Position numbers and translations under genes: made by a program
In this document: in pieces, positions 1 through 64,000 of the stretch
How the letters are laid out: the number at the start of each line of letters is the position of its first letter
How positions within the stretch are numbered: the first letter of the stretch is position 1
Source: an uncultured Candidatus Bathyarchaeia archaeon
GTDB lineage: Archaea; Thermoproteota; Bathyarchaeia; Hecatellales; Hecatellaceae
Direction: 5' to 3'
Assembly: GCA_964569845.1 (NCBI GenBank)
Contig: CAZMUQ010000001.1
Span: forward strand, 3,994-67,993
DNA length: 64,000 nucleotides
Notes under the pieces: generated by a model
What the model saw: the letters and a program-made list of their open reading frames with translations, nothing else
The model's database searches: none
What the model was told of the DNA's origin: nothing

Positions 1-256
1 AGGCAACGTACTAACCGTTATTAAGATGGAATCAATCAAAGGCTTTGAGGATGAGGTTTTTAGTCTGGCTTGTAAGGAAAATCTAACAATATACGATGCC
101 TCCTATCTTTACACATCTACAAGGATAAAAGCTACACTCATAACCGATGACCAAAAACTAAGGGAAAAAGGCTCCAAATATATCAAAGTATTAAGTACGG
201 AACAGTTAATCCAACACACTACTGGAAAACCAGACAGTAACAGTTCATGGTGTTAA
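1..256 (+). CDS. PIN-domain (VapC-like) nuclease, C-terminal part; 5' end truncated by the window edge
   Basis: The reading frame is open from position 2 through the track ORF 26..256. The C-terminal segment reads ...LTIYDASYLYTSTRIKATLITDDQKL..., which matches the last conserved PIN acidic motif (xxDAxYxxxAxxxxxxLxTxD). Confidence 0.5.
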   Translation, partial: GNVLTVIKMESIKGFEDEVFSLACKENLTIYDASYLYTSTRIKATLITDDQKLREKGSKYIKVLSTEQLIQHTTGKPDSNSSWC

Positions 257-347
257 AGGTCATAAAGGAGGAATTTACAAAGTTTCAGAACATTTGATAT
301 TAACTTGAGTTACAATAAGGGAGGAAGGATAAACGATAGTTTAAAAC

Positions 348-527
348 ATGTGTTTCAAAAGACTAGCAAAAGAAACAGGAAATCTAAACTTTTTAAAAAT
401 CCATTTCCATTCATTTAGACATTTTGCAGTTTCATGGTTTTATTTTAAAACAAAAGATATATTGTGGAAACATGAGTTAAAGAAAACCAGTATGATGTTG
501 TTTATGCAGAAACAAAACAAGAATTAA
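348..527 (+). pseudogene. possible remnant of a tyrosine recombinase/integrase C-terminus (59 codons, below the ORF-track cutoff)
   Basis: Translation is MCFKRLAKETGNLNFLKIHFHSFRHFAVSWFYFKTKDILWKHELKKTSMMLFMQKQNKN. The HFHSFRHFAVSW...DI...L.H segment resembles the box II region of tyrosine recombinases (HxLRHtfA....G.di..i..lLGH). The catalytic Tyr is not evident. A stop codon lies immediately upstream in frame. Confidence 0.3.
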
Positions 528-984
528 CAAAATGCTTAGAAGAAGGATACGAATTGGTAACCAAAACGGAGTGGTAATATTGTTTTTGTTGATTGTTTTT
601 ATATTGTATCTTTCAATTTCATTTTTAGGACGAACCATTATGGATTTATCCCCCTTTTAACAAATTTATCAACTTGTCAACAAAAAACTGATTTTCCAAT
701 CCAAGTTAAAGGGATAGGTTAGTTAACCCATAAGAGCTTTTATACTTAAGATTTTGGGAATGTTTTCCGTAGCTGGTTTTCTCTACGGTAGAAGTTTGAA
801 TCGGCTTTCCCCAAAATTTTGCTTTTAGTTTTGACAAATTTAGATAATAGATGTAATTGTTTAAAATATTTTGCTATTGCACAAAAATTATAAACCTCTT
901 AAAAGTCAAGAGAAATTTCTTTAGTAAGATTTATCTGTTTTAAAGATTTATTTGTTATAGTTTTTAGATAGGGGTAGGATTTCA

Positions 985-2292
985 TTGGACAACTTCTCCA
1001 GAATTATTGAACTAGCTAATAGGTATCTGGTAACAAATGTTGTATCAAAAGTAGAGCCAGTTGTTATTGAAGAAGGTAGGGGGGCTTATCTTAAAGATAT
1101 AGATGGAAAAGAGTATATTGACTGTTTTTCAGGTATAAGTGTAGTTAATACAGGTCATTGTAATCCTGAAGTTGTTGAAGCTGCTATAAATCAGATTAGA
1201 AAGCTTATTCATGCAGCTTCCTACATCTACTATGTTACACCCGTAGTTAAACTTGCAGAAAAACTTGCAGAGATTACTCCTGGAAAATTGCAGAAAACCC
1301 TCTTCGTAAATAGCGGAGCTGAAGCTGTAGAATGTTCATTAAAGTTAGCTAGAAAATTTACCAAAAGATATGAATTTTTAGCTTTAATGTGCTCTTTTCA
1401 TGGGCGAACTTTAGCAACCTTAAGTGTTACAGGCCAATATAAGCGGAGAAAATGGGATATGGGGCCATATTTAACTGGAGTATCTTTTGTACCTGCACCA
1501 TATTGTTATCGATGCTTTTTTGGGCTTAGGTATCCTGAATGTGACCTACGTTGTGCAAGATTTATTGAGAAAGTTATTGAATTTTCTACGGGGAAAGGTA
1601 TTGCTGCTTTTATAGCTGAACCTATACTTGGCGAAGGAGGTATAATTGTTCCTCCCTTAGAATATTTTAAGATTGTTAAAGAAATTTTAGATAAACATGA
1701 AATACTTTTCATTTGTGATGAAGTTCAAACAGGATTTGCGAGAACAGGTAAAATGTTTGCTATTGAACATTACAGTATTCAACCTGACTTAATGGTTATG
1801 GCTAAAGGTATTGCTAATGGTTTCCCGTTGGGAGCCTGTATCGCTAAACCTGAAATTAGCGGCTCTTTTGAACCTGAAGACCACTTTTCAACTTTTGGTG
1901 GTAATCCTGTATCAGCTGCAGCAGCCTTAGCTAACATAGAATATATGCAGAGAGAAAAGTTGCCTGAAAAAGCTTTAGAAAAAAGTAGATACGTTATAAA
2001 GCGGCTTGAAGAAACGATGGAAAAACATAGGCTTATCGGTGATGTTAGAGGAAAAGGTCTTATGATAGGTGTAGAACTTGTTAAGAATAGGGAAACTAAA
2101 AAACCAGCCATAGAGGAAACTAGGTTTATACGTGACCTAGCAAGAGAAAAAGGTGTTTTATTTGGTTCAGGTGGAGTTAAAGCTTCCGTAATAAGAATTC
2201 AGCCACCTCTTACAATATCAGTAGAAGAGCTAGATAAAGCCTTAAACATACTTGAAGAATGTATAGCTGAAGCTGAAAAAAGAAGCATGTAA
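985..2292 (+). CDS. class III pyridoxal-phosphate aminotransferase (acetylornithine/4-aminobutyrate aminotransferase family)
   Basis: 435 aa with a TTG start. Motifs include PVVIEEGRGAYLKDIDGKEYIDCFSG, SGAEAVECSLKLARK, FIAEPILGEGG, the PLP-lysine region DEVQTGFARTGKMFA, and STFGGNP. Confidence 0.85.
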   Translation: MDNFSRIIELANRYLVTNVVSKVEPVVIEEGRGAYLKDIDGKEYIDCFSGISVVNTGHCNPEVVEAAINQIRKLIHAASYIYYVTPVVKLAEKLAEITPGKLQKTLFVNSGAEAVECSLKLARKFTKRYEFLALMCSFHGRTLATLSVTGQYKRRKWDMGPYLTGVSFVPAPYCYRCFFGLRYPECDLRCARFIEKVIEFSTGKGIAAFIAEPILGEGGIIVPPLEYFKIVKEILDKHEILFICDEVQTGFARTGKMFAIEHYSIQPDLMVMAKGIANGFPLGACIAKPEISGSFEPEDHFSTFGGNPVSAAAALANIEYMQREKLPEKALEKSRYVIKRLEETMEKHRLIGDVRGKGLMIGVELVKNRETKKPAIEETRFIRDLAREKGVLFGSGGVKASVIRIQPPLTISVEELDKALNILEECIAEAEKRSM

Positions 2293-2303
2293 GATTTTTT
2301 ACT
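2293..2303 (+). terminator. oligo-T tract directly after the stop codon (archaeal-type terminator signal)
   Basis: TAAGATTTTTTAC lies immediately downstream of the aminotransferase stop codon. Confidence 0.3.
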
Positions 2304-2335
2304 ACATTATTTTCAGAATAAATTTAATTTTTGAA

Positions 2336-2416
2336 TGGTTTTTCAGAGAGGACCCCTTTTACTTTGCTGTTTTACTTCATCTAGCCTCTGAACTCGGCAA
2401 ATTCATCATCAAAACC
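2336..2416 (-). ncRNA. candidate C/D-box sRNA, minus strand, non-canonical spacing
   Basis: The minus strand reads GGUUUU-G-AUGAUGA-auuugccgaguu-CAGA-ggcuag-AUGAAG-(28 nt)-CUGA-AAAAAACC. It has a C box AUGAUGA, a D' box CAGA after a 12-nt guide, a C'-like AUGAAG and a terminal D box CUGA. A 6-bp terminal stem GGUUUU/AAAACC is present. It lies in a 168-nt gap between convergent genes. Confidence 0.3.
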
Positions 2417-2460
2417 AAAACTTATTTTAGCAGCATATTTTAAGAACTTTTTGTTTTGAA

Positions 2461-2733
2461 TTATCTTTCTTCCTCCTCTTCTTCAAATATTACTGGTATT
2501 TGGATATGCTTATCCGTTTTTACGTATCCGTGAAGCAGGAAATGCCCATGTAGTTCTGTAAATTCTGTTGTAAATGGACCTTTACCAAAATGAGCTTTAA
2601 TTCTATGGTAAAGGTGATGAGGTATCTTTGCCTTATAGTAGCCTTCATTGGTTTGGTGAGCTTGAGTATCATAAGCTAATGTTGTACCTGTTTTCATGTT
2701 CATTATAATAATCCTTAAAATATAGGCTTCCAA
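2461..2733 (-). CDS. small histidine-rich protein with an acidic C-terminal tail (hypothetical)
   Basis: The 90-aa ORF has 9 His and no Cys (…IPHHLYHRIKAHFGKGPFTTEFTELHGHFLLHGYVKTDKH…) and ends in EEEEEER. The true start may be at the internal Met of MNMKTG. Confidence 0.4.
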   Translation of the reverse strand: MEAYILRIIIMNMKTGTTLAYDTQAHQTNEGYYKAKIPHHLYHRIKAHFGKGPFTTEFTELHGHFLLHGYVKTDKHIQIPVIFEEEEEER

Positions 2734-2782
2734 TAGAGGTCAAACCTAGTTTAAACTAAGTTGTAAACAAGTCAAAAATTAC

Positions 2783-4156
2783 TTAACCATAAAAAATGTT
2801 TTTCTCTGCATAATGAGCTATATCTTCAGCTATTATTCTTGCCTTCTCAACATTTTGATGGAAACCTACTGCTAAACCCATTCTTCTATGAGGATATGCT
2901 TTAGGCTTGCCAAAATACCATATATCTCCATGATAGCCTTTACGCTTTATAAAATCTTTAACATTGTTTAAACTCCAACCTTTAACTTCAACTTCATCCT
3001 TTCCATTAAAATCTGGTGCTAAAATTACATGTGCAACTCCGTAAACATCTTTTCTGCAAAAATCCAAATCTTCAGGATTAATTCTTAAGCCAAGGGTTGA
3101 ATATAGATGAAGGGCCCCCTCATCCATGTTTAACATCCAACGTGTAATCATTCCAGTATCATGAGGTCTGTTTGCAACTTCATTATTGTAAACTTTTCCA
3201 TCTACAACAAACTGTTCGATAGCAAAAACACCTAAACCTCCAATAAACTCAGCAATAATTTTAGCATATTCTCCGCACTTCTTTTTAACGTCATCAGGAA
3301 TTGTTGCTGGAAGCCAGCTTTCATGGTAAGTTGCTCCAGGTCTTTTATGTTCAACTGGTGGCGGTAAACTTGTAACAATTTTACCGTTTTCATCAAAATG
3401 TCTAATTGCAAGTTGCATAATTTCTGTCCCTCTTTCCTTTAAATCTTGTAAAAACTTTTCAACAGTTACTTGTCCACCAAAACCTCTAGCATGCTCCCTA
3501 GCATAATCATATGCTTTTTCTAAATCATCCCTATTTTTTACTATTGTTGTTCCATGTCCACTTGAAGTCATAACAGGCTTTACTATAACAGGTAATCCAA
3601 AATCTTTTGCAATCTTTTTAACTTCCTCCTCAGATTCTGCATAACCCCAGTCAACTCTTGGAACCTTTAACTTGTCAAACATAAGCTTTGTAAGATGTCT
3701 ATCCATGCAAACTAGCGGCCCATAAGGGGTTGACATAACTTTATAACCTTCCTCAACACCAAGTTTATAGGCTCTAAAAGTATCTATCCTTTCTATTTCC
3801 AAATAGATTACGTGAGGATGATCTGGGTTTGGAACATATTTTTTTATGTTTTTCTCAAGAATATCTCCATTAAGCATATCAAAGCACTCATAATAGTCTG
3901 CAACATCTTGAGCTGGGAAACCTTCATACCTATCAAAAACTACCGTTTTAACTCCTCCTTTAACTCCACCTAAGCATCTTTTAGCTGCAGTTAAAACAAG
4001 GTCTCCAAGTTCTCCTCCTCCAACAGAAATAAATGTAACAGGTTCTTTCAATTTAATTTCATCAAGAGGTGAAAGTTTTCTTTCATATTCATGTTTGTAT
4101 TCCTCTACTTCCTTTAAGATTTTAATTCTATCCTCAACCTTAAAATGAAACGTCAA
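2783..4156 (-). CDS. purT: formate-dependent phosphoribosylglycinamide formyltransferase (GAR transformylase 2, ATP-grasp)
   Basis: 457 aa. It carries an N-terminal Rossmann-like GGGELG motif, ATP-grasp motifs (VIVKPVMTSSGHGTTIV), the PurT-specific EVANRPHDTGM segment, and a C-terminal HRRMGLAV segment. Confidence 0.8.
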   Translation of the reverse strand: MTFHFKVEDRIKILKEVEEYKHEYERKLSPLDEIKLKEPVTFISVGGGELGDLVLTAAKRCLGGVKGGVKTVVFDRYEGFPAQDVADYYECFDMLNGDILEKNIKKYVPNPDHPHVIYLEIERIDTFRAYKLGVEEGYKVMSTPYGPLVCMDRHLTKLMFDKLKVPRVDWGYAESEEEVKKIAKDFGLPVIVKPVMTSSGHGTTIVKNRDDLEKAYDYAREHARGFGGQVTVEKFLQDLKERGTEIMQLAIRHFDENGKIVTSLPPPVEHKRPGATYHESWLPATIPDDVKKKCGEYAKIIAEFIGGLGVFAIEQFVVDGKVYNNEVANRPHDTGMITRWMLNMDEGALHLYSTLGLRINPEDLDFCRKDVYGVAHVILAPDFNGKDEVEVKGWSLNNVKDFIKRKGYHGDIWYFGKPKAYPHRRMGLAVGFHQNVEKARIIAEDIAHYAEKNIFYG

Positions 4157-4241
4157 CTATTTTCACTCTCCAGCTAAATTATGCACTAAGTCTTAATAAA
4201 CCCTAAGTAAGAGTTTCCATATAATAATCTAGGGTTAAGAA

Positions 4242-5288
4242 ATGGATAAAATTACCCTTGCTCATGGTGCTGGCGGAAGCATAATGCAAAAACTCATTAA
4301 AGAATATATCTTGAAAATCCTTGGTGGAAGCAATTTTGAGGTTCCTTTAGAAGCTTTAGATGATTCTGCTGTTGTTGATGGAGTAGTCTTAAAGAGCGAT
4401 TCTCACACAGTTAAACCATTATTCTTTCCTGGAGGGGATATTGGAAGATTAGCTATTAGTGGAACTGTTAATGATATTGCTGTTATGGGTGCTGAACCTA
4501 TAGCTTTAGCTGCAGGATTTATTTTGGAGGAGGGTTTTCCAATATCAGATTTTAAGAAAATTCTTGAAAGTATGAAGGAAACATGTAAAGAAGCTGGTGT
4601 TTATGTTGTTACAGGGGATACAAAAGTTTTAGAGAAGGGTTCTCTTGATAAGTTTATCATAAATACTTCTGGTATTGGAAGAAGAACAAAGCTTTTAGAT
4701 AAAAATTTTGAGGAAGTCAAGAAATACCGTAAAATAAGTTCACGCTGGCTTTTAGATTCAAATCTGCGTGATGGTGATAAAATAATCGTTAGTGGAACTA
4801 TCGGGGATCATGGTTTAGCCATCCTATCTTTTAGGGAGGGTTATAGCTTCAGTAATAAAATTGTTTCTGATGTTGCTCCATTAAATAAGGTTATAATGAA
4901 AATTTTAGAAGTTGGTGGTATTGTAAGCATGAAAGACCCAACAAGAGGGGGCCTTGCAAATGCATTAAATGAGTGGAGTGAAAAATCTAGAGTTGGAATT
5001 CTCGTATATGAGGAGCAGATACCTATACGTGAAGATGTACGTTCAGCATGTGAAATGCTTGGCATAGACCCATTAGAAGTTGGGAATGAAGGAAAAATTA
5101 TTATAGGAGTTGTAAAGGAGAAGGCTGAAGAAATTTTAGAGGTATTAAGAAAAACGAAGGAGGGAAAAGATGCTCAAATTATTGGTGAAGTTAGAAAAGA
5201 TTTTGAGGGAGTTGTACTTGAAACTGTTGTTGGTGGGAAAAGAATAATTCCTCCACCTGTAGGAGATCCTGTTCCAAGGATTTGTTAA
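4242..5288 (+). CDS. hypE: [NiFe]-hydrogenase maturation factor HypE (PurM-like, carboxamido dehydratase)
   Basis: The N-terminus reads MDKITLAHGAGGSIMQKLI. The protein has the PurM/AIR-synthase-like fold and the diagnostic C-terminal PRIC motif (…PVPRIC*). Confidence 0.9.
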   Translation: MDKITLAHGAGGSIMQKLIKEYILKILGGSNFEVPLEALDDSAVVDGVVLKSDSHTVKPLFFPGGDIGRLAISGTVNDIAVMGAEPIALAAGFILEEGFPISDFKKILESMKETCKEAGVYVVTGDTKVLEKGSLDKFIINTSGIGRRTKLLDKNFEEVKKYRKISSRWLLDSNLRDGDKIIVSGTIGDHGLAILSFREGYSFSNKIVSDVAPLNKVIMKILEVGGIVSMKDPTRGGLANALNEWSEKSRVGILVYEEQIPIREDVRSACEMLGIDPLEVGNEGKIIIGVVKEKAEEILEVLRKTKEGKDAQIIGEVRKDFEGVVLETVVGGKRIIPPPVGDPVPRIC

Positions 5289-5309
5289 AATTAGGTTAGG
5301 TTTAAATAA

Positions 5310-6344
5310 CTAAGAGTAATGTTTTTTCCTTCCATATCTAAATTGAATATTACATGACCCCTCAATAGAAACCATGCAAGGTCCAACAGGTTTTTCTGGG
5401 GTACAGACCCTGCCAAAAAGTGGGCAATCCTCAGGATCTATTATTCCCCGCAGGATTTCACCACATCTGCAACCTCTAGTTTCTTTAAATGTTTCTTCCT
5501 TCAATATATCTAACTCATCTTCAAACTTTTTTCTTGCATCATATTTTTCAAACTTTTTTCTTAAAATCATACCTGACCCTTTTATGATGGGAAACCCACG
5601 CCAAGCAATATCAAATGGCTTAAAAACTTCATCCATAACTTTTAAAGCTTTAGGGTTTCCTTCATACCTAACAGACCTTGTATATTCATTTTCAACTTTA
5701 GCTTCACCATTTTTAATTTGTTTTGCAAGCATATAGACCGCTAAAAGCATATCTAAGGGTTCAAAGCCCGCAATAACTTGGGGAAGATGGTAAACTTTTG
5801 AAATTTCTTCATAAGGTTTAACACCGATTATTGTACTTACATGCCCTGGCTCAATAAGACCGTCAATTTTGATTTCTCCCATGCTAAGTAAAGCATGAAG
5901 AGCAGGTGGAATGTATCTATGGCAACTTAAAATTGAGAAGTTTTCTGGTGGTTCTTTAAGTATTGTTGCTGCTGTTGATGGTGCTGTTGTTTCAAAACCA
6001 ACAGCCATAAAAACAACATCTTTTTCCTTATTTTCTAAAGCTATTTTAACAGCATCTTCAATACTGTAAACGACTCTAACATCACAACCTTCAGCACGTT
6101 GAGCTAGAAGTGAACCTTTTAATGTTGGAGCTTTTGCAACATCTCCAAATGTTGCAATAATTTTGCCAGATTTAGCTAATACTATAGCCTCAGTAAACTC
6201 TTTTTCTGTTGTAACACAAACAGGGCATCCAGGTCCTTGCCTAACTTCAACTCCACAATCTTTAAGGAGATTATCTAAGCCGTAACGGATAATGGTATCT
6301 TGATGGGTTCCGCATACATGCATTATTCTAATGTTAAGCTGCAT
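5310..6344 (-). CDS. hypD: [NiFe]-hydrogenase maturation factor HypD
   Basis: Conserved motifs present are MHVCGTHQ (CGxH), GPGCPVCV and C-terminal cysteine motifs (CRCGEILRG…CPLFG). Confidence 0.9.
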   Translation of the reverse strand: MQLNIRIMHVCGTHQDTIIRYGLDNLLKDCGVEVRQGPGCPVCVTTEKEFTEAIVLAKSGKIIATFGDVAKAPTLKGSLLAQRAEGCDVRVVYSIEDAVKIALENKEKDVVFMAVGFETTAPSTAATILKEPPENFSILSCHRYIPPALHALLSMGEIKIDGLIEPGHVSTIIGVKPYEEISKVYHLPQVIAGFEPLDMLLAVYMLAKQIKNGEAKVENEYTRSVRYEGNPKALKVMDEVFKPFDIAWRGFPIIKGSGMILRKKFEKYDARKKFEDELDILKEETFKETRGCRCGEILRGIIDPEDCPLFGRVCTPEKPVGPCMVSIEGSCNIQFRYGRKKHYS

Positions 6345-6408
6345 TTCTTTTAATTTCTTAATAATGCTTTTTGCAAATACTTTGCTCCTATACCCTGATA
6401 GGATTATT

Positions 6409-6780
6409 TTACACCACCACTTTCATACTTTTAATGTTGCACTCTCTACCCTTAACAATTTTTACCTCTTTACCACATCTTGGGCAACTAAGAACTGGTA
6501 GAAGAAAGTGGTAAAGGTCCATATTTTTATGTTTAATTTCACCTTTATACCCGCAATTTTCACATTCTACTTCTACTTCTTCCTCTTCAATATGGAGTCT
6601 TGAACCTTCCATGATTGTTCCTTCAGTAAGCATTTCATAGTAAAATTTGATTTGCTCAATTCCTAAGCATGCAAGTTTACCTATAACAAGATGAACCTCT
6701 GAAACTTTTCTTGCATTATGTTTTTTTGCTTCTTCAAGTAAAAAATCTACAATCTGCTTTGTAACGTAATATTCATGCAA
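6409..6780 (-). CDS. hypA: hydrogenase nickel-incorporation protein HypA
   Basis: The N-terminus is MHEY…, and the zinc site has two CxxC motifs (CENCG…CPRCG). The 123-aa length is typical. Confidence 0.85.
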   Translation of the reverse strand: MHEYYVTKQIVDFLLEEAKKHNARKVSEVHLVIGKLACLGIEQIKFYYEMLTEGTIMEGSRLHIEEEEVEVECENCGYKGEIKHKNMDLYHFLLPVLSCPRCGKEVKIVKGRECNIKSMKVVV

Positions 6781-6791
6781 TTTCTATCCCG

Positions 6792-7460
6792 TTAAAGCTC
6801 TAAACACTTGATAACTTCATCTATGCCTAAACCAGTTTTACAGCTTGTTTCCACAACTTTAACCTTAGGATTTATGGATTTTGCATCTTTAACAATTTTT
6901 TTAACATCTACACCCATAATTTCTGCTAGGTCAATTTTATTTACCACAATAATGTCAGCTTCAAGAAATGTTAATGGATGTTTAATAATGACATGCTCTC
7001 CTTCAGTTACACTTACAACTACAACTCTTTTTTCAACTCCAAGCTTAAAATCAGAAGGACAAATAAGGTTTCCAACATTCTCAATAAATAAAACATTAAC
7101 ATTTTTAAGATCTATTTTCTCTATAGCCTTTCTTACAATATTTGCATCTAGATGGCATTCTTTACCAGTATTTATCTGTATAACTTTAACTCCATATTTG
7201 CTAATTCTTTCAGCATCTATAGTTGTTGCTAAATCTCCATTAATAACTGCTATTGAATATTTTCCATTTAAAATCTTAACAATATTCTCTATGAGTGAGG
7301 TTTTGCCTGAACCAACTGAACCCATAATATCAAAAGCTCTAACACCATTCTCCAAAAAAATTCTTCTATTTTCCTCAGCAAGCTTATTATTTCTTCTTAT
7401 CAAGTCAAACTCAAAATCTACGGTTTTCTCCTCCTCAATTTTTAAAATATCCTTACTCAA
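6792..7460 (-). CDS. hypB: hydrogenase nickel-incorporation GTPase HypB
   Basis: It has a P-loop GSVGSGKTSL and other G3E-family GTPase motifs (ENVGNLICP, NKIDL). The 222-aa length fits. Confidence 0.9.
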   Translation of the reverse strand: MSKDILKIEEEKTVDFEFDLIRRNNKLAEENRRIFLENGVRAFDIMGSVGSGKTSLIENIVKILNGKYSIAVINGDLATTIDAERISKYGVKVIQINTGKECHLDANIVRKAIEKIDLKNVNVLFIENVGNLICPSDFKLGVEKRVVVVSVTEGEHVIIKHPLTFLEADIIVVNKIDLAEIMGVDVKKIVKDAKSINPKVKVVETSCKTGLGIDEVIKCLEL

Positions 7461-7479
7461 ACTCTCACCAACCTTAAGA

Positions 7480-8523
7480 TTAAAAATACTTTTTAAGTGC
7501 TTTTGCTAAATCCTCCGGTATAATACTTATAACTGGCTGTTTAACAAGGAAAGGTAGAAACCATGAATCATTTATATAAAAACTTTTTATTCCAGGTCTT
7601 GCTACAATACTTAAATTTACCCAGAAATATGGAGTTTCCCTATCAAGGGGCCCTGAATTTAACACAAACTGGAAGCTTGAGAAGTTTTTATCATTGTAAA
7701 ACCTTAAAATTTTGCATATTCCCTCAGCTATATCCCTAAAATCTTCCCTGTTAAGTTCAGTAAAACTTGATTTCTTCCTTATAATACCTAGAACCTCATA
7801 ATTTGAAATGGGAGTAAAGGGAGCTAACCATTCCACATTCCCAGTTTTACCAATGTATCTTTCCCCTTTTTCCTTTTCAGTAGCAATAATTGTCTCCCAG
7901 AAATTTGATGAGAACCTTTTATAGTATTCTTCGCTTGCATCTAAAATATCCTTTAAATTTCCAAGCGGAATTTCTGTTAACATAGCTTGCATGTGTGGAT
8001 GAACAATGCTTGAACCTGCTGAAGGTAGGTATTGTAATCCAGCGGTAATAAACCTTATAGATGATACACTTTTAACTTTTTCAGTAAACATTTTTATGGC
8101 TAGAAAGCCATCAACAAAAATATTCGGGGTAAATTCATCTAGATTTAAGTAATGTTTTTTTGTTAGGACAACCACAACACTAAACTCGCAGTAAGGAGCT
8201 ATATTTGGAAAAAGGTAGGCTTCTCCAACACTAATTCTTCCTTCAGGAAGAATATTCTCTAAAAATTTTGGTGTAAACTTTTCAACTTTACCAGGACAGA
8301 AAAAACATTTTTCTTCTGATTCTTTTGCAAGCTTTTCAAGAGAATCCTTATCTGCCATGTAAATCATTTTTTCTATTGGTCTTCCTGATTCTTTTAATAC
8401 GAGGCATCCTATTTTTCCAGTTAAAGGATTTATTCTATACTCTATAATTTTTGGTTCTACCTCAAAATTTTTTAGGGGGTTAAGTATTTTTGCCTCTTTT
8501 GTAAAACTTTCAAACCTTAACAT
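7480..8523 (-). CDS. galactose-1-phosphate uridylyltransferase-like (GalT branch of the HIT superfamily) nucleotidyltransferase
   Basis: The zinc motif CFFCPG and the active-site HPHMQ (HxHxQ) motif are both present. The 347-aa length fits GalT-family enzymes. The gene sits between hypB and hypC on the same strand. Confidence 0.7.
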   Translation of the reverse strand: MLRFESFTKEAKILNPLKNFEVEPKIIEYRINPLTGKIGCLVLKESGRPIEKMIYMADKDSLEKLAKESEEKCFFCPGKVEKFTPKFLENILPEGRISVGEAYLFPNIAPYCEFSVVVVLTKKHYLNLDEFTPNIFVDGFLAIKMFTEKVKSVSSIRFITAGLQYLPSAGSSIVHPHMQAMLTEIPLGNLKDILDASEEYYKRFSSNFWETIIATEKEKGERYIGKTGNVEWLAPFTPISNYEVLGIIRKKSSFTELNREDFRDIAEGICKILRFYNDKNFSSFQFVLNSGPLDRETPYFWVNLSIVARPGIKSFYINDSWFLPFLVKQPVISIIPEDLAKALKKYF

Positions 8524-8558
8524 TTAAACCACATGGTAGTAGAGGTTAAATTAAACTC

Positions 8559-8780
8559 TTATTCCTCAGCCTCTAATATCTCACTCCAAATCTTAAGAGT
8601 TTCTTTAGCAGTTTCCTCATCTAAAACTTGGATTGCAAATCCAGCATGAACAATTACATAATCACCTATTTTAGCATCAACAAGCGAAATATTAACCTCC
8701 CTAACTACACCTCCACCAAAATCAACTACTGCATGGTCTCCTTCAACTTTTAAAACCTTCGCAGGGATAGCTAAACACAA
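8559..8780 (-). CDS. hypC: hydrogenase assembly chaperone HypC
   Basis: The N-terminus reads MCLAIPAKV, with the essential Cys2. The 73-aa length is typical. Confidence 0.9.
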   Translation of the reverse strand: MCLAIPAKVLKVEGDHAVVDFGGGVVREVNISLVDAKIGDYVIVHAGFAIQVLDEETAKETLKIWSEILEAEE

Positions 8781-8851
8781 TCCACATCACAGGGGTAAAT
8801 ATCCTCTTAAAATGAAGAGGAATCTTAACCTTTAACTTTTTCTCCAAAAAT

Positions 8852-11119
8852 TTAACCTAAAAAGCTAGCTATAAAAGCTTGTCCTAATGAAATTCCCCCA
8901 TCTCCAGCTGGAACTTTACTGTTAACTACAAATTTAAACCCTCTTTTTTCAACAATCTTCTTAATTGTTAAAGTTATATGTTTATTGTATGCTACTCCAC
9001 CAGAGAAACCTATAATCCTAACTCCCAATTCTTCAGCTTTCTCAATTGCTGCTTGAGCTAAACTTTTACTAATGTATTCTTGAGCAGAGTAAGCAAGATC
9101 CTTAGCAGAATATTTTCCAAGGTTTTCAAAAATTTCTAAAACAATATTTTCTGTGTTAATAATGTTACCATCTATTTTAGGTTCAACTTTAAGTATATCC
9201 TTACCGTTTAAAGCGTAAGATTCAAGCTTTATTGCAGGTTCTCCTTCATAGGTTCGTTCATAACATACTCCAAGTAATGCTGCAATAGCATCTAAAACTC
9301 TACCGCAACTTGTGGTCCATGTAAATTTTCCAGTTTTAGCCTGCCTTATTATTATCTCTGCTTCTGCCTTTCCAAACGGCAAAAAACTTGATTTTGAGTA
9401 AATCCAATCCTCAATTTTTGAATGTTCTCTTAAAATTCCTACAACCATTCTTAATGGGTAAAGTGTTGCCTTATCCCCTCCAATCATTGGTTGTTCTTGA
9501 AGATGAGTTAAACGTTTAATTTCACCCTCAACCCAATAAAGAATTTCACCACCCCATGCTTTTCCATCTAAACCATAACCAAAACCATCGCAAACAATGC
9601 CAATAGCTTCATCTAAACCATACTCTGCTACAAGCGAACCTAGATGAGCATAATGATGTTGAATAGGAAAAACTTCGCATCCAAACTTTTCAGCAAGCTT
9701 ACTAGCTAAACTTGTTGTATTAAATTTTGGATGCAAATCACATGCAATATATTGAACTTTTACATTTGTTAAGTTTAGAAGATGAGTTACAGCATGCTCA
9801 AGGTAGCTTAAGGTTTCAACATTTTTAACATCACCAATATATTGAGTTAAGAAGGCTTTATCTTCATTTAATATGCATCCTGTAACATTTTCTTCAGCAC
9901 CTAAAGCTAAAACAGGTTTTTTAACCCTATTTTTTAAAAATATTGGAGCTGGAGCGTAACCCCTAGATCTACGAATTATTGTAGGAATTTTATCATGAAC
10001 CCTAACAACGGAGTCATCACATCTTTGAGCAATCCTTCTATTGTGAAGGAGAAAGTAGTCAACTGTTGAACCCAGTCTTCTATATGCTTCCTCATTATCT
10101 ACAACTATAGGTTCACTTGGAGGATTTGCGCTTGTCATGATAAATGCTGGTTCTTTAACATTATCAAAAAGCATATAATGAAGACCTGTATAGGGTAACA
10201 TAACACCAATATTATGGAGTTTTGGAGCAATTTCCTCAGAAAGGTAGTAATTATCGCTTTTTTCAAGTAAAACTATTGGTCTAATGTAGGATGTTAAAAG
10301 TTTTTCTTCCTCCTTGCTAACTTTAGCAAAAGTTTTCACAGCTTCAAGACTTTTAGCCATCACTGCAAACGGTTTTTGTGCTCGATGTTTAACTTTTCTA
10401 AGTCTAATTATAGGCTCAGATTTTAAGGTTGAAGTTGCAATATGAAAACCTCCATTACCTTTAATAGCAACAATAAATCCTTCTTCTACAAGCTTTCCAG
10501 CTTCCCTAATAGGATCTTTGCACTCAACATTTTCCTTATCTTTTGTTGTTAAATAAACTCTTGGTCCACATGCATGGCATGCTATTGTTTGAGCATGAAA
10601 GCGACGGTTTAAAGGGTTAACATACTCTTCTTTACATTTTTCACACATCGGAAAATCTACCATTGTAGTGTTTTCTCTATCGTAGGGTAATTTTTCAATC
10701 ACTGTATATCTGGGCCCGCAATCTGTACATGTGATAAAAAAATAATCATATCTCCTATTCTTTGAATCTTTTAATTCCTCTAAACATTTACTGCAGATCG
10801 ATATGTCTGGCGGGATAACCAATCCTGAGAATCTTTTTTCCTCTAAACTTCTATATATCCTGAACTCTTTAAACTCGCCTTTATCTCTAGAAAATTTTAC
10901 TTTTAACTTGTAAATTTGTGCTAATGGAGGTTTTTCGCTTCTTATTAATTTTATAAAATGCTTAATGTTTTTTTTATCACCTTCAACAATAATTTCAACA
11001 GTTGCATCTCCACAATTACGTACAAAACCCTTAAGATTCTCTTTTACAGCAGTTCTATAGATAAATGGTCTAAATCCAACACCTTGCACAATACCAGTAA
11101 CAGTTATTTCTGCACGCAA
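8852..11119 (-). CDS. hypF: carbamoyltransferase HypF
   Basis: 755 aa. It has an N-terminal acylphosphatase domain (VQGVGFRPFIYR), two zinc-finger CxxC…CxxC pairs, a YrdC-like domain and a C-terminal Kae1/carbamoyltransferase domain. Confidence 0.9.
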   Translation of the reverse strand: MRAEITVTGIVQGVGFRPFIYRTAVKENLKGFVRNCGDATVEIIVEGDKKNIKHFIKLIRSEKPPLAQIYKLKVKFSRDKGEFKEFRIYRSLEEKRFSGLVIPPDISICSKCLEELKDSKNRRYDYFFITCTDCGPRYTVIEKLPYDRENTTMVDFPMCEKCKEEYVNPLNRRFHAQTIACHACGPRVYLTTKDKENVECKDPIREAGKLVEEGFIVAIKGNGGFHIATSTLKSEPIIRLRKVKHRAQKPFAVMAKSLEAVKTFAKVSKEEEKLLTSYIRPIVLLEKSDNYYLSEEIAPKLHNIGVMLPYTGLHYMLFDNVKEPAFIMTSANPPSEPIVVDNEEAYRRLGSTVDYFLLHNRRIAQRCDDSVVRVHDKIPTIIRRSRGYAPAPIFLKNRVKKPVLALGAEENVTGCILNEDKAFLTQYIGDVKNVETLSYLEHAVTHLLNLTNVKVQYIACDLHPKFNTTSLASKLAEKFGCEVFPIQHHYAHLGSLVAEYGLDEAIGIVCDGFGYGLDGKAWGGEILYWVEGEIKRLTHLQEQPMIGGDKATLYPLRMVVGILREHSKIEDWIYSKSSFLPFGKAEAEIIIRQAKTGKFTWTTSCGRVLDAIAALLGVCYERTYEGEPAIKLESYALNGKDILKVEPKIDGNIINTENIVLEIFENLGKYSAKDLAYSAQEYISKSLAQAAIEKAEELGVRIIGFSGGVAYNKHITLTIKKIVEKRGFKFVVNSKVPAGDGGISLGQAFIASFLG

Positions 11120-11210
11120 AGTTATCTAACCATTAAATTAAACGAAAAGATGAACCTTCTCATAAAAGAGGAAAAATAGTGTGTAAAATTGGTTGATAGT
11201 TTGAGTTGAC

Positions 11211-11681
11211 TCATTTTATTATGTAAAGGTAAATTGTATGTTGACCTAAGTTTACAACTTTTACAGGTTTCCAACCAATAATTTCATAGTCATGAGAAAC
11301 TACTCTAGCCCCCTTTTTAAGCTCACTTTCAAGTTTTGGTTTTAGACGTTCATTAGCTGAGGTTGTAAGGAATAAGGTGATAACATCAGCATCCTTTATT
11401 GGAACTTTGTAGAGGTCCCCATGGATTATTGTAATTTTATCCTCTAATCCAAGTTTTTTAATTTCCTCTTTGGATGTTTTAACAAGGTCTTCCCTTACCT
11501 CAACCCCTACAGCCTTTTTGATGCCAAACTTTTTAACAGCTGTTATTAGTATTCGCCCATCACCTGACCCTAAATCATAAAGTATATCATCCTCGTGTAG
11601 TTCTGCCATTTCAAGCATTTTTTCTACAACTTCTAATGGTGAGGATATGAATGGAACGTAGACCATCCGCGCTCCCCGCAT
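11211..11681 (-). CDS. small class I SAM-dependent methyltransferase
   Basis: It has the SAM-binding motif I DLGSGDGRILI and acidic motif II VGVEVRED. It is 156 aa long. Confidence 0.7.
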   Translation of the reverse strand: MRGARMVYVPFISSPLEVVEKMLEMAELHEDDILYDLGSGDGRILITAVKKFGIKKAVGVEVREDLVKTSKEEIKKLGLEDKITIIHGDLYKVPIKDADVITLFLTTSANERLKPKLESELKKGARVVSHDYEIIGWKPVKVVNLGQHTIYLYIIK

Positions 11682-11702
11682 TCTTACCTTATTAAGGTAA
11701 GA

Positions 11703-12092
11703 ATGTATAATGAAAAATATAAGAATTGTTTAAACATTTTTCCACAACTGATAAATACAAGTTTTAGGTTTTTCTTGATGGGTGAAGTTGTGCAAAAAAG
11801 TATGCTGGATGCAACATTAACTCCCTTCTATTGTAGATTAGCTCTTACCCTATGCCAGCATGCAAGGGAACTTCTTTATGATGATAGAAAGTACCAGTCA
11901 GCTTCAAATATTTGCAAATTTATATCAACACTTTGTAGGAGAAATGGCTATCCTCAATGTGTTGAAGAATCTAAGCTTTGTGAAAAAGTTTCTGAGTTAT
12001 GTAGGTCTCCAGAAAAAGTTAATGAAGCACGGCGTATTTGTGAAGTAGCAAGGAGAAGATGCCCTAAAAGTTTTAGTATAAAGGCTGGTTGA
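11703..12092 (+). CDS. cysteine-rich protein with periodic Cx6C repeats (hypothetical)
   Basis: Cysteine pairs recur in the sequence: C..LTLC, ICKFISTLC, CRRNGYPQC, CVEESKLC, CEKVSELC, C(x12)C and CEVARRRC. The track start at 11703 is only 21 nt from the divergent methyltransferase start. An in-frame ATG at 11778 (MGEVVQ…, 104 aa) is a more plausible start. The stop lies 6 nt before the PAC2 gene. Confidence 0.45.
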   Translation: MYNEKYKNCLNIFPQLINTSFRFFLMGEVVQKSMLDATLTPFYCRLALTLCQHARELLYDDRKYQSASNICKFISTLCRRNGYPQCVEESKLCEKVSELCRSPEKVNEARRICEVARRRCPKSFSIKAG

Positions 12093-12098
12093 TTAGAT

Positions 12099-12872
12099 AT
12101 GGGTTGGACAAAAATTTATGTTTTAGAAGAACCTAAACTTGAAAGCCCCATTCTTGTTCAGGGTCTTCCAGGATTAGGATTTGTCGGAAAACTTACTGTA
12201 ACCTATATTATTGACGAGCTAAAACTTAAACCGTTTGCAAGACTTTACTCAAGCTACCTTACATTAATTAATGGAAGTGCTGGTGTTCATATAAATGCTG
12301 ATGGAACGTTTTTCTTACCAAAACTTGAATTTTATGCATACAATAAAACGAAGCCTCATATCGTGTTTTTAACTGGTGATACTCAACCGACGGTACATGG
12401 ACAATATGAGGTTATTGATACTGTTTTAAACTTTGTTCAGAACTTTGGATGCAGAAAAGTTATTGCTGTTGGAGGTTTTCAAACACCTTTTGAGCGTGAT
12501 ATAGGAAATGTTTATGCTGTTTTTAATAAACCCTATATGGTTGAAAAGTTAAAGGAGCTTGGAGTTTATATAACTACAAGTGGCACTGTTACAGGTGCAT
12601 GTGGAATAATTCTTGGTCTTGGAGATCAACGTAACCTTGAGGCATTAGGACTTTTAGGTGCAACTCGTGGAGAGTATCCCGACATGGAGGCAGCAAAAAG
12701 TGTCATTAAAGTTTTGTCTAAAATTCTTTCATTAGAGATTGACTTTACAAGACTTGATAAAGAAATTGCGGATATGAAGAAGAAACTTGAAAGTTTGCAT
12801 AAGATTCGTACTGAAGCTATTGAGCAATTTAGAAGGGAGGTTATAAGAGAACCTTCTTCTCTGTACATTTAA
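12099..12872 (+). CDS. PAC2-family protein (PbaA/PbaB-like proteasome assembly chaperone/activator) with a C-terminal HbYX motif
   Basis: The N-terminal segment ILVQGLPGLGFVGKL is typical of the PAC2 family. The extreme C-terminus …SSLYI is a hydrophobic-Tyr-X motif, of the kind used by proteasome-binding proteins. Confidence 0.65.
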   Translation: MGWTKIYVLEEPKLESPILVQGLPGLGFVGKLTVTYIIDELKLKPFARLYSSYLTLINGSAGVHINADGTFFLPKLEFYAYNKTKPHIVFLTGDTQPTVHGQYEVIDTVLNFVQNFGCRKVIAVGGFQTPFERDIGNVYAVFNKPYMVEKLKELGVYITTSGTVTGACGIILGLGDQRNLEALGLLGATRGEYPDMEAAKSVIKVLSKILSLEIDFTRLDKEIADMKKKLESLHKIRTEAIEQFRREVIREPSSLYI

Positions 12873-12887
12873 AATAAAACTTTTTAT

Positions 12888-14069
12888 TTATTCTTCCTTA
12901 GGCTCTACAACTAGTGTGGGGCCTTCTTTACGAAGAATACTAACCTTTTTTCCTTTTTCGATTTTTCTGTTTGATTTGGCTTTCCAATATTCTCCTTGAT
13001 AAATTATAAATCCAGGTTTCTCTGGAGTTATTTCCTCAATAACCTCGCCATCCCCTTTAAACATTTCACCTATTATTGGGGGCTTTCTTCTAAGCTTTAA
13101 AACCTTATATGAAGCAAAAATAAAGAAAGCTCCTATAGTTAAAGGAACAACTATTGTTGCTAAAATTAGGGTATTTAACCATTCAGGTGAAATAATCCAT
13201 TCCCGTGGCATAACAAGCATACTTCCAATTAAAATACTTACAACACCTGCTCCTCCAATTATACCAAATCCAGGTGTAAAAAGCTCGTAAAGAAGTAAAA
13301 TTCCCCCTAAACCTATAAGTATCAGCGCACCAACATTTATATCTCCAAGAATTCCAAGCCCTATTAAACCAAGTAAAAGTAGGATTCCACCAATAACTTC
13401 TCCTCCAATACCTGGTGAAGCTAAACCGAATAGTAAAGCATAAAGTCCAACCATAAGCATAAAGAATGCTACCATAGGCTCTGAAATTGTTTTTAAAATT
13501 TGAAGTCTTATGCTTGGAGACCATTCAACAACCTCAGCATCTTTACTTTTAATTGTGAAGTTTCCTGAGGCAGTAATAACAGTTAAACCATGGATCTTTT
13601 CTTTTAAGTCATCTATAGATGGGCTAATAAGCTCTATAACTCCATATTTTTTTGCTTCATCAGCATCTAAGTTTAAGTTTTCACGTATACAAAGCTTTGC
13701 TACTGTTTCATTTCTTCCATGCATTTTTGCTCTTTCAACAAGGAATGCTTCTAAAGCATTGATGGTTTTTGTGTCATTTATAGGCTGGGTTATACCAAAC
13801 CCTATAGATACAGGTTGACATGAACCCATAATTGTGTTTGGAGCCATGCATGCAACATGAGTTGAGAAAAGGATGTAAGTTCCTGCAGACCATGCTGTAG
13901 CCCCTCTTGGGTATACATAGCCTATAACTGGAACATTTGAACTCTCTATAAGGCTAATTATTTTAAAGGTTGCATCAAGACTTCCACCAGGAGTATTTAA
14001 TGTTAAAATTATTGGGCAGTTGTTTTTCTCAGCATAGCTTAAAGTTTCTCTTAAAAGTTCAACAGACAT
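12888..14069 (-). CDS. NfeD-family membrane-bound ClpP-class serine protease (stomatin operon partner); the true N-terminus probably lies upstream of the annotated ATG
   Basis: It has a ClpP-like domain (ILTLNTPGGSLDA, SAGTYILF), a multi-pass transmembrane region and a C-terminal OB-fold-like domain. The frame stays open upstream to the stomatin stop codon and encodes a signal-peptide-like segment. Confidence 0.8.
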   Translation of the reverse strand: MSVELLRETLSYAEKNNCPIILTLNTPGGSLDATFKIISLIESSNVPVIGYVYPRGATAWSAGTYILFSTHVACMAPNTIMGSCQPVSIGFGITQPINDTKTINALEAFLVERAKMHGRNETVAKLCIRENLNLDADEAKKYGVIELISPSIDDLKEKIHGLTVITASGNFTIKSKDAEVVEWSPSIRLQILKTISEPMVAFFMLMVGLYALLFGLASPGIGGEVIGGILLLLGLIGLGILGDINVGALILIGLGGILLLYELFTPGFGIIGGAGVVSILIGSMLVMPREWIISPEWLNTLILATIVVPLTIGAFFIFASYKVLKLRRKPPIIGEMFKGDGEVIEEITPEKPGFIIYQGEYWKAKSNRKIEKGKKVSILRKEGPTLVVEPKEE

Positions 14070-14213
14070 TGTTGAAACAGTGCCTTCAAGTTTAACTAAC
14101 AGAAGCTTACCTTCATTTTGAGATGCTTGAATATCACATGTGGTGGTGAAGAGTGTAAAAATAAGGGTTATGGTTATGATAATTAAAGTTAACCTTTCCC
14201 TTCTAATTTTGAT

Positions 14214-15002
14214 TTAACCCCCACTTGTTTGCTTCTCTTTACTTTTTAAAATACCAAGCATTGCTGCTATATCTTGACCTGTTGTTGTACTTGTTACAAC
14301 AATCATATTCCTTTCTCTTGCAATTTCTGTTAATGTTTGAAGTTCTCTAAGTCTTAACCCCATAGGATTATCTTGATACATTTTAGCTGCTTGAGCCATC
14401 TTAGTTGCAGCCTGATATTCTCCTTCAGCCATAATTATTCTTGAACGTCTTTCTCTTTCAGCTTCAGCTTGTTTAGCTATTGCTCTTTGCATTTCAATTG
14501 GAAGAGAAACATCCTTTATAGCTACCTGAGCAACTTTGATACCCCAAGGATCTGTTGCTGCATCAATTATCTCCGTTAGGCGTTTACCGAGTTCTTCACG
14601 CTTTGTTAATAGATCATCTAACTCAACTTGACCTATAACATCCCTCAGAGTTGTTTGAGAGAGAAGATTTGTTGCATAAATGTAGTTTTCAACAGCTATA
14701 ACTGCTTTAATAGGGTCAAAAACACGATAATAAACCACTGCATCAACATCAACTGTAACATTATCCTTTGTGATAATTCTTTGTTTAGGTACATCAAAAG
14801 TTATAACTCTTAAATCGACAACTCTAAAAACATCCACAATAGGTATTCTAAAAAATAAGCCTGGACCTTTAGCACCCAAAAGTCTTCCAAGTCTAAAAAT
14901 AACCGCTCTCTCATATTCTTTAACAATTCTTAGGGATGATGAGAGAAATATTAGAGCAAATATTATCAGAATTATCCAAGTAAAGAGAGATGCTGCCTCC
15001 AT
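14214..15002 (-). CDS. stomatin/prohibitin (SPFH-domain) protein
   Basis: It has an N-terminal transmembrane helix, SPFH-domain motifs (RAVIFRLGRLLGAKGPGLFFRIPIVD) and a C-terminal coiled coil. It is adjacent to the NfeD gene. Confidence 0.9.
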   Translation of the reverse strand: MEAASLFTWIILIIFALIFLSSSLRIVKEYERAVIFRLGRLLGAKGPGLFFRIPIVDVFRVVDLRVITFDVPKQRIITKDNVTVDVDAVVYYRVFDPIKAVIAVENYIYATNLLSQTTLRDVIGQVELDDLLTKREELGKRLTEIIDAATDPWGIKVAQVAIKDVSLPIEMQRAIAKQAEAERERRSRIIMAEGEYQAATKMAQAAKMYQDNPMGLRLRELQTLTEIARERNMIVVTSTTTGQDIAAMLGILKSKEKQTSGG

Positions 15003-15104
15003 AAGATTTAACCCCTCTATTTACATTTTTAGCTAAGCTATCTATCATTTTTCTAGCATTTAAAGGTTTAAATTTGAAGTAAAAATTTCTATTTTAGAGG
15101 TTTC

Positions 15105-15740
15105 TTGGACATAAAAGTTGTTGGTATAGATCTTGCAGGCAGTATAAAAAGGCCAACAGGATTCTGCTTAATGGATGAAAATCTTAAAGTTAAAACCTCT
15201 ATCCTATATGAAGACGAGGAAATAGTGGGAAAAACTGTTTTAGCAAAACCTACTATTGTAAGTATTGATGCCCCCCTTGCTTTACCTAAGGGTAGATGTT
15301 GTCTTAGAGATGATTGTTCATGTAGGAAAGCTGGACATTTAAGGGAATGTGATAAAGTTTTACTTAAGATGAGGATTAAATTTTTCCCCTTAACTCTTGG
15401 TCCTATGCGTAAATTGACATTAAGAGGTATAAAGATTAAGGAGGAATTAAACAGTAAGGGTTTGAGTGTAATTGAAAGTTTTCCATATAGTGTAAAGAAA
15501 ATTTTAGGTTTTCCAGAGAAAAAGCAAGGATTGGATAAGTTTAGGGAGGCATTAAAAAGTTTAGGTGTTGATGGAGATGTTAACAAGAAGGATATCAGTG
15601 TTCATGAGCTTGATGCAATAACTTCAGCATTAGTTGGATTAATGTACCTTAAAGGTGAAGCTTTAGAAATAGGAGATCCTTCAGAAGCTTTAATGGTTAT
15701 TCCAAACCCTGAAATTTTCAAATACCAGTATAAACCATAA
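15105..15740 (+). CDS. DUF429-family protein (RNase H-like fold, predicted nuclease) with an inserted cysteine cluster
   Basis: DUF429 hallmark motifs are present: VVGIDLAG…GFCLMDE, VSIDAPLALP and RECDKVL…FFP. An inserted CCLRDDCSCRKAGH segment looks like a zinc-binding site. Confidence 0.6.
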   Translation: MDIKVVGIDLAGSIKRPTGFCLMDENLKVKTSILYEDEEIVGKTVLAKPTIVSIDAPLALPKGRCCLRDDCSCRKAGHLRECDKVLLKMRIKFFPLTLGPMRKLTLRGIKIKEELNSKGLSVIESFPYSVKKILGFPEKKQGLDKFREALKSLGVDGDVNKKDISVHELDAITSALVGLMYLKGEALEIGDPSEALMVIPNPEIFKYQYKP

Positions 15741-15772
15741 AGCTAATCTAAAAATTAACAACTATAATATCT

Positions 15773-15832
15773 GGGGCGATGAAGAATCTAGCCCAACAGA
15801 AAGAGTGAAGAAGATCTTGAGTACTGAGCCCC
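15773..15832 (+). ncRNA. candidate C/D-box sRNA (2'-O-methylation guide)
   Basis: The sequence reads GGGGC-g-AUGAAGA (C)-aucuagcccaa (11 nt)-CAGA (D')-aaga-GUGAAGA (C')-agaucuugagua (12 nt)-CUGA (D)-GCCCC. It has a perfect 5-bp terminal stem, and both C-type boxes are the same RUGAAGA variant. It is about 60 nt long and lies in a 211-nt intergenic gap on the same strand as the flanking genes. Confidence 0.55.
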
Positions 15833-15951
15833 TTATTTAACCCTTAGAAACATAGTGTCTTAGCTAGATGATTAAGCTTCAAAGCTATCTTCTAAATTCT
15901 CCTAAATTTTTAAATATGTTCAAGGTTTTTTGATACTTAAAGTTTCATTTT

Positions 15952-17091
15952 GTGCCTATGTCCTTTAAAAATTTAACCTCAAACAGTAATCTACGTGAAG
16001 TTTTTCTCTTACTTGATAAGCTTGGAGAATACTCCTTTGAAGTTGGTCCTATAAGACCTCCAAGTGAAGGTGGAAGCTTTTCTCTGCTTTTAAGGGTTAC
16101 AAGAAATTGTCCCTGGCGGTTATGTAGCTTTTGCTATGGCACTCCTTATGGCAGAGCAAAATTTGAGTTAAGGCCTGTTGATGAGGTTAAAAAAGATATA
16201 GATAATGTTAAAGCAATTATTGATTTGCTAACAAAGATATCTTTTAAACTTGGTTTGGATGGAAAAATTAACTGGAATCTTTGGAGAATTATTTCAACTC
16301 TAGATCCAACATTAAACTACAATTTTAACGTAGTAAACATCATCAACTGGATTTCCTCGGGAGGAAAAACAGTTTTCCTTCAGGATGCAGATAGCTTAAT
16401 AATTCCAGCTAAAGATTTAGCTGAAATATTAAAGTATATTAAGTTAGTTTTTCCGCAAGTTAGAAGAATAACATCTTATGCTAGAGCTAAAACACTTTCA
16501 AGAAAAAGTTTTGAAGATTTAAAGCTTCTACGTGAAGCAGGTCTTTCTAGGCTTCATGTTGGTTTAGAAAGTGGGGATGATGAAGTTTTAAGATTAATTA
16601 ATAAGGGTGTAACTGCAGAAGAGCATATAAAAGCTGGAAGCCTTGTTATTAAGGCTGGAATAGAGCTATCTGAATATGTTATGCCTGGTGTTGCAGGTAA
16701 AGAATTGTCTGAACAACATGCTAAAAATACTGCTAGGGTATTAAACACTATAAATCCTAACTATGTAAGAATGAGAACTTTTGTTCCTATAGCTGGGACA
16801 CCTCTCTACAAGGAATATAAGGAAGGCCGCTTTAAACTTCTCTCCCCTCATGAATGTTTGATGGAGATTAGAGTTATGGTTGAAAACTTAAATATTAATG
16901 GGAAATTATGCTTTGACCATTTTGCAAACCCTTCATTTAAAGGTAATATTCCAGTTTTTAGGCAGGATTATGAAGGTTATAAACTTCCAGAAGAAAAACA
17001 GCTAATCTTAGAAACTATAGATAAGTCGTTAAAGATTGATGAATCAAAGTTCAGGTGGACTGAAGAACTTGTAGGTTTAGGGCATCTCTAA
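15952..17091 (+). CDS. radical SAM protein with non-canonical Cx4Cx2C cluster spacing (ELP3/YhcC-like archaeal subfamily)
   Basis: The Fe-S motif is RNCPWRLCSFCYG. The radical SAM core has a glycine-rich SAM-binding region (VFLQDADSL, HVGLESGDDEVL). It is 379 aa long. Confidence 0.65.
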   Translation: MPMSFKNLTSNSNLREVFLLLDKLGEYSFEVGPIRPPSEGGSFSLLLRVTRNCPWRLCSFCYGTPYGRAKFELRPVDEVKKDIDNVKAIIDLLTKISFKLGLDGKINWNLWRIISTLDPTLNYNFNVVNIINWISSGGKTVFLQDADSLIIPAKDLAEILKYIKLVFPQVRRITSYARAKTLSRKSFEDLKLLREAGLSRLHVGLESGDDEVLRLINKGVTAEEHIKAGSLVIKAGIELSEYVMPGVAGKELSEQHAKNTARVLNTINPNYVRMRTFVPIAGTPLYKEYKEGRFKLLSPHECLMEIRVMVENLNINGKLCFDHFANPSFKGNIPVFRQDYEGYKLPEEKQLILETIDKSLKIDESKFRWTEELVGLGHL

Positions 17092-17139
17092 AAACTTATT
17101 TAATACTTCCCTTTAGAAAATGTTGTTAGTTGTGAGATT

Positions 17140-18255
17140 ATGGTTAAAGGGTTCAAAATTCTCCTAACAGTTTTAATAGCTACCTTTATCCTAATTTCTA
17201 CTCCTATTCTGCATACTCTATCTCAAACTCAAAATATGTATGAACCTCAAAAATTAACTTTTGAGGTTTATCCTGATGGTTTTGTTTTTATTGATTATAC
17301 AGTAAAAGTGGACCCTACACTGTCAACTGTAAATGTTACATGTTTTGGGGTAAACTATGAAAACCTTATAGTTCTAGATGAAAATGAGACTCCATTAGAT
17401 TATGTTCAAGTGGACGGTAATATAACTGTATATAGTTTAGGTTCAAGTATAGTTCATATATTTTACCTTACAGGAGATTTAACAAAGAAATCTGGAAAGA
17501 TGTGGATTTTTAGTGTTGAATCACCAATTACTAACACAATCATTCTTCCAGCTGAAGCTGTAATAATAAGTTTGAATGATGTTCCGGTTGATATTAAAAC
17601 TCTGGATGATGGAAGAAAAATGCTTACGATGCCTAAAGGCCCCATTGAAATATCCTATATGATTGAAGTTACAGGAACAAAAGATTATGCATTACTTCGT
17701 ATTAAGGAGGCTGAATCAGCAGTAAAAAAAGCTGAGGACGAGGGAAGGGTAATAGGTTTAGATGAAGCAAAGCAACTTTTAGATGAAGCAAAAAACGAGT
17801 ATGAAAAAGGCAACTATCTTGAAGCTGGAAAGATAGCAGAAAAAGCTAAGGAAGCTGCAGATAAAGCAGCTGCACCAGTACAATTAGGAACAATACTAAC
17901 TTATTTTGCTACTTTTATCATACTTCTAATTTTAGCTGGAATCTTAGCCTACAAGTTTCTGCTTAAAAAAGGTGGATCTAAAAGTGGACATGTTAAGGAA
18001 GTTTTTGCTGTAAACTTAGATAAGATTTTTAGGCAAAATCCCCAGCTAAGATTAGAGGATAAGGAGGTTTTAGAATTTATAGCTAATAGTGGTGGAGAAG
18101 TTTTTGAAGCTGAAATCAGGGAGAAATTTAAACTTCCAAAAACAACAGTTTGGAGAATGATTCAAAGACTTAAAAAAGAAGGAATTATTGAAGTATTAAA
18201 AATCGGCGGCCAAAACCTTATACGTGTAAAGCAAAAATATCGATTACAAGGTTAA
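17140..18255 (+). CDS. two-transmembrane membrane protein with an N-terminal extracellular beta-rich domain and a C-terminal cytoplasmic winged-helix (MarR/TrmB-like) domain
   Basis: Residues 5-25 form a hydrophobic anchor. A roughly 220-aa domain carrying N-glycosylation-like sequons follows, then an Ala/Lys/Glu-rich coiled coil and a second transmembrane helix ([23 protein letters not shown]). The C-terminal segment [48 protein letters not shown] resembles a winged helix-turn-helix. Confidence 0.6.
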
Positions 18256-18668
18256 TTCTTTTCTTCTTTTTTTAAACTTAAAATTCTGTATGCAAGCCAA
18301 GCTGCATTTTCAGCATTATTTATACCTACACATGCAACAGGAACACCTCTAGGCATTTGGACTATGGAAAGTAGCGCGTCAAGCCCTCCAAGCTGAACAT
18401 TTAAAGGTACCCCTATAACAGGTTTATCTGTTCTTGATGCTATAAAACCAGGTAAATGTGCTGAAAGCCCTGCTATACCTATAAAAACATCAGCATTACA
18501 GCTTTCAATATATTCTTCAAGTTCTTTAGGATTTCTATGGGCAGATAAAACTTTAACTTCGTAGGTTATTCCAACTTTTTCTAGTACCTTTATAGCTTCC
18601 TCAGCCACACTTTTATCTCTTTCACTTCCAAGGATGATTGCAACTTTACCCTTCAATTTAACTTTCAC
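18252..18668 (-). CDS. purE: N5-carboxyaminoimidazole ribonucleotide mutase / AIR carboxylase catalytic subunit
   Basis: The 138-aa PurE fold is present, with [10 protein letters not shown] and the SAHR motif (KVLSAHRNP). Confidence 0.9.
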
Positions 18669-20147
18669 CTATGCCTCTAAAATAATTTTACCTCTTTTAG
18701 GTATCCACTCTATTGTTTTACCTATAAGCTTCTTTTTTAACCTATACTTGTATACCCCTCTTACAATGTTTGCTTGTTCTATCCTTTTCTCTAAGAGTTC
18801 TTTTGAACCTATATCACTCCTATGAAAAGTCCCCCAACCATCTTTAAGCCAAACATAAGGTATACATTTTTCAACAATATCTCCAGCCTCAATAATGCTT
18901 TCACCTTTACCAAAAATTTCAACAAGTCTAGAACCACCTGAAATCATTTCACCATTGCTTTTTAAGTCTATTGAGCCATAGTAAACTTTACATCCCTTCT
19001 TCTTTATAGCCTCCTCATCAATATATACAGGGTGACCCTTAGCTAACTCTCTTTCTTCAGGATAACCTTTTGGTGCTATACATTTTACAACTGTAGCTAC
19101 GTTTTCAAACTTAAGTTTAATTTTATTTAGCTTCTCATCGATTATAGCTTCACAAATTTCAACCATATCTGTTTCCATTATTGGAAGAACATTTACAGCT
19201 TCAGGATCACCAAATCTACTATAAAATTCTATTATTGTTGGACCCCAGCTGGCAGTACACATCATTTGCCCTGAAATAACACCCTTATACTTTTCACCCA
19301 CCTCTTTTTCCACGGCTTTAACGCAAGCTTCAACAATTTTAGTTGATGCTTCATATTCCTCCTTAGTAATAAATGGTAAAAGTTTACCCTTTCCTGCTAT
19401 AGAACCCATACCTCCAGTTTCAGGGCCAATATCCATTTCAAACGCATTTTTATTATCCTGAACAAGGGGTAGAGGCTTAATTGTTCTACCATCAGTAAAA
19501 GCTTGGAGAGTATATTCCGGACCTTCAACTCTCTCTTCAACTAAAATTCTATCCTCAATATCTGTAAAACCATGCATGTAAACTTCATCTATAGCCTTAA
19601 CATGTTTTTCCTTAACATGTGTTTTTTCAGACCTGAGATAAGCTTGAAGGTCAGCTATAACTTTAACTCCTTTACCTCCTGCCTGCCTAGCAGGTTTTAA
19701 AGCTACACTTTCAGCATACTCTTTAATATATGAGACAGCCTCATCAACACTTTTAAAAGCCTTAAATCTAAGCCTTCCTGGAACTTTATACTTCCACATA
19801 AGTCTTCTCATGAAAGCTTTGGACATCTCAATTTCAGCTGGCTTACGCTTAGCTCCAATACACGGTATTCCTACTTCTTCAAGCTTATCAGCAACCCCAT
19901 GAAATAAAGGTTCTTCAGGACCTACAAAAACAAAGTCAACCTTAAATTTCTTAGCTGCCTCAACAACAAATTCAGGGTTTTTCGAGTTTCCAAGTGAAAT
20001 ATCTCCACCTGTTTTTTTACAAAGATTATAGATACCTGGATTGTTTAAACTCATAGCTGCATAAAGTTTAGGTTCATATGAACTTCTGGATATAGCATCA
20101 GCTATCGCATGTTCTCGAGCACCTTCACCTACAAGTAAAATACGCAA
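18669..20147 (-). CDS. purD: phosphoribosylamine-glycine ligase (GAR synthetase)
   Basis: It has the ATP-grasp fold, the N-terminal MRILLVGEGAREHAIA segment and the GVISGQMMCT region. The 492-aa length matches the long archaeal form. Confidence 0.9.
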   Translation of the reverse strand: MRILLVGEGAREHAIADAISRSSYEPKLYAAMSLNNPGIYNLCKKTGGDISLGNSKNPEFVVEAAKKFKVDFVFVGPEEPLFHGVADKLEEVGIPCIGAKRKPAEIEMSKAFMRRLMWKYKVPGRLRFKAFKSVDEAVSYIKEYAESVALKPARQAGGKGVKVIADLQAYLRSEKTHVKEKHVKAIDEVYMHGFTDIEDRILVEERVEGPEYTLQAFTDGRTIKPLPLVQDNKNAFEMDIGPETGGMGSIAGKGKLLPFITKEEYEASTKIVEACVKAVEKEVGEKYKGVISGQMMCTASWGPTIIEFYSRFGDPEAVNVLPIMETDMVEICEAIIDEKLNKIKLKFENVATVVKCIAPKGYPEERELAKGHPVYIDEEAIKKKGCKVYYGSIDLKSNGEMISGGSRLVEIFGKGESIIEAGDIVEKCIPYVWLKDGWGTFHRSDIGSKELLEKRIEQANIVRGVYKYRLKKKLIGKTIEWIPKRGKIILEA

Positions 20148-20154
20148 ATATTTC

Positions 20155-20709
20155 TCACCTTTTTAATACTTTATCTTTTTCTAAGAGAAGTTCAAGGTAG
20201 GTTTTATCCTCCAATTTTTTATCATGCAAATTTAACTTTAAAAGCACCCTTTTTACATTTTCTACTACTTTTTTACGTTCATCTTCATCTTTAGCAAACC
20301 CCTCAATTTCAACAAAACTTCCAAGATTTTCAACATTATCTAAGTTAATTTTTAAATTCTCAAGCTTGAAACTTTTTCTTATCTTTTTAACTAAGTAAAC
20401 AGGTTTAAAATCAAGTTTTTCTAGGATAAGCCTGATTACATTGAAATCTTCAACCTTAACTTCTAATTCTTCCCTAGTTTTTGCTTGGCTATTTAATCTG
20501 CAACCCTTATAAGTTAAAAAACATTTACCATTTGACCTTCTAATTCTTAAGGCTTCATCTGTTGTTACAAAATTTTTATGTGGAGCATTAAAGTATAAAT
20601 CCTCTTGGACTCCATACTCTACTTCATCTGCTCCAAGTTTTTTAAGGTCTTCTTCAACTTTAGCTAAATTCTCAACTTTAATCTTAACCTCAACCTCAAA
20701 CTTAACCAA
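20155..20709 (-). CDS. CYTH-domain protein (triphosphate tunnel metalloenzyme; class IV adenylate cyclase/thiamine-triphosphatase-like)
   Basis: The N-terminal EVEVKIKV segment is the ExExK signature. The 184-aa length fits. It is embedded in the pur operon between purD and the purF paralog. Confidence 0.75.
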   Translation of the reverse strand: MVKFEVEVKIKVENLAKVEEDLKKLGADEVEYGVQEDLYFNAPHKNFVTTDEALRIRRSNGKCFLTYKGCRLNSQAKTREELEVKVEDFNVIRLILEKLDFKPVYLVKKIRKSFKLENLKINLDNVENLGSFVEIEGFAKDEDERKKVVENVKRVLLKLNLHDKKLEDKTYLELLLEKDKVLKR

Positions 20710-20728
20710 TAATTATGCACCATAAAGT

Positions 20729-22069
20729 CTAGCTTATGTTTAAATATTTTCCAGTAAAACATCCCAAACAAAGATTTTGTTTAGGTATTCCTATAGCTTT
20801 TATTAAACCTTTAAGACTTAACCAGTAAAACGTATCTGCACCAACAACCTTGCTGACTTCTTTAGCTGTTAAATTTGCAGCTATAAGTTCATCTTTTTCA
20901 GGTACATCAGTACCATAAGGACAGGAAGCTATAAGTCTTGGGCTTCCAATTCTTACATGAACTTCCTTAGCTCCAATACGGTTCCTCATTTGGTATACTG
21001 TATTTTTTGTTGTTGTCCCTCTAACGACACTATCATCTATAAGAATAACTCTTTTACCAGTAATTGCAGCTTTTATAGGGTTAAGCTTAAGCTGAACACC
21101 AACCATACGTTCAAATTCTGAAGGTTTTATTGCACTTCTAATTCTTCTACCTGTTTGAACAAAACCTAAACCTAGAGGTATTCTAGCCTTATTTGAATAT
21201 GCCATAGCAAAAGGTATTGCAGTTTCAGGAACACCTAAAACAATATCCATCTTAGTTGTAGAGTGTTCTTCTGCAAGTATTTCTCCTATTTTCATTCTAA
21301 CCTCATAAACACTTTTACCGTTTATTATGGAGTCAGGTCTAGCATAATAAACATATTCAAATGAGCAGTATTTAGGTTGAGGTTTAAAAACCTGTTTTCT
21401 TTCAATGCTGTAAGCATCAAAAAGATAAACTTCTCCAGGTTGAATGTCTCCTTTAAAATCTGCACCAATAACATCCATTACACAACTTTCTGATGCAATA
21501 ACCCCATAATCAAAACCAAAACTTCCAATTGTTAATGGTTTAACGCCAAACTTATCCCTAGCAACAACCATTTCACCTTTATTTGTTAATGCTATAATAC
21601 AGTATACACCTTTAACTTTATTCATAACATTAATCATAGCTTTTAAGGGGTCTTTAACCTCCATAAGCTTAATGGAGAAGAATTTAGCTAGAAATTCATC
21701 TTCATCTTCAGCGTTTAAACCCTCCTTAGTGGAAATTTCTTTCCAATTTAATATTCTCCCATCATAACATAAAGCAACATTCTCAGGCTCAGAAACAATT
21801 ATAGGTTGAACCTTTTCTACAGAATTCTTAGGAGTAGAAGAAACGCTTCCAATACTAACCCATCCATGAAGATTTTCAAAAATTTTTTCGTTTGAAAAAA
21901 CCTGGTCTACCATGCCAAAACCCTTATAAGATGATAAACCTTCCCCGTTGAAGGTTACTATTCCGCAATTTTCTTGACCTCTATGTTGAAGAGCTAATAA
22001 TGCATAATATGCAAACCTAGCCATTCGCCACTCTTTGCTAAATCCGTAAATTCCTACAATTCCACCCAA
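20729..22069 (-). CDS. amidophosphoribosyltransferase paralog lacking the N-terminal nucleophile cysteine (PurF-like)
   Basis: The N-terminus is (M)GGIVGIYG, where Gly replaces Cys1. The Ntn glutaminase-like domain, the PRTase motif VILIDDSVVRGTT and C-terminal Cys residues (CLGCFTGKY) are otherwise conserved. It begins at a TTG, 2 codons after the purF TGA stop and in the same frame. Confidence 0.8.
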   Translation of the reverse strand: MGGIVGIYGFSKEWRMARFAYYALLALQHRGQENCGIVTFNGEGLSSYKGFGMVDQVFSNEKIFENLHGWVSIGSVSSTPKNSVEKVQPIIVSEPENVALCYDGRILNWKEISTKEGLNAEDEDEFLAKFFSIKLMEVKDPLKAMINVMNKVKGVYCIIALTNKGEMVVARDKFGVKPLTIGSFGFDYGVIASESCVMDVIGADFKGDIQPGEVYLFDAYSIERKQVFKPQPKYCSFEYVYYARPDSIINGKSVYEVRMKIGEILAEEHSTTKMDIVLGVPETAIPFAMAYSNKARIPLGLGFVQTGRRIRSAIKPSEFERMVGVQLKLNPIKAAITGKRVILIDDSVVRGTTTKNTVYQMRNRIGAKEVHVRIGSPRLIASCPYGTDVPEKDELIAANLTAKEVSKVVGADTFYWLSLKGLIKAIGIPKQNLCLGCFTGKYLNIS

Positions 22070-22075
22070 AAATTC

Positions 22076-23506
22076 TCACCCGTTTTCAAATTCAATGTAT
22101 CTAGCCTTACTTGTTGGACATTTTTTCTTCATCCTATCTGCAATTTCCTGAGCTTTTGGTGTAGGGTATTCTCCTGTTAAGCATGCTAAACATAGCTTAT
22201 CTTTTCCCATACCTATAGCCTCTATAAGTCCATCTATTGTTTGATAACCCAAACTATCTGCTCCAATAATTTTGCATATTTCTTCAATTGAATGTCTAAA
22301 GGCTATAAGCTCTCCGTGAGTTGAAATATCTATACCATAAAAACATGGAGAAATTATTGGGGGGCAGGTAATTCTTACATGAACTTCCTTAGCTCCAGCC
22401 TTCTTAATCATGTGAACAATATTCCTTATTGTAGTCCCCCTAACAATACTATCATCAACTAATATAACTCGTTGACCTTTAAGAACAGATTTAAGGGGAT
22501 TAAGCTTAATTTTAACAGCATTTTCTCTGAGAGATTGTCTAGGCATAATAAAGGTTCTATGGATATACCTATTTTTTATTAAACCTTCAGCAACAGGAAG
22601 ACCACTATAGCGAGCTATTCCTTCAGCTGCAGGTCTTGAGGTATCTGGAACAGGAACAACAACATCAGCATCATTTTCATAAGTTTTTGCAAGATTTAAT
22701 CCAAGCTTAACTCTTACATCATAAACACTTATACCTTCAATTATAGAGTCAGGTCTGCTAAAATATACATATTCAAACATACAGTAAGCTTTTTCTTTAC
22801 GTTTAGCAAAACATTTTCTTTCAATTTTTCCATCTGAGATTAGTAAAGCTTCACCTGGTTGAACATCAGAAATCAAATTTCCGCCACACATATCTATTGC
22901 AACACTCTCAGAAGCCCCTACAAAACTTCCATCAATTTCTCCGTAACATAAAGGTTTAAAACCGTATGGATCTCTAAAAATAATGATTTCTCCTTTACCT
23001 GTTAAACATACAGCTGAGTATGCACCCTCAATAACTTTATCCATTTCTGAGAGTGCATCAAAGTAATCTTTTCTTTCCCTATATTCGCGTAATAAAACAT
23101 TTAATAGAACTTCTGCATCACATGTTGAGGTAAAGTATGCACCATTTTTCTTTAATTTTTCTCTAATCTCAACATAGTTAACTATTGTGCCATTATAAGA
23201 TAAAGCTACATTATCAAGATTAAATGGTTGAGCATCAGTTAAACTTGTACCTCCAGCAGTTGAATATCTTACATGTCCAATTCCAACTCTACCATTAAGC
23301 ATTGATATCTCAGTAAACGGTAAAGCTTCACTAACAAGTCCATAACCTTTTTTTAAAAATATTTTGTCGTCACCATTTGTAAGAGCAATACCTGCAGCTT
23401 CTTGACCTCTATGCTGTAAAGCCATAAGTCCATAGAATATTTTTGCAGCTACACTTTCTCCCGTTTTACCATATATTCCAATAACTCCGCATGATTCCCT
23501 GACCAA
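22076..23506 (-). CDS. purF: amidophosphoribosyltransferase (glutamine PRPP amidotransferase) with a short propeptide
   Basis: The N-terminus MVRESCGVIGIYG is a 5-aa propeptide before the catalytic Cys. It has the PRTase motif VILVDDSIVRGTT and the [4Fe-4S] Cys ligands (CLACLTGEYP). Confidence 0.9.
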   Translation of the reverse strand: MVRESCGVIGIYGKTGESVAAKIFYGLMALQHRGQEAAGIALTNGDDKIFLKKGYGLVSEALPFTEISMLNGRVGIGHVRYSTAGGTSLTDAQPFNLDNVALSYNGTIVNYVEIREKLKKNGAYFTSTCDAEVLLNVLLREYRERKDYFDALSEMDKVIEGAYSAVCLTGKGEIIIFRDPYGFKPLCYGEIDGSFVGASESVAIDMCGGNLISDVQPGEALLISDGKIERKCFAKRKEKAYCMFEYVYFSRPDSIIEGISVYDVRVKLGLNLAKTYENDADVVVPVPDTSRPAAEGIARYSGLPVAEGLIKNRYIHRTFIMPRQSLRENAVKIKLNPLKSVLKGQRVILVDDSIVRGTTIRNIVHMIKKAGAKEVHVRITCPPIISPCFYGIDISTHGELIAFRHSIEEICKIIGADSLGYQTIDGLIEAIGMGKDKLCLACLTGEYPTPKAQEIADRMKKKCPTSKARYIEFENG

Positions 23507-23508
23507 CC

Positions 23509-25671
23509 CTAGCTAACCTCCATAATTTTTGGTATTGATTCCTCCCAAATGCTTCTTAAAGCATTAACAGAACATTCCACTATTTTTTTATCAAGATTTT
23601 GTAGAATAAAATTGTCATTATCATAAACTTTACCTATAATAGCTGCGGATATTCCATTCTTGACAGCAAGATTGATAATTTCTTCAGCATTTTCAATTTT
23701 ATCTGTGGTTAAGATAACTCTTCCATATGATTCAGAAAAAATAAGTTCATCTAAACTTGAAATCTTTTTTGATGGAATTTTTTCAAGGTCTACCTTTACA
23801 CCTAAACCTCCATTTATGGCCATTAAGGCTAAAGCTATAGCTAAACCTCCTTTTGAGCAATCATGAGCAGCTGTGACAAGCCCCATTTTAATAGCATTTT
23901 TAACAACATTCAAAACTCCAGCCTCTTTTAATCCATCAGCTTTTGGAGGTTTACCCCCAGTTAACCCGTAAATCTCATGGTAGTATTCTGAGCCTCCAAG
24001 TTCAGGGTAAGTTTCACCCAAAATTAAAATAAAATCTCCATGATTTTTTAAGCCTATAGTGGTTATAGATTCAAGTTTTTCAATTAACCCAAGCATTACA
24101 ACAACAATTGAAGGTTTAACAGCAAATCCTGATTCCTCATCCTCATTATAAAAGCTAACATTACCTCCAACGCATGGAATATTAAGCATACGGCTCATAT
24201 AGGCTAAACCTTCAATTCCACGTTTAAATTGCCAAAAAATTTCAGGTTTCTCCGGGTTACCAAAATTACAACAATCAGTGTAGGCTAATGGTTCAGCTCC
24301 TACGCAAGCAACATTTCTCGCAGCTTCAGCAAGTGTACCTGCTGAACCATTAAATGGATCTAAATAACTGTGGCGGCTATTACAATCAGCTTTAACCGCT
24401 ATAGCTTTACCGGGAACTTCAGTAATCCTAATAACAGCAGCATCTGCTACACCAGGCTTAACTATAGTTCTTAATCCTACTTCATGGTCATATTGCTCAT
24501 AGATCCATCTTTTAGATGCTATGTTTGGTTTTGAGAGAAGTTTATAAACGATTTCTGAAAGGTTTTCTGGTGTTTTAGGTTTTTCGAAGTTTAAAACCTC
24601 TTTAGGGAAAAATTTTTGACTTTTTCTTCTACTTATTGGAGTTTCTGTTAAAAGTTTTGGAGGGATTTCTGCTACTACCTTGCCGTTAAACTTTACAATA
24701 AGTTTTTTATCTCCTATAACTTTCCCAATAATAGAGTATGGAATTTCATATTTCTTAAAAACTTCTAAAACGTTTTCCACTCCATTAGGGTCGACAGCGA
24801 GAATCATTCTTTCCTGTGACTCTGAAAGCATAAGTTCGTAAGCTGTCATACCTTCCTCTCTTACATGAACATTATCTAAGATTATTTCTGCACCTAAATC
24901 TCCCTTACTAGCCATTTCAGAAGTTGCGCAAGTTAACCCTCCTCCTCCAAGATCCTTCAAGCTATGCACATAACCTGTTTCTAAGGCTTCTAAAATAGCT
25001 TCAATAAGAAGTTTTTTTGTGAAAGGATCTCCGATTTGGACAGATGGTCTATCTTCTTCTGATTCTTCACCTATTGTTTTTGATGCAAATGTTACACCAT
25101 GAATTCCATCTCTGCCTGTTGCTCCTCCAACTAAGACTAAGATATCTCCTGGATTTGTAAATTTTGCAAGAATTATCTTATCTTTTTTTACAACACCGTA
25201 ACATGCAACATTAACAAGACAATTTGTTTTAAAGCTTTCATCAAATTCTACTTCTCCGCCTACTGTTGGAATACCTACACAATTTCCATAGTCACTTATA
25301 CCTTTAACCACGTACCTAAAAAGCCATTTAACATGCCCATTGTTCAGATTCCCAAATCTTAATGAATCTAGAAGTAAAATTGGACGCGCACCTGTTGCAA
25401 GTATATCTCTTATAATTCCTCCAATACCTGTTGCAGCACCATTGTATGGTTCTATAGCTGATGGATGATTATGGCTTTCAACTTTGAAGGCAATGGCATA
25501 ACCATCACCTATATCAACAATTCCTGAATCAAATCCTGGTCCCATAATAACTTTCGGAGATTTTGTTGGAAGTTTTTTAAGCACAGGTTTACTACTTTTA
25601 TATGAGCAGTGCTCAGACCACATTATATCAAACATTCCCCATTCAACATCAGTAGGTTCTCTACCAAGCAT
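23509..25671 (-). CDS. purL: phosphoribosylformylglycinamidine synthase II (FGAM synthase large subunit)
   Basis: 720 aa with duplicated PurM-like domains. The N-terminus reads EWGMFDIMWSEHCSYKSSK. Confidence 0.9.
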   Translation of the reverse strand: MLGREPTDVEWGMFDIMWSEHCSYKSSKPVLKKLPTKSPKVIMGPGFDSGIVDIGDGYAIAFKVESHNHPSAIEPYNGAATGIGGIIRDILATGARPILLLDSLRFGNLNNGHVKWLFRYVVKGISDYGNCVGIPTVGGEVEFDESFKTNCLVNVACYGVVKKDKIILAKFTNPGDILVLVGGATGRDGIHGVTFASKTIGEESEEDRPSVQIGDPFTKKLLIEAILEALETGYVHSLKDLGGGGLTCATSEMASKGDLGAEIILDNVHVREEGMTAYELMLSESQERMILAVDPNGVENVLEVFKKYEIPYSIIGKVIGDKKLIVKFNGKVVAEIPPKLLTETPISRRKSQKFFPKEVLNFEKPKTPENLSEIVYKLLSKPNIASKRWIYEQYDHEVGLRTIVKPGVADAAVIRITEVPGKAIAVKADCNSRHSYLDPFNGSAGTLAEAARNVACVGAEPLAYTDCCNFGNPEKPEIFWQFKRGIEGLAYMSRMLNIPCVGGNVSFYNEDEESGFAVKPSIVVVMLGLIEKLESITTIGLKNHGDFILILGETYPELGGSEYYHEIYGLTGGKPPKADGLKEAGVLNVVKNAIKMGLVTAAHDCSKGGLAIALALMAINGGLGVKVDLEKIPSKKISSLDELIFSESYGRVILTTDKIENAEEIINLAVKNGISAAIIGKVYDNDNFILQNLDKKIVECSVNALRSIWEESIPKIMEVS

Positions 25672-25737
25672 TTTTCTGATTATTTTAATTTCCCTTTTTG
25701 TTAAGTTTACTTTAACTGGTATTTTTCTTCCTATTTC

Positions 25738-26439
25738 TTAACACCTCAAAAAGTTAATCATAGATTTAAACATCAATAAACCATCTTCAGACATGTAAGG
25801 GCTAAGTATTCTTTCTGATGCTCTTTCAGGGTGAGGCATAAGTCCTACAACATTACCTTTCTCATTGCAAATTGATGCTATGTTATCTAGAGAACCATTA
25901 GGGTTTGCAGATAAGCTTGCTTTACCTTTCTCATCTACATACCTTAAAACAATTTGATTTTTTTCTTTCAGTTTTTTAAGGCCTGATTTACTGTTAAAGT
26001 ATCTTCCCTCCTTATGAGCTATAGGCATATGAAGAATTTTTCCTTCTGGTATAAGAGATGTAAATGCTGTATGGCTTCTTTCACATCTTAATGCAACCCA
26101 TTTACAAACAAATTTTAAATTGTTATTAATTAGAAGCGCACCAGGAAGCAGTTCTGCTTCAATAAGAATTTGAAAACCATTACAGATGCCAAGAATTGGT
26201 TTACCTTCCTCAGCCATTTTTTTAATTTCATCCATAGCTGGACTATGAGATGCGATAGCTCCAGCTCTTAAATAATCTCCATAAGAAAAACCACCTGGAA
26301 GGATAGCGGCATCATATCTACTATTCTTAAAAAATTTATGCCAAACAAGTTCTGCGGGTAAATCTAAAACATTCCTAAGTACATGGAAAACATCATAATC
26401 ACAATTTGACCCAGGAAACTGGATAACAGCTATTTTCAC
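25738..26439 (-). CDS. purQ: phosphoribosylformylglycinamidine synthase I (glutaminase subunit)
   Basis: It has a class I glutamine amidotransferase fold: MKIAVIQFPGSNCD, the catalytic Cys in GICNGFQ, and His/Glu in MPHPER. Confidence 0.9.
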   Translation of the reverse strand: MKIAVIQFPGSNCDYDVFHVLRNVLDLPAELVWHKFFKNSRYDAAILPGGFSYGDYLRAGAIASHSPAMDEIKKMAEEGKPILGICNGFQILIEAELLPGALLINNNLKFVCKWVALRCERSHTAFTSLIPEGKILHMPIAHKEGRYFNSKSGLKKLKEKNQIVLRYVDEKGKASLSANPNGSLDNIASICNEKGNVVGLMPHPERASERILSPYMSEDGLLMFKSMINFLRC

Positions 26440-26444
26440 TCTTT

Positions 26445-26708
26445 TTAATCACCTTTTTTAACATTAATTTTATAAGTGTGAACCACAGGATTGTATATCC
26501 TAAGCCTATTACACATATCAAAAACAGTTTTTTCAGCTTCTTTCCTATTTTTAGCTTCAATAAGAATCTTAAGATACTTCCCTGTTCTAACAGATTTGAT
26601 ATGCTCATACCCTCCCTTGATAATCAAATCCTTTTTTATTGTTTCTCCCTCTGGATCTCTTGCAGCAGGCTTATTTTCAATTATAACCTCTACAATAAAA
26701 TTTCTCAT
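26445..26708 (-). CDS. purS: FGAM synthase PurS subunit
   Basis: It is 87 aa and shows the PurS pattern (…VIIENKPAARDPEGETI…). It overlaps purC by 4 nt. Confidence 0.85.
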   Translation of the reverse strand: MRNFIVEVIIENKPAARDPEGETIKKDLIIKGGYEHIKSVRTGKYLKILIEAKNRKEAEKTVFDMCNRLRIYNPVVHTYKINVKKGD

Positions 26709-27439
26709 TTACATCTACCAACAATTAACTTGTAGCTTTCATCGTAAACTTTGCTAACTTTTTCAAGGCTTTCTCCACTTCTGTAAACATCTTTATCTAA
26801 GGATTCGCCAGTATCTTTTTTCCAAAGCCTCATACAATCAATATTTAATTCATCTCCGATTCTTAACCTTCCTCTACTATCCCTACCAAACTCAAGCTTA
26901 AAGTCAACAAGTTGTAAACCAAGCTTATTCATAAATTTACTCAAAATCCTGTTGGCTTTTCTTGTTATATTTTTAATTTTTTGCACCTCATTTTTGTTCA
27001 TCAAATTAAAGGCAATTAAATGTTCTTCGGATAAAAGTGGATCATGAAGTTTATCATCCTTAAGGTAAAATTCTATTAAAGGTTTTTTTAATTTTTCACC
27101 TTTAGTAAAAAATGGATAGTTTTTAACTAGATGTCCTGCAGCAATATTTCTACAAACAACTTCAACAGGAATCATTTTCAACTTTCTAACTTTCATTGTT
27201 GCTGGACCTATAAGGCTGATAAAATGTGTTGGTATCCTGTTTTTTTCTAGTAGATGAAAAAGTTTTGCTGAAACTTCAGCGTTGATTTTACCTTTCCCAT
27301 TAATTGTATCATGTTTTTTTCCATCTAATGCTGTAATGTCATCTTTAAATCTTAAGATAACTTTGTCATTTTCCCTTGTAGAATAGACAATCTTAGTTTT
27401 TCCTTCGGCTATTTTTTCCCCTAAAATATTTTCCTCCAT
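26705..27439 (-). CDS. purC: phosphoribosylaminoimidazole-succinocarboxamide synthase (SAICAR synthetase)
   Basis: 244 aa. It has GKTKIVY, IPVEVVCRNI and the LVDFKLEFG region. Confidence 0.9.
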   Translation of the reverse strand: MEENILGEKIAEGKTKIVYSTRENDKVILRFKDDITALDGKKHDTINGKGKINAEVSAKLFHLLEKNRIPTHFISLIGPATMKVRKLKMIPVEVVCRNIAAGHLVKNYPFFTKGEKLKKPLIEFYLKDDKLHDPLLSEEHLIAFNLMNKNEVQKIKNITRKANRILSKFMNKLGLQLVDFKLEFGRDSRGRLRIGDELNIDCMRLWKKDTGESLDKDVYRSGESLEKVSKVYDESYKLIVGRCK

Positions 27440-27463
27440 TTTTAAGAAAAAGATTAACTTATA

Positions 27464-27482
27464 CCTATATAAAAGTTTTTGA
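27464..27482 (-). promoter_or_regulatory. putative BRE/TATA promoter of the purC-purE operon
   Basis: The minus strand reads gtCAAAAACTTTTATATAgg, about 30-37 nt upstream of the purC ATG. It has a TATA-like octamer TTTATATA with a purine-rich BRE-like element upstream of it. Confidence 0.3.
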
Positions 27483-27727
27483 CTAATTTTTTAGTATAAT
27501 AGTAAATTTTTTACATAAATATGTTTATATAGTCAATGAAAATATATCATTTAGTACAAAAACTTAGCCAAAAAGTAAGGTTAAAACAAATTTTCATCAT
27601 TAAGCCTTATTTGACATTCTTATTTAGCACTCATTAGGATTATAAACAGTTAGACTTATTTACTCAACCCTAGAAGAAAGATTAATAAGTAAACTATTGT
27701 TGCAATGGTTGTTGAGGAGACATATCT

Positions 27728-27961
27728 ATGACAACTGAAGCAATAAAAAAACCAATAGTCTTTTTGATGAAAAATATTAGAAGTAATGTTAGAGTAAAAC
27801 TTAAAAACGATTTAGAGTATCGTGGTAGACTTATTCAATGTGACACCTACATGAATCTCATTCTTAATGATGCAACAGAGTATAGTGACAATGTACCAAC
27901 AACAGAATATGGAAATGTTTTCATCCGCGGAAATAACATAATATTCATTTCGTTTGAATAA
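27728..27961 (+). CDS. Sm-like archaeal protein (LSm/SmAP)
   Basis: It has the Sm1 motif (VRVKLKNDLEYRGRLIQCDTYMNLILNDATE) and Sm2 motif (NVFIRGNNIIFI). It is 77 aa long. Confidence 0.85.
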   Translation: MTTEAIKKPIVFLMKNIRSNVRVKLKNDLEYRGRLIQCDTYMNLILNDATEYSDNVPTTEYGNVFIRGNNIIFISFE

Positions 27962-27991
27962 ATTAAAGTAAACTTAAGTGGATGAAGAAAA

Positions 27992-29212
27992 GTGGGGCGA
28001 ATATTTGTAGAAAAGATAGTTGGAAAACCAGTATTTGAGCAAAGCATCGAAATTGTTGAAAGAAAAGGTAAAGGCCATCCAGACTATATCTCAGACATGT
28101 CTTCTGAGTGTTGCTGTAAAGCTTTATGCAAGTATTACCTAGAAAATTTTGATGTAATTTTACACCACAATGTTGATAAAAGCTTAGTTGTTGGCGGTAA
28201 ATCTAACCCAAAATTTGGCGGTGGTTATGTTGAAGAACCTATAGAAATTATTGTAGCCGGAAGAGCTGTAACTACCGCAAAAAGAAATAAAGATTTAATT
28301 GAAATCCCAGTTAAGAAACTTTGTATTAATGCTATTAGGGAGTACTTATTGAATAACTTTAGATTCCTAGACCCAGAAAAGCATGTAAAAATTGACTGCA
28401 AAATTAAGCAGGGGTCGGTAGACTTAGTAAAGATTTTTGAAAGTAAACGTAGTGTCCCGCTATCAAATGATACTTCCTTTGGAGTTTCCTTTGCACCTTT
28501 AACACCAACAGAAAAACTTGTACTTGAAACAGAAAAATACTTAAACTCAGAAAAATTTAAGAAGGAACTTCCTGAAGTAGGGGAAGATATTAAGGTTATG
28601 GGTTTAAGAAGAAAAAACAAAGTTAGGCTAACAATTTCAGCTGCAATGGTAAGTAGCCTAATCTCTGATAAGGATCATTATCTCAATGTGAAGGAGGAAG
28701 TTACTAATAAGGTTAAAGATTTTGCAGTTAAGCTTGTGGGTAAAGAGCTGGAAGTTAATGATGTTAAGGTAAATGTTGGAGATAATTTTAGAAAGGGAAT
28801 TTTCTATTTAACAGTTACAGGAACATCTGCTGAACAAGGTGATGATGGTAATGCTGGTAGGGGTAACAGAATTAATGGATTAATAACACCTTGCAGACAA
28901 ATGAGTCTTGAAGCTACAGCTGGAAAAAACCCTGTAAGTCATGTTGGAAAGATATATAATCTTCTGGCTAAAATTACGGCTGAAAAAGTATGTAATGAAG
29001 TTAAGGGTATTAGAGAGGTTTATGTTAAAATACTTAGTAGCATTGGTAAACCTATAACTGAACCGCAAATTGTAAGTATCCATGTAAACTTAGAAAAAGG
29101 TTATTCCCTCAGAAATATTGCTGCAGATATCAAATCCATCGTTTATGAAGAAACAGCAAATGTTCAAAAACTTACAAGCCAAATTATTGAAGGAAAATTT
29201 GAACTTTTTTAA
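27992..29212 (+). CDS. mat: archaeal-type S-adenosylmethionine synthetase (methionine adenosyltransferase)
   Basis: About 400 aa with the archaeal MAT signature [13 protein letters not shown] near the N-terminus. This is distinct from the bacterial MetK. Confidence 0.8.
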
Positions 29213-30098
29213 CAGGCTTACCCAGTACCACAAAATCTAAAACATCTTTAAATGAGATTTCTAAGTTAAATTTACGCTTAAAAAATTTTGAAATATTTTT
29301 AAGATCTCTCTCAAGAATTTGTTGCGCATTAGGATGATTAATAGTTACATATTGAGGCCAATCTATTATCTGAATATTTCTTTCCTCTTCATCTAATAAA
29401 ACGTTATACTCGCTCAGGTCTGCATGTATTACTCCTGCTTTACGGTAAGCTAATTTAACGTTTTCTAATATCTTCAAAAAAACATTTTCAGGATCCTTTA
29501 AATGTTTAAACTCTATAAGTCTAATTCCTTCAATTTTTCCCATTAAAACAGCATGCCTATTTTGGGAGATAGGTTTAGGAACAGAAACCCCATAACTATA
29601 AAGTTTTTTTAAGGCTTCGTATTCTTTTTCAGCAGCAATTTTAGATCGAAAAAGCCAAAAAGTTTTAGGTTTTCCATAGCTTCTAACCTTGGCTGTTTGT
29701 CTAAAACTTATTCTTCCAAGTCTATGAAATTTTAATGCTGCTACATCGCCTTCTGGTGTTAATGCCTCATATACATCTGCCTCTTTTCCTACTCCTAAAG
29801 GGCCTCCTACTGCCTCTAAAAATCCAGAATTAACAAAGAATCTTAAGGCTAAAAAATCATAACCAATATAGTTTAAGCAATAACCTCTATATGGAGATGT
29901 AATGCTTCTAACAAGTCTTAAACGACTTATACGGTTAACTCTATACTCAACTTTATCAATTGGGAGCTTAGAATATTCAACAATCTTCTCAAAGGGGACA
30001 TACTCATAATTTTTCATACCTGACTCAATAGCTAACAATACTTTAAAATCCTCAGCTTCAATTTCCTTAAATTTCTCCATGAAAGATTTAAAAGACAT
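29184..30098 (-). CDS. rio2: RIO2-type atypical serine/threonine protein kinase with an N-terminal winged helix
   Basis: It has an N-terminal wHTH, then a RIO kinase core (ALKFHRLGRISFR, the HADLSEYNVLL catalytic loop, and the IDWPQ metal-binding DFG-equivalent). Confidence 0.8.
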   Translation of the reverse strand: MSFKSFMEKFKEIEAEDFKVLLAIESGMKNYEYVPFEKIVEYSKLPIDKVEYRVNRISRLRLVRSITSPYRGYCLNYIGYDFLALRFFVNSGFLEAVGGPLGVGKEADVYEALTPEGDVAALKFHRLGRISFRQTAKVRSYGKPKTFWLFRSKIAAEKEYEALKKLYSYGVSVPKPISQNRHAVLMGKIEGIRLIEFKHLKDPENVFLKILENVKLAYRKAGVIHADLSEYNVLLDEEERNIQIIDWPQYVTINHPNAQQILERDLKNISKFFKRKFNLEISFKDVLDFVVLGKPVKKVQIFLQ

Positions 30099-30120
30099 GG
30101 TAAAGTCTACAATAGTAGAG

Positions 30121-31737
30121 TTAAGTAGTTAGCTTACTTCTTTTTAAACATGCAGCAATAAACCCATAGTAAATAGGGCTAGGTTTATCAGGCCTACTTT
30201 TAAATTCAGGATGAAATTGTGTTCCAACATGGAAAAAGTTTGATGGAAGTTCAAAAGCTTCAATTCTTTTACCATCTAAACTTTTACCGGAAAAAATAAG
30301 GCCGTTATTCTCTAGTATTTCCCAATATTTTGGGTTTATCTCAAATCTATGCCTATGCCTTTCATAGATAATTTCATTGGAGCCGTAAAGCTTATAGATT
30401 AAACTTCCAGGTTTAAGCCTTATTGCATGAGCACCAAGCCGCATTGTTCCACCAAGCATTTTAACATTTTTTTGCTCAGGCAGATAATCTAAAATTGGGT
30501 GTGGCGTTTCAGGATCATTTTCAACACTATTCGCCTTTTCTAAGTTACATACATTTCTTGCAAATTCAACAGCAGCCATTTGAAATCCAAAGCATACCCC
30601 TAAAAATGGTATGTTATGTTTTCTAGCATATTCTATAGCTAGAATTTTTCCTTCAGTTCCTCTTGGACCGAAACCTGGTGGAACAAGTACACCATCATAT
30701 GCATCTAAAATTTCAAGCTTAGATTTATCTTCTTCAAAAACTTCAGTTTCAATCCAATCTATTTTTACAGATGTTTTAAGGGACGCTCCTGCATGTTTTA
30801 AAGCCTCATTTATACTTATATAGGAATCTGCAAGCTTTGTATATTTTCCACACATTGCGATTTTTACGCTATAGCTTGGATTTAAGAATCCATCAAGAAT
30901 TTTTATCCAATTATCCCAAACAGGTTTTCTTTTTTGAAGTCCTAATCTTTCACAGATGTAATCTCCCATTCCTTGCCTATCAAGAACTAAAGGTAGTTCA
31001 TAAATACAGTCTATCGTTGGAGAGCAAAAAACACATTTTTCTTCAACATTTGCAAATAACGCTATCTTCTTCTTAACATCAGGTTCAATCATAGTTGCAC
31101 ATCTTGCAACAACTATATCTGGTTGAATCCCTATTCTTCTAAGCTCATTTATACTATGCTGAAGAGGTTTTGTTTTCTGTTCCTTTGTTGTTTCAAGAAT
31201 GGGTACAAGAGCAACGTGAACAAAAAGAGTATTTAAGAATCCTTCTTCAAGCCTCATTTGTCTTGCAGCTTCAAGAAAAGGTAAACCTTCAATATCTCCT
31301 GCTGTTCCACCAATTTCTGTTAAAACAACATCAACTCCGCTATCCTTAGCAACTAGACGTATCCTAGATTTTATTTCATCAGTTATATGTGGAATTATTT
31401 GAACACATTTCCCAAGATATTCTCCTTTTCTTTCTTTCTCAATTACACTACCATAAATTTGCCCTGTTGTTATGTTGTTATCTTTTCTCATCTGAACATC
31501 AAGAAATCTTTCATACCAACCTAAATCTAGGTCTGTTTCTCCGCCATCATCAGTCACAAAAACTTCTCCATGCATTAATGGATTCATTGTACCTGCGTCA
31601 ACATTTACATAAGGATCTATTTTTATGGCTGTTACGCTGAACCCTCTAACTTGGAGCATTTTACCTATAGATGCAACTGTTACTCCTTTTCCTACGCTTG
31701 AGAGTACGCCTCCACTGACAAATATGTATTTTATCAA
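30121..31737 (-). CDS. pyrG: CTP synthase
   Basis: 538 aa. The N-terminus reads IFVSGGVLSSVGKGVTVASIG. It has a C-terminal GATase domain (GVCFGFQ with the catalytic Cys) and the HRHRFE segment. Confidence 0.95.
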   Translation of the reverse strand: MIKYIFVSGGVLSSVGKGVTVASIGKMLQVRGFSVTAIKIDPYVNVDAGTMNPLMHGEVFVTDDGGETDLDLGWYERFLDVQMRKDNNITTGQIYGSVIEKERKGEYLGKCVQIIPHITDEIKSRIRLVAKDSGVDVVLTEIGGTAGDIEGLPFLEAARQMRLEEGFLNTLFVHVALVPILETTKEQKTKPLQHSINELRRIGIQPDIVVARCATMIEPDVKKKIALFANVEEKCVFCSPTIDCIYELPLVLDRQGMGDYICERLGLQKRKPVWDNWIKILDGFLNPSYSVKIAMCGKYTKLADSYISINEALKHAGASLKTSVKIDWIETEVFEEDKSKLEILDAYDGVLVPPGFGPRGTEGKILAIEYARKHNIPFLGVCFGFQMAAVEFARNVCNLEKANSVENDPETPHPILDYLPEQKNVKMLGGTMRLGAHAIRLKPGSLIYKLYGSNEIIYERHRHRFEINPKYWEILENNGLIFSGKSLDGKRIEAFELPSNFFHVGTQFHPEFKSRPDKPSPIYYGFIAACLKRSKLTT

Positions 31738-31840
31738 CTTCTAGCCCTTACATTAAATAGCCTATAACTTAACATTTAATTAATTTTTCTTTATTCTTTA
31801 ACCTAAAAATTTAATTGCATAAAAAGATATCAGCCTAATT

Positions 31841-33595
31841 GTGGTGATGTTGAAAAAACCTGAAACTAGCTTAGAAGATGTTGTAGCTGCTGCTAGAGGA
31901 GATAAAATTGCAGATATTTTGATTAAAAATGTTTCAATGGTTAACGTATTCACAGGTGAAATTTATGAAACATCTATAGCTCTTTATGGTGGATATATTG
32001 TTGGATTTGGAGAGTATAAGGCAAGAAAAATTTTAGATGCTAAAAATATGTATGCTTGCCCAGGTTTTATCGATAGTCATGTACATGTTGAAAGCTCTAT
32101 GGTAACGGTTTCAGAGTATGCTAAAGCTGTTGTACCAAGAGGAACGACAGCTGTGGTTGCTGATCCTCATGAAATAGCTAACGTTTTAGGTTTAGATGGA
32201 ATTAAGTTCATGATTGAAAATGGTAAGGAAAGTATCCTAAGATTTTATGTTATGCTTCCATCATGTGTTCCTGCAACAAACATGGAAACTTCTGGTGCAA
32301 GGTTAGAAGCTAGGGATCTCTTAACTTTGGTCGGGGAAGAAGAAGTAATAGGATTAGCTGAAATGATGAATTATCCAGGAGTAGTTTCAACTCAACCAGA
32401 TGTTATGGAGAAGTTAAAGGCTTTTAAAGATAAAGTTATTGATGGTCACGCTCCAAGCCTTGTGGGCAAGGAACTTTATGCTTACGTTTCAGCTGGAATA
32501 GGTTCAGACCATGAATGTGTAAGATTAGAGGAGGCAGGAGAGAAGATTAGGGTAGGTATGAGAATAATGCTGAGAGAGGGTTCAACAGAGAAAAATCTTA
32601 AGGATCTTTTACCCTTAGTAAACGAAAAAAACTATAGGAGATGTCTTTTCGCTTCAGATGATAGGCACCCATCAGACCTTCTACTTGAGGGGCACATAGA
32701 TTTTATGGTTAAAACTGCTATAAGCTTTGGCATAGATCCTGTTATTGCTATTCAAATGGCCACAATTAATGCTGCTGAATATTTTGGTTTAAGAAGAATT
32801 GGAGCATTAGCTCCAGGATATTATGCTGACCTTATCATTCTGGATAGTATTAAAAGTAATTTTAACATTAAGATGGTTTTTGTCGGCGGCAAAATTGTTG
32901 CTATGGATGGTAAACTTGTTATTGAATCTAAACCATGCGTAAAGCTGGCTAAGAGTCCAATGAATGTTAGATGGGAAAGTTTGGAAAAAATTGAGGTTTT
33001 TGCTAAGGATAAACTTATAAACGTTATAGGGGTTTATCCAGATCAAATTTTAACTAAGAAGCTTATCTTTGAAGCTAAGGTAGAAAATAGTAAAATTGTT
33101 TCTGATGTTGAAAGAGATATTTTAAAAGTAATTGTTGTTGAACGATATGAAGGATCTGGAAACGTTGGTATAGGGTTTGTTAAAGGTTTCGGCTTAAAAA
33201 ATGGTGCACTAGGTTCTTCAGTTGCACATGACTCGCATAATATTGTTGCTGTTGGTGTTAATGATGAAGATTTAAAGATGGTAGTTAGGGAGATAGCTAA
33301 AATGGGTGGAGGAATGGTTGTTATTAAAAATAAAGAAATTTTAGCTTCATTACCCTTACCTATTGCAGGTCTTATGTCTGAAAAAACGTTAGAATTTGTT
33401 AAAGATAAGTTGGATGAGCTTACTTTAGCATCTAAAAGTATTGGTTGCATACTCCCAAATCCCTTTATGACCTTGTCTTTTATTTCTCTTCCCGTTATAC
33501 CTGAGATAAGGTTAACAGATAAAGGACTTGTCGATGTAACTAAAAACAGGTTTATTTCAATTTTTTCTGATAAAAACGACATTTCTACTTCATAG
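31841..33595 (+). CDS. ade: adenine deaminase (amidohydrolase superfamily)
   Basis: 584 aa. The metal-binding motif is GFIDSHVHVESSM, and the domain organisation is that of adenine deaminase. Confidence 0.85.
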   Translation: MVMLKKPETSLEDVVAAARGDKIADILIKNVSMVNVFTGEIYETSIALYGGYIVGFGEYKARKILDAKNMYACPGFIDSHVHVESSMVTVSEYAKAVVPRGTTAVVADPHEIANVLGLDGIKFMIENGKESILRFYVMLPSCVPATNMETSGARLEARDLLTLVGEEEVIGLAEMMNYPGVVSTQPDVMEKLKAFKDKVIDGHAPSLVGKELYAYVSAGIGSDHECVRLEEAGEKIRVGMRIMLREGSTEKNLKDLLPLVNEKNYRRCLFASDDRHPSDLLLEGHIDFMVKTAISFGIDPVIAIQMATINAAEYFGLRRIGALAPGYYADLIILDSIKSNFNIKMVFVGGKIVAMDGKLVIESKPCVKLAKSPMNVRWESLEKIEVFAKDKLINVIGVYPDQILTKKLIFEAKVENSKIVSDVERDILKVIVVERYEGSGNVGIGFVKGFGLKNGALGSSVAHDSHNIVAVGVNDEDLKMVVREIAKMGGGMVVIKNKEILASLPLPIAGLMSEKTLEFVKDKLDELTLASKSIGCILPNPFMTLSFISLPVIPEIRLTDKGLVDVTKNRFISIFSDKNDISTS

Positions 33596-33610
33596 AGAGT
33601 TGATAGTAAA

Positions 33611-34198
33611 ATGGAAAAGAAGACAATTTCATACGAATATTACTCTCCAACAAAAATTTTTCATATGTCTCAAAAATTGGGTATAAAAATCTTGGAAAGC
33701 GGATTTAAACCTAATTGTCTTGTAGGAATTAGTAGAGGTGGCTTATGGATTGTACGGATTTTGGCGGATATACTTGATATATCAGACATTTTTACAATCT
33801 TCATAAAATACTATACTGGAATAGCTGAAACTCGTGAAAAACCTGAAATACTGCAAAAACCTCCTGAACATTTCATAAAAAATAGGACTATTGTCATTGT
33901 TGACGATGTTGCTGATAAAGGATACAGCCTCCAAGCTGCTGTAAATCTTCTTAAAAGCATGAATGTAGGTGACATTAAAACTGCAACTCTACACTATAAA
34001 CCTTGGTCTATCATTAAACCAGACTATTATGTTAAAGAAACTAGTAGCTGGGTAATTTATCCATGGGAAATCTATGAAACAATAAGAATGATAATGGAGA
34101 AGAAAGGTTTAACATATGAGGAAAAAGTTAAAGAGTTAAGGAGAACAGGAATCCCTAGAAAGTACCTTAAACCGGAACATTTAAGTAAATTTACTTAA
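33611..34198 (+). CDS. hpt: purine phosphoribosyltransferase (archaeal hypoxanthine/guanine PRTase type)
   Basis: It has the PRPP-binding motif IVIVDDVADKGYSL. The 195-aa length and the context (ade, mtnP, purA) fit. Confidence 0.75.
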   Translation: MEKKTISYEYYSPTKIFHMSQKLGIKILESGFKPNCLVGISRGGLWIVRILADILDISDIFTIFIKYYTGIAETREKPEILQKPPEHFIKNRTIVIVDDVADKGYSLQAAVNLLKSMNVGDIKTATLHYKPWSIIKPDYYVKETSSWVIYPWEIYETIRMIMEKKGLTYEEKVKELRRTGIPRKYLKPEHLSKFT

Positions 34199-34212
34199 AG
34201 AGCTGAAATTTT

Positions 34213-34998
34213 TTATATTCTTGCATTTTTGAGAGCATCCTTACATGGACATCTTCTTTCGTGCGGTATTTTTGGAATTAAATTGTAAATTAATTTTTTA
34301 ACATTTTCGACATTCCTGTTTAAAGTTTCAACAAGTTCTTTTGCACTTAATGGTTTAGGATGCCAGACATCATAATCAGTAACCATTGCAATGTTTACAT
34401 AGCACATTTCAAGTTCTCTAGCAAGAACAACTTCAGGGTAAATAGTCATGTTAATTACCTCCCAGCCAAAACTTTTAAACCATTCACTTTCAGCCTTAGT
34501 ACTAAATCTTGGACCTTGAATCACTACTGCTGTCCCCCTTTCATGTATGGGTAAATTTAATTCTTCACCAACCTTTACTGTTAACTCACGTAACTCAGGA
34601 CAATATGGTTCAGCCATAGCAACATGTGTTGTTATAGGTCCATCATAAAACGTATCATCTCTACCGGTTGTTCTATTAATAAACTGGTCACAAATTACAA
34701 AATCTCCAATTTTAACATGGGGTTGCAAACTCCCAACAGCGCAAGGTGCAATAATTCTTTCAACTCCAAGCTGCTTTAAAGCCCAAATATTTGCCTTATA
34801 CGGAACCTTGTGTGGCGGGTATTGATGGTATCTTCCATGTCTAGGTAAAAATGCAACTTTTTTCTTACCGATTTCTCCAATAGCTATCCTATCCGATGTA
34901 GGACCGTAGGGTGTATCTACCTTAATTTCTTCAGGGTTGCTTAAAAGAGCATATAAACCTGTTCCACCAATTACAGCTATCTTAACATTTTTCAACAT
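34213..34998 (-). CDS. mtnP: S-methyl-5'-thioadenosine phosphorylase / purine nucleoside phosphorylase (PNP/MTAP family)
   Basis: The N-terminus IAVIGGTGLY is the phosphate-binding motif. The MTAP-family core is present. It is 261 aa long. Confidence 0.85.
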   Translation of the reverse strand: MLKNVKIAVIGGTGLYALLSNPEEIKVDTPYGPTSDRIAIGEIGKKKVAFLPRHGRYHQYPPHKVPYKANIWALKQLGVERIIAPCAVGSLQPHVKIGDFVICDQFINRTTGRDDTFYDGPITTHVAMAEPYCPELRELTVKVGEELNLPIHERGTAVVIQGPRFSTKAESEWFKSFGWEVINMTIYPEVVLARELEMCYVNIAMVTDYDVWHPKPLSAKELVETLNRNVENVKKLIYNLIPKIPHERRCPCKDALKNARI

Positions 34999-35072
34999 TA
35001 AAGCTCCCCTAATAAAATATCCTTTTTTATTTGGAAAATAAAAGTTATGTTAAGTTACCTTATCAGATTTAT

Positions 35073-35792
35073 TTAAAAGTTCCTCTTGTCAATTAATGCT
35101 ACTTTTTTTATTAAAAGGTAGCCTGAATCATGTTCCCATACTTTTTCAATATCTAAAAATTCTATTCTTTTCTTGAAGAATGGAGCATCTTTTACAAAGG
35201 TTTCTCCCTCACCACCCTCAAGTGAAATGTGTATACCATACTTCTTGCTAAGAAGCTTTAGTTCTTCAAGTGCTTCAAAATCTAGCTTTCTGTTAAGCCA
35301 TTTCTCTGTAAAACCTTCGGCTGATACAGCTGTAAAAACAACATCAAATCCTTGGCTTATTATTTCTCTTAAGATATTTTCAGGGTTTTTATGCCATAAT
35401 GGTGTTAGATGCTTTAAACCTAATCTTTCACAGATATCATCAACCCTTGTTTTCTGATAGTTGCTTTCAACAACTCCCGAAACTACAGCTTCAAAATTAA
35501 TGTTAAGCTTTAATTCTTTTAGAAAATTTTCAAGGTCTTTTGCTTCTTCCTCTTTAATCCCCTTGGTTTGAAGTTTATAAAGCTTAATTCCAATAGCTTC
35601 AGCTTGTAGTGAAGTTAAATCTATGCAAGGGTAATGAAACATCCATGATTCAGGATTTAGAGGTTTAACTGTTAACAACCCCGCAACATTGTAACCCATT
35701 TTTATAGCTTTCCACACGCTCAACGTTGAATCTTTTCCACCAGAAAATAATGCTAAAACCTTTATTTTCCTCACGCGGAAACCACCAAACAC
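35073..35792 (-). CDS. PP-loop ATPase of the MJ0570/diphthine-ammonia ligase (Dph6) family
   Basis: It has the SGGKDS PP-loop (ALFSGGKDST), an alpha-hydrolase fold and the C-terminal EGGEGETF motif. Confidence 0.7.
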   Translation of the reverse strand: MFGGFRVRKIKVLALFSGGKDSTLSVWKAIKMGYNVAGLLTVKPLNPESWMFHYPCIDLTSLQAEAIGIKLYKLQTKGIKEEEAKDLENFLKELKLNINFEAVVSGVVESNYQKTRVDDICERLGLKHLTPLWHKNPENILREIISQGFDVVFTAVSAEGFTEKWLNRKLDFEALEELKLLSKKYGIHISLEGGEGETFVKDAPFFKKRIEFLDIEKVWEHDSGYLLIKKVALIDKRNF

Positions 35793-35894
35793 TTATTAAA
35801 AATGTTTATGAAGAGATAATCTTAAAGGTTTAAATAAGGGTAATCTAAAGGTAGCAATGTTAGTTAGGTATGTAGGTTAGGGTGATATCAAACC

Positions 35895-36932
35895 TTGCCA
35901 TGTACTGTTGTTGTTGGGGGCTTTTGGGGGGATGAAGGTAAAGGAAAAATAATTTCCTATCTAGCCTTAAGAGATAACGTTGATATTGGTGTTAGGGGTG
36001 GAGTTGGGCCTAATGCAGGACATACTGTTCAGGTTGATGAAAAACAGTACAAGCTTCGGATGATACCAAGTACCTTTGTAAACATGAAATGTAAATGCTT
36101 AATCGGGGCAGGCGTACTAGTAAATCCTGAAATTTTCCTTGAAGAAGTTGAATTAACAGGCTGTAAGGGAAGAGCAGGTTTAGATCCTAATTGTGCAATA
36201 ATAGAGGAAAAGCATATAAAAGCTGATAAAGCTTCCACATACCTTTCCAAAAAAATTGGTACAACTGGTACTGGAACTGGACCCTGTAATGTTGATAGAG
36301 TTAGAAGAAGAGCTAAAGTAGCTAGAGATGTTCCTGAACTTAAGGATTTTCTTGTTGATGTTGCATTTGAAGTGAATAAAGCTTTAGATGAAGGTAAAAA
36401 TGTTTTAATTGAAGGAACACAAGGAACGTTTCTCTCTTTGTATCATGGAACTTATCCATATTGTACTTCTAAGGATGTTACATCATCATCAATTTGTGGT
36501 GATGTTGGCGTAGGTCCAACAAGAGTTAATGATGTTCTTGTGGTGTTTAAAGCATATATAACTAGGGTTGGCGGTGGACCGTTACCGGATGAATTACCTC
36601 AAGAGGAAGCTGAAAGAAGAGGATGGGCTGAAGTTGCAACCGTAACTGGTAGAGTTAGGCGGGTAGCTCCCTTTAATATTGAGTTAGCTAAGAGAGCTGT
36701 AATGCTTAATGGTGCAACTCAGATAGCAATAACAAAACTTGACATAGTTTATCCTGAATGTAGAGGTGCAAGAAAATATACAGAGCTTTCTGAAGAGGCA
36801 AAGAAGTTTATTAAAAATATTGAAGTTTCTGTGGGTGTTCCAGTGGTTTTAATAGGTACAGGACCAGATGTTTATGATATTATAGACTTAAAAAAAGCTG
36901 GAAGAATAAGTCCTGTTAGACCAAAAGCTTAA
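35895..36932 (+). CDS. purA: adenylosuccinate synthetase (short archaeal form)
   Basis: It has the GGFWGDEGKGKI P-loop and the GPNAGHTV motif. The 345-aa length fits. Confidence 0.9.
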   Translation: MPCTVVVGGFWGDEGKGKIISYLALRDNVDIGVRGGVGPNAGHTVQVDEKQYKLRMIPSTFVNMKCKCLIGAGVLVNPEIFLEEVELTGCKGRAGLDPNCAIIEEKHIKADKASTYLSKKIGTTGTGTGPCNVDRVRRRAKVARDVPELKDFLVDVAFEVNKALDEGKNVLIEGTQGTFLSLYHGTYPYCTSKDVTSSSICGDVGVGPTRVNDVLVVFKAYITRVGGGPLPDELPQEEAERRGWAEVATVTGRVRRVAPFNIELAKRAVMLNGATQIAITKLDIVYPECRGARKYTELSEEAKKFIKNIEVSVGVPVVLIGTGPDVYDIIDLKKAGRISPVRPKA

Positions 36933-36940
36933 ATAAAAGT

Positions 36941-37318
36941 TTAAACTTTAGTATGAGACCTTCTTTCAACCTTCTCCTGAAATTCCATAAGAAGTTCTCT
37001 ACCCGCTAAAATATTTTTATATGCTTCATCAATTTTTCCTTCCCTTAAAAAGGTTAAAGCTTTTTGCAAAAATTCTTGAGGCTTAACTATGTATTCAGCA
37101 ATATCTCTCTTCTTTTCAGATTTTTTAGGTAAGGATTGCATATTATTGCTAAATTCTCCTAAAACTTCAAAAATAAAAAGCGCATATTCTACTTCTGATG
37201 AAGCTCTCCATATCTTAAATCTCATTCTTTTAGGGTTACCTTTAACATAACTATCTAAAGCATCTTCTAATTCTCTTAAGGCATTTGAAATGTGCAGCTT
37301 AACCTTTTTAATGTCCAA
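36941..37318 (-). CDS. hypothetical small helical protein (possibly HEPN-like)
   Basis: 125 aa, predicted all-alpha. It overlaps the upstream DedA-like gene by 11 nt, so it is probably co-transcribed. No decisive motif was found. Confidence 0.3.
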   Translation of the reverse strand: MDIKKVKLHISNALRELEDALDSYVKGNPKRMRFKIWRASSEVEYALFIFEVLGEFSNNMQSLPKKSEKKRDIAEYIVKPQEFLQKALTFLREGKIDEAYKNILAGRELLMEFQEKVERRSHTKV

Positions 37319-37964
37319 CTTTTCTTACCCCAACTTCAAATTTTTCCAACAATTTTTCCCAGTTAATCTTCCATAAACCTACCACCATAGCAACTAGAAT
37401 AATAAAGGAGGTAACTATCAGAAGTAAAAAAGCCCCTTCACCACTCTCTTTAATAAGAAGGCTTATAATTGAACTAGCATACCTGCCGCCATATACTAGG
37501 ACAAAAAACATTGTAAGTTTTCCGAGTAAACATGGAATAAATACCATTAAAAAGTTAAACCTTAAAATTCCAAGCGGAATTATAAGAAGATCATCCGGTA
37601 GAGGTGTTAAAGCAAAGATAAAAACGATTAAAAACCAAATTCGCTTATACCTTGATAAAACTTTAAATGCAGCATCAAATCTACGTTTTGTATCCTCCTT
37701 AACAATACTTTTTGCAGTGTAGCCTAAGAAATATCCTGTAAATTCTCCTACAGTAGAACCTAAAGCTGCAGATGCAATTATAAGTAAGGGATTAATTTTG
37801 GTGCTGGCGCTAAATAAAAAAATTATGATAGTGTATGGTATGGGAAAAATTATGGAGGCAGTTCCAAGTAAACTTACAAGAAAAACACCAATAATACCAA
37901 ATTGTGTTACAAGGCTCTGTAGAAATTCATTCAACCCTTTAACCTTCCCACCAACTATGTGCAC
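37308..37964 (-). CDS. DedA/VTT-domain family membrane protein
   Basis: It has multiple transmembrane helices and a glycine-rich STVGEFTGYFLGY segment resembling the DedA re-entrant loop motif. It is 218 aa long. Confidence 0.5.
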   Translation of the reverse strand: MHIVGGKVKGLNEFLQSLVTQFGIIGVFLVSLLGTASIIFPIPYTIIIFLFSASTKINPLLIIASAALGSTVGEFTGYFLGYTAKSIVKEDTKRRFDAAFKVLSRYKRIWFLIVFIFALTPLPDDLLIIPLGILRFNFLMVFIPCLLGKLTMFFVLVYGGRYASSIISLLIKESGEGAFLLLIVTSFIILVAMVVGLWKINWEKLLEKFEVGVRKVGH

Positions 37965-38103
37965 AAAATTCTTTAAAAAGGCTTTTAAATTTAACTCTAA
38001 AATTCCTGCGTAAAGCTTAATATATGCTCATTAAGTTTTTGTTTAGCGATAAAAATAGAATTCTTATCGGGTGTCTATGCCCTATCAAGTGCTAGATTAG
38101 GGG

Positions 38104-39558
38104 TTGGTTAGTCTGAAGGTGAAGAGAGATAAGTGGCTTAACCAGTTTAGTGAATGGTACCAGTATATTATTGAAAATGCTGGGCTTATAGATTATAGGT
38201 ATCCTATAAAGGGTTGTGGCGTTTGGCTTCCTTATGGTTTTAAGATAAGAAAGAATGTTTTATCAATAATACGTAGACTTTTAGATGAAACAGGGCATGA
38301 GGAAGTTCTTTTTCCTTTAATGATAACTTCTGAGATGCTCAGTAAAGAGTCCGAACATGTTAGAAGCTTTGAAAATCAGGTATTTTGGGTAACTCATGCT
38401 GGAGAAAAAGAGCTAAATGAGAAGCTTGCATTAAGACCAACAAGCGAAACAGCTATTGCTCCTATGCTAAAATTATGGATACGTTCTCATGCAGATTTAC
38501 CAAAGAAAATTTATCAAATTGTAAGTGTCTTCCGATATGAAACAAAAGCAACAAGACCATTAATACGAATGAGAGAGATAACAACGTTTAAAGAAGCACA
38601 TACTTTTCATGAATCTCTTGAAGATGCAGAAAGGCAAATTAATGAGGCTGTAGAGATTTACAAGAAATTTTTTGATAGTCTTGGGATACCCTACCTAATA
38701 TCTAGAAGACCTGAATGGGATAAGTTTGCGGGGGCATCCTATTCGATAGCTTTTGATACAATACTTCCTGACGGGCGAACTCTACAAATAGGTACAATCC
38801 ATAATCTTAACCAGAATTTTTCAAAAGCTTTTGAAATAACCTTTGAGAAGAGGGATGGTACAAGGGATTTTGTGTGGCAAACATGTTATGGTATTTCTGA
38901 GAGGGTTATTGCATCCTTAATAGCTGTTCATGGAGATGACCATGGACTTGTTCTCCCACCAAAGGTTGCTCCTATACAAGTTGTGATTATACCTATACCG
39001 TACAAGGGTTATGAGGAGGATGTTAATAGGAAATGTATAAATGCTAGGGATCAGCTTAAAAATGCTAACATAAGGGTTGTAGAAGATTTCAGAGAAAAGC
39101 TTACACCAGGTTCAAAATTTTTTGAATGGGAGTTAAAGGGAGTTCCTGTAAGAGTTGAGGTAGGGCCTCAAGATGTAAAAAATAAAACTGTAACGCTTGT
39201 TAGAAGGGATACTCTTGAGAGAAGAGTTGTTGGTGACGATGTTCTTGTTGAAAATGTTTTAAAGATATTTGATGATATTGAAGAAAACCTGAGAAGAAGG
39301 GCATTAGAATTTCAGTTAAGCCGTGTTTATAGGGCTAAAAGTGTTGAAGAAATTATCGGTATGCTAAGTAAAGGTGTATTTGTTTTTGAAGTTGAATGGT
39401 GCGGAAAGGATGAATGTGGCTTAATGTTGGAAGAAAAGACAAATTTAAATGTTTTAGGTATCCCTATTGATAAAAGCCTTGATGATAAAGAAGAAAAAAG
39501 GTGTATAATATGTGGAGAAAAAGCTAAACTTATGATTAGGCTTGCAAAATCATATTAG
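38104..39558 (+). CDS. proS: prolyl-tRNA synthetase, archaeal/eukaryotic type, with a C-terminal zinc-binding domain
   Basis: It has the class II aaRS core and the FSEWYQ…[14 protein letters not shown]-terminus characteristic of archaeal ProRS. C-terminal Cys motifs are CGKDECG…CIICGEKA. The start may be GTG 38119 rather than TTG 38104. Confidence 0.9.
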
Positions 39559-39630
39559 TTTATTAAGGAGAAATTCTAACTATTCTTTTTGGACATGAAG
39601 GTAAGACTTGTATATATGGAGTAGTTAATA

Positions 39631-39915
39631 ATGCCTAAAAAGAGAAAAAGTAGGGGAAGAGCAAAAGGCGGAAAAGGAAGAAGCGAACTTATTCACTGTG
39701 ATGGATGCGGATGTCTTGTTCCAAGAGATAAAGTTAAAAAAGTTACTAGATGGATGTCGCTTGTAGACCCATCTTTAGCAAAGGAATTGAAAGCCCAAGG
39801 AGCATACATTCCAAGAGAAAGAGTTACAAAATACTATTGTGTATCATGTGCAGTTTATCGTGGCATCGTGAAAGTTAGGTCTAGAGAGGAAAGAAAAATC
39901 TCCAAGCCGCTATAA
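39631..39915 (+). CDS. rps26e: 30S ribosomal protein eS26
   Basis: It has a basic N-terminus MPKKRKSRGRAKGGKG, a zinc ribbon HCDGCGC…YYCVSCAVY and conserved PRDKV. It is 94 aa long. Confidence 0.9.
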   Translation: MPKKRKSRGRAKGGKGRSELIHCDGCGCLVPRDKVKKVTRWMSLVDPSLAKELKAQGAYIPRERVTKYYCVSCAVYRGIVKVRSREERKISKPL

Positions 39916-39965
39916 GCTTAAATCATAACTTTAACTAGTTTAGAATACCTCTTGGACTGTAAATT

Positions 39966-40292
39966 ATGAGTGTTAAAAGGCTTGTTTCAAAGTTAACTAA
40001 AGAGAATCTTTGGCTTTATATTTTGACGGAGCTTTCAAAAAAGTCTATGTATGCATATGAGATTGCAAGGGTTTTAAAGGAGAAATATGAAATACCTGTT
40101 GCAACTGTTACAACCTACATTGTTTTATATAAGATGGAGAGAGAAGGGCTTATCAAGAAAAGGAATAGTGGAGGAATGCTTGGAAGAAAGTATTACGTAA
40201 TTACTGAAAAAGGAGCTACAGCACTAGTTGATGGAAAAAAGTTTCTAGATAGAGTTATTAAGATGCTTGAAGAAGAGAAAGTAGAAAGTTAA
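39966..40292 (+). CDS. PadR-family winged-helix transcriptional regulator
   Basis: It shows the LWLYILTELSKKSMYAYEIARVL…TTYIVLYKMEREGLI pattern typical of PadR. It is 108 aa long. Confidence 0.75.
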   Translation: MSVKRLVSKLTKENLWLYILTELSKKSMYAYEIARVLKEKYEIPVATVTTYIVLYKMEREGLIKKRNSGGMLGRKYYVITEKGATALVDGKKFLDRVIKMLEEEKVES

Positions 40293-40295
40293 CTA

Positions 40296-40886
40296 TTATC
40301 TTAAAATTTTACTAACATAGATCACTCTATGAAGTACTGTTAGATTTGTGAGTAAAGCTAAAATTATGATTCCTATTTCAGGGTGAAGAAGAATAGTAGT
40401 TAAAATTAAAATAATTAACCTTTCAGGTCTTTCAATCAAGCCAACACCCTCCAATTTAATGTTTAAACTTTCAGCCTTAGCTCTCACATAACTTGTAAGA
40501 ATAGACCCAGCTATTGTTGCTAACCCCCAAAAAAATAAAGGTAAAAGTATGATAGTATCCATATAATAGATTGTTATGGCTGACATTACAATTATGTCTG
40601 AGTATCTATCAATAATTGAATCTAAAAAGTTACCTAAAATAGTCTCCATTTTTCCTACTCTTGCAATTACTCCATCCAACATATCACAAAAGCCTGAAAG
40701 AGAAAGAAAAAAAGCTGCAAATAAAAGGCAACTTAGCGTTGAGGCATAAAGGTAAAAAAGAGCCGCAGTAATGGAGAAAGTTAAATTTAAAAGTGTTAAA
40801 GTTGTAGGTGTAAAACCAACCTTTATTAGAAATTTAGCTGGTTTTGTAAGTTTTTCTTCAACTTTCTTCTTAATTCTTGTGAGCAA
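40296..40886 (-). CDS. CDP-alcohol phosphatidyltransferase family protein (archaeal lipid head-group transferase)
   Basis: It has the signature D(x)2DG(x)2AR…G(x)3D(x)3D in CDMLDGVIARVGKMETILGNFLDSIIDRYSD. It is a multi-transmembrane protein of 196 aa. Confidence 0.8.
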   Translation of the reverse strand: MLTRIKKKVEEKLTKPAKFLIKVGFTPTTLTLLNLTFSITAALFYLYASTLSCLLFAAFFLSLSGFCDMLDGVIARVGKMETILGNFLDSIIDRYSDIIVMSAITIYYMDTIILLPLFFWGLATIAGSILTSYVRAKAESLNIKLEGVGLIERPERLIILILTTILLHPEIGIIILALLTNLTVLHRVIYVSKILR

Positions 40887-41000
40887 TACTTCTCACTTAT
40901 ACTGTAAAATCATGTTTCTCTTTTCTACTTAAAAATTTGACCTAAAAAGTTAAGATACAGATTATGAATTTTTATTATCTATAAAGAAAATTTTGTAAAA

Positions 41001-41219
41001 GTGTGTAATGTCATGGGTAAGGTAAGCTCAGGTATTAAATGTAGCGTGGTTGGATGCGAGGAGAACGCTATTAGGGCTATTTCTGCTGAAAAAGCTCAGC
41101 TTGGAGGTTTAAATATAATTGGTGGTAAGAAGGCTTATCTATGTAAATCTCATTATAAGCAGTTTAAAAAGAAGCTTAAAAAAGAGAAGATTATTGAAAA
41201 GTGGAGGTGGAGTAGGTAG
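41001..41219 (+). CDS. small C2CH zinc-finger protein (hypothetical)
   Basis: 72 aa with CSVVGC…(28 aa)…CKSHY (Cx4C…Cx2H) and a Lys-rich tail. It sits 10 nt upstream of thrS. Confidence 0.35.
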   Translation: MCNVMGKVSSGIKCSVVGCEENAIRAISAEKAQLGGLNIIGGKKAYLCKSHYKQFKKKLKKEKIIEKWRWSR

Positions 41220-41229
41220 GCGGTTTTAA

Positions 41230-43071
41230 ATGAGAATACTCTTCATTCATGCAGACAAATTTAGCTATATTGCTAAAGAAAAAGCATTAAAAGAAGCTGA
41301 AGATCTGAATGAAAATAGTAAATCATATTCAACATCTGAAGTTTTGGTAGTTTTTTGTGCTGTAGAAAAAGTTGATGAAAAAAACCCAGAACAAATAGTA
41401 GAAAGAGCAGTAGATACTATTAAAGATGTTGCTGAAACTGTTAAAGCAGAAAATATTGTTATTTATCCTTATGCCCACCTTTCATCCGAACTTGCATCAC
41501 CATCAAATGCAAAAAAAATCCTTAAAGCATTAGAGGAAACACTTAGTAAAGTAAATTTTAATGTTAATCTTGCTCCTTTTGGTTGGTATAAAAGCTTTAG
41601 TATAGAATGTAAAGGACATCCTCTCTCAGAACTTTCACGTACAATAACACCTGAAGACGTTACGTATCTTAAACCATCACAAAAAAATATCTATAAGGTC
41701 TTAACTCCAAAAATGGAGATTATAGACCCTGTTTATTACCAGTTTAAAGATGGTGAAGAAGAATTTAAGATTCTTGTCCTAAAGGAAGCCTTAGGAAGAG
41801 AACTGCCAGGTGGGGAAAAACCAAAATTTCTTGATTACTGTAAAAAGTTTGGTATTGAGTGGGAACAGTTTTCTGATGTTGGCCACATGAGGTATGGTCC
41901 TGAGGCTAGCTTAATCTTTGAGCTTGTATCAGATTATGCATCTAAACTTGTTGATTCTTTAGGAATTTCCGTGTATCATGTTCGTGGAACAAATATGTTT
42001 GATCTTTCAATTCCGGCAGTTAATGAACATGCTAAACTTTTTGGTGGAAGACTTTATGAGATACGAACAGATAAACGAAGGTTAGTTTTAAGGTATGCTG
42101 CATGCCATCAGCAATTTGCAATGGTTAAAGATTGGATTATTAGCTATAAAGATTTACCATTTGGAGTTTATGAGCTTGCTGATAGTTACAGATTTGAGCA
42201 GGAGGGTGAACTTTTACTTTGCTTTAGAGTTAGAAAACTCCACATGCCAGATCTACATATATTTTGTAAAGATATTGAGGAAGCTAAGTTTTTTGCTTTA
42301 AAAGTGCATGAAAAAATATATGATGAAATTAAGAAGCTTAAAAGGGATTATGTTTCCTTGTACAATACAACTGAGAGCTTTTTTAATAGAAATATAGATT
42401 TCTTTAAAAAGCTTGTTGAAATTGAAGGTAAACCTATACTCCTATGTTTTGTTCCTGAAAATATCTACTACTGGGTTTTAAATGTTGAATATCACATAAT
42501 TGATGAACTTAAACGTCCAAGAGAAATTGCAACATTTCAAATAGATGTTGGAAATGCAAAAAGATTTAACATTACATATACCACCTCAAGCGGAGATAAA
42601 GCTTACCCAATAATAATTCATACCGCCCTTATAGGCACTATTGAAAGATACATTTTCACAATTCTTGATTCTGCTGTGAAAGATGAAAAATTAGGAAAAT
42701 TACCAATGCTTCCAGTATGGCTTTCACCAGTTCAAGTTAGAATTATACCCATTTCAAGGGATCAACTTAACTTTTCACTAAAAATTTTGGAGGAGCTTGA
42801 AAAGGAGAAAATTAGAGTTGATATTGATGATTTAGACGAAACTTTAGCAAAAAAGGTTAGAAGAGCTGAAATGTCTTGGATACCGTATATTGTTGTTATT
42901 GGAGATGAGGAAGTTAAAAGTGGGAGGTTTGATGTAAGGTTTAGGGAAACTGGTACTCGCAAAAAAATTAACTTAAAAGAACTTATTAGTGAAGTAAAAA
43001 GTAAAATTGATGGATATCCTTGGAGACCGCTACATTTACCAAGGCAAGTTAGTTTAAGACCAGTATATTAG
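41230..43071 (+). CDS. thrS: threonyl-tRNA synthetase, archaeal type, with an N-terminal D-aminoacyl-tRNA-deacylase-like editing domain
   Basis: It has an N-terminal MRILFIHADKFSY editing domain, a class II core and a C-terminal anticodon-binding domain. It is 613 aa long. Confidence 0.9.
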   Translation: MRILFIHADKFSYIAKEKALKEAEDLNENSKSYSTSEVLVVFCAVEKVDEKNPEQIVERAVDTIKDVAETVKAENIVIYPYAHLSSELASPSNAKKILKALEETLSKVNFNVNLAPFGWYKSFSIECKGHPLSELSRTITPEDVTYLKPSQKNIYKVLTPKMEIIDPVYYQFKDGEEEFKILVLKEALGRELPGGEKPKFLDYCKKFGIEWEQFSDVGHMRYGPEASLIFELVSDYASKLVDSLGISVYHVRGTNMFDLSIPAVNEHAKLFGGRLYEIRTDKRRLVLRYAACHQQFAMVKDWIISYKDLPFGVYELADSYRFEQEGELLLCFRVRKLHMPDLHIFCKDIEEAKFFALKVHEKIYDEIKKLKRDYVSLYNTTESFFNRNIDFFKKLVEIEGKPILLCFVPENIYYWVLNVEYHIIDELKRPREIATFQIDVGNAKRFNITYTTSSGDKAYPIIIHTALIGTIERYIFTILDSAVKDEKLGKLPMLPVWLSPVQVRIIPISRDQLNFSLKILEELEKEKIRVDIDDLDETLAKKVRRAEMSWIPYIVVIGDEEVKSGRFDVRFRETGTRKKINLKELISEVKSKIDGYPWRPLHLPRQVSLRPVY

Positions 43072-43084
43072 AGGTTTAAAGTGG

Positions 43085-43858
43085 TTGAAGCTGGATAACA
43101 ACAAGATCGAAATTATAGGTGTTAAAGGTATTCCCTTAATTAAGCCTGGAGATGATGTAGCAAAGATTATTTGTAAAGCTATTAAAAAACAAGGATTAAA
43201 AATCGAGAATGAGGATATCTTAGTTATTTCCCAAACAATAGTTTCAAAAGCTGAAGGGTCAATTTTCAGGCTTAAAAATATTAAGCCAAGTATTCAAGCA
43301 AAAATAATTTCTGAGCTTACATCTAAACCTTCAGAAGTTGTTGAAGTAGTTCTAAGAGAGTCAAAACGAATTATTAGGCTTAGAGGTCAAAATTTAATAA
43401 CTCAGACAAAACACGGATTTATTTGTGCAAATTCAGGAGTAGATGTGTCTAACGTTTCCGGCGGAGATATGGTTACAACACTACCAAAAAATCCTGATGA
43501 ATCAGCTAAGAAAATCAGAAATAAAATTAAAAAAATAACTGGTAAAGATGTTGCTGTAATAATCTCAGATACGTCTGGTAGACCTTTAAGAATAGGTCAA
43601 GTTAATATTGCTATAGGAGTTTCAGGGTTAAATCCCATTCTTGATAGGAGAGGTGAAAAAGACCTTTTTGGTTATACCTTGAAGGTTAAACAGATAGCAA
43701 TAGCTGATGAGCTTGCATCAGCCGCAGAGCTTGTTATGGGTGAGGCTGACGAGGGAGTTCCTGTAGCAATAATTAGGGGTTACAAAAAGTACGTTAAAAG
43801 TGATAATGCTAAAGCTTCAATGTTAGCCAGACCAATAAAAGACGACTTATTTGTTTAG
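43085..43858 (+). CDS. cofE: coenzyme F420-0:L-glutamate ligase family (CofE)
   Basis: 257 aa, with strong similarity to the CofE consensus: IEIIGVKGIPLIKPGDD, ITQTKHGFICANSGVDVSNV and IISDTSGRPLRIGQVNIAIG. Confidence 0.85.
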   Translation: MKLDNNKIEIIGVKGIPLIKPGDDVAKIICKAIKKQGLKIENEDILVISQTIVSKAEGSIFRLKNIKPSIQAKIISELTSKPSEVVEVVLRESKRIIRLRGQNLITQTKHGFICANSGVDVSNVSGGDMVTTLPKNPDESAKKIRNKIKKITGKDVAVIISDTSGRPLRIGQVNIAIGVSGLNPILDRRGEKDLFGYTLKVKQIAIADELASAAELVMGEADEGVPVAIIRGYKKYVKSDNAKASMLARPIKDDLFV

Positions 43859-45057
43859 CCAAAAGTTTTTCTTTCTTTTTCTTTTAAGCAACTTCTTAAA
43901 ACATCAACTACAAGGTTTAACTGTTCTTTTGTAACCTTATACGATGGTAAAAATCTTAGAATATTTCTTCCTGAACTTAAAACTATAACTCCTCTTTCCT
44001 GCATACATTCTATAACATCAAGAACATCAAATCTTAATTCAACAGCAACCATAAGCCCTAATCCTCTAATTTCCCTAACAATCTTAAATTCTCCACAGGA
44101 GCTTTTCAAAATATTTATAAAGTATTCTCCAAGTTTTGATGCTACTTCCCATGCTTTTTCTTCAACCAAGACATCTATAGTTGCTGAGGCAGCTGCACAT
44201 GCTAAAGGATTTCCGCCAAATGTACTTGAATGTTCTCCAACTTTTAAACTTAGCATTATATCCTCCCTACCTATGGTAATTCCTATAGGTACACCTCCCC
44301 CTGCAGCTTTAGCTAAGCAAAGAATATCTGGAATAGTGTTCCAATGTTCAAAAGCAAACATTTTACCTGTTCTCGCAAATCCTGTTTGGACCTCATCAAA
44401 AATTAAAATTAAATCTTTTTCGTCAGCAATTTCCCTTAACCGTTTAAGGTACCCTTCAGGCGAAATATAAACTCCTGCTTCCCCCTGAATAGGTTCAACA
44501 ATTATTGCTGCAGTATCACTAGTAATAGATTTTTCAACTTTTTCAGCATCACCAAAAGGAACAAACTTTACATTTGGAATTAGAGGTTCAAAAGATGCTC
44601 TATACTTTTGACTCCATGTTACTGAGAGAGCACCAAGTGTTTTACCGTGGTAACTTCTAACCATTGCAATAATTTCCTTTTTTCCTGTAAATTTTCTAGC
44701 AAATTTTAGTGCAGCCTCTACAGCTTCAGCTCCACTATTTGATAAAAAAACTTTACGTAAATTTGCAGGTACAATTTTAGATAATCTTTTTAAAAATTGA
44801 GCTCTAGCTTCATTATAAAGTGAACAGTGGCATGAAATAAGTTTCTCAGCCTGATTTTTTATCGCCTCAATAATTTTTGTGTTTGAATGTCCAACAAAAG
44901 CTGCACCATAACCTGCCATACAATCTACATATTGCTTACCGTTAACATCCCAAATTGTAGAATCCTTTCCTTGTGCAACCACAATACCTCTTTTGTGGTA
45001 TACATTTGCTAAATATTTGTCTTCAATCTCTATGATTTCATTCCTACTCATATGCAA
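43855..45057 (-). CDS. lysJ: acetylornithine/[LysW]-aminoadipate semialdehyde aminotransferase (class III)
   Basis: It carries class III aminotransferase motifs (the DEVQTGFARTGKMFA PLP-Lys region, SSTFGGNP). It is adjacent to lysZ and overlaps it by 14 nt. Confidence 0.85.
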   Translation of the reverse strand: MHMSRNEIIEIEDKYLANVYHKRGIVVAQGKDSTIWDVNGKQYVDCMAGYGAAFVGHSNTKIIEAIKNQAEKLISCHCSLYNEARAQFLKRLSKIVPANLRKVFLSNSGAEAVEAALKFARKFTGKKEIIAMVRSYHGKTLGALSVTWSQKYRASFEPLIPNVKFVPFGDAEKVEKSITSDTAAIIVEPIQGEAGVYISPEGYLKRLREIADEKDLILIFDEVQTGFARTGKMFAFEHWNTIPDILCLAKAAGGGVPIGITIGREDIMLSLKVGEHSSTFGGNPLACAAASATIDVLVEEKAWEVASKLGEYFINILKSSCGEFKIVREIRGLGLMVAVELRFDVLDVIECMQERGVIVLSSGRNILRFLPSYKVTKEQLNLVVDVLRSCLKEKERKTFG

Positions 45058-45874
45058 TTAGAGTTCCCACCTTACGGTTTAAAGCTAAACTTAGAGGGTT
45101 ATTTATAAGACCTGAAGTTATAAAAACATTTTTAACACCTGCCTCCAAAGCTTCAACAGCAGCATAAACCTTTTTCTTCATTCCATGACCTATTAATGAA
45201 ATTTTTTCTTTAGCCTCTGTTACACTTATTCTTGGAATAACATTTCCATCAAGTATTAAACCACTAACATCTGTGCAAATTATCATTCCGTCGGCTTTTA
45301 AAGCTGCAGCAATATATGCAGCAGCTCGGTCACTATCAACATTTAAGAGATTGTATTCATCATCCATTGCTATTGGTGCAACAACAGGAAGATAGTTTAA
45401 ATCTAATAGAATGTTTAAAAGTTTAACGTTCACAGATTCAATTTTACCTGTGTAACCTCCATCAATAGCAATCTTTCTTCCTCTTTCATCTAAGATTATA
45501 AGCTTCTTTTTTCTTACAGCCTTTAAAAGAAAACCATCAACACCACTAAGACCCACAGCTTTAATGTTGTTTTGATGAAGAGATGCTACAATCTGCTTGT
45601 TTATTTTCCCAGCCATAACCATTGTATAAATTTCCATTGTTTCCTTGTCAGTATAACGGCTACGCATACCGTCAGGGGAAACAATAAACTTTTGTTGTTT
45701 ACCCATTGCTTCAGCAACTTGAGTTACAATATCAGCTCCACCATGAACAAGAACAACCCTATTATTCATGTAGAGATTTTTAAGATCTTCTTTAAACTCT
45801 TCAGGAAACTTTGACTTTAAAATACTTCCACCAATCTTAACTACAAAAGTTTTAGGCTGCACTTTTACTTTCAC
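45044..45874 (-). CDS. lysZ: acetylglutamate/[LysW]-aminoadipate kinase (amino-acid kinase family)
   Basis: The amino-acid kinase motifs VVKIGGS and VLVHGGA are present. It is 276 aa long. Confidence 0.85.
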   Translation of the reverse strand: MKVKVQPKTFVVKIGGSILKSKFPEEFKEDLKNLYMNNRVVLVHGGADIVTQVAEAMGKQQKFIVSPDGMRSRYTDKETMEIYTMVMAGKINKQIVASLHQNNIKAVGLSGVDGFLLKAVRKKKLIILDERGRKIAIDGGYTGKIESVNVKLLNILLDLNYLPVVAPIAMDDEYNLLNVDSDRAAAYIAAALKADGMIICTDVSGLILDGNVIPRISVTEAKEKISLIGHGMKKKVYAAVEALEAGVKNVFITSGLINNPLSLALNRKVGTLIAYE

Positions 45875-45976
45875 CTAAAACATCAAAAGTTTAGCATGAA
45901 CATTCCTAAAAAGATTTTTACCTTATTTAAATCTTAGCATAAAATTTTTAACTCTATTGTTAAGTTTAAATTCAAG

Positions 45977-46264
45977 TTGATGCCCTTGGCTTCCTTGAAG
46001 TGGAAATACTTTGTAGACCTTATACTTATTGTAAGTTTCATGGTTTCATCAATAACTGGTTTTATATTGCTTATTAGGTGGTTAAGTGGTATCCTATTTT
46101 TTAGTGTTAAGGGTTTAGGGTTAAATCAGCTTTTTAAGCTTCCAGCATTTCTTCTTCATATTGGCTCAAGTGTTATCTTTTTTATTTTCTCATTAATTCA
46201 TTTAAAGTTTAATTATAGATGGATAAGTAGTGCAACGAAGAAGCTTCTTAAGAAGGAAGCATAA
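45977..46264 (+). CDS. small predicted membrane protein (2-3 transmembrane helices), hypothetical
   Basis: 95 aa and hydrophobic. No recognisable motif was found. Confidence 0.3.
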   Translation: MMPLASLKWKYFVDLILIVSFMVSSITGFILLIRWLSGILFFSVKGLGLNQLFKLPAFLLHIGSSVIFFIFSLIHLKFNYRWISSATKKLLKKEA

Positions 46265-46320
46265 ATCTCCTAAACAAAAAATTTGTTTTTTAGGTTAAAT
46301 TAAAACTTTAATTTTTTAAT
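46265..46320. terminator. bidirectional terminator region between convergent genes (T-rich, imperfect palindrome)
   Basis: The sequence is cctaaacaaaaaatttgttttttagg, followed by further T-runs. Confidence 0.3.
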
Positions 46321-47040
46321 CTACTTTTTCCACCGTTTTTCAATATCCTCCCTTTTAATACCAAATCTTTTTTCTAAAAATTCGTATGTCTTATTCAAGT
46401 TTTGCCTTAAATCTTCAATATTTCTTGGATCTTTATGAAGACATGAATATGGTGGAGAAGTTTGTCCTGGAATTGGTATAGCATAAATGTCCATTAAGCT
46501 ACCTGTTCTATTTTCCCTAAATTTTATTTCTACTTTTTGGCCTATCCAAACTTCTGTTGGAGATGTTTCCAGTTGCATAGGTAATGCTGTATGTGCTCCA
46601 TCAATTTGAACATACGCCAATACGAATGGTAGTTTATCTAAGAATGCATCAGCTGAAAATAGCATAATTGAGAATGTATGAACCTTACCAGTTAAAGGTA
46701 ACTCAACCCATTCTGTTTCAGCAACTTTGCAAGAAGGATTCCAGCAATGAGCTCTAGGAGGACAGTAAACAGTTTCACATCTTGGACATTTTGTTCCATA
46801 AAGTTTGCCGTCAATAAGTCCCCTAAAAAACTTTGAAACAAGCCCATAACTATGACGATAAAGGACACCATGTGGTCTATAAACAACCATAAACTCCTTT
46901 TCTACTGAATCTTCTATTCTTCCTGAGCCGCTTAAAGCTTTTAATATTTCATAACCTTTAACAGTCCAATTACCTTTCCTAGCATATTCTTCCCACTTTC
47001 CCCTAATTTTTGATGCTTTATCTTCAATTATTTTTTCCAT
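46321..47040 (-). CDS. DUF35-family OB-fold/zinc-ribbon protein (thiolase scaffold partner), unusually long
   Basis: It has a zinc ribbon CPRCETVYCPP…C followed by an OB-fold region. At 239 aa it is far longer than the usual ~130 aa. It lies 6 nt downstream of the thiolase-like gene. Confidence 0.7.
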   Translation of the reverse strand: MEKIIEDKASKIRGKWEEYARKGNWTVKGYEILKALSGSGRIEDSVEKEFMVVYRPHGVLYRHSYGLVSKFFRGLIDGKLYGTKCPRCETVYCPPRAHCWNPSCKVAETEWVELPLTGKVHTFSIMLFSADAFLDKLPFVLAYVQIDGAHTALPMQLETSPTEVWIGQKVEIKFRENRTGSLMDIYAIPIPGQTSPPYSCLHKDPRNIEDLRQNLNKTYEFLEKRFGIKREDIEKRWKK

Positions 47041-47046
47041 TTTAAT

Positions 47047-48327
47047 TCACCTCGAAAAAATTATTACACCACCTTGGCATCCTGTGCCGCCATGTCCTGT
47101 TATAAGTGCTTTTTCTGCATTAGAAACTTGGAGGGTTTTGTTACCAAATTTTTTAGGTATTGCACCTGTTAACTCCCAGTAAAGGAATAGAGTTTGTAGT
47201 AGTGATGTAGCTCCCACAGGATGAGCAAATGCTAACAATCCTCCACTAAGCTGGCAGGGAAGCTCACCGTCCCTTTCAACAATCCCCTCTCTAATAATAG
47301 TTTTTCCTTCTCCTCTAGGGCAAAACATTAAATCCTCATATAGACAAAGCTCTACACCAGTATATGGAGCAAAAAGCTCTGCAAGGTCTAACTCCTTAAC
47401 AGGGTCATTAATATTTGCTTGAACGTATGCTTTCTTTGCGGCTTCTCTTGCAAAACCAAAATTAGCCATCTCAGGGTAAGGGGTAATAGGTTTTTCAAAA
47501 TTTTCCGGGTATATTTTCTCATCAGCCTTATATACTCCATGATAAGGCCAATCTACTAATCTATCTCCTGGTCGCATTGAATCTGTTCCTAAGCCAATCC
47601 CTTTTATCCACATAGGTGTATCTGAGTATTTTTTGGCAACTTTTTCAGATGCCATTAAAAGACAGCAGGCTCCTTCGCTGATAAGTGCACAATCCCATCT
47701 TCTGTAGGGCCATGCAACAATTCTATCCTTAAAATAATCATCTAATGTTACGTAGGATGTACCATGCTCTTTTCTCCACTGAGAGAATGGATTATGTACT
47801 GCGTTATTTCGACATCTAACAGCAATTTTACCGAGATCCTCTATTGTTTCTCCGTATAGTTGCATATGTCTTGTTTCAAGTGCTGCATAATATCCATTGT
47901 AGTATCCTCCAACAGTAAAATCCCAGTCAGTATCAGATGCTGCCGCTATAAACTCATTAGTGGTTGCTGTATCCACTTCAGACATCCATTCCCATCCAAC
48001 AATAAGTATAAGGTCAAAATATCCTGACTTTATCAGAAAGTATGCGTTTATTATAGCATCTAGTGGAGTGCTTCCTCCTGCTTCAACTCTATAACCCCCC
48101 TTTCTATGCTGACCAATGTAATCTTGCACTATCCAAGCCATACATAATTGCTGGTTTAAGTGATCACTAAAATAGCTTGCCTGTACAAATTCTATATCTC
48201 GTGGGTCTAGTTCCGGGGTATCTTCTAGTAGCATACGGTAAGCCATAGCAACTCCTTCTTCAGCATTTTCATATCTAATTCTATCTGGACGGAATAATCC
48301 GCCTCCAACTATAGCTACCCTACTCAT
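47047..48327 (-). CDS. thiolase-like protein (archaeal acetyl-CoA C-acetyltransferase/SCP-x type)
   Basis: 426 aa with a thiolase fold, partnered with the DUF35 gene as in archaeal thiolase/HMG-CoA synthase complexes. The N-terminus reads VAIVGGG. Confidence 0.8.
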   Translation of the reverse strand: MSRVAIVGGGLFRPDRIRYENAEEGVAMAYRMLLEDTPELDPRDIEFVQASYFSDHLNQQLCMAWIVQDYIGQHRKGGYRVEAGGSTPLDAIINAYFLIKSGYFDLILIVGWEWMSEVDTATTNEFIAAASDTDWDFTVGGYYNGYYAALETRHMQLYGETIEDLGKIAVRCRNNAVHNPFSQWRKEHGTSYVTLDDYFKDRIVAWPYRRWDCALISEGACCLLMASEKVAKKYSDTPMWIKGIGLGTDSMRPGDRLVDWPYHGVYKADEKIYPENFEKPITPYPEMANFGFAREAAKKAYVQANINDPVKELDLAELFAPYTGVELCLYEDLMFCPRGEGKTIIREGIVERDGELPCQLSGGLLAFAHPVGATSLLQTLFLYWELTGAIPKKFGNKTLQVSNAEKALITGHGGTGCQGGVIIFSR

Positions 48328-48441
48328 AAAAGTACCTCCAATCTAAGTTTATGAGAAACTTCTCTTATAGACCCACTTTCTTACTGAATAATATAAAAAT
48401 TTTACCAATCTACCTACGAATTTATGAATTTAAAAGATATG

Positions 48442-49497
48442 TTATACTGGATGAATTGGCGGCTGAGCAAGTCCCTCTTTCTCATCAAATCCTAAAAGAA
48501 TGTTCATATTTTGAATAGCTATACCTGCTGCTCCTTTTACCAGGTTATCTATTGCTCCTAAAACTACAAGCCTACTACAATGTTCATCAAGTTCAAATCC
48601 TATATCACAAAAATTTGAACCTAAAACAATTTTGGGGTCTGGAAGCTTATATAACCCTTTTTTATCCTTAACAAACCTAATAAAGGGTTCATCCTTATAA
48701 AATGACCGATAAATCTTCCAAATTTCAGCTGTACTAACTTTTTTGGTTAGGAATGTATGAGATGTTGAAAGAATCCCCCTTACGATATTTACAGCATGAG
48801 CAGACATAGATACCTTAACATTTAAACCTGAAATAGCTTTTAATTCCTGTTCTATTTCAGCTGTATGTCTATGTCCAGTAGGCTTGTAGGGTCTGATAAC
48901 TCCATATCTTTCAGAGTGATGTGTTGACCGTGTAGGTTTTGCTCCAGCACCAGATGATCCTATTTTAACATCAACAACCACTCTATCTTCCTCAACAATT
49001 TTTTCTTTAAAAATGGGTGCTAAGCTAAGTATAGCTACAACAGCCATACATCCTGGACAAGCAACAAGTTTAGCATTTTTAATTTTATCTCTATAAAGTT
49101 CAGGAACCCCATATACTGCTTCTTTTAAAAGTTCCGGATATGGATGCTGCCAACCATACCACTTTTCATATTCGCTTGGATTTTTAAGTCTAAAATCTGC
49201 ACTTAAATCTATAACTTTTAATCCTACTTCTAAAATTTTTGGAACAAGTTTTGAGGATACTCCGTGAGGTGTGGCCATAAATACGAGGTCACATAAACTT
49301 GTTGTTTTTGATAGGTCAGGTTTATCAAATTGAAGTTTTGTTAACCCTCTTAAATTTGGATGAACTCTGAAAACATATTCTCCAGCATATTCTCTAGAGG
49401 TTATATGTGTTATCTCAATTTTTGGATGAAGAAGAAGAAACCTTAAAAGTTCTCCGCCAGTATAACCTGAACCACCAATAACCCCGATTCGAATCAA
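48442..49497 (-). CDS. lysY: N-acetyl-gamma-glutamyl-phosphate/[LysW]-aminoadipyl-phosphate reductase
   Basis: ArgC-family motifs: IGVIGGSGYTGGEL (NADP binding) and the catalytic Cys in LVACPGCMA. Confidence 0.9.
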   Translation of the reverse strand: MIRIGVIGGSGYTGGELLRFLLLHPKIEITHITSREYAGEYVFRVHPNLRGLTKLQFDKPDLSKTTSLCDLVFMATPHGVSSKLVPKILEVGLKVIDLSADFRLKNPSEYEKWYGWQHPYPELLKEAVYGVPELYRDKIKNAKLVACPGCMAVVAILSLAPIFKEKIVEEDRVVVDVKIGSSGAGAKPTRSTHHSERYGVIRPYKPTGHRHTAEIEQELKAISGLNVKVSMSAHAVNIVRGILSTSHTFLTKKVSTAEIWKIYRSFYKDEPFIRFVKDKKGLYKLPDPKIVLGSNFCDIGFELDEHCSRLVVLGAIDNLVKGAAGIAIQNMNILLGFDEKEGLAQPPIHPV

Positions 49498-49528
49498 TTT
49501 CTCATCTCTTAGCTTTCTTTAATACTAA

Positions 49529-50389
49529 CTATTTTTTAGCTTTTCTAATAAGATATCCAACGATATATTTCGGTATGTTTACTCCTGTTGTTTCAACAGT
49601 AGCTTTGAATTCAACTGTATGATTTATTTCATGAACAACAAAACCATTCTCAGTTTCCATCATATCTACTCCTAAAATTCCTCCGCCAACTACTTCGGCT
49701 GCTTTAAGGCTAAGCTCTCTAAGCTCATCAGTTATTTGGCAGTATTCTGCTTTACCTCCTCTTGCAATATTTGTCTTAACATCTGTAAATGAGTATCTGT
49801 AAATTCCAGCTACAACCTCATCACCAATAACAAATGTTCTAATATCTCTTGGAGGTCTCTTTACCATATCTTGGATATAGTAAATTTGGTACAGTGGAAA
49901 CATATATTCTCTTTCTTCAAAAACAGCTAAAGCTGTTTCTTCATCTTTTAAAGGTACAATAAGTCTACCCCAACTCCCGACAATAGGTTTCAGTATTGCT
50001 GGACGATTCAATTTTTTAAATGCTGAAAGTGCCCCCTCAGGTGTAAATGCAACATAAGTTTCAGGTGTTGGTATTCCAGCTCTTGACAGTGTTATGCTTG
50101 TTAGGAGCTTATTTCCGCATATACTTGAAACTTTATAGGGGTTTACTACGTAATATCCCTTATTTTCAAGAATTGCTGTAAGATGAAGATTTCTAAAGTA
50201 ACTTACACATCTTTGAAGTAAAACGTCTCCAAGATTTTCTAAATCATCTTTATCTCTATGTGTAATGTTAAAAAAACTTTGTTTTGCGTTTATTAAATTT
50301 ACTTTTATACCTCTAGCTTTTGCTGTTTCTATTATTGCTTTTTCTTCCCACCGAATTTGGTCATAAACAATACCAATGGTTATCCCCAA
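49529..50389 (-). CDS. lysX: RimK-type ATP-grasp ligase (alpha-aminoadipate/glutamate--LysW ligase)
   Basis: 286 aa with an ATP-grasp fold. The TTG start lies immediately after the lysW stop codon. Confidence 0.85.
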   Translation of the reverse strand: MGITIGIVYDQIRWEEKAIIETAKARGIKVNLINAKQSFFNITHRDKDDLENLGDVLLQRCVSYFRNLHLTAILENKGYYVVNPYKVSSICGNKLLTSITLSRAGIPTPETYVAFTPEGALSAFKKLNRPAILKPIVGSWGRLIVPLKDEETALAVFEEREYMFPLYQIYYIQDMVKRPPRDIRTFVIGDEVVAGIYRYSFTDVKTNIARGGKAEYCQITDELRELSLKAAEVVGGGILGVDMMETENGFVVHEINHTVEFKATVETTGVNIPKYIVGYLIRKAKK

Positions 50390-50563
50390 TTACTCTCCCC
50401 AGTCTTCACCTGAAACTTGGGAAGGTTTAACTTCTACACTGCCCTCTCCTATGCTTGTTACCTCCAATTCTAACCCACATTCAGGACAAGTTAGAATTTC
50501 ACCTATAACTACGTCCTGTGGCGATTCAAACTCTGCGCCACATTCTGGGCATGAAACTTTCAT
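50390..50563 (-). CDS. lysW: amino-group carrier protein LysW (57 aa; absent from the ORF track)
   Basis: Translating the minus strand gives MKVSCPECGAEFESPQDVVIGEILTCPECGLELEVTSIGEGSVEVKPSQVSGEDWGE*. It has a zinc ribbon CPECG…CPECG and the diagnostic C-terminal EDWGE tail. Its stop abuts the lysX start. Confidence 0.85.
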   Translation of the reverse strand: MKVSCPECGAEFESPQDVVIGEILTCPECGLELEVTSIGEGSVEVKPSQVSGEDWGE

Positions 50564-50738
50564 CCTTTATCACATTAATAATTGTTATGTTGACGTTAAA
50601 GCTATATCAAAACATATCTTATAAGTTTTATCATTTTTCAGCTTACTGTTAACAGCAACTACTGAATTACTTATCAGTAAACTTATCTTAAATGTTAACT
50701 TTAAGTTTTATAGCAGTAAAACTGGTGAAAAATGAAAA

Positions 50739-51470
50739 TTGTACATTATACCTTCAGTTGACATTATGAATGGTAGATGCGTAAAGCTTGTTCAAGGTAA
50801 GCCAGGATCTGGAATAAAAATTTCAAATAACCCTATAGCTGTTGCTAAATTTTGGGAAAAAAATGGTGCAAAAATTCTTCATGTCATAGATCTTGATGCT
50901 GCAATCTATGGTTCTGAAAAAAATAATAGAAGTGTTATTATGGAGATATTAAAGAATGTAAGTATTCCAGTACAAGTTGGTGGAGGAATAAGGTCTATTA
51001 CAGATGTTGCCTTATTTTTAAATGCTGGTGCTAAATGGGTTATTCTTGGCACAGCTGCGGTGGAAAATTTAAATTTTGTTAAAGAGGTTGTAGAGATGGT
51101 AAATCCTAAACGTATTATAATTGCCTTAGACACCAGAGAAGGTTATCTTGTTAAAGAGGGATGGAAAACAAAGGTTAAAGTAACCCCCTATCAGCTTGCT
51201 AAAATGTTTGAATCTTTAGATGTTGCTGCATATCTTTTTACGGATGTTGATATTGAAGGAACTATGAAGGGGGTTAATGTTGAAAATGTTAAAAAGCTTG
51301 TGGAATCAACAAAAATTCCTATCATTTACGCTGGAGGAATCTCATCCCTTCAAGATATTGTAAAGCTTTTAAAGATAGGTGTAGCAGGAGTAGTTGTTGG
51401 AAGAGCTCTTTATGAGGGAGTTTTTAGTTTAAAGGAAGCTATGGAGTTGGTTAAAAATGCGGGAAGCTGA
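50739..51470 (+). CDS. hisA: ProFAR isomerase
   Basis: The N-terminus reads IIPSVDIMNGRCVKLVQG. It has a (beta/alpha)8 barrel and the C-terminal VVGRALYEG phosphate-binding motif. Confidence 0.9.
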   Translation: MYIIPSVDIMNGRCVKLVQGKPGSGIKISNNPIAVAKFWEKNGAKILHVIDLDAAIYGSEKNNRSVIMEILKNVSIPVQVGGGIRSITDVALFLNAGAKWVILGTAAVENLNFVKEVVEMVNPKRIIIALDTREGYLVKEGWKTKVKVTPYQLAKMFESLDVAAYLFTDVDIEGTMKGVNVENVKKLVESTKIPIIYAGGISSLQDIVKLLKIGVAGVVVGRALYEGVFSLKEAMELVKNAGS

Positions 51471-52044
51471 AGTTAAACGCTTAACAAAAGAAACTAATAT
51501 AACCGTAAAATTAAATCTTGATGAAAGTGGAGAAATAAAAATTAAAACTGGAATCACATTTTTAAATCATTTGCTTACTTCCTTTGCCTTTCATGGTATG
51601 TTAAATCTGGAGGTTTATGCTGAAACAATTGAAAAATCTAAAGATCATCATCTTATTGAAGATGTAGCCTTAACATTAGGTCAAGCCTTAAGTAAAGCTT
51701 TAGGTGAAAAAGTAGGAATAAGCAGATTTGGGCATGCTATTGTTCCTATGGATGAAGTTTTAGTTTTAGTAAGTCTTGATTTGTCTGGAAGACCTTACTT
51801 TAAATCTAACCTTAAATTTAAATCTGAGAATATTGAAGACTTTCCATCCTCCATGGTAAATCACTTTTTAAGGTCTCTTAGCTATGAAGGAAAATTTAAC
51901 TTACATGTTATGGTGTTACGTGGAGGAGATGACCACCACAAGGCTGAAGCTGTTTTTAAGGCTTTAGGTTTATCCTTAAAAAAGGCTGTAAAAATTGAAA
52001 AAAATCGTAAAAGTGATATTCCAAGTACAAAGGGTATATGCTAA
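51457..52044 (+). CDS. hisB: imidazoleglycerol-phosphate dehydratase
   Basis: It has the RLTKETNI start and the metal-binding His motifs DHHLIEDVALTLG and GDDHHKAEA. Confidence 0.9.
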   Translation: MREAEVKRLTKETNITVKLNLDESGEIKIKTGITFLNHLLTSFAFHGMLNLEVYAETIEKSKDHHLIEDVALTLGQALSKALGEKVGISRFGHAIVPMDEVLVLVSLDLSGRPYFKSNLKFKSENIEDFPSSMVNHFLRSLSYEGKFNLHVMVLRGGDDHHKAEAVFKALGLSLKKAVKIEKNRKSDIPSTKGIC

Positions 52045-52070
52045 AAACTCTTGTTTAGTAGGGATTTACC

Positions 52071-53369
52071 ATGGTGCTTAAAATTTTAAGACTCGATAGG
52101 CTTGAAAAGGAAGAATTTTTAAAAATTATTAATAGATGGAAAATTAACTTAGAAGCTTACAGAGAAATCGTACTAAAAGTTTTAAATGATGTAAGAAAAA
52201 ATGGTGATAGAGCTCTTATAAAATACACTAAAATTTATGATGGTGTTAAACTTTCAAGGGAGAAATTAAAAGTTTCGGAAGAGGAGTTTCTCAGGGCGTA
52301 CCGTGAAACACCTAAAAATTTGATTAAGGTTTTTAGGGATACAGCTAAAAGAATTAGAAGTGTACATTTTAAACAGCTTCCAAGGGATAAGGTGATTAAA
52401 AAGTCTAATAATTTGCTTATTAAGCAAATTTTCAAGCCAATAGATAGTGTTGGTATTTACATTCCTGCTGGCAGGAAAGTTTATCCTTCAACTGCTTTAA
52501 TGCTTACCATTCCAGCTAAAGTAGCAGGAGTTAAAAAAGTTGTTGCATGCACACCTCCAAGAAAAAATGGGAAAATAGATCCTGCAATACTTGTTGCTCT
52601 TGACATGGGTGGTGCTGATGAAGTCTACAGGGTAGGTGGTATTCAAGCAATAGGAGCATTAGCATATGGTACAGAAACAATACCAAAAGTTAACAAAATA
52701 GTTGGTCCTGGAAATGTTTACGTTACGGTAGCTAAAATGATGGTTTACGGGGAAGTTGGCATAGATTTTCCCGCCGGACCAACAGAAATAATGATTTTTG
52801 CTGATGAAACAGCAAACCCTCTTTATACTGCTATGGATTTGGCATCTCAAGCTGAACATGACCCAAACTCAACATCTATACTTATCTCTACATCTGAAGA
52901 TTTTGCAAACAAAGTTAAAAGAGAAATTGTAAATACTCTACCAAAAATTGTTAAAAAAAGTGTTCTTGAAACTTTAAAAAGAAATGGTCAGATTCTTGTT
53001 GCAAGGGATGTTGATGAAGCTGTAAGATTTATTAATTTGTTTGCTCCTGAACATTTGGAGATTATTGCTAAAAATCCTGAAAAAATTGTGTCAATGGTTA
53101 AGAATGCAGGTTTAATTTCGGTTGGAAGTTTTACTCCTGTTTCTGTTGTAGATTATGCTATTGGTGTTAACCATGTTCTTCCAACAGGAGGTGCTGCATC
53201 CTTCCATTCAGGATTAACAGTGTATGATTTTCTAAAACCTATAACAATTCTCCAACTTTCACAAAAAGGATTAAAAAGATTTAAGCAGGTTGTAAGCCTT
53301 TTTTCAGAAATTGAAGGTTTAGAGTTACATGCAAAATCTGTAGAGGTTAGATTTACAGGGAAGTGGTAG
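52071..53369 (+). CDS. hisD: histidinol dehydrogenase
   Basis: 432 aa. Motifs are GIYIPAG, AGPTEIMIFAD and the HisD C-terminal domain. Confidence 0.9.
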   Translation: MVLKILRLDRLEKEEFLKIINRWKINLEAYREIVLKVLNDVRKNGDRALIKYTKIYDGVKLSREKLKVSEEEFLRAYRETPKNLIKVFRDTAKRIRSVHFKQLPRDKVIKKSNNLLIKQIFKPIDSVGIYIPAGRKVYPSTALMLTIPAKVAGVKKVVACTPPRKNGKIDPAILVALDMGGADEVYRVGGIQAIGALAYGTETIPKVNKIVGPGNVYVTVAKMMVYGEVGIDFPAGPTEIMIFADETANPLYTAMDLASQAEHDPNSTSILISTSEDFANKVKREIVNTLPKIVKKSVLETLKRNGQILVARDVDEAVRFINLFAPEHLEIIAKNPEKIVSMVKNAGLISVGSFTPVSVVDYAIGVNHVLPTGGAASFHSGLTVYDFLKPITILQLSQKGLKRFKQVVSLFSEIEGLELHAKSVEVRFTGKW

Positions 53370-53373
53370 CTTC

Positions 53374-53658
53374 TTGAGCTTAGACATATTAAAAGAGGTT
53401 TTTGATGTTGTTATGGATAGGATAGAAAATCCTAAACTAAATTCTTATGTTTCAAAATTAACTAAGGCTGGATTAGAAAAAGTCTTATCTAAAGTTAAGG
53501 AGGAATCTGAAGAACTTATAGAAGCATCTAAAATAGGTAGCAAGGTAGAGATTATTCATGAAGCTGTTGACCTTATATTTCATACACTTATTTTATTAGC
53601 ATTAAAAAATATAACTCTTGAAGAAATACTTGAAGAATTTAAGAGAAGGAGAAGGTAA
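53374..53658 (+). CDS. hisE: phosphoribosyl-ATP pyrophosphatase
   Basis: It has the MazG-like helical fold. The EESEELIEA…IIHEAVDLIFHTLILLA…LEEILEEFKRR pattern is typical of HisE. Confidence 0.8.
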   Translation: MSLDILKEVFDVVMDRIENPKLNSYVSKLTKAGLEKVLSKVKEESEELIEASKIGSKVEIIHEAVDLIFHTLILLALKNITLEEILEEFKRRRR

Positions 53659-53661
53659 AAC

Positions 53662-54027
53662 TTGGCTTATATCCTTAGTGTAGAAGATGCAAAAAAGATT
53701 GCTGAAAAATTAAATTATAGGCATAATGGGTTAGTTACTGTTATAGCCCAAGATTTTGAAACAAACGAAGTACTTATGGTTGCACATGCAAATCGTGAGG
53801 CTGTAGAAAAAACTTTAACTACTGGTAAAGTTCATTATTGGAGTATTTCAAGAGGAAAACTCTGGCTTAAAGGTGAAACATCCGGAAATTATCAAATACT
53901 TAAGGAAATATATTTTGATTGCGACTTAGATGCAATTTTAGTTAAGGTTCAGCAGATAGGTGCAGCATGCCACTTAGGCTATAAAAGCTGCTTTTTCCAG
54001 AAGCCTGAAAACCTTAAAAATGGATAA
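53662..54027 (+). CDS. hisI: phosphoribosyl-AMP cyclohydrolase
   Basis: It has the metal-binding motifs [16 protein letters not shown] and [10 protein letters not shown]…C. It is 121 aa long. Confidence 0.85.
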
Positions 54028-54076
54028 ATTTAAACATGTAACTTTTTTATTAGAATTTTGGAAGTGACATTTTAAC

Positions 54077-54769
54077 TTGGAGAAGAAATTTTCTAAAAAC
54101 AAAATTAGGAGGATAGATTTACATACTCATTCTTTGCTTAGTGACGGGGAACTTTTACCAAGTGAAATTGTAAGATATGCTGAATTCCTTAATTATGAGG
54201 CTATAGCTGTAACTGACCATGTTGATGCATCAAATATTGATTCAGTTTTATCAAAGCTTACTAAAGCCTCAGATGAGCTTAAAAAATTTAGTATAAAAAC
54301 GAGTTTTCTTGTTGGTGTTGAGCTTACACACATTCCTCCTAAAAGCATACCATCAATGGCTTTAAAGGCAAGAAAACTTGGAGCTGAACTTGTAATTGTT
54401 CATGGTGAAACAGTAGTAGAGCCAGTTAAAGCTGGAACAAACCATGAGGCTGTAAAATGTGGAGATGTTGACATATTAGCTCATCCAGGATTAATCAGTT
54501 TTGAGGATTGTGAATTAGCAAGGGAGAATAACGTATACTTAGAGCTAACTCTACGTAAAGGACACTGCTTAACAAATGGTTACCTTGTAAAAATGGCTTT
54601 AAAAGCAGGAGCCAAACTTTTGTTAAACACAGATTTGCATAGTCCTGAAGATTTTATTAGTCAGGAGGAGGCGTTTAAAGCTGCTATTGGTGCAGGCTTA
54701 AGTGAAGAGGAAGCTTTAAAGGTTTTAAGAGAAAACCCAAGAGAGCTCATTAAAAAATGTAAAACTTAA
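54077..54769 (+). CDS. PHP-domain phosphoesterase, probable histidinol-phosphatase
   Basis: The N-terminal RIDLHTHSLLSDG segment matches PHP motif I. Further His/Asp motifs are present (VTDHVD, VHGE, AHPG). It lies directly downstream of hisI. Confidence 0.6.
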   Translation: MEKKFSKNKIRRIDLHTHSLLSDGELLPSEIVRYAEFLNYEAIAVTDHVDASNIDSVLSKLTKASDELKKFSIKTSFLVGVELTHIPPKSIPSMALKARKLGAELVIVHGETVVEPVKAGTNHEAVKCGDVDILAHPGLISFEDCELARENNVYLELTLRKGHCLTNGYLVKMALKAGAKLLLNTDLHSPEDFISQEEAFKAAIGAGLSEEEALKVLRENPRELIKKCKT

Positions 54770-54776
54770 AGGTTAT

Positions 54777-56189
54777 TTACACTTCATCTAATTCGTCAAG
54801 CTTAAATTCTTTATGTAATGCTCTTACAGCTTTTTCTCCATCTTCTTCCTTAACAACAAAGGATATACTTAATTCTGATGAGCCTTGTGCAATCATTCTA
54901 ACGTTAATTTTTTCACGTGCAACAGCTCCAAAAACTCTTGCAGCAACACCTGGTGTTCCAACCATTCCTGCTCCAACTAGGGTAATTACACAAATACCAT
55001 CTTCAGATTTAACTTCCCTGACAATACCTCCTCCAAGTAAACGAATTTCAAGTGTACTTAATGCGTCTTCAAGTTTTTCTCGGGGAATAATAAATGAAAT
55101 ATTAGCTTCAGAAGAGCTTTGAGAAATCATTAAGATGTTAATATTTTTATCACCTAAAACCCTAAAAACTCTTGCTGCAGTACCTGGAACTCCAAACATT
55201 GATGCTCCACTTACAGTAATTAATGCGGCTTTACGTATGAGTGAAATAGATTTAACAATGGATTTTGATGATATTTTCTGTTCTTTAACTATCAATGTTC
55301 CAGGATTTTGAGGATTAAAAGTATTTCTAACTCTTATAGGTATATCCTTCCCATTGATAATTTCAACAGCTTTAGGATGGATCATCTTAGCTCCAAAATA
55401 AGCCATCTCCATAGCCTCATTATAGGAGAGTTGAGGAATAAGTTTAGCTTTAGGTTCAACTTTTGGATCTGCAGTCATAACTCCATCAACATCAGTCCAA
55501 ATCCAGACTTCATCAGCATCTAAAGCATAACCCAAAATTGTAGCTGTACAATCTGAACCCCCTCTACCAAGAGTTGTAATTGCACCATTTTGATCTACAG
55601 CAATAAACCCTGTAACAACAGGAATAATATTTTTTTCTATGAGATTTTGAAGTTTATTCTTAACCTGAAAAGTTGTTAATTCCATGAGCGGATTCGCATT
55701 CCCAAAATTTGAATCTGTAACAATCCCTGCATTTCCCCCAGTGAACCACTCAGCTTGAATATCTTTACTTTTTAATGCACCCCAAACTATTGGAGTTGAT
55801 AATCTTTCTCCAAAAGAAACTACATAATCCAGTATTCTTGGTGTAACTTCTCGGAGATAGGAAATTCCAAATAAAACATTTTTAAGCTCATTGATAGTTT
55901 CATTAATAGTTAGTTTTACATTTTCTAAAACATGGAAGTTGGAGATTGCTTTATGTGCTGCTTCAACGTGTTTCTCCCTGAGCTCCTTAATGAAGTCTTC
56001 AATAAATTCTCTTTCACCTTTACTTGCAGTTTTACAGATTTCAAAAAGTTTATCGGTTACACCAGCTAAAGCTGAAACTACAACAACAAGCTTATTTTCT
56101 TTTGCATACTTCTCTATAAGATTAGTAACATGTAAAATTTTTTCCCCATCAGCGACGGATGTTCCTCCAAACTTCATGATAAGCTTCAT
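54777..56189 (-). CDS. lysC: aspartate kinase with C-terminal ACT domains
   Basis: It has the MKLIMKFGGTSVADGEKI N-terminus and two ACT-like repeats at the C-terminus. The track ORF extends to 56216 (MSLIISWVK…), but the Met giving MKLIMKFGG is the more typical start. Confidence 0.85.
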   Translation of the reverse strand: MKLIMKFGGTSVADGEKILHVTNLIEKYAKENKLVVVVSALAGVTDKLFEICKTASKGEREFIEDFIKELREKHVEAAHKAISNFHVLENVKLTINETINELKNVLFGISYLREVTPRILDYVVSFGERLSTPIVWGALKSKDIQAEWFTGGNAGIVTDSNFGNANPLMELTTFQVKNKLQNLIEKNIIPVVTGFIAVDQNGAITTLGRGGSDCTATILGYALDADEVWIWTDVDGVMTADPKVEPKAKLIPQLSYNEAMEMAYFGAKMIHPKAVEIINGKDIPIRVRNTFNPQNPGTLIVKEQKISSKSIVKSISLIRKAALITVSGASMFGVPGTAARVFRVLGDKNINILMISQSSSEANISFIIPREKLEDALSTLEIRLLGGGIVREVKSEDGICVITLVGAGMVGTPGVAARVFGAVAREKINVRMIAQGSSELSISFVVKEEDGEKAVRALHKEFKLDELDEV

Positions 56190-56228
56190 TTTTACCCAAG
56201 AAATAATTAAAGACACAAATTTATACTT

Positions 56229-57248
56229 TTAAACCTTGATTATACTCTCCTTTATGGTAAGTAAATCTCTTAAAACTGCACTTGCAGTTTCAATTCCACC
56301 TGCACCCTTACCAATAATAGTTTCTTCACCAGCATATTTAGAGATAAACGTTACCGCATTAAGTGTACCACCAACACATAATGGATGTGTTTTTGAGATT
56401 GGTTGAGGTTTAACTTCAAGTTTATTATTTTCAGCTGAAGCTATAAGCTTAATTTCACAATTCTGCTTTAATGCATCTTCCACATCATCTAATGTGATAC
56501 CTCTAATACCTTTTACCTTAACATCTTGTAATACAGCTTTAGTACCTAAAACCCAGTTAGCTAAGATTACAAGTTTGCATGCAGAATCCCATCCATCAAT
56601 ATCTAGGGATGGGTCAGCCTCAGCATATCCTGCTTTTTGAGCCTCTAAAAGAGCTTCTTCAAAAGAAACTTTATCAGTGGTCATTCTTGTAAGAATATAG
56701 TTTGTTGTTCCGTTTAGAATACCTTTAAATGAGGTTATGTAATCTCCAAGCAAACATTTTTTGGCGAAATCTAGGATAGGGGTGCCGCCACCAACACATC
56801 CACTAAATCTAAGGAAAAGGTTGTTATATTTTGCAAGCTCCATTAATGCTGGAAAAGCTAAAGCTAGTGGACCCTTGTTGGTTGTTACAACATGTCTTCC
56901 CATCTTTAGGGCAGTTTTAATATGAGTTAATCCTGGTTCCCCATTAACAATGTTTGTTGGAGTTACTTCAACAACAACTTCAGCATCAACTTCCTCTATT
57001 ACCCTATTAGCATCCAAATCTTTTACACCAAACTTATCAACATATGCAACTGAACCTTTTTGATGCTTCACCTTTAACGCATACTCTATGTTAACTCCTC
57101 TTCTATTTATTACAGCTCCACCTTTATCAGCAATAGCGACAATTCTAGGGTAAAATCTGAATTTTTCAACTAACTCTTCGGACCTTTCAATAATCATTCT
57201 AGAAAAATTTTGACCCACAACTCCAAATCCAACTAAAATTATTCTCAA
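56229..57248 (-). CDS. hom: homoserine dehydrogenase
   Basis: It has an N-terminal NAD(P)-binding domain (MRIILVGFGVVGQ) and a catalytic domain with the Lys region GILNGTTNYIL. Confidence 0.85.
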   Translation of the reverse strand: MRIILVGFGVVGQNFSRMIIERSEELVEKFRFYPRIVAIADKGGAVINRRGVNIEYALKVKHQKGSVAYVDKFGVKDLDANRVIEEVDAEVVVEVTPTNIVNGEPGLTHIKTALKMGRHVVTTNKGPLALAFPALMELAKYNNLFLRFSGCVGGGTPILDFAKKCLLGDYITSFKGILNGTTNYILTRMTTDKVSFEEALLEAQKAGYAEADPSLDIDGWDSACKLVILANWVLGTKAVLQDVKVKGIRGITLDDVEDALKQNCEIKLIASAENNKLEVKPQPISKTHPLCVGGTLNAVTFISKYAGEETIIGKGAGGIETASAVLRDLLTIKESIIKV

Positions 57249-57260
57249 TCCTCTAACCTC

Positions 57261-58487
57261 TTACTTTTCCAAAATTTTCTTAAATTCTTCAAAGTTAACA
57301 TTAATTTTCACAGTTTTTCCTCCAAGAAGTTTTACAGGTGTATCAGGATCTTTTAAACCATGACCTGTTGCAACACAAACAATAGTTTCGTCTCTACTTA
57401 TCCTTCCATTTTCAACAAGCTTTTTTAAACCTGCAATTGAGGATGCACTTGCAGGCTCAACAAACAATCCTTCAAGTTTAGCTAATTTTCTTTGAGCTTC
57501 TAAAATTTCTGCATCTGTAACAATTTCAGCTCCACCATTGGATTGTTTGATAGCATTTATAGCTTTTTTCCAATTTACAGGTGAACCTATTCTTATAGCT
57601 GTAGCAATAGTTTCAGGGTTAAGTATAGGTTTAATAGTTTCCTCGCCATTTTTTACAGCTTTTGCTATAGGAGCGGCTCCCTCAGCTTGGACACCAAACA
57701 TTTTTGGTAATTTTTCTGCTAAATTTAATTTCTTAAGCTCAAAAAATCCTTTCCATATTGCACTTATATTTCCTGCATTTCCAACAGGAACAATAACATT
57801 ATCAGGAATTAAACCTTTAAGTTGGTCTACAACCTCAAATGCTAAAGTTTTTTGTCCCTCAAGTCTGTAGGGATTAACAGAGTTGAGAAGGTAGATATCT
57901 CCCCTTTCAAGTGAAAGCTTAAAAACCATTTTTAATGCATCATCAAAATTTCCAGAAATCTGAATAATTTTTGCATCATAAACAATGGCCTGAGCAAGTT
58001 TACCGTAAGCTATTTTTCCAGCAGGTATTACAACTATGCACTTAATTCCAGCTTTTGCAGCATAAGCTGAAAGAGATGCTGAAGTATTTCCCGTTGAGGC
58101 ACAAACAACAGCTTTAACTCCATACTCTAACGCTTTTGTTATACCAACAGTCATTCCCCTATCTTTAAATGAACCAGTGGGATTTTCTCCCTCATTTTTT
58201 AGGTATAACTTTTTAACCCCAATTTCTTTTTCAAGCCTAGCACATCTGTAAAGTCCGGTTCCACCTTCTCCTAAACTAACAACCTTAGATTCATCAATAA
58301 TTGGTAAAAGCTCCTTATATCTCCAAACAGATAATACACGCTTTTTCCATTTTGAAAACTTAATTTTTTGGCTTAATTCATCATAGTTGTACACTACAGT
58401 TAAAAGATCTCCGCATTTTTTACAGGTATAAACTATGTCCAAATGGCTATATTTTTCATTGCAATTTATGCATTCAAGGTAAAACAA
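57261..58487 (-). CDS. thrC: threonine synthase (archaeal form with an N-terminal zinc ribbon)
   Basis: It has an N-terminal zinc ribbon (CINCNEKY…CKKCGD) and a PLP fold-type II core with the Lys motif (GSFKDRG). Confidence 0.9.
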   Translation of the reverse strand: MFYLECINCNEKYSHLDIVYTCKKCGDLLTVVYNYDELSQKIKFSKWKKRVLSVWRYKELLPIIDESKVVSLGEGGTGLYRCARLEKEIGVKKLYLKNEGENPTGSFKDRGMTVGITKALEYGVKAVVCASTGNTSASLSAYAAKAGIKCIVVIPAGKIAYGKLAQAIVYDAKIIQISGNFDDALKMVFKLSLERGDIYLLNSVNPYRLEGQKTLAFEVVDQLKGLIPDNVIVPVGNAGNISAIWKGFFELKKLNLAEKLPKMFGVQAEGAAPIAKAVKNGEETIKPILNPETIATAIRIGSPVNWKKAINAIKQSNGGAEIVTDAEILEAQRKLAKLEGLFVEPASASSIAGLKKLVENGRISRDETIVCVATGHGLKDPDTPVKLLGGKTVKINVNFEEFKKILEK

Positions 58488-58638
58488 TTTTTAGGAGACC
58501 TCATATATCCATAATTACTACATTTAACTTAACCTTTTGATTCACTTCTTTATTGATAACCTTTACCACATAAAACAAAAAGTTTAACTGTTAAAATTTA
58601 AGTTTAGTTTAGATTATACTTTAAGGGGTAGAATTTAA

Positions 58639-59922
58639 ATGGTAAAGATGCGTAGAGAAGGTTTCAACTATATAAGGAAGCTTGCAAAGATGCATCATGA
58701 GTGGAGAAGTGAATGCATAAATCTTATTGCAAGTGAAAATATTACAAGTTTAGCTGTTAGAGAACTTTTAGCATCTGATTTTTCCCATAGATATGCTGAA
58801 GGAGAACCATTTAGCAGGCTTTACGGTGGAACAAAATATATAGATTTAATTGAGGATTTTGCCAAAAAAAAGTTAAAGAAGGTTTTTGGTGCTGAATACG
58901 TAAATTTGAAACCTTTATCGGGCTCCCAAGCAAACTTAGCAGTAATATATGCTTTAACAAATCCTGGAGAAACTATAATTACCCTATCCTTGGTTGATGG
59001 AGGACATATCAGTTGCATGGATTTTGGTGGAGCTGGCTTAAGAAATCTTAAAGTTGAAACTTTAGCTTTTGATAAAAAAGAAATAAATATTGATGTTGAT
59101 GCTTCAATAAAAAAGATTATGGAAGTAAAACCATCCTTATGTTTCCTTGGTGGTAGTGTAATACTTTTCCCTCAACCAGTAAAAGAAATTAAAAATGCTC
59201 TAAATGAAGTTGGAGGAAATCTTGTTTATGATGCTTCTCATGTTTTAGGGTTAATAGCTGGTAAACAATTTCAAGATCCGTTGAAAGAAGGATCCGATAT
59301 TGTTACAAGTAGCACCCATAAAACTTTTCCAGGTCCCCAAGGTGGAGTAATATTTTGCAAAAGCACTTTAGCTGAAAAAATTGATAAAGCAGTTTTTCCA
59401 GGTCTTGTAAGTAACCACCATCTTCACCATATAGCTGCATTAGCTGTATCCCTTTTAGAGGTTGAAAAGTTTGGTGTAAATTATGCTAAACAAATTATAA
59501 AAAATGCTAAAGCACTAGCCGAATCATTATATAACGATGGTTTTAATGTTGTTGCCGCCCATAAAGGTTTTACTGAAACACATCAAATTTTAGTTGATGT
59601 ATCAAAATTTGGCGGAGGAAATACTGTTTCTACACTATTAGAGAAATCAAATATAATTTGCAACAAAAATCTTCTACCTTGGGATAATCCTAAGGAGATA
59701 GATAATCCTAGTGGAATAAGGCTTGGAACAGCAGAATTAACAAGGTTAGGGTTAAAAGAGGAAGATATGGTTGAAATTTCAAAATTTATAAGGCAAGTTA
59801 TAATTGAGAAAAGAAATCCTGCTACAATTGCGAAAAAAGTTAAAAATTTTATGAAAAATTTCCGTAAAATTCATTACTCATTTAAGAAAGACTTAGCCTA
59901 TAAGTACATAAACTTTTATTAA
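58639..59922 (+). CDS. glyA: serine hydroxymethyltransferase
   Basis: The PLP-Lys region is TSSTHKTFPGPQGG, and the SHMT fold is present. It is 427 aa long. Confidence 0.9.
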   Translation: MVKMRREGFNYIRKLAKMHHEWRSECINLIASENITSLAVRELLASDFSHRYAEGEPFSRLYGGTKYIDLIEDFAKKKLKKVFGAEYVNLKPLSGSQANLAVIYALTNPGETIITLSLVDGGHISCMDFGGAGLRNLKVETLAFDKKEINIDVDASIKKIMEVKPSLCFLGGSVILFPQPVKEIKNALNEVGGNLVYDASHVLGLIAGKQFQDPLKEGSDIVTSSTHKTFPGPQGGVIFCKSTLAEKIDKAVFPGLVSNHHLHHIAALAVSLLEVEKFGVNYAKQIIKNAKALAESLYNDGFNVVAAHKGFTETHQILVDVSKFGGGNTVSTLLEKSNIICNKNLLPWDNPKEIDNPSGIRLGTAELTRLGLKEEDMVEISKFIRQVIIEKRNPATIAKKVKNFMKNFRKIHYSFKKDLAYKYINFY

Positions 59923-59948
59923 TTTAGTAAAAATTAGGGTAGTTTAGG

Positions 59949-60185
59949 ATGAACATGAAAAAGAAACTTGAGATTGTTAAGAAAGCTTTAGAGGACGATT
60001 TTCATAGAAAATGTTATTTTTGCGAATTTTCAACAGCCCCTCCACCGTATGATTACCCTCCCCAAATAGTTTTTTGTAAGCTAACAGGGAAAAAAGTTAA
60101 CATTAATGATTCCTGTGAAAAATGGCAAATAAGTAGTAATCTTGTAAAAATGATAGCTTTAAAAACAAACATTTTTAAAAGTTAG
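59949..60185 (+). CDS. small Cys-containing protein (possible zinc ribbon), hypothetical
   Basis: 78 aa with CYFCEF…FCKL…SCEKW. No family was recognised. Confidence 0.3.
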   Translation: MNMKKKLEIVKKALEDDFHRKCYFCEFSTAPPPYDYPPQIVFCKLTGKKVNINDSCEKWQISSNLVKMIALKTNIFKS

Positions 60186-60299
60186 TTAAGGTTGTTTTAA
60201 CCTAACCATCTAATCATACTTGGAAAACCGTAAGGTATTAATTTTTGACGATATTAAGAATCTAAGTAATATTACAAAATTAAGGAGGTGACGCTCTAA

Positions 60300-61625
60300 A
60301 TGAGTGAACCCGTAATCGTTGAGGCTGTAAGGACTCCTATAGGTGCTTTTGGAGGTTCTTTGAGAGATATTCCGGTTGTTGAGCTTGGAAAAATTGTCAT
60401 TAGAGAAGTTTTAAGAAGAGCTGGTGTAAGACCGATAATCCCGGAGGATTTAGTAAAAATAAGGCCAAGTATTCTAAGAGACCTTAAAAAGTATAAAATT
60501 GAGGAGAAGTATATGCAATGGGATGAGAATCTTCAACCAATAAACATTGATGAAGTTATTATGGGGCATGTTCTTCAGGGAGGACAAGGTCAAAATACTT
60601 GTAGGCAGGCTAGTATTAAAGCAGGAATACCTTGTGATGTTCCAGCGTACACTATAAATAAAGTTTGTGCTTCAGGTATGAAGGCTATAGCTTTAGCTGC
60701 TCAAGCAATAAAAAGTGGAGAAGCTGAAGCAATTATAGCTGGAGGTATGGAAAATATGAGTAACACTCCATACGCATTACCAAAAGCACGATGGGGTTAT
60801 AGGATGGATATAGGCGCAAAAGCTGAAGCACTTGACCTTATGGTTTTTGATGGACTCTGGGAAATCCTCTATGGCTACCATATGGGTGTTACCGCTGAAA
60901 ATATTGCTAGAAAATATAATATTTCAAGGCGTGAACAAGATGAATTAGGAGCTGAAAGCCATCATAGAGCCTTAAAAGCTACAAGAGAAGGCATATTCAA
61001 GAAGGAAATAGTACCTGTAGAAATTCCACAGAGGAAAGGGCCACCTAAAATTTTTGATTTTGATGAAAGACCTATGGAAACAAGTGTTGAAAAAATGAGT
61101 AAGCTTCCTCCAGCTTTCATGGAGGATGGAACTGTTACTGCAGGAAATGCTTCTGGCATAAATGATGGAGCAGCTGCCTTACTTATTACCTCTAGAAAAT
61201 TTGCGGAGGAACATAACTTAAAAATTAGAGCAACTATAAAAGGTTGGGCTTCAGGCGCTTTGGACCCACAATATATGGGTCTTGGTCCAGTGGTTGCAAC
61301 TCGGAAACTTCTTAAAAAGTTGGGTTATACAATTAAGGATATGGATTTAATAGAACTTAATGAAGCTTTTGCATCTCAAGCTATCGCATGCATGAAGGAA
61401 CTAGGTATTCCAAGATATGGTGAAAGTCAAGAATATTGTGAACCTGGATGTGAGAATGTTAACCCAAATGGTTCTGGAATATCACTTGGGCATCCTATTG
61501 GTTGTACAGGAGCTCGATTAATAGTAACTTTGCTTCATGAAATGGAAAGAAGAGATGTTCATAGAGGTCTTGCAACTCTCTGCATAGGTGGAGGAGCAGG
61601 AATGGCAATGATAATGGAAAGATAG
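60300..61625 (+). CDS. acetyl-CoA C-acetyltransferase (biosynthetic thiolase II type)
   Basis: It has the N-terminal VIVEAVRTPIGAFGG segment, the active-site Cys region NKVCASGMKA, a C-terminal GHPIGCTGAR region and the CIGGGAGMAM segment. A strong RBS GGAGGTGA lies upstream. Confidence 0.9.
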   Translation: MSEPVIVEAVRTPIGAFGGSLRDIPVVELGKIVIREVLRRAGVRPIIPEDLVKIRPSILRDLKKYKIEEKYMQWDENLQPINIDEVIMGHVLQGGQGQNTCRQASIKAGIPCDVPAYTINKVCASGMKAIALAAQAIKSGEAEAIIAGGMENMSNTPYALPKARWGYRMDIGAKAEALDLMVFDGLWEILYGYHMGVTAENIARKYNISRREQDELGAESHHRALKATREGIFKKEIVPVEIPQRKGPPKIFDFDERPMETSVEKMSKLPPAFMEDGTVTAGNASGINDGAAALLITSRKFAEEHNLKIRATIKGWASGALDPQYMGLGPVVATRKLLKKLGYTIKDMDLIELNEAFASQAIACMKELGIPRYGESQEYCEPGCENVNPNGSGISLGHPIGCTGARLIVTLLHEMERRDVHRGLATLCIGGGAGMAMIMER

Positions 61626-61761
61626 ATTCAATGTTCAACTTAAAAACAAAAATTTTACTTAGTGGTAAAATTTAACCATTCTAAATCTCATTTCTATATA
61701 TTCATAAACTTTTTTAGAGTTTACCTATACCTTTCTTAGGATATTTTAGGGGTAAATATCT

Positions 61762-62853
61762 ATGAGGGTTAGGAGCATCCTTAAAGGATTTAAACCATAT
61801 AGCTGGGAAACATCTCCTGTTGAAGTTGTAAAAAAGTTTGGTTTAAGTATAGATAAGATTCTTAGGTTTGATACAAATACTATGCCCTTAATTCCCAAAG
61901 AAATTATAGAGGAGTTTAAATCAGCAATTCAGAATATCAAAATTAATGAATATCCTGATCCTTCCTATATGGAGTTAAGAGAAGCATTATCAAATTACCT
62001 TAAAAAGGATGTTGATGAAATTTGTATAACAGCTGGTTGCGATGAAGCTTTAGATATTATAAGCAAAGTTTTTGTTGAACCTGAAACAAATGTTATTATT
62101 TCAAGCCCAACGTATGCTATGTATAGAATTGTTGTCGAAGCAATGGGTGGAAAAATTGTTGAAGTTTTAAGAAAAAAGGATTTTTCAGATGATGTTGAGA
62201 AAATCATAGAAATTGTGGATGAAAATACACGAATGATATTTATCTGCAATCCAAATAATCCAACTGGAAATCTAACACCTAAGAACGATATTATCAGATT
62301 ACTTAAAGATTTCCCCGAAATACCTGTTATTGTTGATGAATCCTACGCTGAATTTGCTGGTGAAAGTTTGATAAAATTTACCAATGATTATGAGAATCTA
62401 ATAATACTCAGAACATTTTCAAAGGCATTTTCCTTAGCTGGTGCAAGAGTTGGCTACATTATTGCCAATGCTAAAACCATCAAGATTTTGAATATTATGC
62501 GTCCTCCAAATAGCTTAAGTGTTCCATCACTTACACTTGCAAATATTGCGTTAAAGCATCTTGATATCATCAGAAGAAATATTGAGTATATTTTAAGCGA
62601 AAAAGAATGGTTGATGAAGGCATTTAAAAATATAAAATGTGTTGAAGCCTACCCTTCTTACACAAACTTTATCCTTGTTAGATTTAAAGATTTAAATGTT
62701 CATGATGTTTATGAGAAGCTTCTTAGACAGGGAATAATCACAAGGAATGTAAGCGATATGCCTATGCTTGAAAATTGTCTAAGAATTACTGTTAGAACTA
62801 GGGAAGAAAATAACTTTTTAGTTGAAAATTTAAAGAATATTTGTTATGGGTAG
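61762..62853 (+). CDS. hisC: histidinol-phosphate aminotransferase (class II aminotransferase)
   Basis: 363 aa. The PLP-Lys region is ILRTFSKAFSLAGARVGY, and the N-terminus is LRFDTNTMPLIPKE. Confidence 0.85.
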   Translation: MRVRSILKGFKPYSWETSPVEVVKKFGLSIDKILRFDTNTMPLIPKEIIEEFKSAIQNIKINEYPDPSYMELREALSNYLKKDVDEICITAGCDEALDIISKVFVEPETNVIISSPTYAMYRIVVEAMGGKIVEVLRKKDFSDDVEKIIEIVDENTRMIFICNPNNPTGNLTPKNDIIRLLKDFPEIPVIVDESYAEFAGESLIKFTNDYENLIILRTFSKAFSLAGARVGYIIANAKTIKILNIMRPPNSLSVPSLTLANIALKHLDIIRRNIEYILSEKEWLMKAFKNIKCVEAYPSYTNFILVRFKDLNVHDVYEKLLRQGIITRNVSDMPMLENCLRITVRTREENNFLVENLKNICYG

Positions 62854-62858
62854 TAAAA

Positions 62859-63140
62859 ATGGCGGAAATAGAGAGTAAAGTTGTTATAATTGCTATTGGT
62901 AAAGATAAACCTGGACTTGTTGCAAATGTCACCTCGGTGGTTTCAGAATTAATGGGAAATATTGAGGAACTTGACCAGGTAGTACTTCAAGGTATATTTA
63001 TAATGTCAATGATCGTGAAGCTTTTAAATCTAAATTCAAGTAAAAAATTAAACGAGTTGACCAGTAAACTTAGTAAGCAGGGAGAAAAGATAGGTTTAAA
63101 AATTCATGTTTACCCTGTAAAAACCCTTATTTCAGCTTAG
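62859..63140 (+). CDS. stand-alone ACT-domain protein
   Basis: It reads MAEIESKVVIIAIGKDKPGLVANVTSVVSELMGNIEEL…, a beta-alpha-beta-beta-alpha-beta ACT pattern. The track ORF starts 18 nt earlier, inside hisC. Confidence 0.6.
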   Translation: MAEIESKVVIIAIGKDKPGLVANVTSVVSELMGNIEELDQVVLQGIFIMSMIVKLLNLNSSKKLNELTSKLSKQGEKIGLKIHVYPVKTLISA

Positions 63141-63149
63141 GTTTGGCTT

Positions 63150-64000
63150 ATGAAGAAACGTACAATAATAGTTACAACTGTTGGCAGAGATAGACCAGGA
63201 ATTGTTGCCGGAATATCCAAAATTCTCTACAAGTATAATGCAAATATTTTAAAGAGTAGAGCGTCGATTCTTGGAGAAATGTTTGCTATGGTTATGGTTG
63301 TTGATGTTTCAAATATAAGTGTAAGCTTAACTAAGCTTCTATCAGAGTTAAAAGATGAGGGAGTAAAATTAGGTTCTGGAATATCAGTTGAAGATGAAAA
63401 AACATATAGAGAGAAGAAAAAAATTATAGCTTTTGATATGGATGGAACCTTAGTAAACATGGAAATTATTGATGAAATGGCTAAACTTGCAGGTGTCGAA
63501 GATAAGGTTAAAGATATTACAAGAAAAGCTATGGAAGGAAAAATAAGTTTTAAAGAAGCTTTAGCTGAGAGAGTTTCTCTTCTTAAGGGTCTTCCCTTAA
63601 GTAAGCTTGAAAAATTAAAGAATAAATTAGAGTTATCTGTTGGTGTTCAAGACCTTATCGGAGAACTTAAAAAAGCAGGATTTGTAATAGCAATTATTAC
63701 TGGTGGGTTTGATATTTTTGCTAATTATATTGCTGAAAAACTTGGAGTAAAGTATGTTTATGCAAACAAATTAGAAGTTAAAAATGGCATTTTAACTGGG
63801 AGATTTAAAGGTAACATTTTAAGCCCTGAAGATAAGCTTAAAGCCCTTATAGATATTGCAAAAAAGGAAAAAGTAAGCTTAAGTAAATGTATAGCTATTG
63901 GAGATGGTGCTAATGATATTCTTTTACTTAAAAAATCCGGCTTAGGCATAGGCTATAAACCAAAAAAAGTTGTTAAGCAACATATTAACACGCTTATTGG
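63150..64000 (+). CDS. serB: phosphoserine phosphatase (HAD family) with an N-terminal ACT-like domain; 3' end truncated by the window edge
   Basis: The N-terminal ACT-like segment is MKKRTIIVTTVGRDRPGIVAGISKIL. HAD motif I is IAFDMDGTL. The …GDGANDILLLKKSGLGI motif is typical of SerB. No stop codon occurs before the window end. Confidence 0.8.
   Translation, partial: MKKRTIIVTTVGRDRPGIVAGISKILYKYNANILKSRASILGEMFAMVMVVDVSNISVSLTKLLSELKDEGVKLGSGISVEDEKTYREKKKIIAFDMDGTLVNMEIIDEMAKLAGVEDKVKDITRKAMEGKISFKEALAERVSLLKGLPLSKLEKLKNKLELSVGVQDLIGELKKAGFVIAIITGGFDIFANYIAEKLGVKYVYANKLEVKNGILTGRFKGNILSPEDKLKALIDIAKKEKVSLSKCIAIGDGANDILLLKKSGLGIGYKPKKVVKQHINTLI

Follow-up and report, generated by a model that had tools for sequence, protein, structure and literature searches.

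A predicted box C/D guide RNA 3' of a DUF429 gene in Bathyarchaeia, with a likely target at the wobble position of tRNA-Leu(CAA)

The guides of archaeal box C/D sRNAs are 10-12 nt long, and the residue that is methylated is the one that pairs with the fifth nucleotide upstream of box D or D', known as the N+5 rule (PMC7994747). In Pyrococcus abyssi, sR47, an sRNA of 64 nt, uses its D guide to methylate C34 of tRNA-Leu(CAA), as demonstrated in vitro with an RNP reconstituted from L7Ae, Nop5 and fibrillarin (PMC3413156, PMC5558902); the target reads ...GACUCAAGAUCC... and the substrate oligonucleotide was CCACAGACUCAAGAUCCCCUCC (PMC3413156). Ribose methylation of the wobble nucleotide is also C/D-guided in the case of the archaeal pre-tRNA-Trp intron, which specifies Cm34 and Um39, and of the Pyrococcus guides for C34 or U34 of tRNA-Met and tRNA-Leu(UAA) (PMC7994747, PMC6313347). 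Beyond a few cultured thermophiles, C/D box sRNAs are poorly annotated, and the literature that we searched held no mention of C/D sRNAs from Bathyarchaeota.

Here we analyse a 60-nt element within a 64-kb stretch of DNA, hereafter the window. On its sequence features the element is very probably a box C/D guide RNA gene of a Bathyarchaeota archaeon, and we consider it likely that this gene and a D guide directed to C34 of tRNA-Leu(CAA) hold together as one reading. Read from the window, the element spans positions 15773-15832 of the + strand as GGGGC-G-ATGAAGA-ATCTAGCCCAA-CAGA-AAGA-GTGAAGA-AGATCTTGAGTA-CTGA-GCCCC, or, as RNA, GGGGC-G-AUGAAGA-AUCUAGCCCAA-CAGA-AAGA-GUGAAGA-AGAUCUUGAGUA-CUGA-GCCCC (Table 1). 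An earlier note on this DNA had described the same layout, boxes, 5-bp terminal stem, 11- and 12-nt guides and 4-nt spacer, and the sequence reads exactly as it claimed. It had also placed the element between DUF429 and radical SAM genes on the same strand, and both ORFs indeed lie on +, the element starting 32 nt past the DUF429-like stop codon and preceding the radical SAM ORF. The C box is near the 5' end and the D box near the 3' end, the internal boxes follow in the order C-D'-C'-D, the guides and the short D'-C' loop have lengths usual for the class, and a terminal stem with k-turn geometry is present at the sequence level.

Table 1 Features of the 60-nt element and its neighbours, in window coordinates
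Feature	Positions	Strand	Remarks
DUF429 gene, 211-aa ORF	15105..15740	+	RNase H-fold nuclease-like; relatives named DUF429 or with PF04250
Terminal stem, 5' arm GGGGC	15773..15777	+	Canonical stem of the C/D k-turn; partner 15828-15832
Spacer G, single nt	15778..15778	+	With A15779 and U15780 makes the 3-nt k-turn bulge; G, T or A among homologues (alignment, six lineages)
C box AUGAAGA	15779..15785	+	RUGAUGA variant with A at position 5; columns T-G-A-A-G-A unchanged across six homologues (alignment)
D' guide AUCUAGCCCAA, 11 nt	15786..15796	+	C15792 is the fifth nucleotide upstream of D'
D' box CAGA	15797..15800	+	Degenerate CUGA; CAGA in four lineages, CUGA in Hecatella and CAZNLG01
D'-C' spacer AAGA	15801..15804	+	Loop of the internal k-loop; 4 nt
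C' box GUGAAGA	15805..15811	+	Homologue variants AUGAAGU, GUGAUGU, AUGACGU; UGA and the next G constant among six homologues (alignment)
D guide AGAUCUUGAGUA, 12 nt	15812..15823	+	G15819 is the fifth nucleotide upstream of D
D box CUGA	15824..15827	+	CUGA in five lineages, CAGA in Hecatella
Terminal stem, 3' arm GCCCC	15828..15832	+	Partner of 15773-15777
T-rich tract TTATTTA	15833..15839	+	Directly 3' of the element
Radical SAM ORF	start 15952 (GTG) or 15958 (ATG)	+	The ATG start is that of the gene calls

The wider gene context (window ~5100-25800, equal to L001 1-20636) is ordinary and syntenic with that of the 86% relative. Hydrogenase maturation genes (hypA/B/C/D/E/F-like) form one cluster and purine biosynthesis genes (purE, purD, two purF-like genes and purL) another, and an NfeD-slipin pair is present as well. 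Within the element, a palindrome, AAGATCTT, lies at window positions 15809-15818, the junction of C' box and D guide. The two guides are partly self-complementary (AUCUAG in one, AGAUCU in the other), which accounts for the pairing predicted inside the element in its MFE fold. This fold is no more stable than those of shuffled sequences (z = -0.9) and lends no support; a lack of extra fold stability is normal among C/D RNAs.

Both strands of the window were scanned with the regular expression RTGAWGA-N10-13-NWGA-N2-8-RTGAWGA-N10-13-CTGA, which demands neither a terminal stem nor an intergenic position. This four-box pattern occurs at one site in the 64 kb and in 0 of 200 dinucleotide-preserving shuffles, while a much looser box pattern was present in 1 of 200. 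The window contains no tRNA gene and no Rfam match at gathering score, and a covariance model of the family scores 86.5 bits at the element against 13.3 bits for the runner-up. As far as these tools tell, the element is thus the only RNA-gene-like one in the window, as the earlier note had held; that note had also proposed a covariance-model check, and in it the curated Rfam models all stayed below their gathering scores. The family model detected no additional copies in 26 other archaeal loci.

At permissive thresholds, an Rfam search over 351 nt around the element returned 12 matches. Ten of these are C/D box families (sR1, sR17, sR39, sR60, sR23, sR49, sR7, sR14 and two eukaryotic SNORDs), all far under their gathering scores and nine of them aligned end to end; the best, sR1, reached 25.4 bits (E 1.2e-4 over 351 nt) against a gathering score of 45. 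Because no Rfam family matches at threshold, the element represents an uncurated family: it is within a known class, the archaeal box C/D sRNAs, yet outside every curated Rfam family. Two weak C/D-like matches elsewhere in the window, at 42320-42374 (+) and 10510-10569 (-), comprise a C...D-only pattern, of which 1.8 are expected by chance, and one 13.3-bit match. The second falls within the HypF gene by coordinate mapping to L001, and we judged both to be chance occurrences and rejected them as C/D sRNAs.

Read against established knowledge of k-turns (PMC4644070, PMC7994747), the C/D motif offers GGGGC/GCCCC as its stem, G-A-U as its bulge and sheared G.A and A.G pairs, followed by A.U at 3b.3n, where the canonical C/D motif has U.U, and by G-C at 4b.4n. 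The internal motif of D' and C' reads in the same way but with A.A at 3b.3n. A concern raised by the earlier note, that the AUGAAGA C box might not fit a k-turn, appears unfounded: the box departs from the consensus once, U5 to A, which affects the 3b.3n position alone, and GAUGAaGA stands in the Rfam consensus of sR17 and sR39, so that the variant is already known in curated archaeal families. The element thus looks k-turn-compatible, and binding of L7Ae is predicted.

We fetched contigs encoding DUF429 relatives and inspected the sequence 3' of DUF429. The element lies directly 3' of the gene in the window and in five further Bathyarchaeia lineages, always on the same strand and 22-100 nt past the stop: GCA_052246995.1 / GCA_052246955.1 (L004-6; 86% DUF429 identity), GCA_003604315.1 (L007-8; 70%), GCA_964573765.1 (L376-7; 65%), ENA ERZ27227320 (L009; 64%) and Candidatus Hecatella orcuttiae GCA_002009985.2 (L012-13; 58%). 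The gene downstream of it changes by lineage (radical SAM, HSP20 region, FAD oxidoreductase and others), and the element therefore travels with DUF429 rather than with the intergenic region as a whole; DUF429 is a conserved neighbour and a possible co-transcription partner. The window locus itself (15700-15960, 261 nt aligned) is 100% identical in three independent assemblies. Window proteins match those of NCBI 'Candidatus Bathyarchaeota archaeon' MAGs at 90-100% identity, and Candidatus Hecatellales and Candidatus Hecatella orcuttiae are among the sources of the DUF429 relatives.

Across the six lineages, the alignment is constant at the boxes and in both guide cores, U(C/U)UAGCCC for D' and GAUCUUGAGU for D; variation occurs in the nucleotide that adjoins a D or D' box, in the guide nucleotide that directly follows the C box and in the flanks. 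At the D-guide position that would face tRNA position 41, the window, PIYK01, the L009 lineage and CAZNLG01 have A, and GCA_052246995.1 and Hecatella have G. The D'-C' spacer, at about 4-9 nt, is unalignable among homologues, as expected of an unconstrained loop, and so are the flanks, with a very different base composition in Hecatella. Fixed boxes and guides with a free spacer and free flanks are the pattern expected of a C/D box sRNA. In Hecatella the boxes are swapped, the degenerate pair being C/D (GUGAAGA/CAGA) and the canonical pair C'/D' (GUGAUGU/CUGA). In the terminal stem, 88.9% of cells are paired across the six homologues, against at most 55.6% with the partner column slid. Compensatory double changes affect two core pairs, the outer one (G-C, A-U or U-A) and, in L376, an inner one (G-C to A-U); as many double-change cells as observed, or more, arise in 5 of 500 shuffles. 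This covariation is supportive of the pairing, although with six sequences it stops short of conclusive.

These data bear on whether the resemblance could be a matter of chance, without function. The lack of an Rfam match at threshold would fit such a reading, which we regard as effectively refuted by the absence of the box layout from the shuffles, by retention of the element down to 58% DUF429 identity, amid unalignable flanks and a very different base composition, and by the compensatory changes in the stem. Instead, box order, spacing, k-turn-compatible geometry, conservation in six lineages and the match of the D guide to tRNA-Leu(CAA) described below uphold the C/D-box sRNA proposed in the earlier note.

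The same alignment speaks to a coding alternative, in which the ATG of the C box opens a short ORF for a micropeptide, MKNLAQQKE in the window. An ATG or GTG at the C box does start an ORF of 8-17 codons in 6 of 6 sequences, and one substitution, CTA to TTA, is synonymous. However, the stop lies in one box or another depending on the lineage, which makes the ORF anything from 8 to 17 codons long, the substitutions are mostly non-synonymous (N/T/S, Q/H, QQ/LL), and in 4 of 6 lineages the highest conservation lies past the stop codon, in the D guide and D box. We consider a micropeptide extremely improbable, and the guide RNA reading is pursued below.

The reverse complement of the conserved D guide, ACUCAAGAUC(U), looks like an anticodon arm in which the anticodon is CAA and position 37 is G. 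A scan that took a single genome from each GTDB species looked for ACTCAAGATCT with the T-arm sequence GGTTCRAATCC downstream; the pattern contained the 11-mer by design, so the scan shows that such tRNAs exist in the phylum, and its matches are not statistically independent of the guide. There were at least 120 matches, nearly all of those listed being archaeal class II tRNAs, and ARAGORN called at least 108 tRNA-Leu genes across the scanned loci. The matches listed cover Thermoplasmata, Methanosarcinales, Nitrososphaeria (with introns), DPANN and two Bathyarchaeia genomes, L173 and L212, and the matches in these last two were confirmed as Bathyarchaeia tRNA-Leu(CAA).

Guide positions 2-12 upstream of the D box form 11 contiguous Watson-Crick pairs with A31-U41 of the L173 and L212 tRNAs, the fifth position facing C34 and the first, which is variable in homologues, facing G30. 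Pairing of at least 9 bp between guide and stable RNA, with the N+5 residue paired, is thus seen for the D guide with tRNAs from other genomes of the phylum. By our own estimate, an 11-mer would match somewhere in ~8 kb of stable RNA by chance with a probability of ~0.002, a figure that leaves aside the placement of N+5 at a position known to be guided. Applying the N+5 rule to the D guide would place the methyl group on the wobble nucleotide C34. On this complementarity, seen with tRNAs from relatives of the carrier genomes, the D guide probably targets C34 of tRNA-Leu(CAA); since the 11-mer was part of the pattern and the tRNAs come from other genomes, the claim is limited to tRNA-Leu(CAA) of the phylum rather than of the same genome.

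Several tRNA-bearing contigs have further features. The Bathyarchaeia contig L173 carries a TPP riboswitch at 4490-4601 (-), at 69.3 bits and above its gathering score. In L167 (380-5453), from the unclassified archaeal MAG CALHLD01, the tRNA-Leu(CAA) gene immediately precedes a linked 16S-23S operon in divergent orientation, and in several Methanomassiliicoccales / Thermoplasmata (L232, L234, L250, L251) it lies within a few kb of the 3' end of 23S.

The antisense match also weighs on a cis-acting reading, in which the element would be a k-turn in the 3' UTR of the DUF429 mRNA, bound by L7Ae to control that mRNA, with no guide released. The element's constant place 22-100 nt past the DUF429 stop, on the same strand, agrees with this reading, and L7Ae binding to mRNAs has been described in archaea (PMC5539422). 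Yet a regulatory k-turn requires neither a second k-loop, 11-12-nt spacers nor conserved guides, and it leaves unexplained that the invariant 10-mer GAUCUUGAGU is exactly antisense to the tRNA anticodon arm with N+5 on C34. We therefore consider it very unlikely and retain the guide RNA reading.

The target implied by the core of the D' guide is UGGGCUAG(A/G), to which the complete 16S of L167 has a near match, CAGGGCUAGG. We scanned metagenomes for TGGGCTAGR anchored by GGGAGAGG and GGCGAAGGC and obtained at least 120 contigs. Among the matches listed, 90 of 120 contigs are archaeal-type 16S, nearly all with NUGGGCUAGG at the site, and contigs with CUAGA are mostly bacterial, archaeal 16S reading ...CUAGG and rarely CUAGA. 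Bacterial 16S genes (L344 2634-4185 and L354 1-1137) share the UUGGGCUAGAGG...GGGAGAGG...GGCGAAGGC motif with the archaeal site, so that scans of the site by motif alone mix the two domains.

Bathyarchaeota-type 16S contigs were picked with sequences taken for those of MCG528F, MCG732R and MCG493. The literature supports the Bathyarchaeota specificity of the MCG primer pair and not the sequences used here, and the assignment of the 16S contigs to Bathyarchaeota thus rests on proteins encoded in L361 and L314. In L361, EF-2 and two other proteins cluster at >=90% with NCBI Bathyarchaeota proteins. In L314, the Alba protein encoded beside the 16S is listed by NCBI under Bathyarchaeota; of its 120 best relatives, all those with a name are labelled Bathyarchaeota or Bathyarchaeia, and none comes from the carrier genomes. 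Among the contigs listed, 14 match these primer and probe sequences with 0-1 mismatch, and 12 of the 14 read UUGGGCUAGG, with UU before GGG matching the AA of the guide. In several Bathyarchaeota contigs the 16S is not followed by 23S and Alba (PF01918) flanks it on the opposite strand (five contigs: L361 540-2549, L314 8694-10627, L268, L287 and L357); an EF-2 gene also follows the 16S in L361, alone among the contigs checked.

The L361 16S comes from a genome other than the carriers. With its positions 610-619, which correspond to E. coli 646-655 (UUGGGCUAGG), the D' guide makes ten pairs, 9 of them Watson-Crick and 1 G.U. The D' box can contribute one more, between its C and the preceding G of the 16S, and N+5 falls on the equivalent of E. 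coli G650. The duplex lies within the published prediction criteria of at least 9 bp with at most one mismatch and no more than 2 G.U pairs (PMC4644070). The D'-adjacent guide variants AA (as in the window), AU (PIYK01) and UG (CAZNLG01) all have pairing 16S variants in nature (UU; GU or AU; CA, in L167), seen in genomes other than the carriers. Position 10 of the guide makes a G.U wobble in all six lineages, where strong selection would be expected to yield C, and we estimate the chance of such a 10-bp match at ~0.02-0.06. We put forward 16S E. coli 646-655 as a candidate target of the D' guide whose chances fall just short of even. The earlier note's expectation that the guides could be matched to tRNA or rRNA was therefore borne out for the D guide, with tRNA-Leu(CAA) of other Bathyarchaeia, and for the D' guide as far as a candidate 16S site.

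Other D' targets were tried and set aside. A site on the same tRNA-Leu(CAA) upstream of the anticodon gave 0 matches in GTDB genomes, and none of the recovered tRNA-Leu genes (at least 108) contains a D' target. A site at 16S ~730, a lead from the MCG732R primer, gave 0 matches in metagenomes, and the exact UUGGGCUAGA in 16S was carried by L344 and L354, both bacterial. A recurring TGGGCTAGA (L328, L338, L372) lies, by eye, just upstream of a possible protein start and was taken as chance. The archaeal 23S, 16S and 5S of L167, L232, L234, L250, L251 and L212 held no better site than the 16S one, and within the window and the syntenic loci the guides match only the antisense strand of the element itself.

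It is a realistic alternative, albeit one we hold below an even chance, that the element is a genuine C/D sRNA in which the D guide alone methylates, at C34 of tRNA-Leu, the D' guide being an orphan, an rRNA-folding chaperone or directed to another target such as 23S or another tRNA. P. abyssi sR47 is without a 16S target (PMC5558902), in Pyrobaculum only ~20% of the sRNAs with tRNA targets have two functional guides (PMC6009581), and the 16S duplex, which always holds a G.U pair, could be chance. Against this, the D' core is as conserved as the D guide in the six lineages, which argues for a conserved partner of the D' guide, the 16S site agrees with the published prediction criteria (PMC4644070), and each D'-adjacent variant has its natural 16S counterpart.

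Taking the element as a guide RNA with a tRNA-Leu(CAA) target, we propose the following mechanism. With the 5-bp terminal stem closing them, the AUGAAGA C box and the CUGA D box would form a k-turn, and the CAGA D' box with the GUGAAGA C' box an internal k-loop. L7Ae would bind both motifs, and Nop5 and fibrillarin would then assemble, as in the established C/D RNP mechanism. The D guide would pair with tRNA-Leu(CAA) 31-41, to judge from its complementarity to the tRNAs of other Bathyarchaeia genomes, and fibrillarin would methylate the ribose of the wobble C34, by the N+5 rule and the Pyrococcus sR47 precedent. The D' guide may well pair with the 16S equivalent of E. coli 646-655 and lead to methylation at the G650 equivalent, a step for which the chances are roughly balanced.

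The RNA could be trimmed from a transcript that reads through from DUF429, or it could have its own promoter. Co-transcription with trimming is common among archaeal C/D sRNAs (PMC7994747, PMC6009581), and by eye the six homologues have no consistent TATA-like element at a fixed upstream distance. The TTATTTA after the element is possibly an archaeal oligo-T termination signal; T-rich runs lie within ~20 nt 3' of the element in 5 of 6 lineages.

Other stable-RNA-like sequences were seen 3' of DUF429. In three other Bathyarchaeia lineages, with DUF429 57-58% identical, an intron-containing class II tRNA gene occupies this place (L014 10647-10760, the same in L015, and L378 about 3650-3760); it is tRNA-Ser(CGA)-like by eye and was not called by ARAGORN. 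Its exon-intron junction CUCGAG|AUCU is similar to ACUCAAGAUCU, the D-guide target, and could form a duplex with the D guide that includes one G.U pair. In another Bathyarchaeia lineage (L379 3706-3760, L380 2284-2338), a C/D-like stretch of ~44 nt, CGATGAAGC...CTTCTGAGC, has no recognisable C' box or terminal stem and may be a degenerate or different sRNA. A speculative and, in our view, unlikely extension is that stable-RNA genes 3' of DUF429 reflect a functional link, DUF429 being a nuclease that would process the RNAs of its own transcript, and the sRNA a mixed guide for the tRNA-Leu wobble position and 16S.

The element provides a concrete conserved sRNA family for Hecatellales-like Bathyarchaeia. 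With it comes a prediction open to test: tRNA-Leu(CAA) would carry Cm34, and 16S possibly Gm at the position that corresponds to E. coli G650. Those who study k-turns gain UGAAGA and CAGA as naturally occurring box variants. Our understanding of the C/D system is unchanged by it; the gain lies in annotation and in specific predictions for an uncultured phylum.

Among curated families, the element resembles Rfam sR1 (RF01152), sR17 (RF01144) and sR39 (RF01122) in aligning with them end to end through boxes and spacing, but the guides are unrelated and the scores are 25.4, 18.4 and 16.8 bits against gathering scores of 45, 36 and 50; no match in the permissive search was attributable to sR47. 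It shares C/D-guided ribose methylation of a wobble nucleotide with the pre-tRNA-Trp intron guide and the Pyrococcus tRNA-Met and tRNA-Leu(UAA) guides and, unlike the tRNA-Trp guide, which lies inside the intron of its own target, is free-standing beside a protein-coding gene. Bacterial TrmL, the Cm34/cmnm5Um34 methyltransferase of tRNA-Leu CAA/UAA (PMC4615657), yields the same product at the same tRNA position, but is a stand-alone protein enzyme that uses no guide RNA and has no evolutionary relation to the element. Like sR47, the element would be a dual-box archaeal C/D sRNA whose D guide is antisense to the anticodon loop of tRNA-Leu(CAA) with N+5 at C34, and the guide implied by the P. 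abyssi target ACUCAAGAUCC is identical to the D guides here at 10-11 of 12 nt, a likeness judged from that implied guide and the shared target rather than from the sR47 sequence. The two differ in phylum (Bathyarchaeia versus Thermococcales), in the UGAAGA and CAGA box variants of the element, and in the D' guide, which here is conserved and fits 16S, whereas sR47 is reported without a 16S target. The comparison suggests that guide RNAs direct wobble methylation of tRNA-Leu(CAA) in a distant archaeal phylum as well as in the Thermococcales, where this is known.

Follow-up and report, generated by a model that had tools for sequence, protein, structure and literature searches.

A cysteine-less PurF paralog of the PurF′ type encoded beside purF in the pur operon of a Bathyarchaeia archaeon

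The purF and purF′ genes and their junction

The window (the whole stretch of 64,000 nucleotides analyzed) contains a pur operon on the minus strand in which two purF-like genes lie side by side, followed by a CYTH-domain gene and purD. The genes are closely packed, the spacing between neighbors ranging from overlaps to a gap of 66 nt, and the arrangement is as follows.

18252..27439, minus strand: pur operon, gene order purC-S-Q-L-F-F′-CYTH-D-E
26705-27439, minus strand: purC
26445-26708, minus strand: purS
25738-26439, minus strand: purQ
23509-25671, minus strand: purL
22076..23506, minus strand: purF (canonical), 476 amino acids, TTG start, (M)VRESCGVIGIYG, assigned from the open reading frame list, the TIGR01134 score and alignment
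22070..22081, minus strand: purF/purF′ junction, a GGGTGA Shine-Dalgarno-like motif and then a GAATTT spacer
20729..22069, minus strand: purF′ (Cys-less PurF paralog), 446 amino acids plus stop, TTG start, (M)GGIVGIYG
20155-20709, minus strand: CYTH-domain gene between purF′ and purD
18669-20147, minus strand: purD
18252-18668, minus strand: purE

A scan of the operon for bacterial promoters and terminators gave fewer matches than shuffled sequence, the models being bacterial and the host archaeal.

The upstream gene encodes a PurF with a 5-residue propeptide (MVRES) ahead of Cys6, and the alignment shows all glutamine-site, PRPP-site and Fe-S residues kept (C242/C388/C439/C442 as the Fe-S ligands). 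The downstream product is 41% identical to PurF over 449 columns (E = 3e-103) and carries the Pfam GATase_7 and Pribosyltran domains, the architecture of an Ntn (class II) amidotransferase with a type I PRTase. Against NCBIfam TIGR01134 (cutoff 350 bits) PurF scores 482 bits and PurF′ 330.2 bits, above and below the cutoff, respectively, and nine further Cys-less PurF′ proteins score 222-308 bits. The AlphaFold2 model of PurF′ has a pLDDT of 90.2, exceeding 90 in the Ntn domain, and Foldseek places it on Bacillus subtilis PurF (PDB code 1ao0) with a TM-score of 0.86 and 35% identity; sequence comparison gives E-values of 7e-86 for 1ao0 and 4.5e-86 for Arabidopsis GPRAT2 (PDB code 6lbp). The initial annotation had placed at this position a purF starting MVRESC, with a short propeptide and Fe-S cysteines, followed after its TGA by an in-frame TTG opening a 446-amino acid paralog without the Ntn cysteine. 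The coordinates, the directly read junction and the paralogy all hold.

The junction letters are GGG TGA GAA TTT TTG GGT GGA. The purF stop (TGA, 22076-22078) is contained in the GGGTGA motif, which sits 6 nt before the purF′ start (TTG, 22067-22069), two codons past the stop and in the same frame; the CYTH-purD junction of the operon is built alike. Over homologous loci, purF is immediately upstream of purF′ in 51 of 57 distinct junctions with a gap of -16 to +32 nt, and an SD-like motif is present at 53 of the 57, a pattern in keeping with co-expression. That the paralog always follows purF, a point the initial annotation proposed to survey, is nearly, if not strictly, correct. If the TGA were read through or recoded, a PurF-PurF′ fusion of ~925 amino acids would result, a possibility raised in the initial annotation and compatible with the shared frame of the two window ORFs, separated by TGA GAA TTT, and with TGA being the rarest stop in the window (4 of 47 long ORFs). 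Such a fusion is highly improbable. The frame relation 0/1/2 is 11/15/25 over the 51 distinct junctions, and many overlap (ATGA, -4 to -16 nt); because the frame varies between junctions the in-frame TGA is coincidental and read-through is not supported. No fused ORF was seen in ~100 loci, nor is there one in the 120 best database homologs, all of 281-462 amino acids, and the TGA belongs to an SD-like motif whose design is repeated at CYTH-purD. Other window genes terminate normally at TGA. Recoding of TGA in the host was rejected, TGA closing other long ORFs and being absent from the interior of the pur genes.

The start of purF′ bears on whether a mis-called start hides a Cys-containing N terminus or the gene is a degenerating pseudogene, which could account for the score below the TIGR01134 cutoff; three archaeal purF genes regained the cysteine with an earlier start in Brown et al. 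(PMC3261824). Here the stop two codons upstream of the TTG leaves no alternative start and there is no Cys codon in between. More than 100 homologs share the start position, which lies one codon before the Cys-equivalent position in every distinct Cys-less PurF′ junction. An upstream in-frame start supplying a cysteine, which the initial annotation named as grounds for abandoning its reading, was looked for and is absent, so a hidden cysteine is effectively refuted. Decay is opposed by Ka/Ks values of 0.05-0.18, by 60 alignment columns invariant across phyla and by the confident structure model (pLDDT 90), and an artefact or decay is scarcely credible overall. The pseudogene was rejected on Ka/Ks and the invariant motifs, and a chance ORF on Ka/Ks of 0.11-0.18.

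Glutamine and PRPP sites of PurF′

The two domains of PurF′ and the elements discussed below map to the window as follows.

21374..22069, minus strand: N-terminal Ntn-type domain with the predicted dead glutamine site, residues 1-232, from alignment
20732..21373, minus strand: PRTase domain, residues 233-446, from Pfam and alignment
21077..21166, minus strand: PRTase flexible loop, residues 302-331, GFVQTGRRIRSAIKPSEFERMVGVQLKLNP, from alignment
21011..21037, minus strand: PRPP loop DDSVVRGTT, residues 345-353, from alignment
20759..21367, minus strand: whole span of the four [4Fe-4S] ligand codons, from alignment
21365-21367, minus strand: C235, [4Fe-4S] ligand codon
20921-20923, minus strand: C383, [4Fe-4S] ligand codon
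20768-20770, minus strand: C434, [4Fe-4S] ligand codon
20759-20761, minus strand: C437, [4Fe-4S] ligand codon

Alignment with the Escherichia coli and B. subtilis enzymes places Gly2 of PurF′ at the position of the Cys1 nucleophile, as the initial annotation had reported. The remainder of the glutamine site, which that annotation overlooked, is replaced as well. In E. coli numbering, Arg73, Tyr74, Thr76, Asn101 and Asp127 correspond to Ser77, Ser78, Pro80, Asp103 and Glu123, and the glutamine loop is shorter; only Gly104 (E. coli Gly102) survives of these six residues, whose conservation in 79 canonical PurFs is 97-100%. In that set Cys1, Arg73, Tyr74, Asn101 and Asp127 each reach 100%. Arg73 forms a salt bridge to the glutamine carboxylate (PMC7953260). 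The glutamine-site residues are absent in all 121 Cys-less PurF′ members: the Cys1 position holds Ala (41), Ser (34), Pro (24), Gly (9) or Val (8), Arg73 is replaced by Ser, Thr, Asp or Gly and Tyr74 by Pro, Ala, Ser or Thr, Asn101 mostly becomes Asp, and Asp127 is variable. The N-terminal domain keeps the Ntn fold and, judged from these residues, is predicted to be unable to bind or hydrolyze glutamine, and glutamine-dependent phosphoribosylamine synthesis is predicted to be absent from the window protein. As cited in PMC3261824, Mei and Zalkin (1989) found that replacing Cys1 of E. coli PurF kills glutamine use and spares NH3 use. In those mutants the nucleophile is gone and the PRTase half intact, as in PurF′, and their NH3-only activity is taken by analogy as a working model for it. 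They are however laboratory point mutants in which the other glutamine-site residues and the coupling of the channel are undisturbed, whereas PurF′ occurs in nature, lacks the glutamine loop as well and has acquired invariant motifs of its own.

The PRTase domain and C-terminal cysteines are intact, in agreement with the initial annotation. C235/C383/C434/C437 align with B. subtilis C236/C382/C437/C440, the four ligands of the Fe-S PurF subclass, and occur without exception in all 121 PurF′ proteins. The window protein has D345, D346, S347, R350 and T353 in the DDSVVRGTT loop together with R311, R321, K328 and Y241. Among the 121 Cys-less proteins D345, D346, S347 and T353 are invariant, R350 occurs in 120 and G351 in ~100%. 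In Arabidopsis PurF, activity drops markedly when the DDS triad is mutated. With PRPP contacts taken from PMC7953260, equivalents of the cPRPP-contacting residues Y258, R342, K349, R371 and T374 are present in ~100% of the 121 proteins, and the position of T333 holds Thr or Ser. The same PRPP-site residues would also be kept by a regulatory subunit that senses nucleotides or PRPP, a point against a catalytic reading.

The flexible loop keeps equivalents of E. coli R332, I335, P337, R342 and K349 and differs from PurF elsewhere, with the K326 equivalent variable, N327/R328 replaced by invariant Thr/Gly and F334 by invariant Ala. T306, G307, A313 and Q326 of the loop are invariant in and specific to the PurF′ family, and such changes could disable or alter catalysis. 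Further PurF′-specific invariant motifs are W14, GSFGFDYG, VPETAIPFA and TGR..R.AIKP. Overall the two-domain fold, four Fe-S cysteines, PRPP loop and flexible-loop Arg/Lys are shared with B. subtilis PurF (PDB codes 1ao0 and 1gph) and Arabidopsis GPRAT2, and canonical Fe-S PurF differs in having Cys1, Arg73, Tyr74, Asn101, Asp127, a propeptide and a full-length glutamine loop.

Relation to the crenarchaeal PurF′ proteins

A cysteine-less PurF paralog is not new. Brown, Hoopes, White and Sarisky (2011, Biol Direct 6:63, PMC3261824) described PurF′ adjoining purF in every purine-making Crenarchaeon (Saci_1612, SSO0633, Msed_1982, ST1497) and proposed an ammonia-dependent enzyme; these proteins form their own PurF-like cluster and have Ala, Val, Ser or another residue for the N-terminal Cys. 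The window case is a rediscovery, and the ammonia-dependent option of the initial annotation, made unaware of this description, coincides with the 2011 proposal. In the literature no experiments beyond Brown et al. were found on Saci_1612, SSO0633, Msed_1982, ST1497 or an ammonia-dependent archaeal PurF. The window paralog is almost certainly a member of the PurF′ family: it lacks the N-terminal Cys (Gly2), starts 6 nt after purF among other pur genes and clusters apart from Cys-bearing PurF. In a neighbor-joining tree, a rough distance-based tree that carries no support values and excludes the proteins named in 2011, 132 PurF′-type sequences including a Sulfolobales member (L015) fall into a single clade on a long stem (0.27), and the sister group is the partner PurFs from the same genomes. 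On this sequence evidence PurF′ is an ancient tandem duplicate of an Fe-S, propeptide-type glutamine PRPP amidotransferase.

The order purF-purF′-purD typical of the 2011 proteins is seen in Sulfolobales as Saci_1611/1612/1613 and SSO0632/0633/0635. The window differs in having Gly at position 1, in the CYTH-domain gene inserted between purF′ and purD, and in its host, a low-GC (33.9%) Bathyarchaeia/Hecatellales-like metagenome-assembled genome from a group outside the 2011 coverage. Scanning genomes with the PurF′ alignment at full length gave 17 PurF′ loci among the 80 retained, the rest being mostly canonical bacterial and euryarchaeal PurFs, and a PurF′-specific 59-amino acid segment was used successfully to scan metagenomes. 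PurF′ extends across Thermoproteota in Bathyarchaeia, Nezhaarchaeales, Methanomethylicia, non-ammonia-oxidizing Nitrososphaeria and Sulfolobales; this range, the survey of residues and junctions, the Asgard second copies, the comparison of PRTase conservation and the hot-spring lineage with decaying purF are additions to the 2011 description.

Second copies that retain the cysteine occur in Asgard archaea (Freyarchaeota and Jordarchaeum; L004, L009) and some Bathyarchaeia (P0016, P0022, P0046). They share the clade, the position after purF and the PRTase motifs with PurF′, but have a 5-6-residue propeptide and keep Cys1, Asn101, Gly102 and Asp127, with Arg73/Tyr74 already lost; the Jordarchaeum copy is above the TIGR01134 cutoff at 371 bits. 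A second PurF-like gene with Ser for Cys1 is also found in Methanocorpusculum labreanum (Mlab_0150), known here by its description as a recent lineage-specific duplication (PMC3261824), and in an Omnitrophota locus (L085), in whose product no PRTase domain was detected with Pfam and which was left out of the tree.

Selection on the two genes and candidate roles of PurF′

PurF catalyzes the step that commits the cell to de novo purine synthesis and is subject to feedback regulation. Compared with relatives, the whole window PurF′ has a Ka/Ks of 0.11-0.18, equal to that of purF, with 0.08-0.22 in the N-terminal domain, indicating purifying selection, and 0.035-0.13 in the PRTase domain. Over 136 genome pairs the PRTase domain identity is 58.8% for PurF′ versus 48.6% for PurF, PurF′ being the more conserved in 90% of the pairs. 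Identity of the N-terminal domain is 39.6% versus 38.4% for the PurF glutaminase domain, and mean distances are 0.70 for PurF′ and 0.92 for PurF. Erosion is complementary in places: some partner PurFs lack K349 and have altered R261, D263 or T374, and the PurF′ proteins there keep these residues. In a Nezhaarchaeales-like hot-spring lineage purF has R73L (L103, L105) or is mostly deleted (L097, L101, L106), the deleted copies being on contigs that span only 4-8 kb, so that a second purF elsewhere in the genomes is possible. At equal Ks the Ka/Ks in this lineage is 0.15-0.38 for purF versus 0.05 for purF′, and purC, purD, purT and purB are intact at the loci. Decay or deletion of purF beside an intact purF′ points to a possible independence from PurF.

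The preferred reading, held with about even confidence, is that PurF′ is a glutaminase-dead, PRPP-competent subunit making phosphoribosylamine from NH3. It would be translated with canonical PurF through the Shine-Dalgarno motif overlapping the purF stop and would perform the second half-reaction (PRPP + NH3 -> phosphoribosylamine + PPi) with free NH3 or NH3 released by the partner PurF. This would probably occur within a mixed PurF/PurF′ oligomer, since characterized PurFs are tetramers, and the phosphoribosylamine would then be handed to PurD, encoded just downstream. The comparative patterns point to this answer: the PRPP site is predicted to be active and the glutamine site dead, and purF is lost where purF′ is retained. 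Weighing against it are the PurF′-specific changes in the flexible loop, the short contigs behind the purF deletions and the mirror-tree result given below; an ammonia isozyme working on its own should moreover have separate regulation and not obligatory co-translation with purF.

A rather unlikely alternative is a non-catalytic pseudo-enzyme in a hetero-tetramer with PurF, tuning stability, nucleotide feedback inhibition or PRPP sensing. The tight gene adjacency and translational coupling across phyla would suit this role, as would the homotetrameric state of characterized PurFs with A and C nucleotide sites in the PRTase domain, an N-terminal domain as conserved as a working glutaminase domain, and the altered flexible loop with invariant T306, G307 and A313. 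Against it, all known PRPP-contacting and pyrophosphate-closing residues are ~100% kept, the PRTase domain shows stronger conservation than its counterpart in the enzyme to be regulated, and purF′ stays strongly constrained in the lineage with decaying or deleted purF; the two genes are moreover 7 kb apart at one locus (L168) and dispersed in Ignicoccus.

The distance-matrix (mirror-tree) test gives a partial r of 0.39 for PurF-PurF′, with no clear sign of co-evolution beyond phylogeny, and 0.68 for PurF′-PurD. The closer match to PurD, the presence of purD after purF′ at nearly all loci and the invariant PurF′ motifs could instead reflect an adaptor carrying phosphoribosylamine from PurF to PurD, or a PRPP site serving other chemistry with a nucleophile that is not ammonia; the Asgard copies, with Cys1, Asn101 and Asp127 and without Arg73/Tyr74, might be Ntn hydrolases of changed specificity. 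These roles are given little weight. The PurD correlation may only reflect a faster and noisier evolution of PurF, purF′ is always inside the pur operon and never co-occurs with genes of other pathways, and the residue at position 1 (A/S/P/G/V/T) is unconserved, unlike a new catalytic residue. Of the initial annotation as a whole, the paralog identity and the ammonia-dependent and hetero-oligomer options remain sensible and the read-through fusion does not.

Returning to the ammonia-using synthase, a more tentative extension, on balance doubtful, is that PurF′ and not the annotated PurF may be the main phosphoribosylamine-forming catalyst in Thermoproteota, incipiently so in Asgard archaea. 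PurF would then act mainly as the glutaminase, its PRPP site eroding in some lineages, and PurF′ as the PRPP/NH3 synthase. If true, ammonia alone could be enough for PurF′ to keep purine synthesis going, and this would account for natural populations losing purF but not purF′; the committed purine step of a major archaeal radiation would run via a mis-annotated enzyme. An amidotransferase would also, unusually, have been re-split into glutaminase and synthase subunits via duplication of the whole two-domain protein. Because databases label PurF′ "amidophosphoribosyltransferase", metabolic reconstructions already score a PurF and a PurF′ as two PurFs. The strongly conserved second copy, predicted to be incapable of using glutamine, runs through Sulfolobales, Thermoproteales, Bathyarchaeia, Nezhaarchaeales, Methanomethylicia and thermophilic Nitrososphaeria, with a half-degenerated version in Asgard lineages.

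The tandem purF and purF′ genes

The two PurF-like genes lie in a tightly packed operon of the order purC-purS-purQ-purL-purF-purF′-CYTH-purD-purE, with the following features.

22076-23506 (-), purF, the canonical Cys-bearing copy, 476 aa in the ORF listing, TTG start, beginning MVRESCGVIGIYG
20729-22069 (-), purF′, the Cys-less paralog, 446 aa in the ORF listing, TTG start, beginning (M)GGIVGIYG
20155-20709 (-), CYTH-domain ORF between purF′ and purD, 184 aa, Pfam PF01928 at 97.6 bits

The initial annotation described a tandem in-frame PurF paralog without the Ntn glutaminase nucleophile (Cys1), and this is borne out by the ORFs, by Gly2 at the Cys1 position, by the similarity of the two proteins (41% identity over 449 columns, E = 3e-103) and by the junction, which reads …AAC GGG TGA GAA TTT TTG GGT GGA… with the TTG in frame two codons past the stop. 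GATase and Pribosyltran Pfam domains are detected in both proteins, and against NCBIfam TIGR01134 (purF, cutoff 350) PurF scores 482 bits and PurF′ 330 bits, under the cutoff. PurF′ matches at 100% identity a database protein from an ENA metagenome contig, and its nearest named relatives are from Bathyarchaeota/Hecatellales MAGs. The GC content of the window is 33.9%.

PurF-like proteins occur as a pair in all purine-synthesising Crenarchaeota and fall into two phylogenetic clusters: a Cys-bearing protein and a second, named PurF′, that lacks the N-terminal Cys, "many with alanine or valine" (Brown et al. 2011, PMC3261824). The same study gives consecutive locus tags for purF-(purF′)-purD in the Sulfolobales (Saci_1611/1612/1613, SSO0632/0633/0635, Msed_1981/1982/1983 and ST1496/1497/1498), dispersed purF and purF′ in Ignicoccus, and no PurF′ in the ammonia-oxidising Thaumarchaeota Nitrosopumilus and Cenarchaeum (PMC3261824). 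A literature search for functional work on PurF′ after Brown et al. 2011 found none. The paralog in the window was thus correctly observed and is a member of a known family of uncharacterised function, here in a Bathyarchaeia-type genome; the remaining interest lies in that function and in new comparative hints, namely Asgard intermediates, a hyper-conserved C-terminal PRPP-site (PRTase) half and natural loss of purF.

Read-through of the in-frame TGA to give a fused protein, also raised in the initial annotation, is not supported, in view of variable frames, overlapping junctions, absent fused ORFs and the placing of the TGA inside a ribosome-binding motif. The frame relation 0/1/2 between purF and purF′ is 11/15/25 over 51 junctions, the in-frame arrangement (11/51) being no more than chance expectation. 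Many junctions overlap (ATGA and longer), and a fused PurF-PurF′ ORF is seen neither in ~100 loci nor among the 120 best homologs. TGA terminates 4 of 47 long ORFs in the window, so it functions as a stop here, and it is the least used of the stops. The purF TGA forms the final three bases of GGGTGA, 6 nt ahead of the purF′ TTG, so the unusual stop follows from the ribosome-binding site of purF′, and the position of this site over the purF stop implies that translation of the two genes is probably coupled. The CYTH stop is likewise set in a Shine-Dalgarno-like GGTGA, 7 nt ahead of the purD TTG.

The purC, purF and CYTH genes end in TGA stops, each overlapping the start region of the next gene, and TTG starts occur in the four successive genes purF, purF′, CYTH and purD (18669-23506, -). 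The triphosphate-tunnel (CYTH) enzyme is oddly placed inside a pur operon; it is limited there to the closest relatives (loci L001, L088 and L089) and missing from all other purF-purF′-purD loci.

Distribution and order of the gene pair

By name, the top 120 homologs of the PurF′ protein in the window come from Bathyarchaeia, Hecatellales, Nezhaarchaeales, Thermoprotei, "Thaumarchaeota", Hadesarchaea and Freyarchaeota, and most have an N terminus of the form M-[A/S/P/G/V/T]-G. A genome scan with exact-protein look-ups gives 19 distinct PurF′ loci, including Methanomethylicia, Conexivisphaera, a Sulfolobales MAG and Jordarchaeum, with a Cys-bearing purF directly upstream on the same strand in 19/19. 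A metagenome scan using a PurF′-specific 59-aa segment as the query adds 80 further loci. The question of whether the paralog always follows purF has a qualified answer: purF lies within -16 to +32 nt of purF′ in 51 of 57 distinct junctions, and the rule fails in locus L136 (a 640-nt gap), in L097, L101 and L106 (purF largely deleted) and in L168, where the genes stand 7 kb apart with a glycosylation cassette between them and can therefore be uncoupled. The ~7-kb L168 insert (2997-9954) holds two sugar epimerases, PMT_2 and GT2 glycosyltransferases, a radical-SAM gene and a Na/H exchanger. A GGAG/GGTG-type motif is present within 16 nt before the purF′ start in 53/57 distinct junctions, and the start codon is always one codon ahead of the Cys-equivalent position, except in Cys-retaining members of the clade, which have a 5-6-residue propeptide. 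purD is found downstream of purF′ in nearly all loci.

A bacterial purF in an Omnitrophota MAG (JAQVOZ010000064.1) has, ~6 nt downstream, a 474-aa PurF-like ORF (L085, 5025-6446) that starts MSGIFGT, with Ser at the Cys1 position; its sole Pfam match is GATase_7, with the PRTase domain not detected. It may be an independent bacterial Cys-less PurF-derived paralog.

The glutamine and PRPP sites of PurF′

The alignment (n=213) comprises 121 Cys-less PurF′, 11 further sequences of that clade that do bear the Cys, 79 canonical PurFs, among them the partners (the Cys-bearing PurFs of genomes that also carry PurF′), E. coli PurF, and B. subtilis PurF rebuilt from a PDB alignment with its Fe-S cysteines at the expected 236/382/437/440. 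Cys1, Arg73, Tyr74, Asn101, Gly102 and Asp127 are 100% conserved in the canonical PurFs.

Glutamine-site positions (E. coli numbering) in Cys-less PurF′ and in the window PurF′
Cys1: A41, S34, P24, G9, V8; window Gly2
Arg73: S/T/D/G; window Ser77
Tyr74: P/A/S/T; window Ser78
75-78: largely deleted; window Thr79, Pro80, Lys81, one residue shorter
Asn101: D82, S14, N10; window Asp103
Asp127: E/D/S/A; window Glu123

In PurF, the carboxylate of the substrate is held by a salt bridge from Arg73, and both active sites are coupled through the loop 73-84 (PMC7953260). Replacement of Cys1 in PurF, as cited in PMC3261824, abolishes glutamine-dependent activity and keeps NH3-dependent activity. With Cys1 and other glutamine-site residues lost, glutaminase activity of PurF′ is excluded on several independent counts, as judged from the aligned residues.

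Second copies in Asgard archaea and a few Bathyarchaeia retain Cys1, Asn101, Gly102 and Asp127 but likewise lack Arg73/Tyr74. An NJ tree recovers the 132 sequences of the PurF′ clade as a monophyletic group with a long stem and the partner PurFs as sister, and the Cys-bearing second copies are nested inside this group. The simplest history would start with a tandem duplication that predates the Thermoproteota/Asgard split; the glutamine loop would have been lost early, and Cys1 later, several times independently. The varied replacements at Cys1 fit this course, and the order of events is tentative because this is a crude distance tree.

The PRTase domain and C-terminal cysteines, noted as intact in the initial annotation, are so across the 121 PurF′ sequences, where the PRPP loop (D345, D346, S347, R350, G351, T353), the counterparts of Y258, R332, R342, K349, R371 and T374, which contact cPRPP, those of I335 and P337, and the four Fe-S cysteines are invariant or nearly so; the cPRPP contact T333 is represented by Thr or Ser. 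Arabidopsis PurF is markedly less active when its DDS triad is mutated. A further set of invariant residues is particular to PurF′ (W14, GSFGFDYG, VPETAIPFA, T306-G307, A313, Q326, P384). Its AlphaFold2 model (pLDDT 90.2, pTM 0.88, the flexible loop alone being uncertain) superposes on B. subtilis PurF with a TM of 0.86.

Over 136 genome pairs the PRTase identity is 58.8% for PurF′ compared with 48.6% for partner PurF, PurF′ being higher in 90% of pairs. The N-terminal domains are equally well conserved, at 39.6% (dead, PurF′) and 38.4% (live, PurF). Mean distances over 39 further loci are 0.92 for PurF, 0.70 for PurF′ and 0.58 for PurD. The window purF′ has a Ka/Ks of 0.11-0.18 against its relatives (N-domain 0.08-0.22, C-domain 0.035-0.13), indistinguishable from purF. 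By this low Ka/Ks in both domains, PurF′ is a working protein whose N-domain still has a role. The comparison as a whole shows loss of the glutamine site, an intact PRPP site, intact Fe-S ligands, and purifying selection on both domains.

Decay of partner purF and the proposed role of PurF′

Some partner PurFs have an eroded PRPP site (K349W or loss of the KLNP motif, R261H/N, D263S/A, T374S, DD to ED) in genomes whose own PurF′ retains these residues. A hot-spring lineage that resembles Nezhaarchaeales has a decaying purF, with R73L in L103 and L105 and internal deletions of 1.0-1.2 kb in L097, L101 and L106, which come from three samples; left breakpoints were mapped in L101 and L106.

L097 ~322-540, purF remnant, contig Ga0272445_1031619
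L101 ~2240-2470, purF remnant, frameshifted, contig Ga0326760_1005427
L106 ~2800-3185, purF remnant, in-frame mini-ORF, contig Ga0080004_1064863
L103 1750-3179, purF with R73L, for comparison

Ka/Ks in this lineage is 0.15-0.38 for purF compared with 0.05 for purF′ at equal Ks (control pair 0.061 versus 0.054), and purC, purD, purT, purB and purF′ are intact in the purF-decay loci. Both the eroding partner PRPP sites and the decay of purF suggest that PurF′ functions through its PRTase half. The main rival explanation is that PurF′ is a non-catalytic regulatory or structural subunit; if the purF-deleted genomes, examined as contigs alone, hold no other purF, PurF′ must supply phosphoribosylamine (PRA).

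As a catalytic subunit, PurF′ would convert PRPP and NH3 to PRA, which would then be handed to PurD, encoded downstream. Operon architecture suggests that purF and purF′ are co-translated, and this coupling counts against a separately regulated ammonia isozyme. PurF′ would most likely work inside a mixed oligomer with PurF, by analogy with characterised PurFs, which are homotetramers. An obligate PurF-PurF′ complex is disfavoured by the lineage that has lost purF, by the 7-kb distance in L168 and by the scattered genes of Ignicoccus. Co-evolution of PurF with PurF′ did not stand out in a mirror-tree test. If ammonia oxidisers live at very low ammonia, their lack of PurF′ weakly fits an NH3-using enzyme.

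Three partner PurFs fall under the TIGR01134 cutoff, all Cys-bearing: L012 4023-5534 (uncultured Nitrososphaeria, 329 bits), L014 2399-3859 (Methanomethylicaceae, 309 bits) and L053 4574-6019 (Conexivisphaera, 332 bits). NHRGHE replaces QHRGQE and RGDT replaces RGTT in each, with ED for the DD pair also in L014, leaving neither PurF copy of these genomes textbook. L099 and L103, both from sample Ga0209493, have purF′ identical over 362 codons and differing purFs (Ka 0.062, Ks 0.165), which suggests recombination or strain-level mosaicism where purF meets purF′, or else a chimeric assembly.
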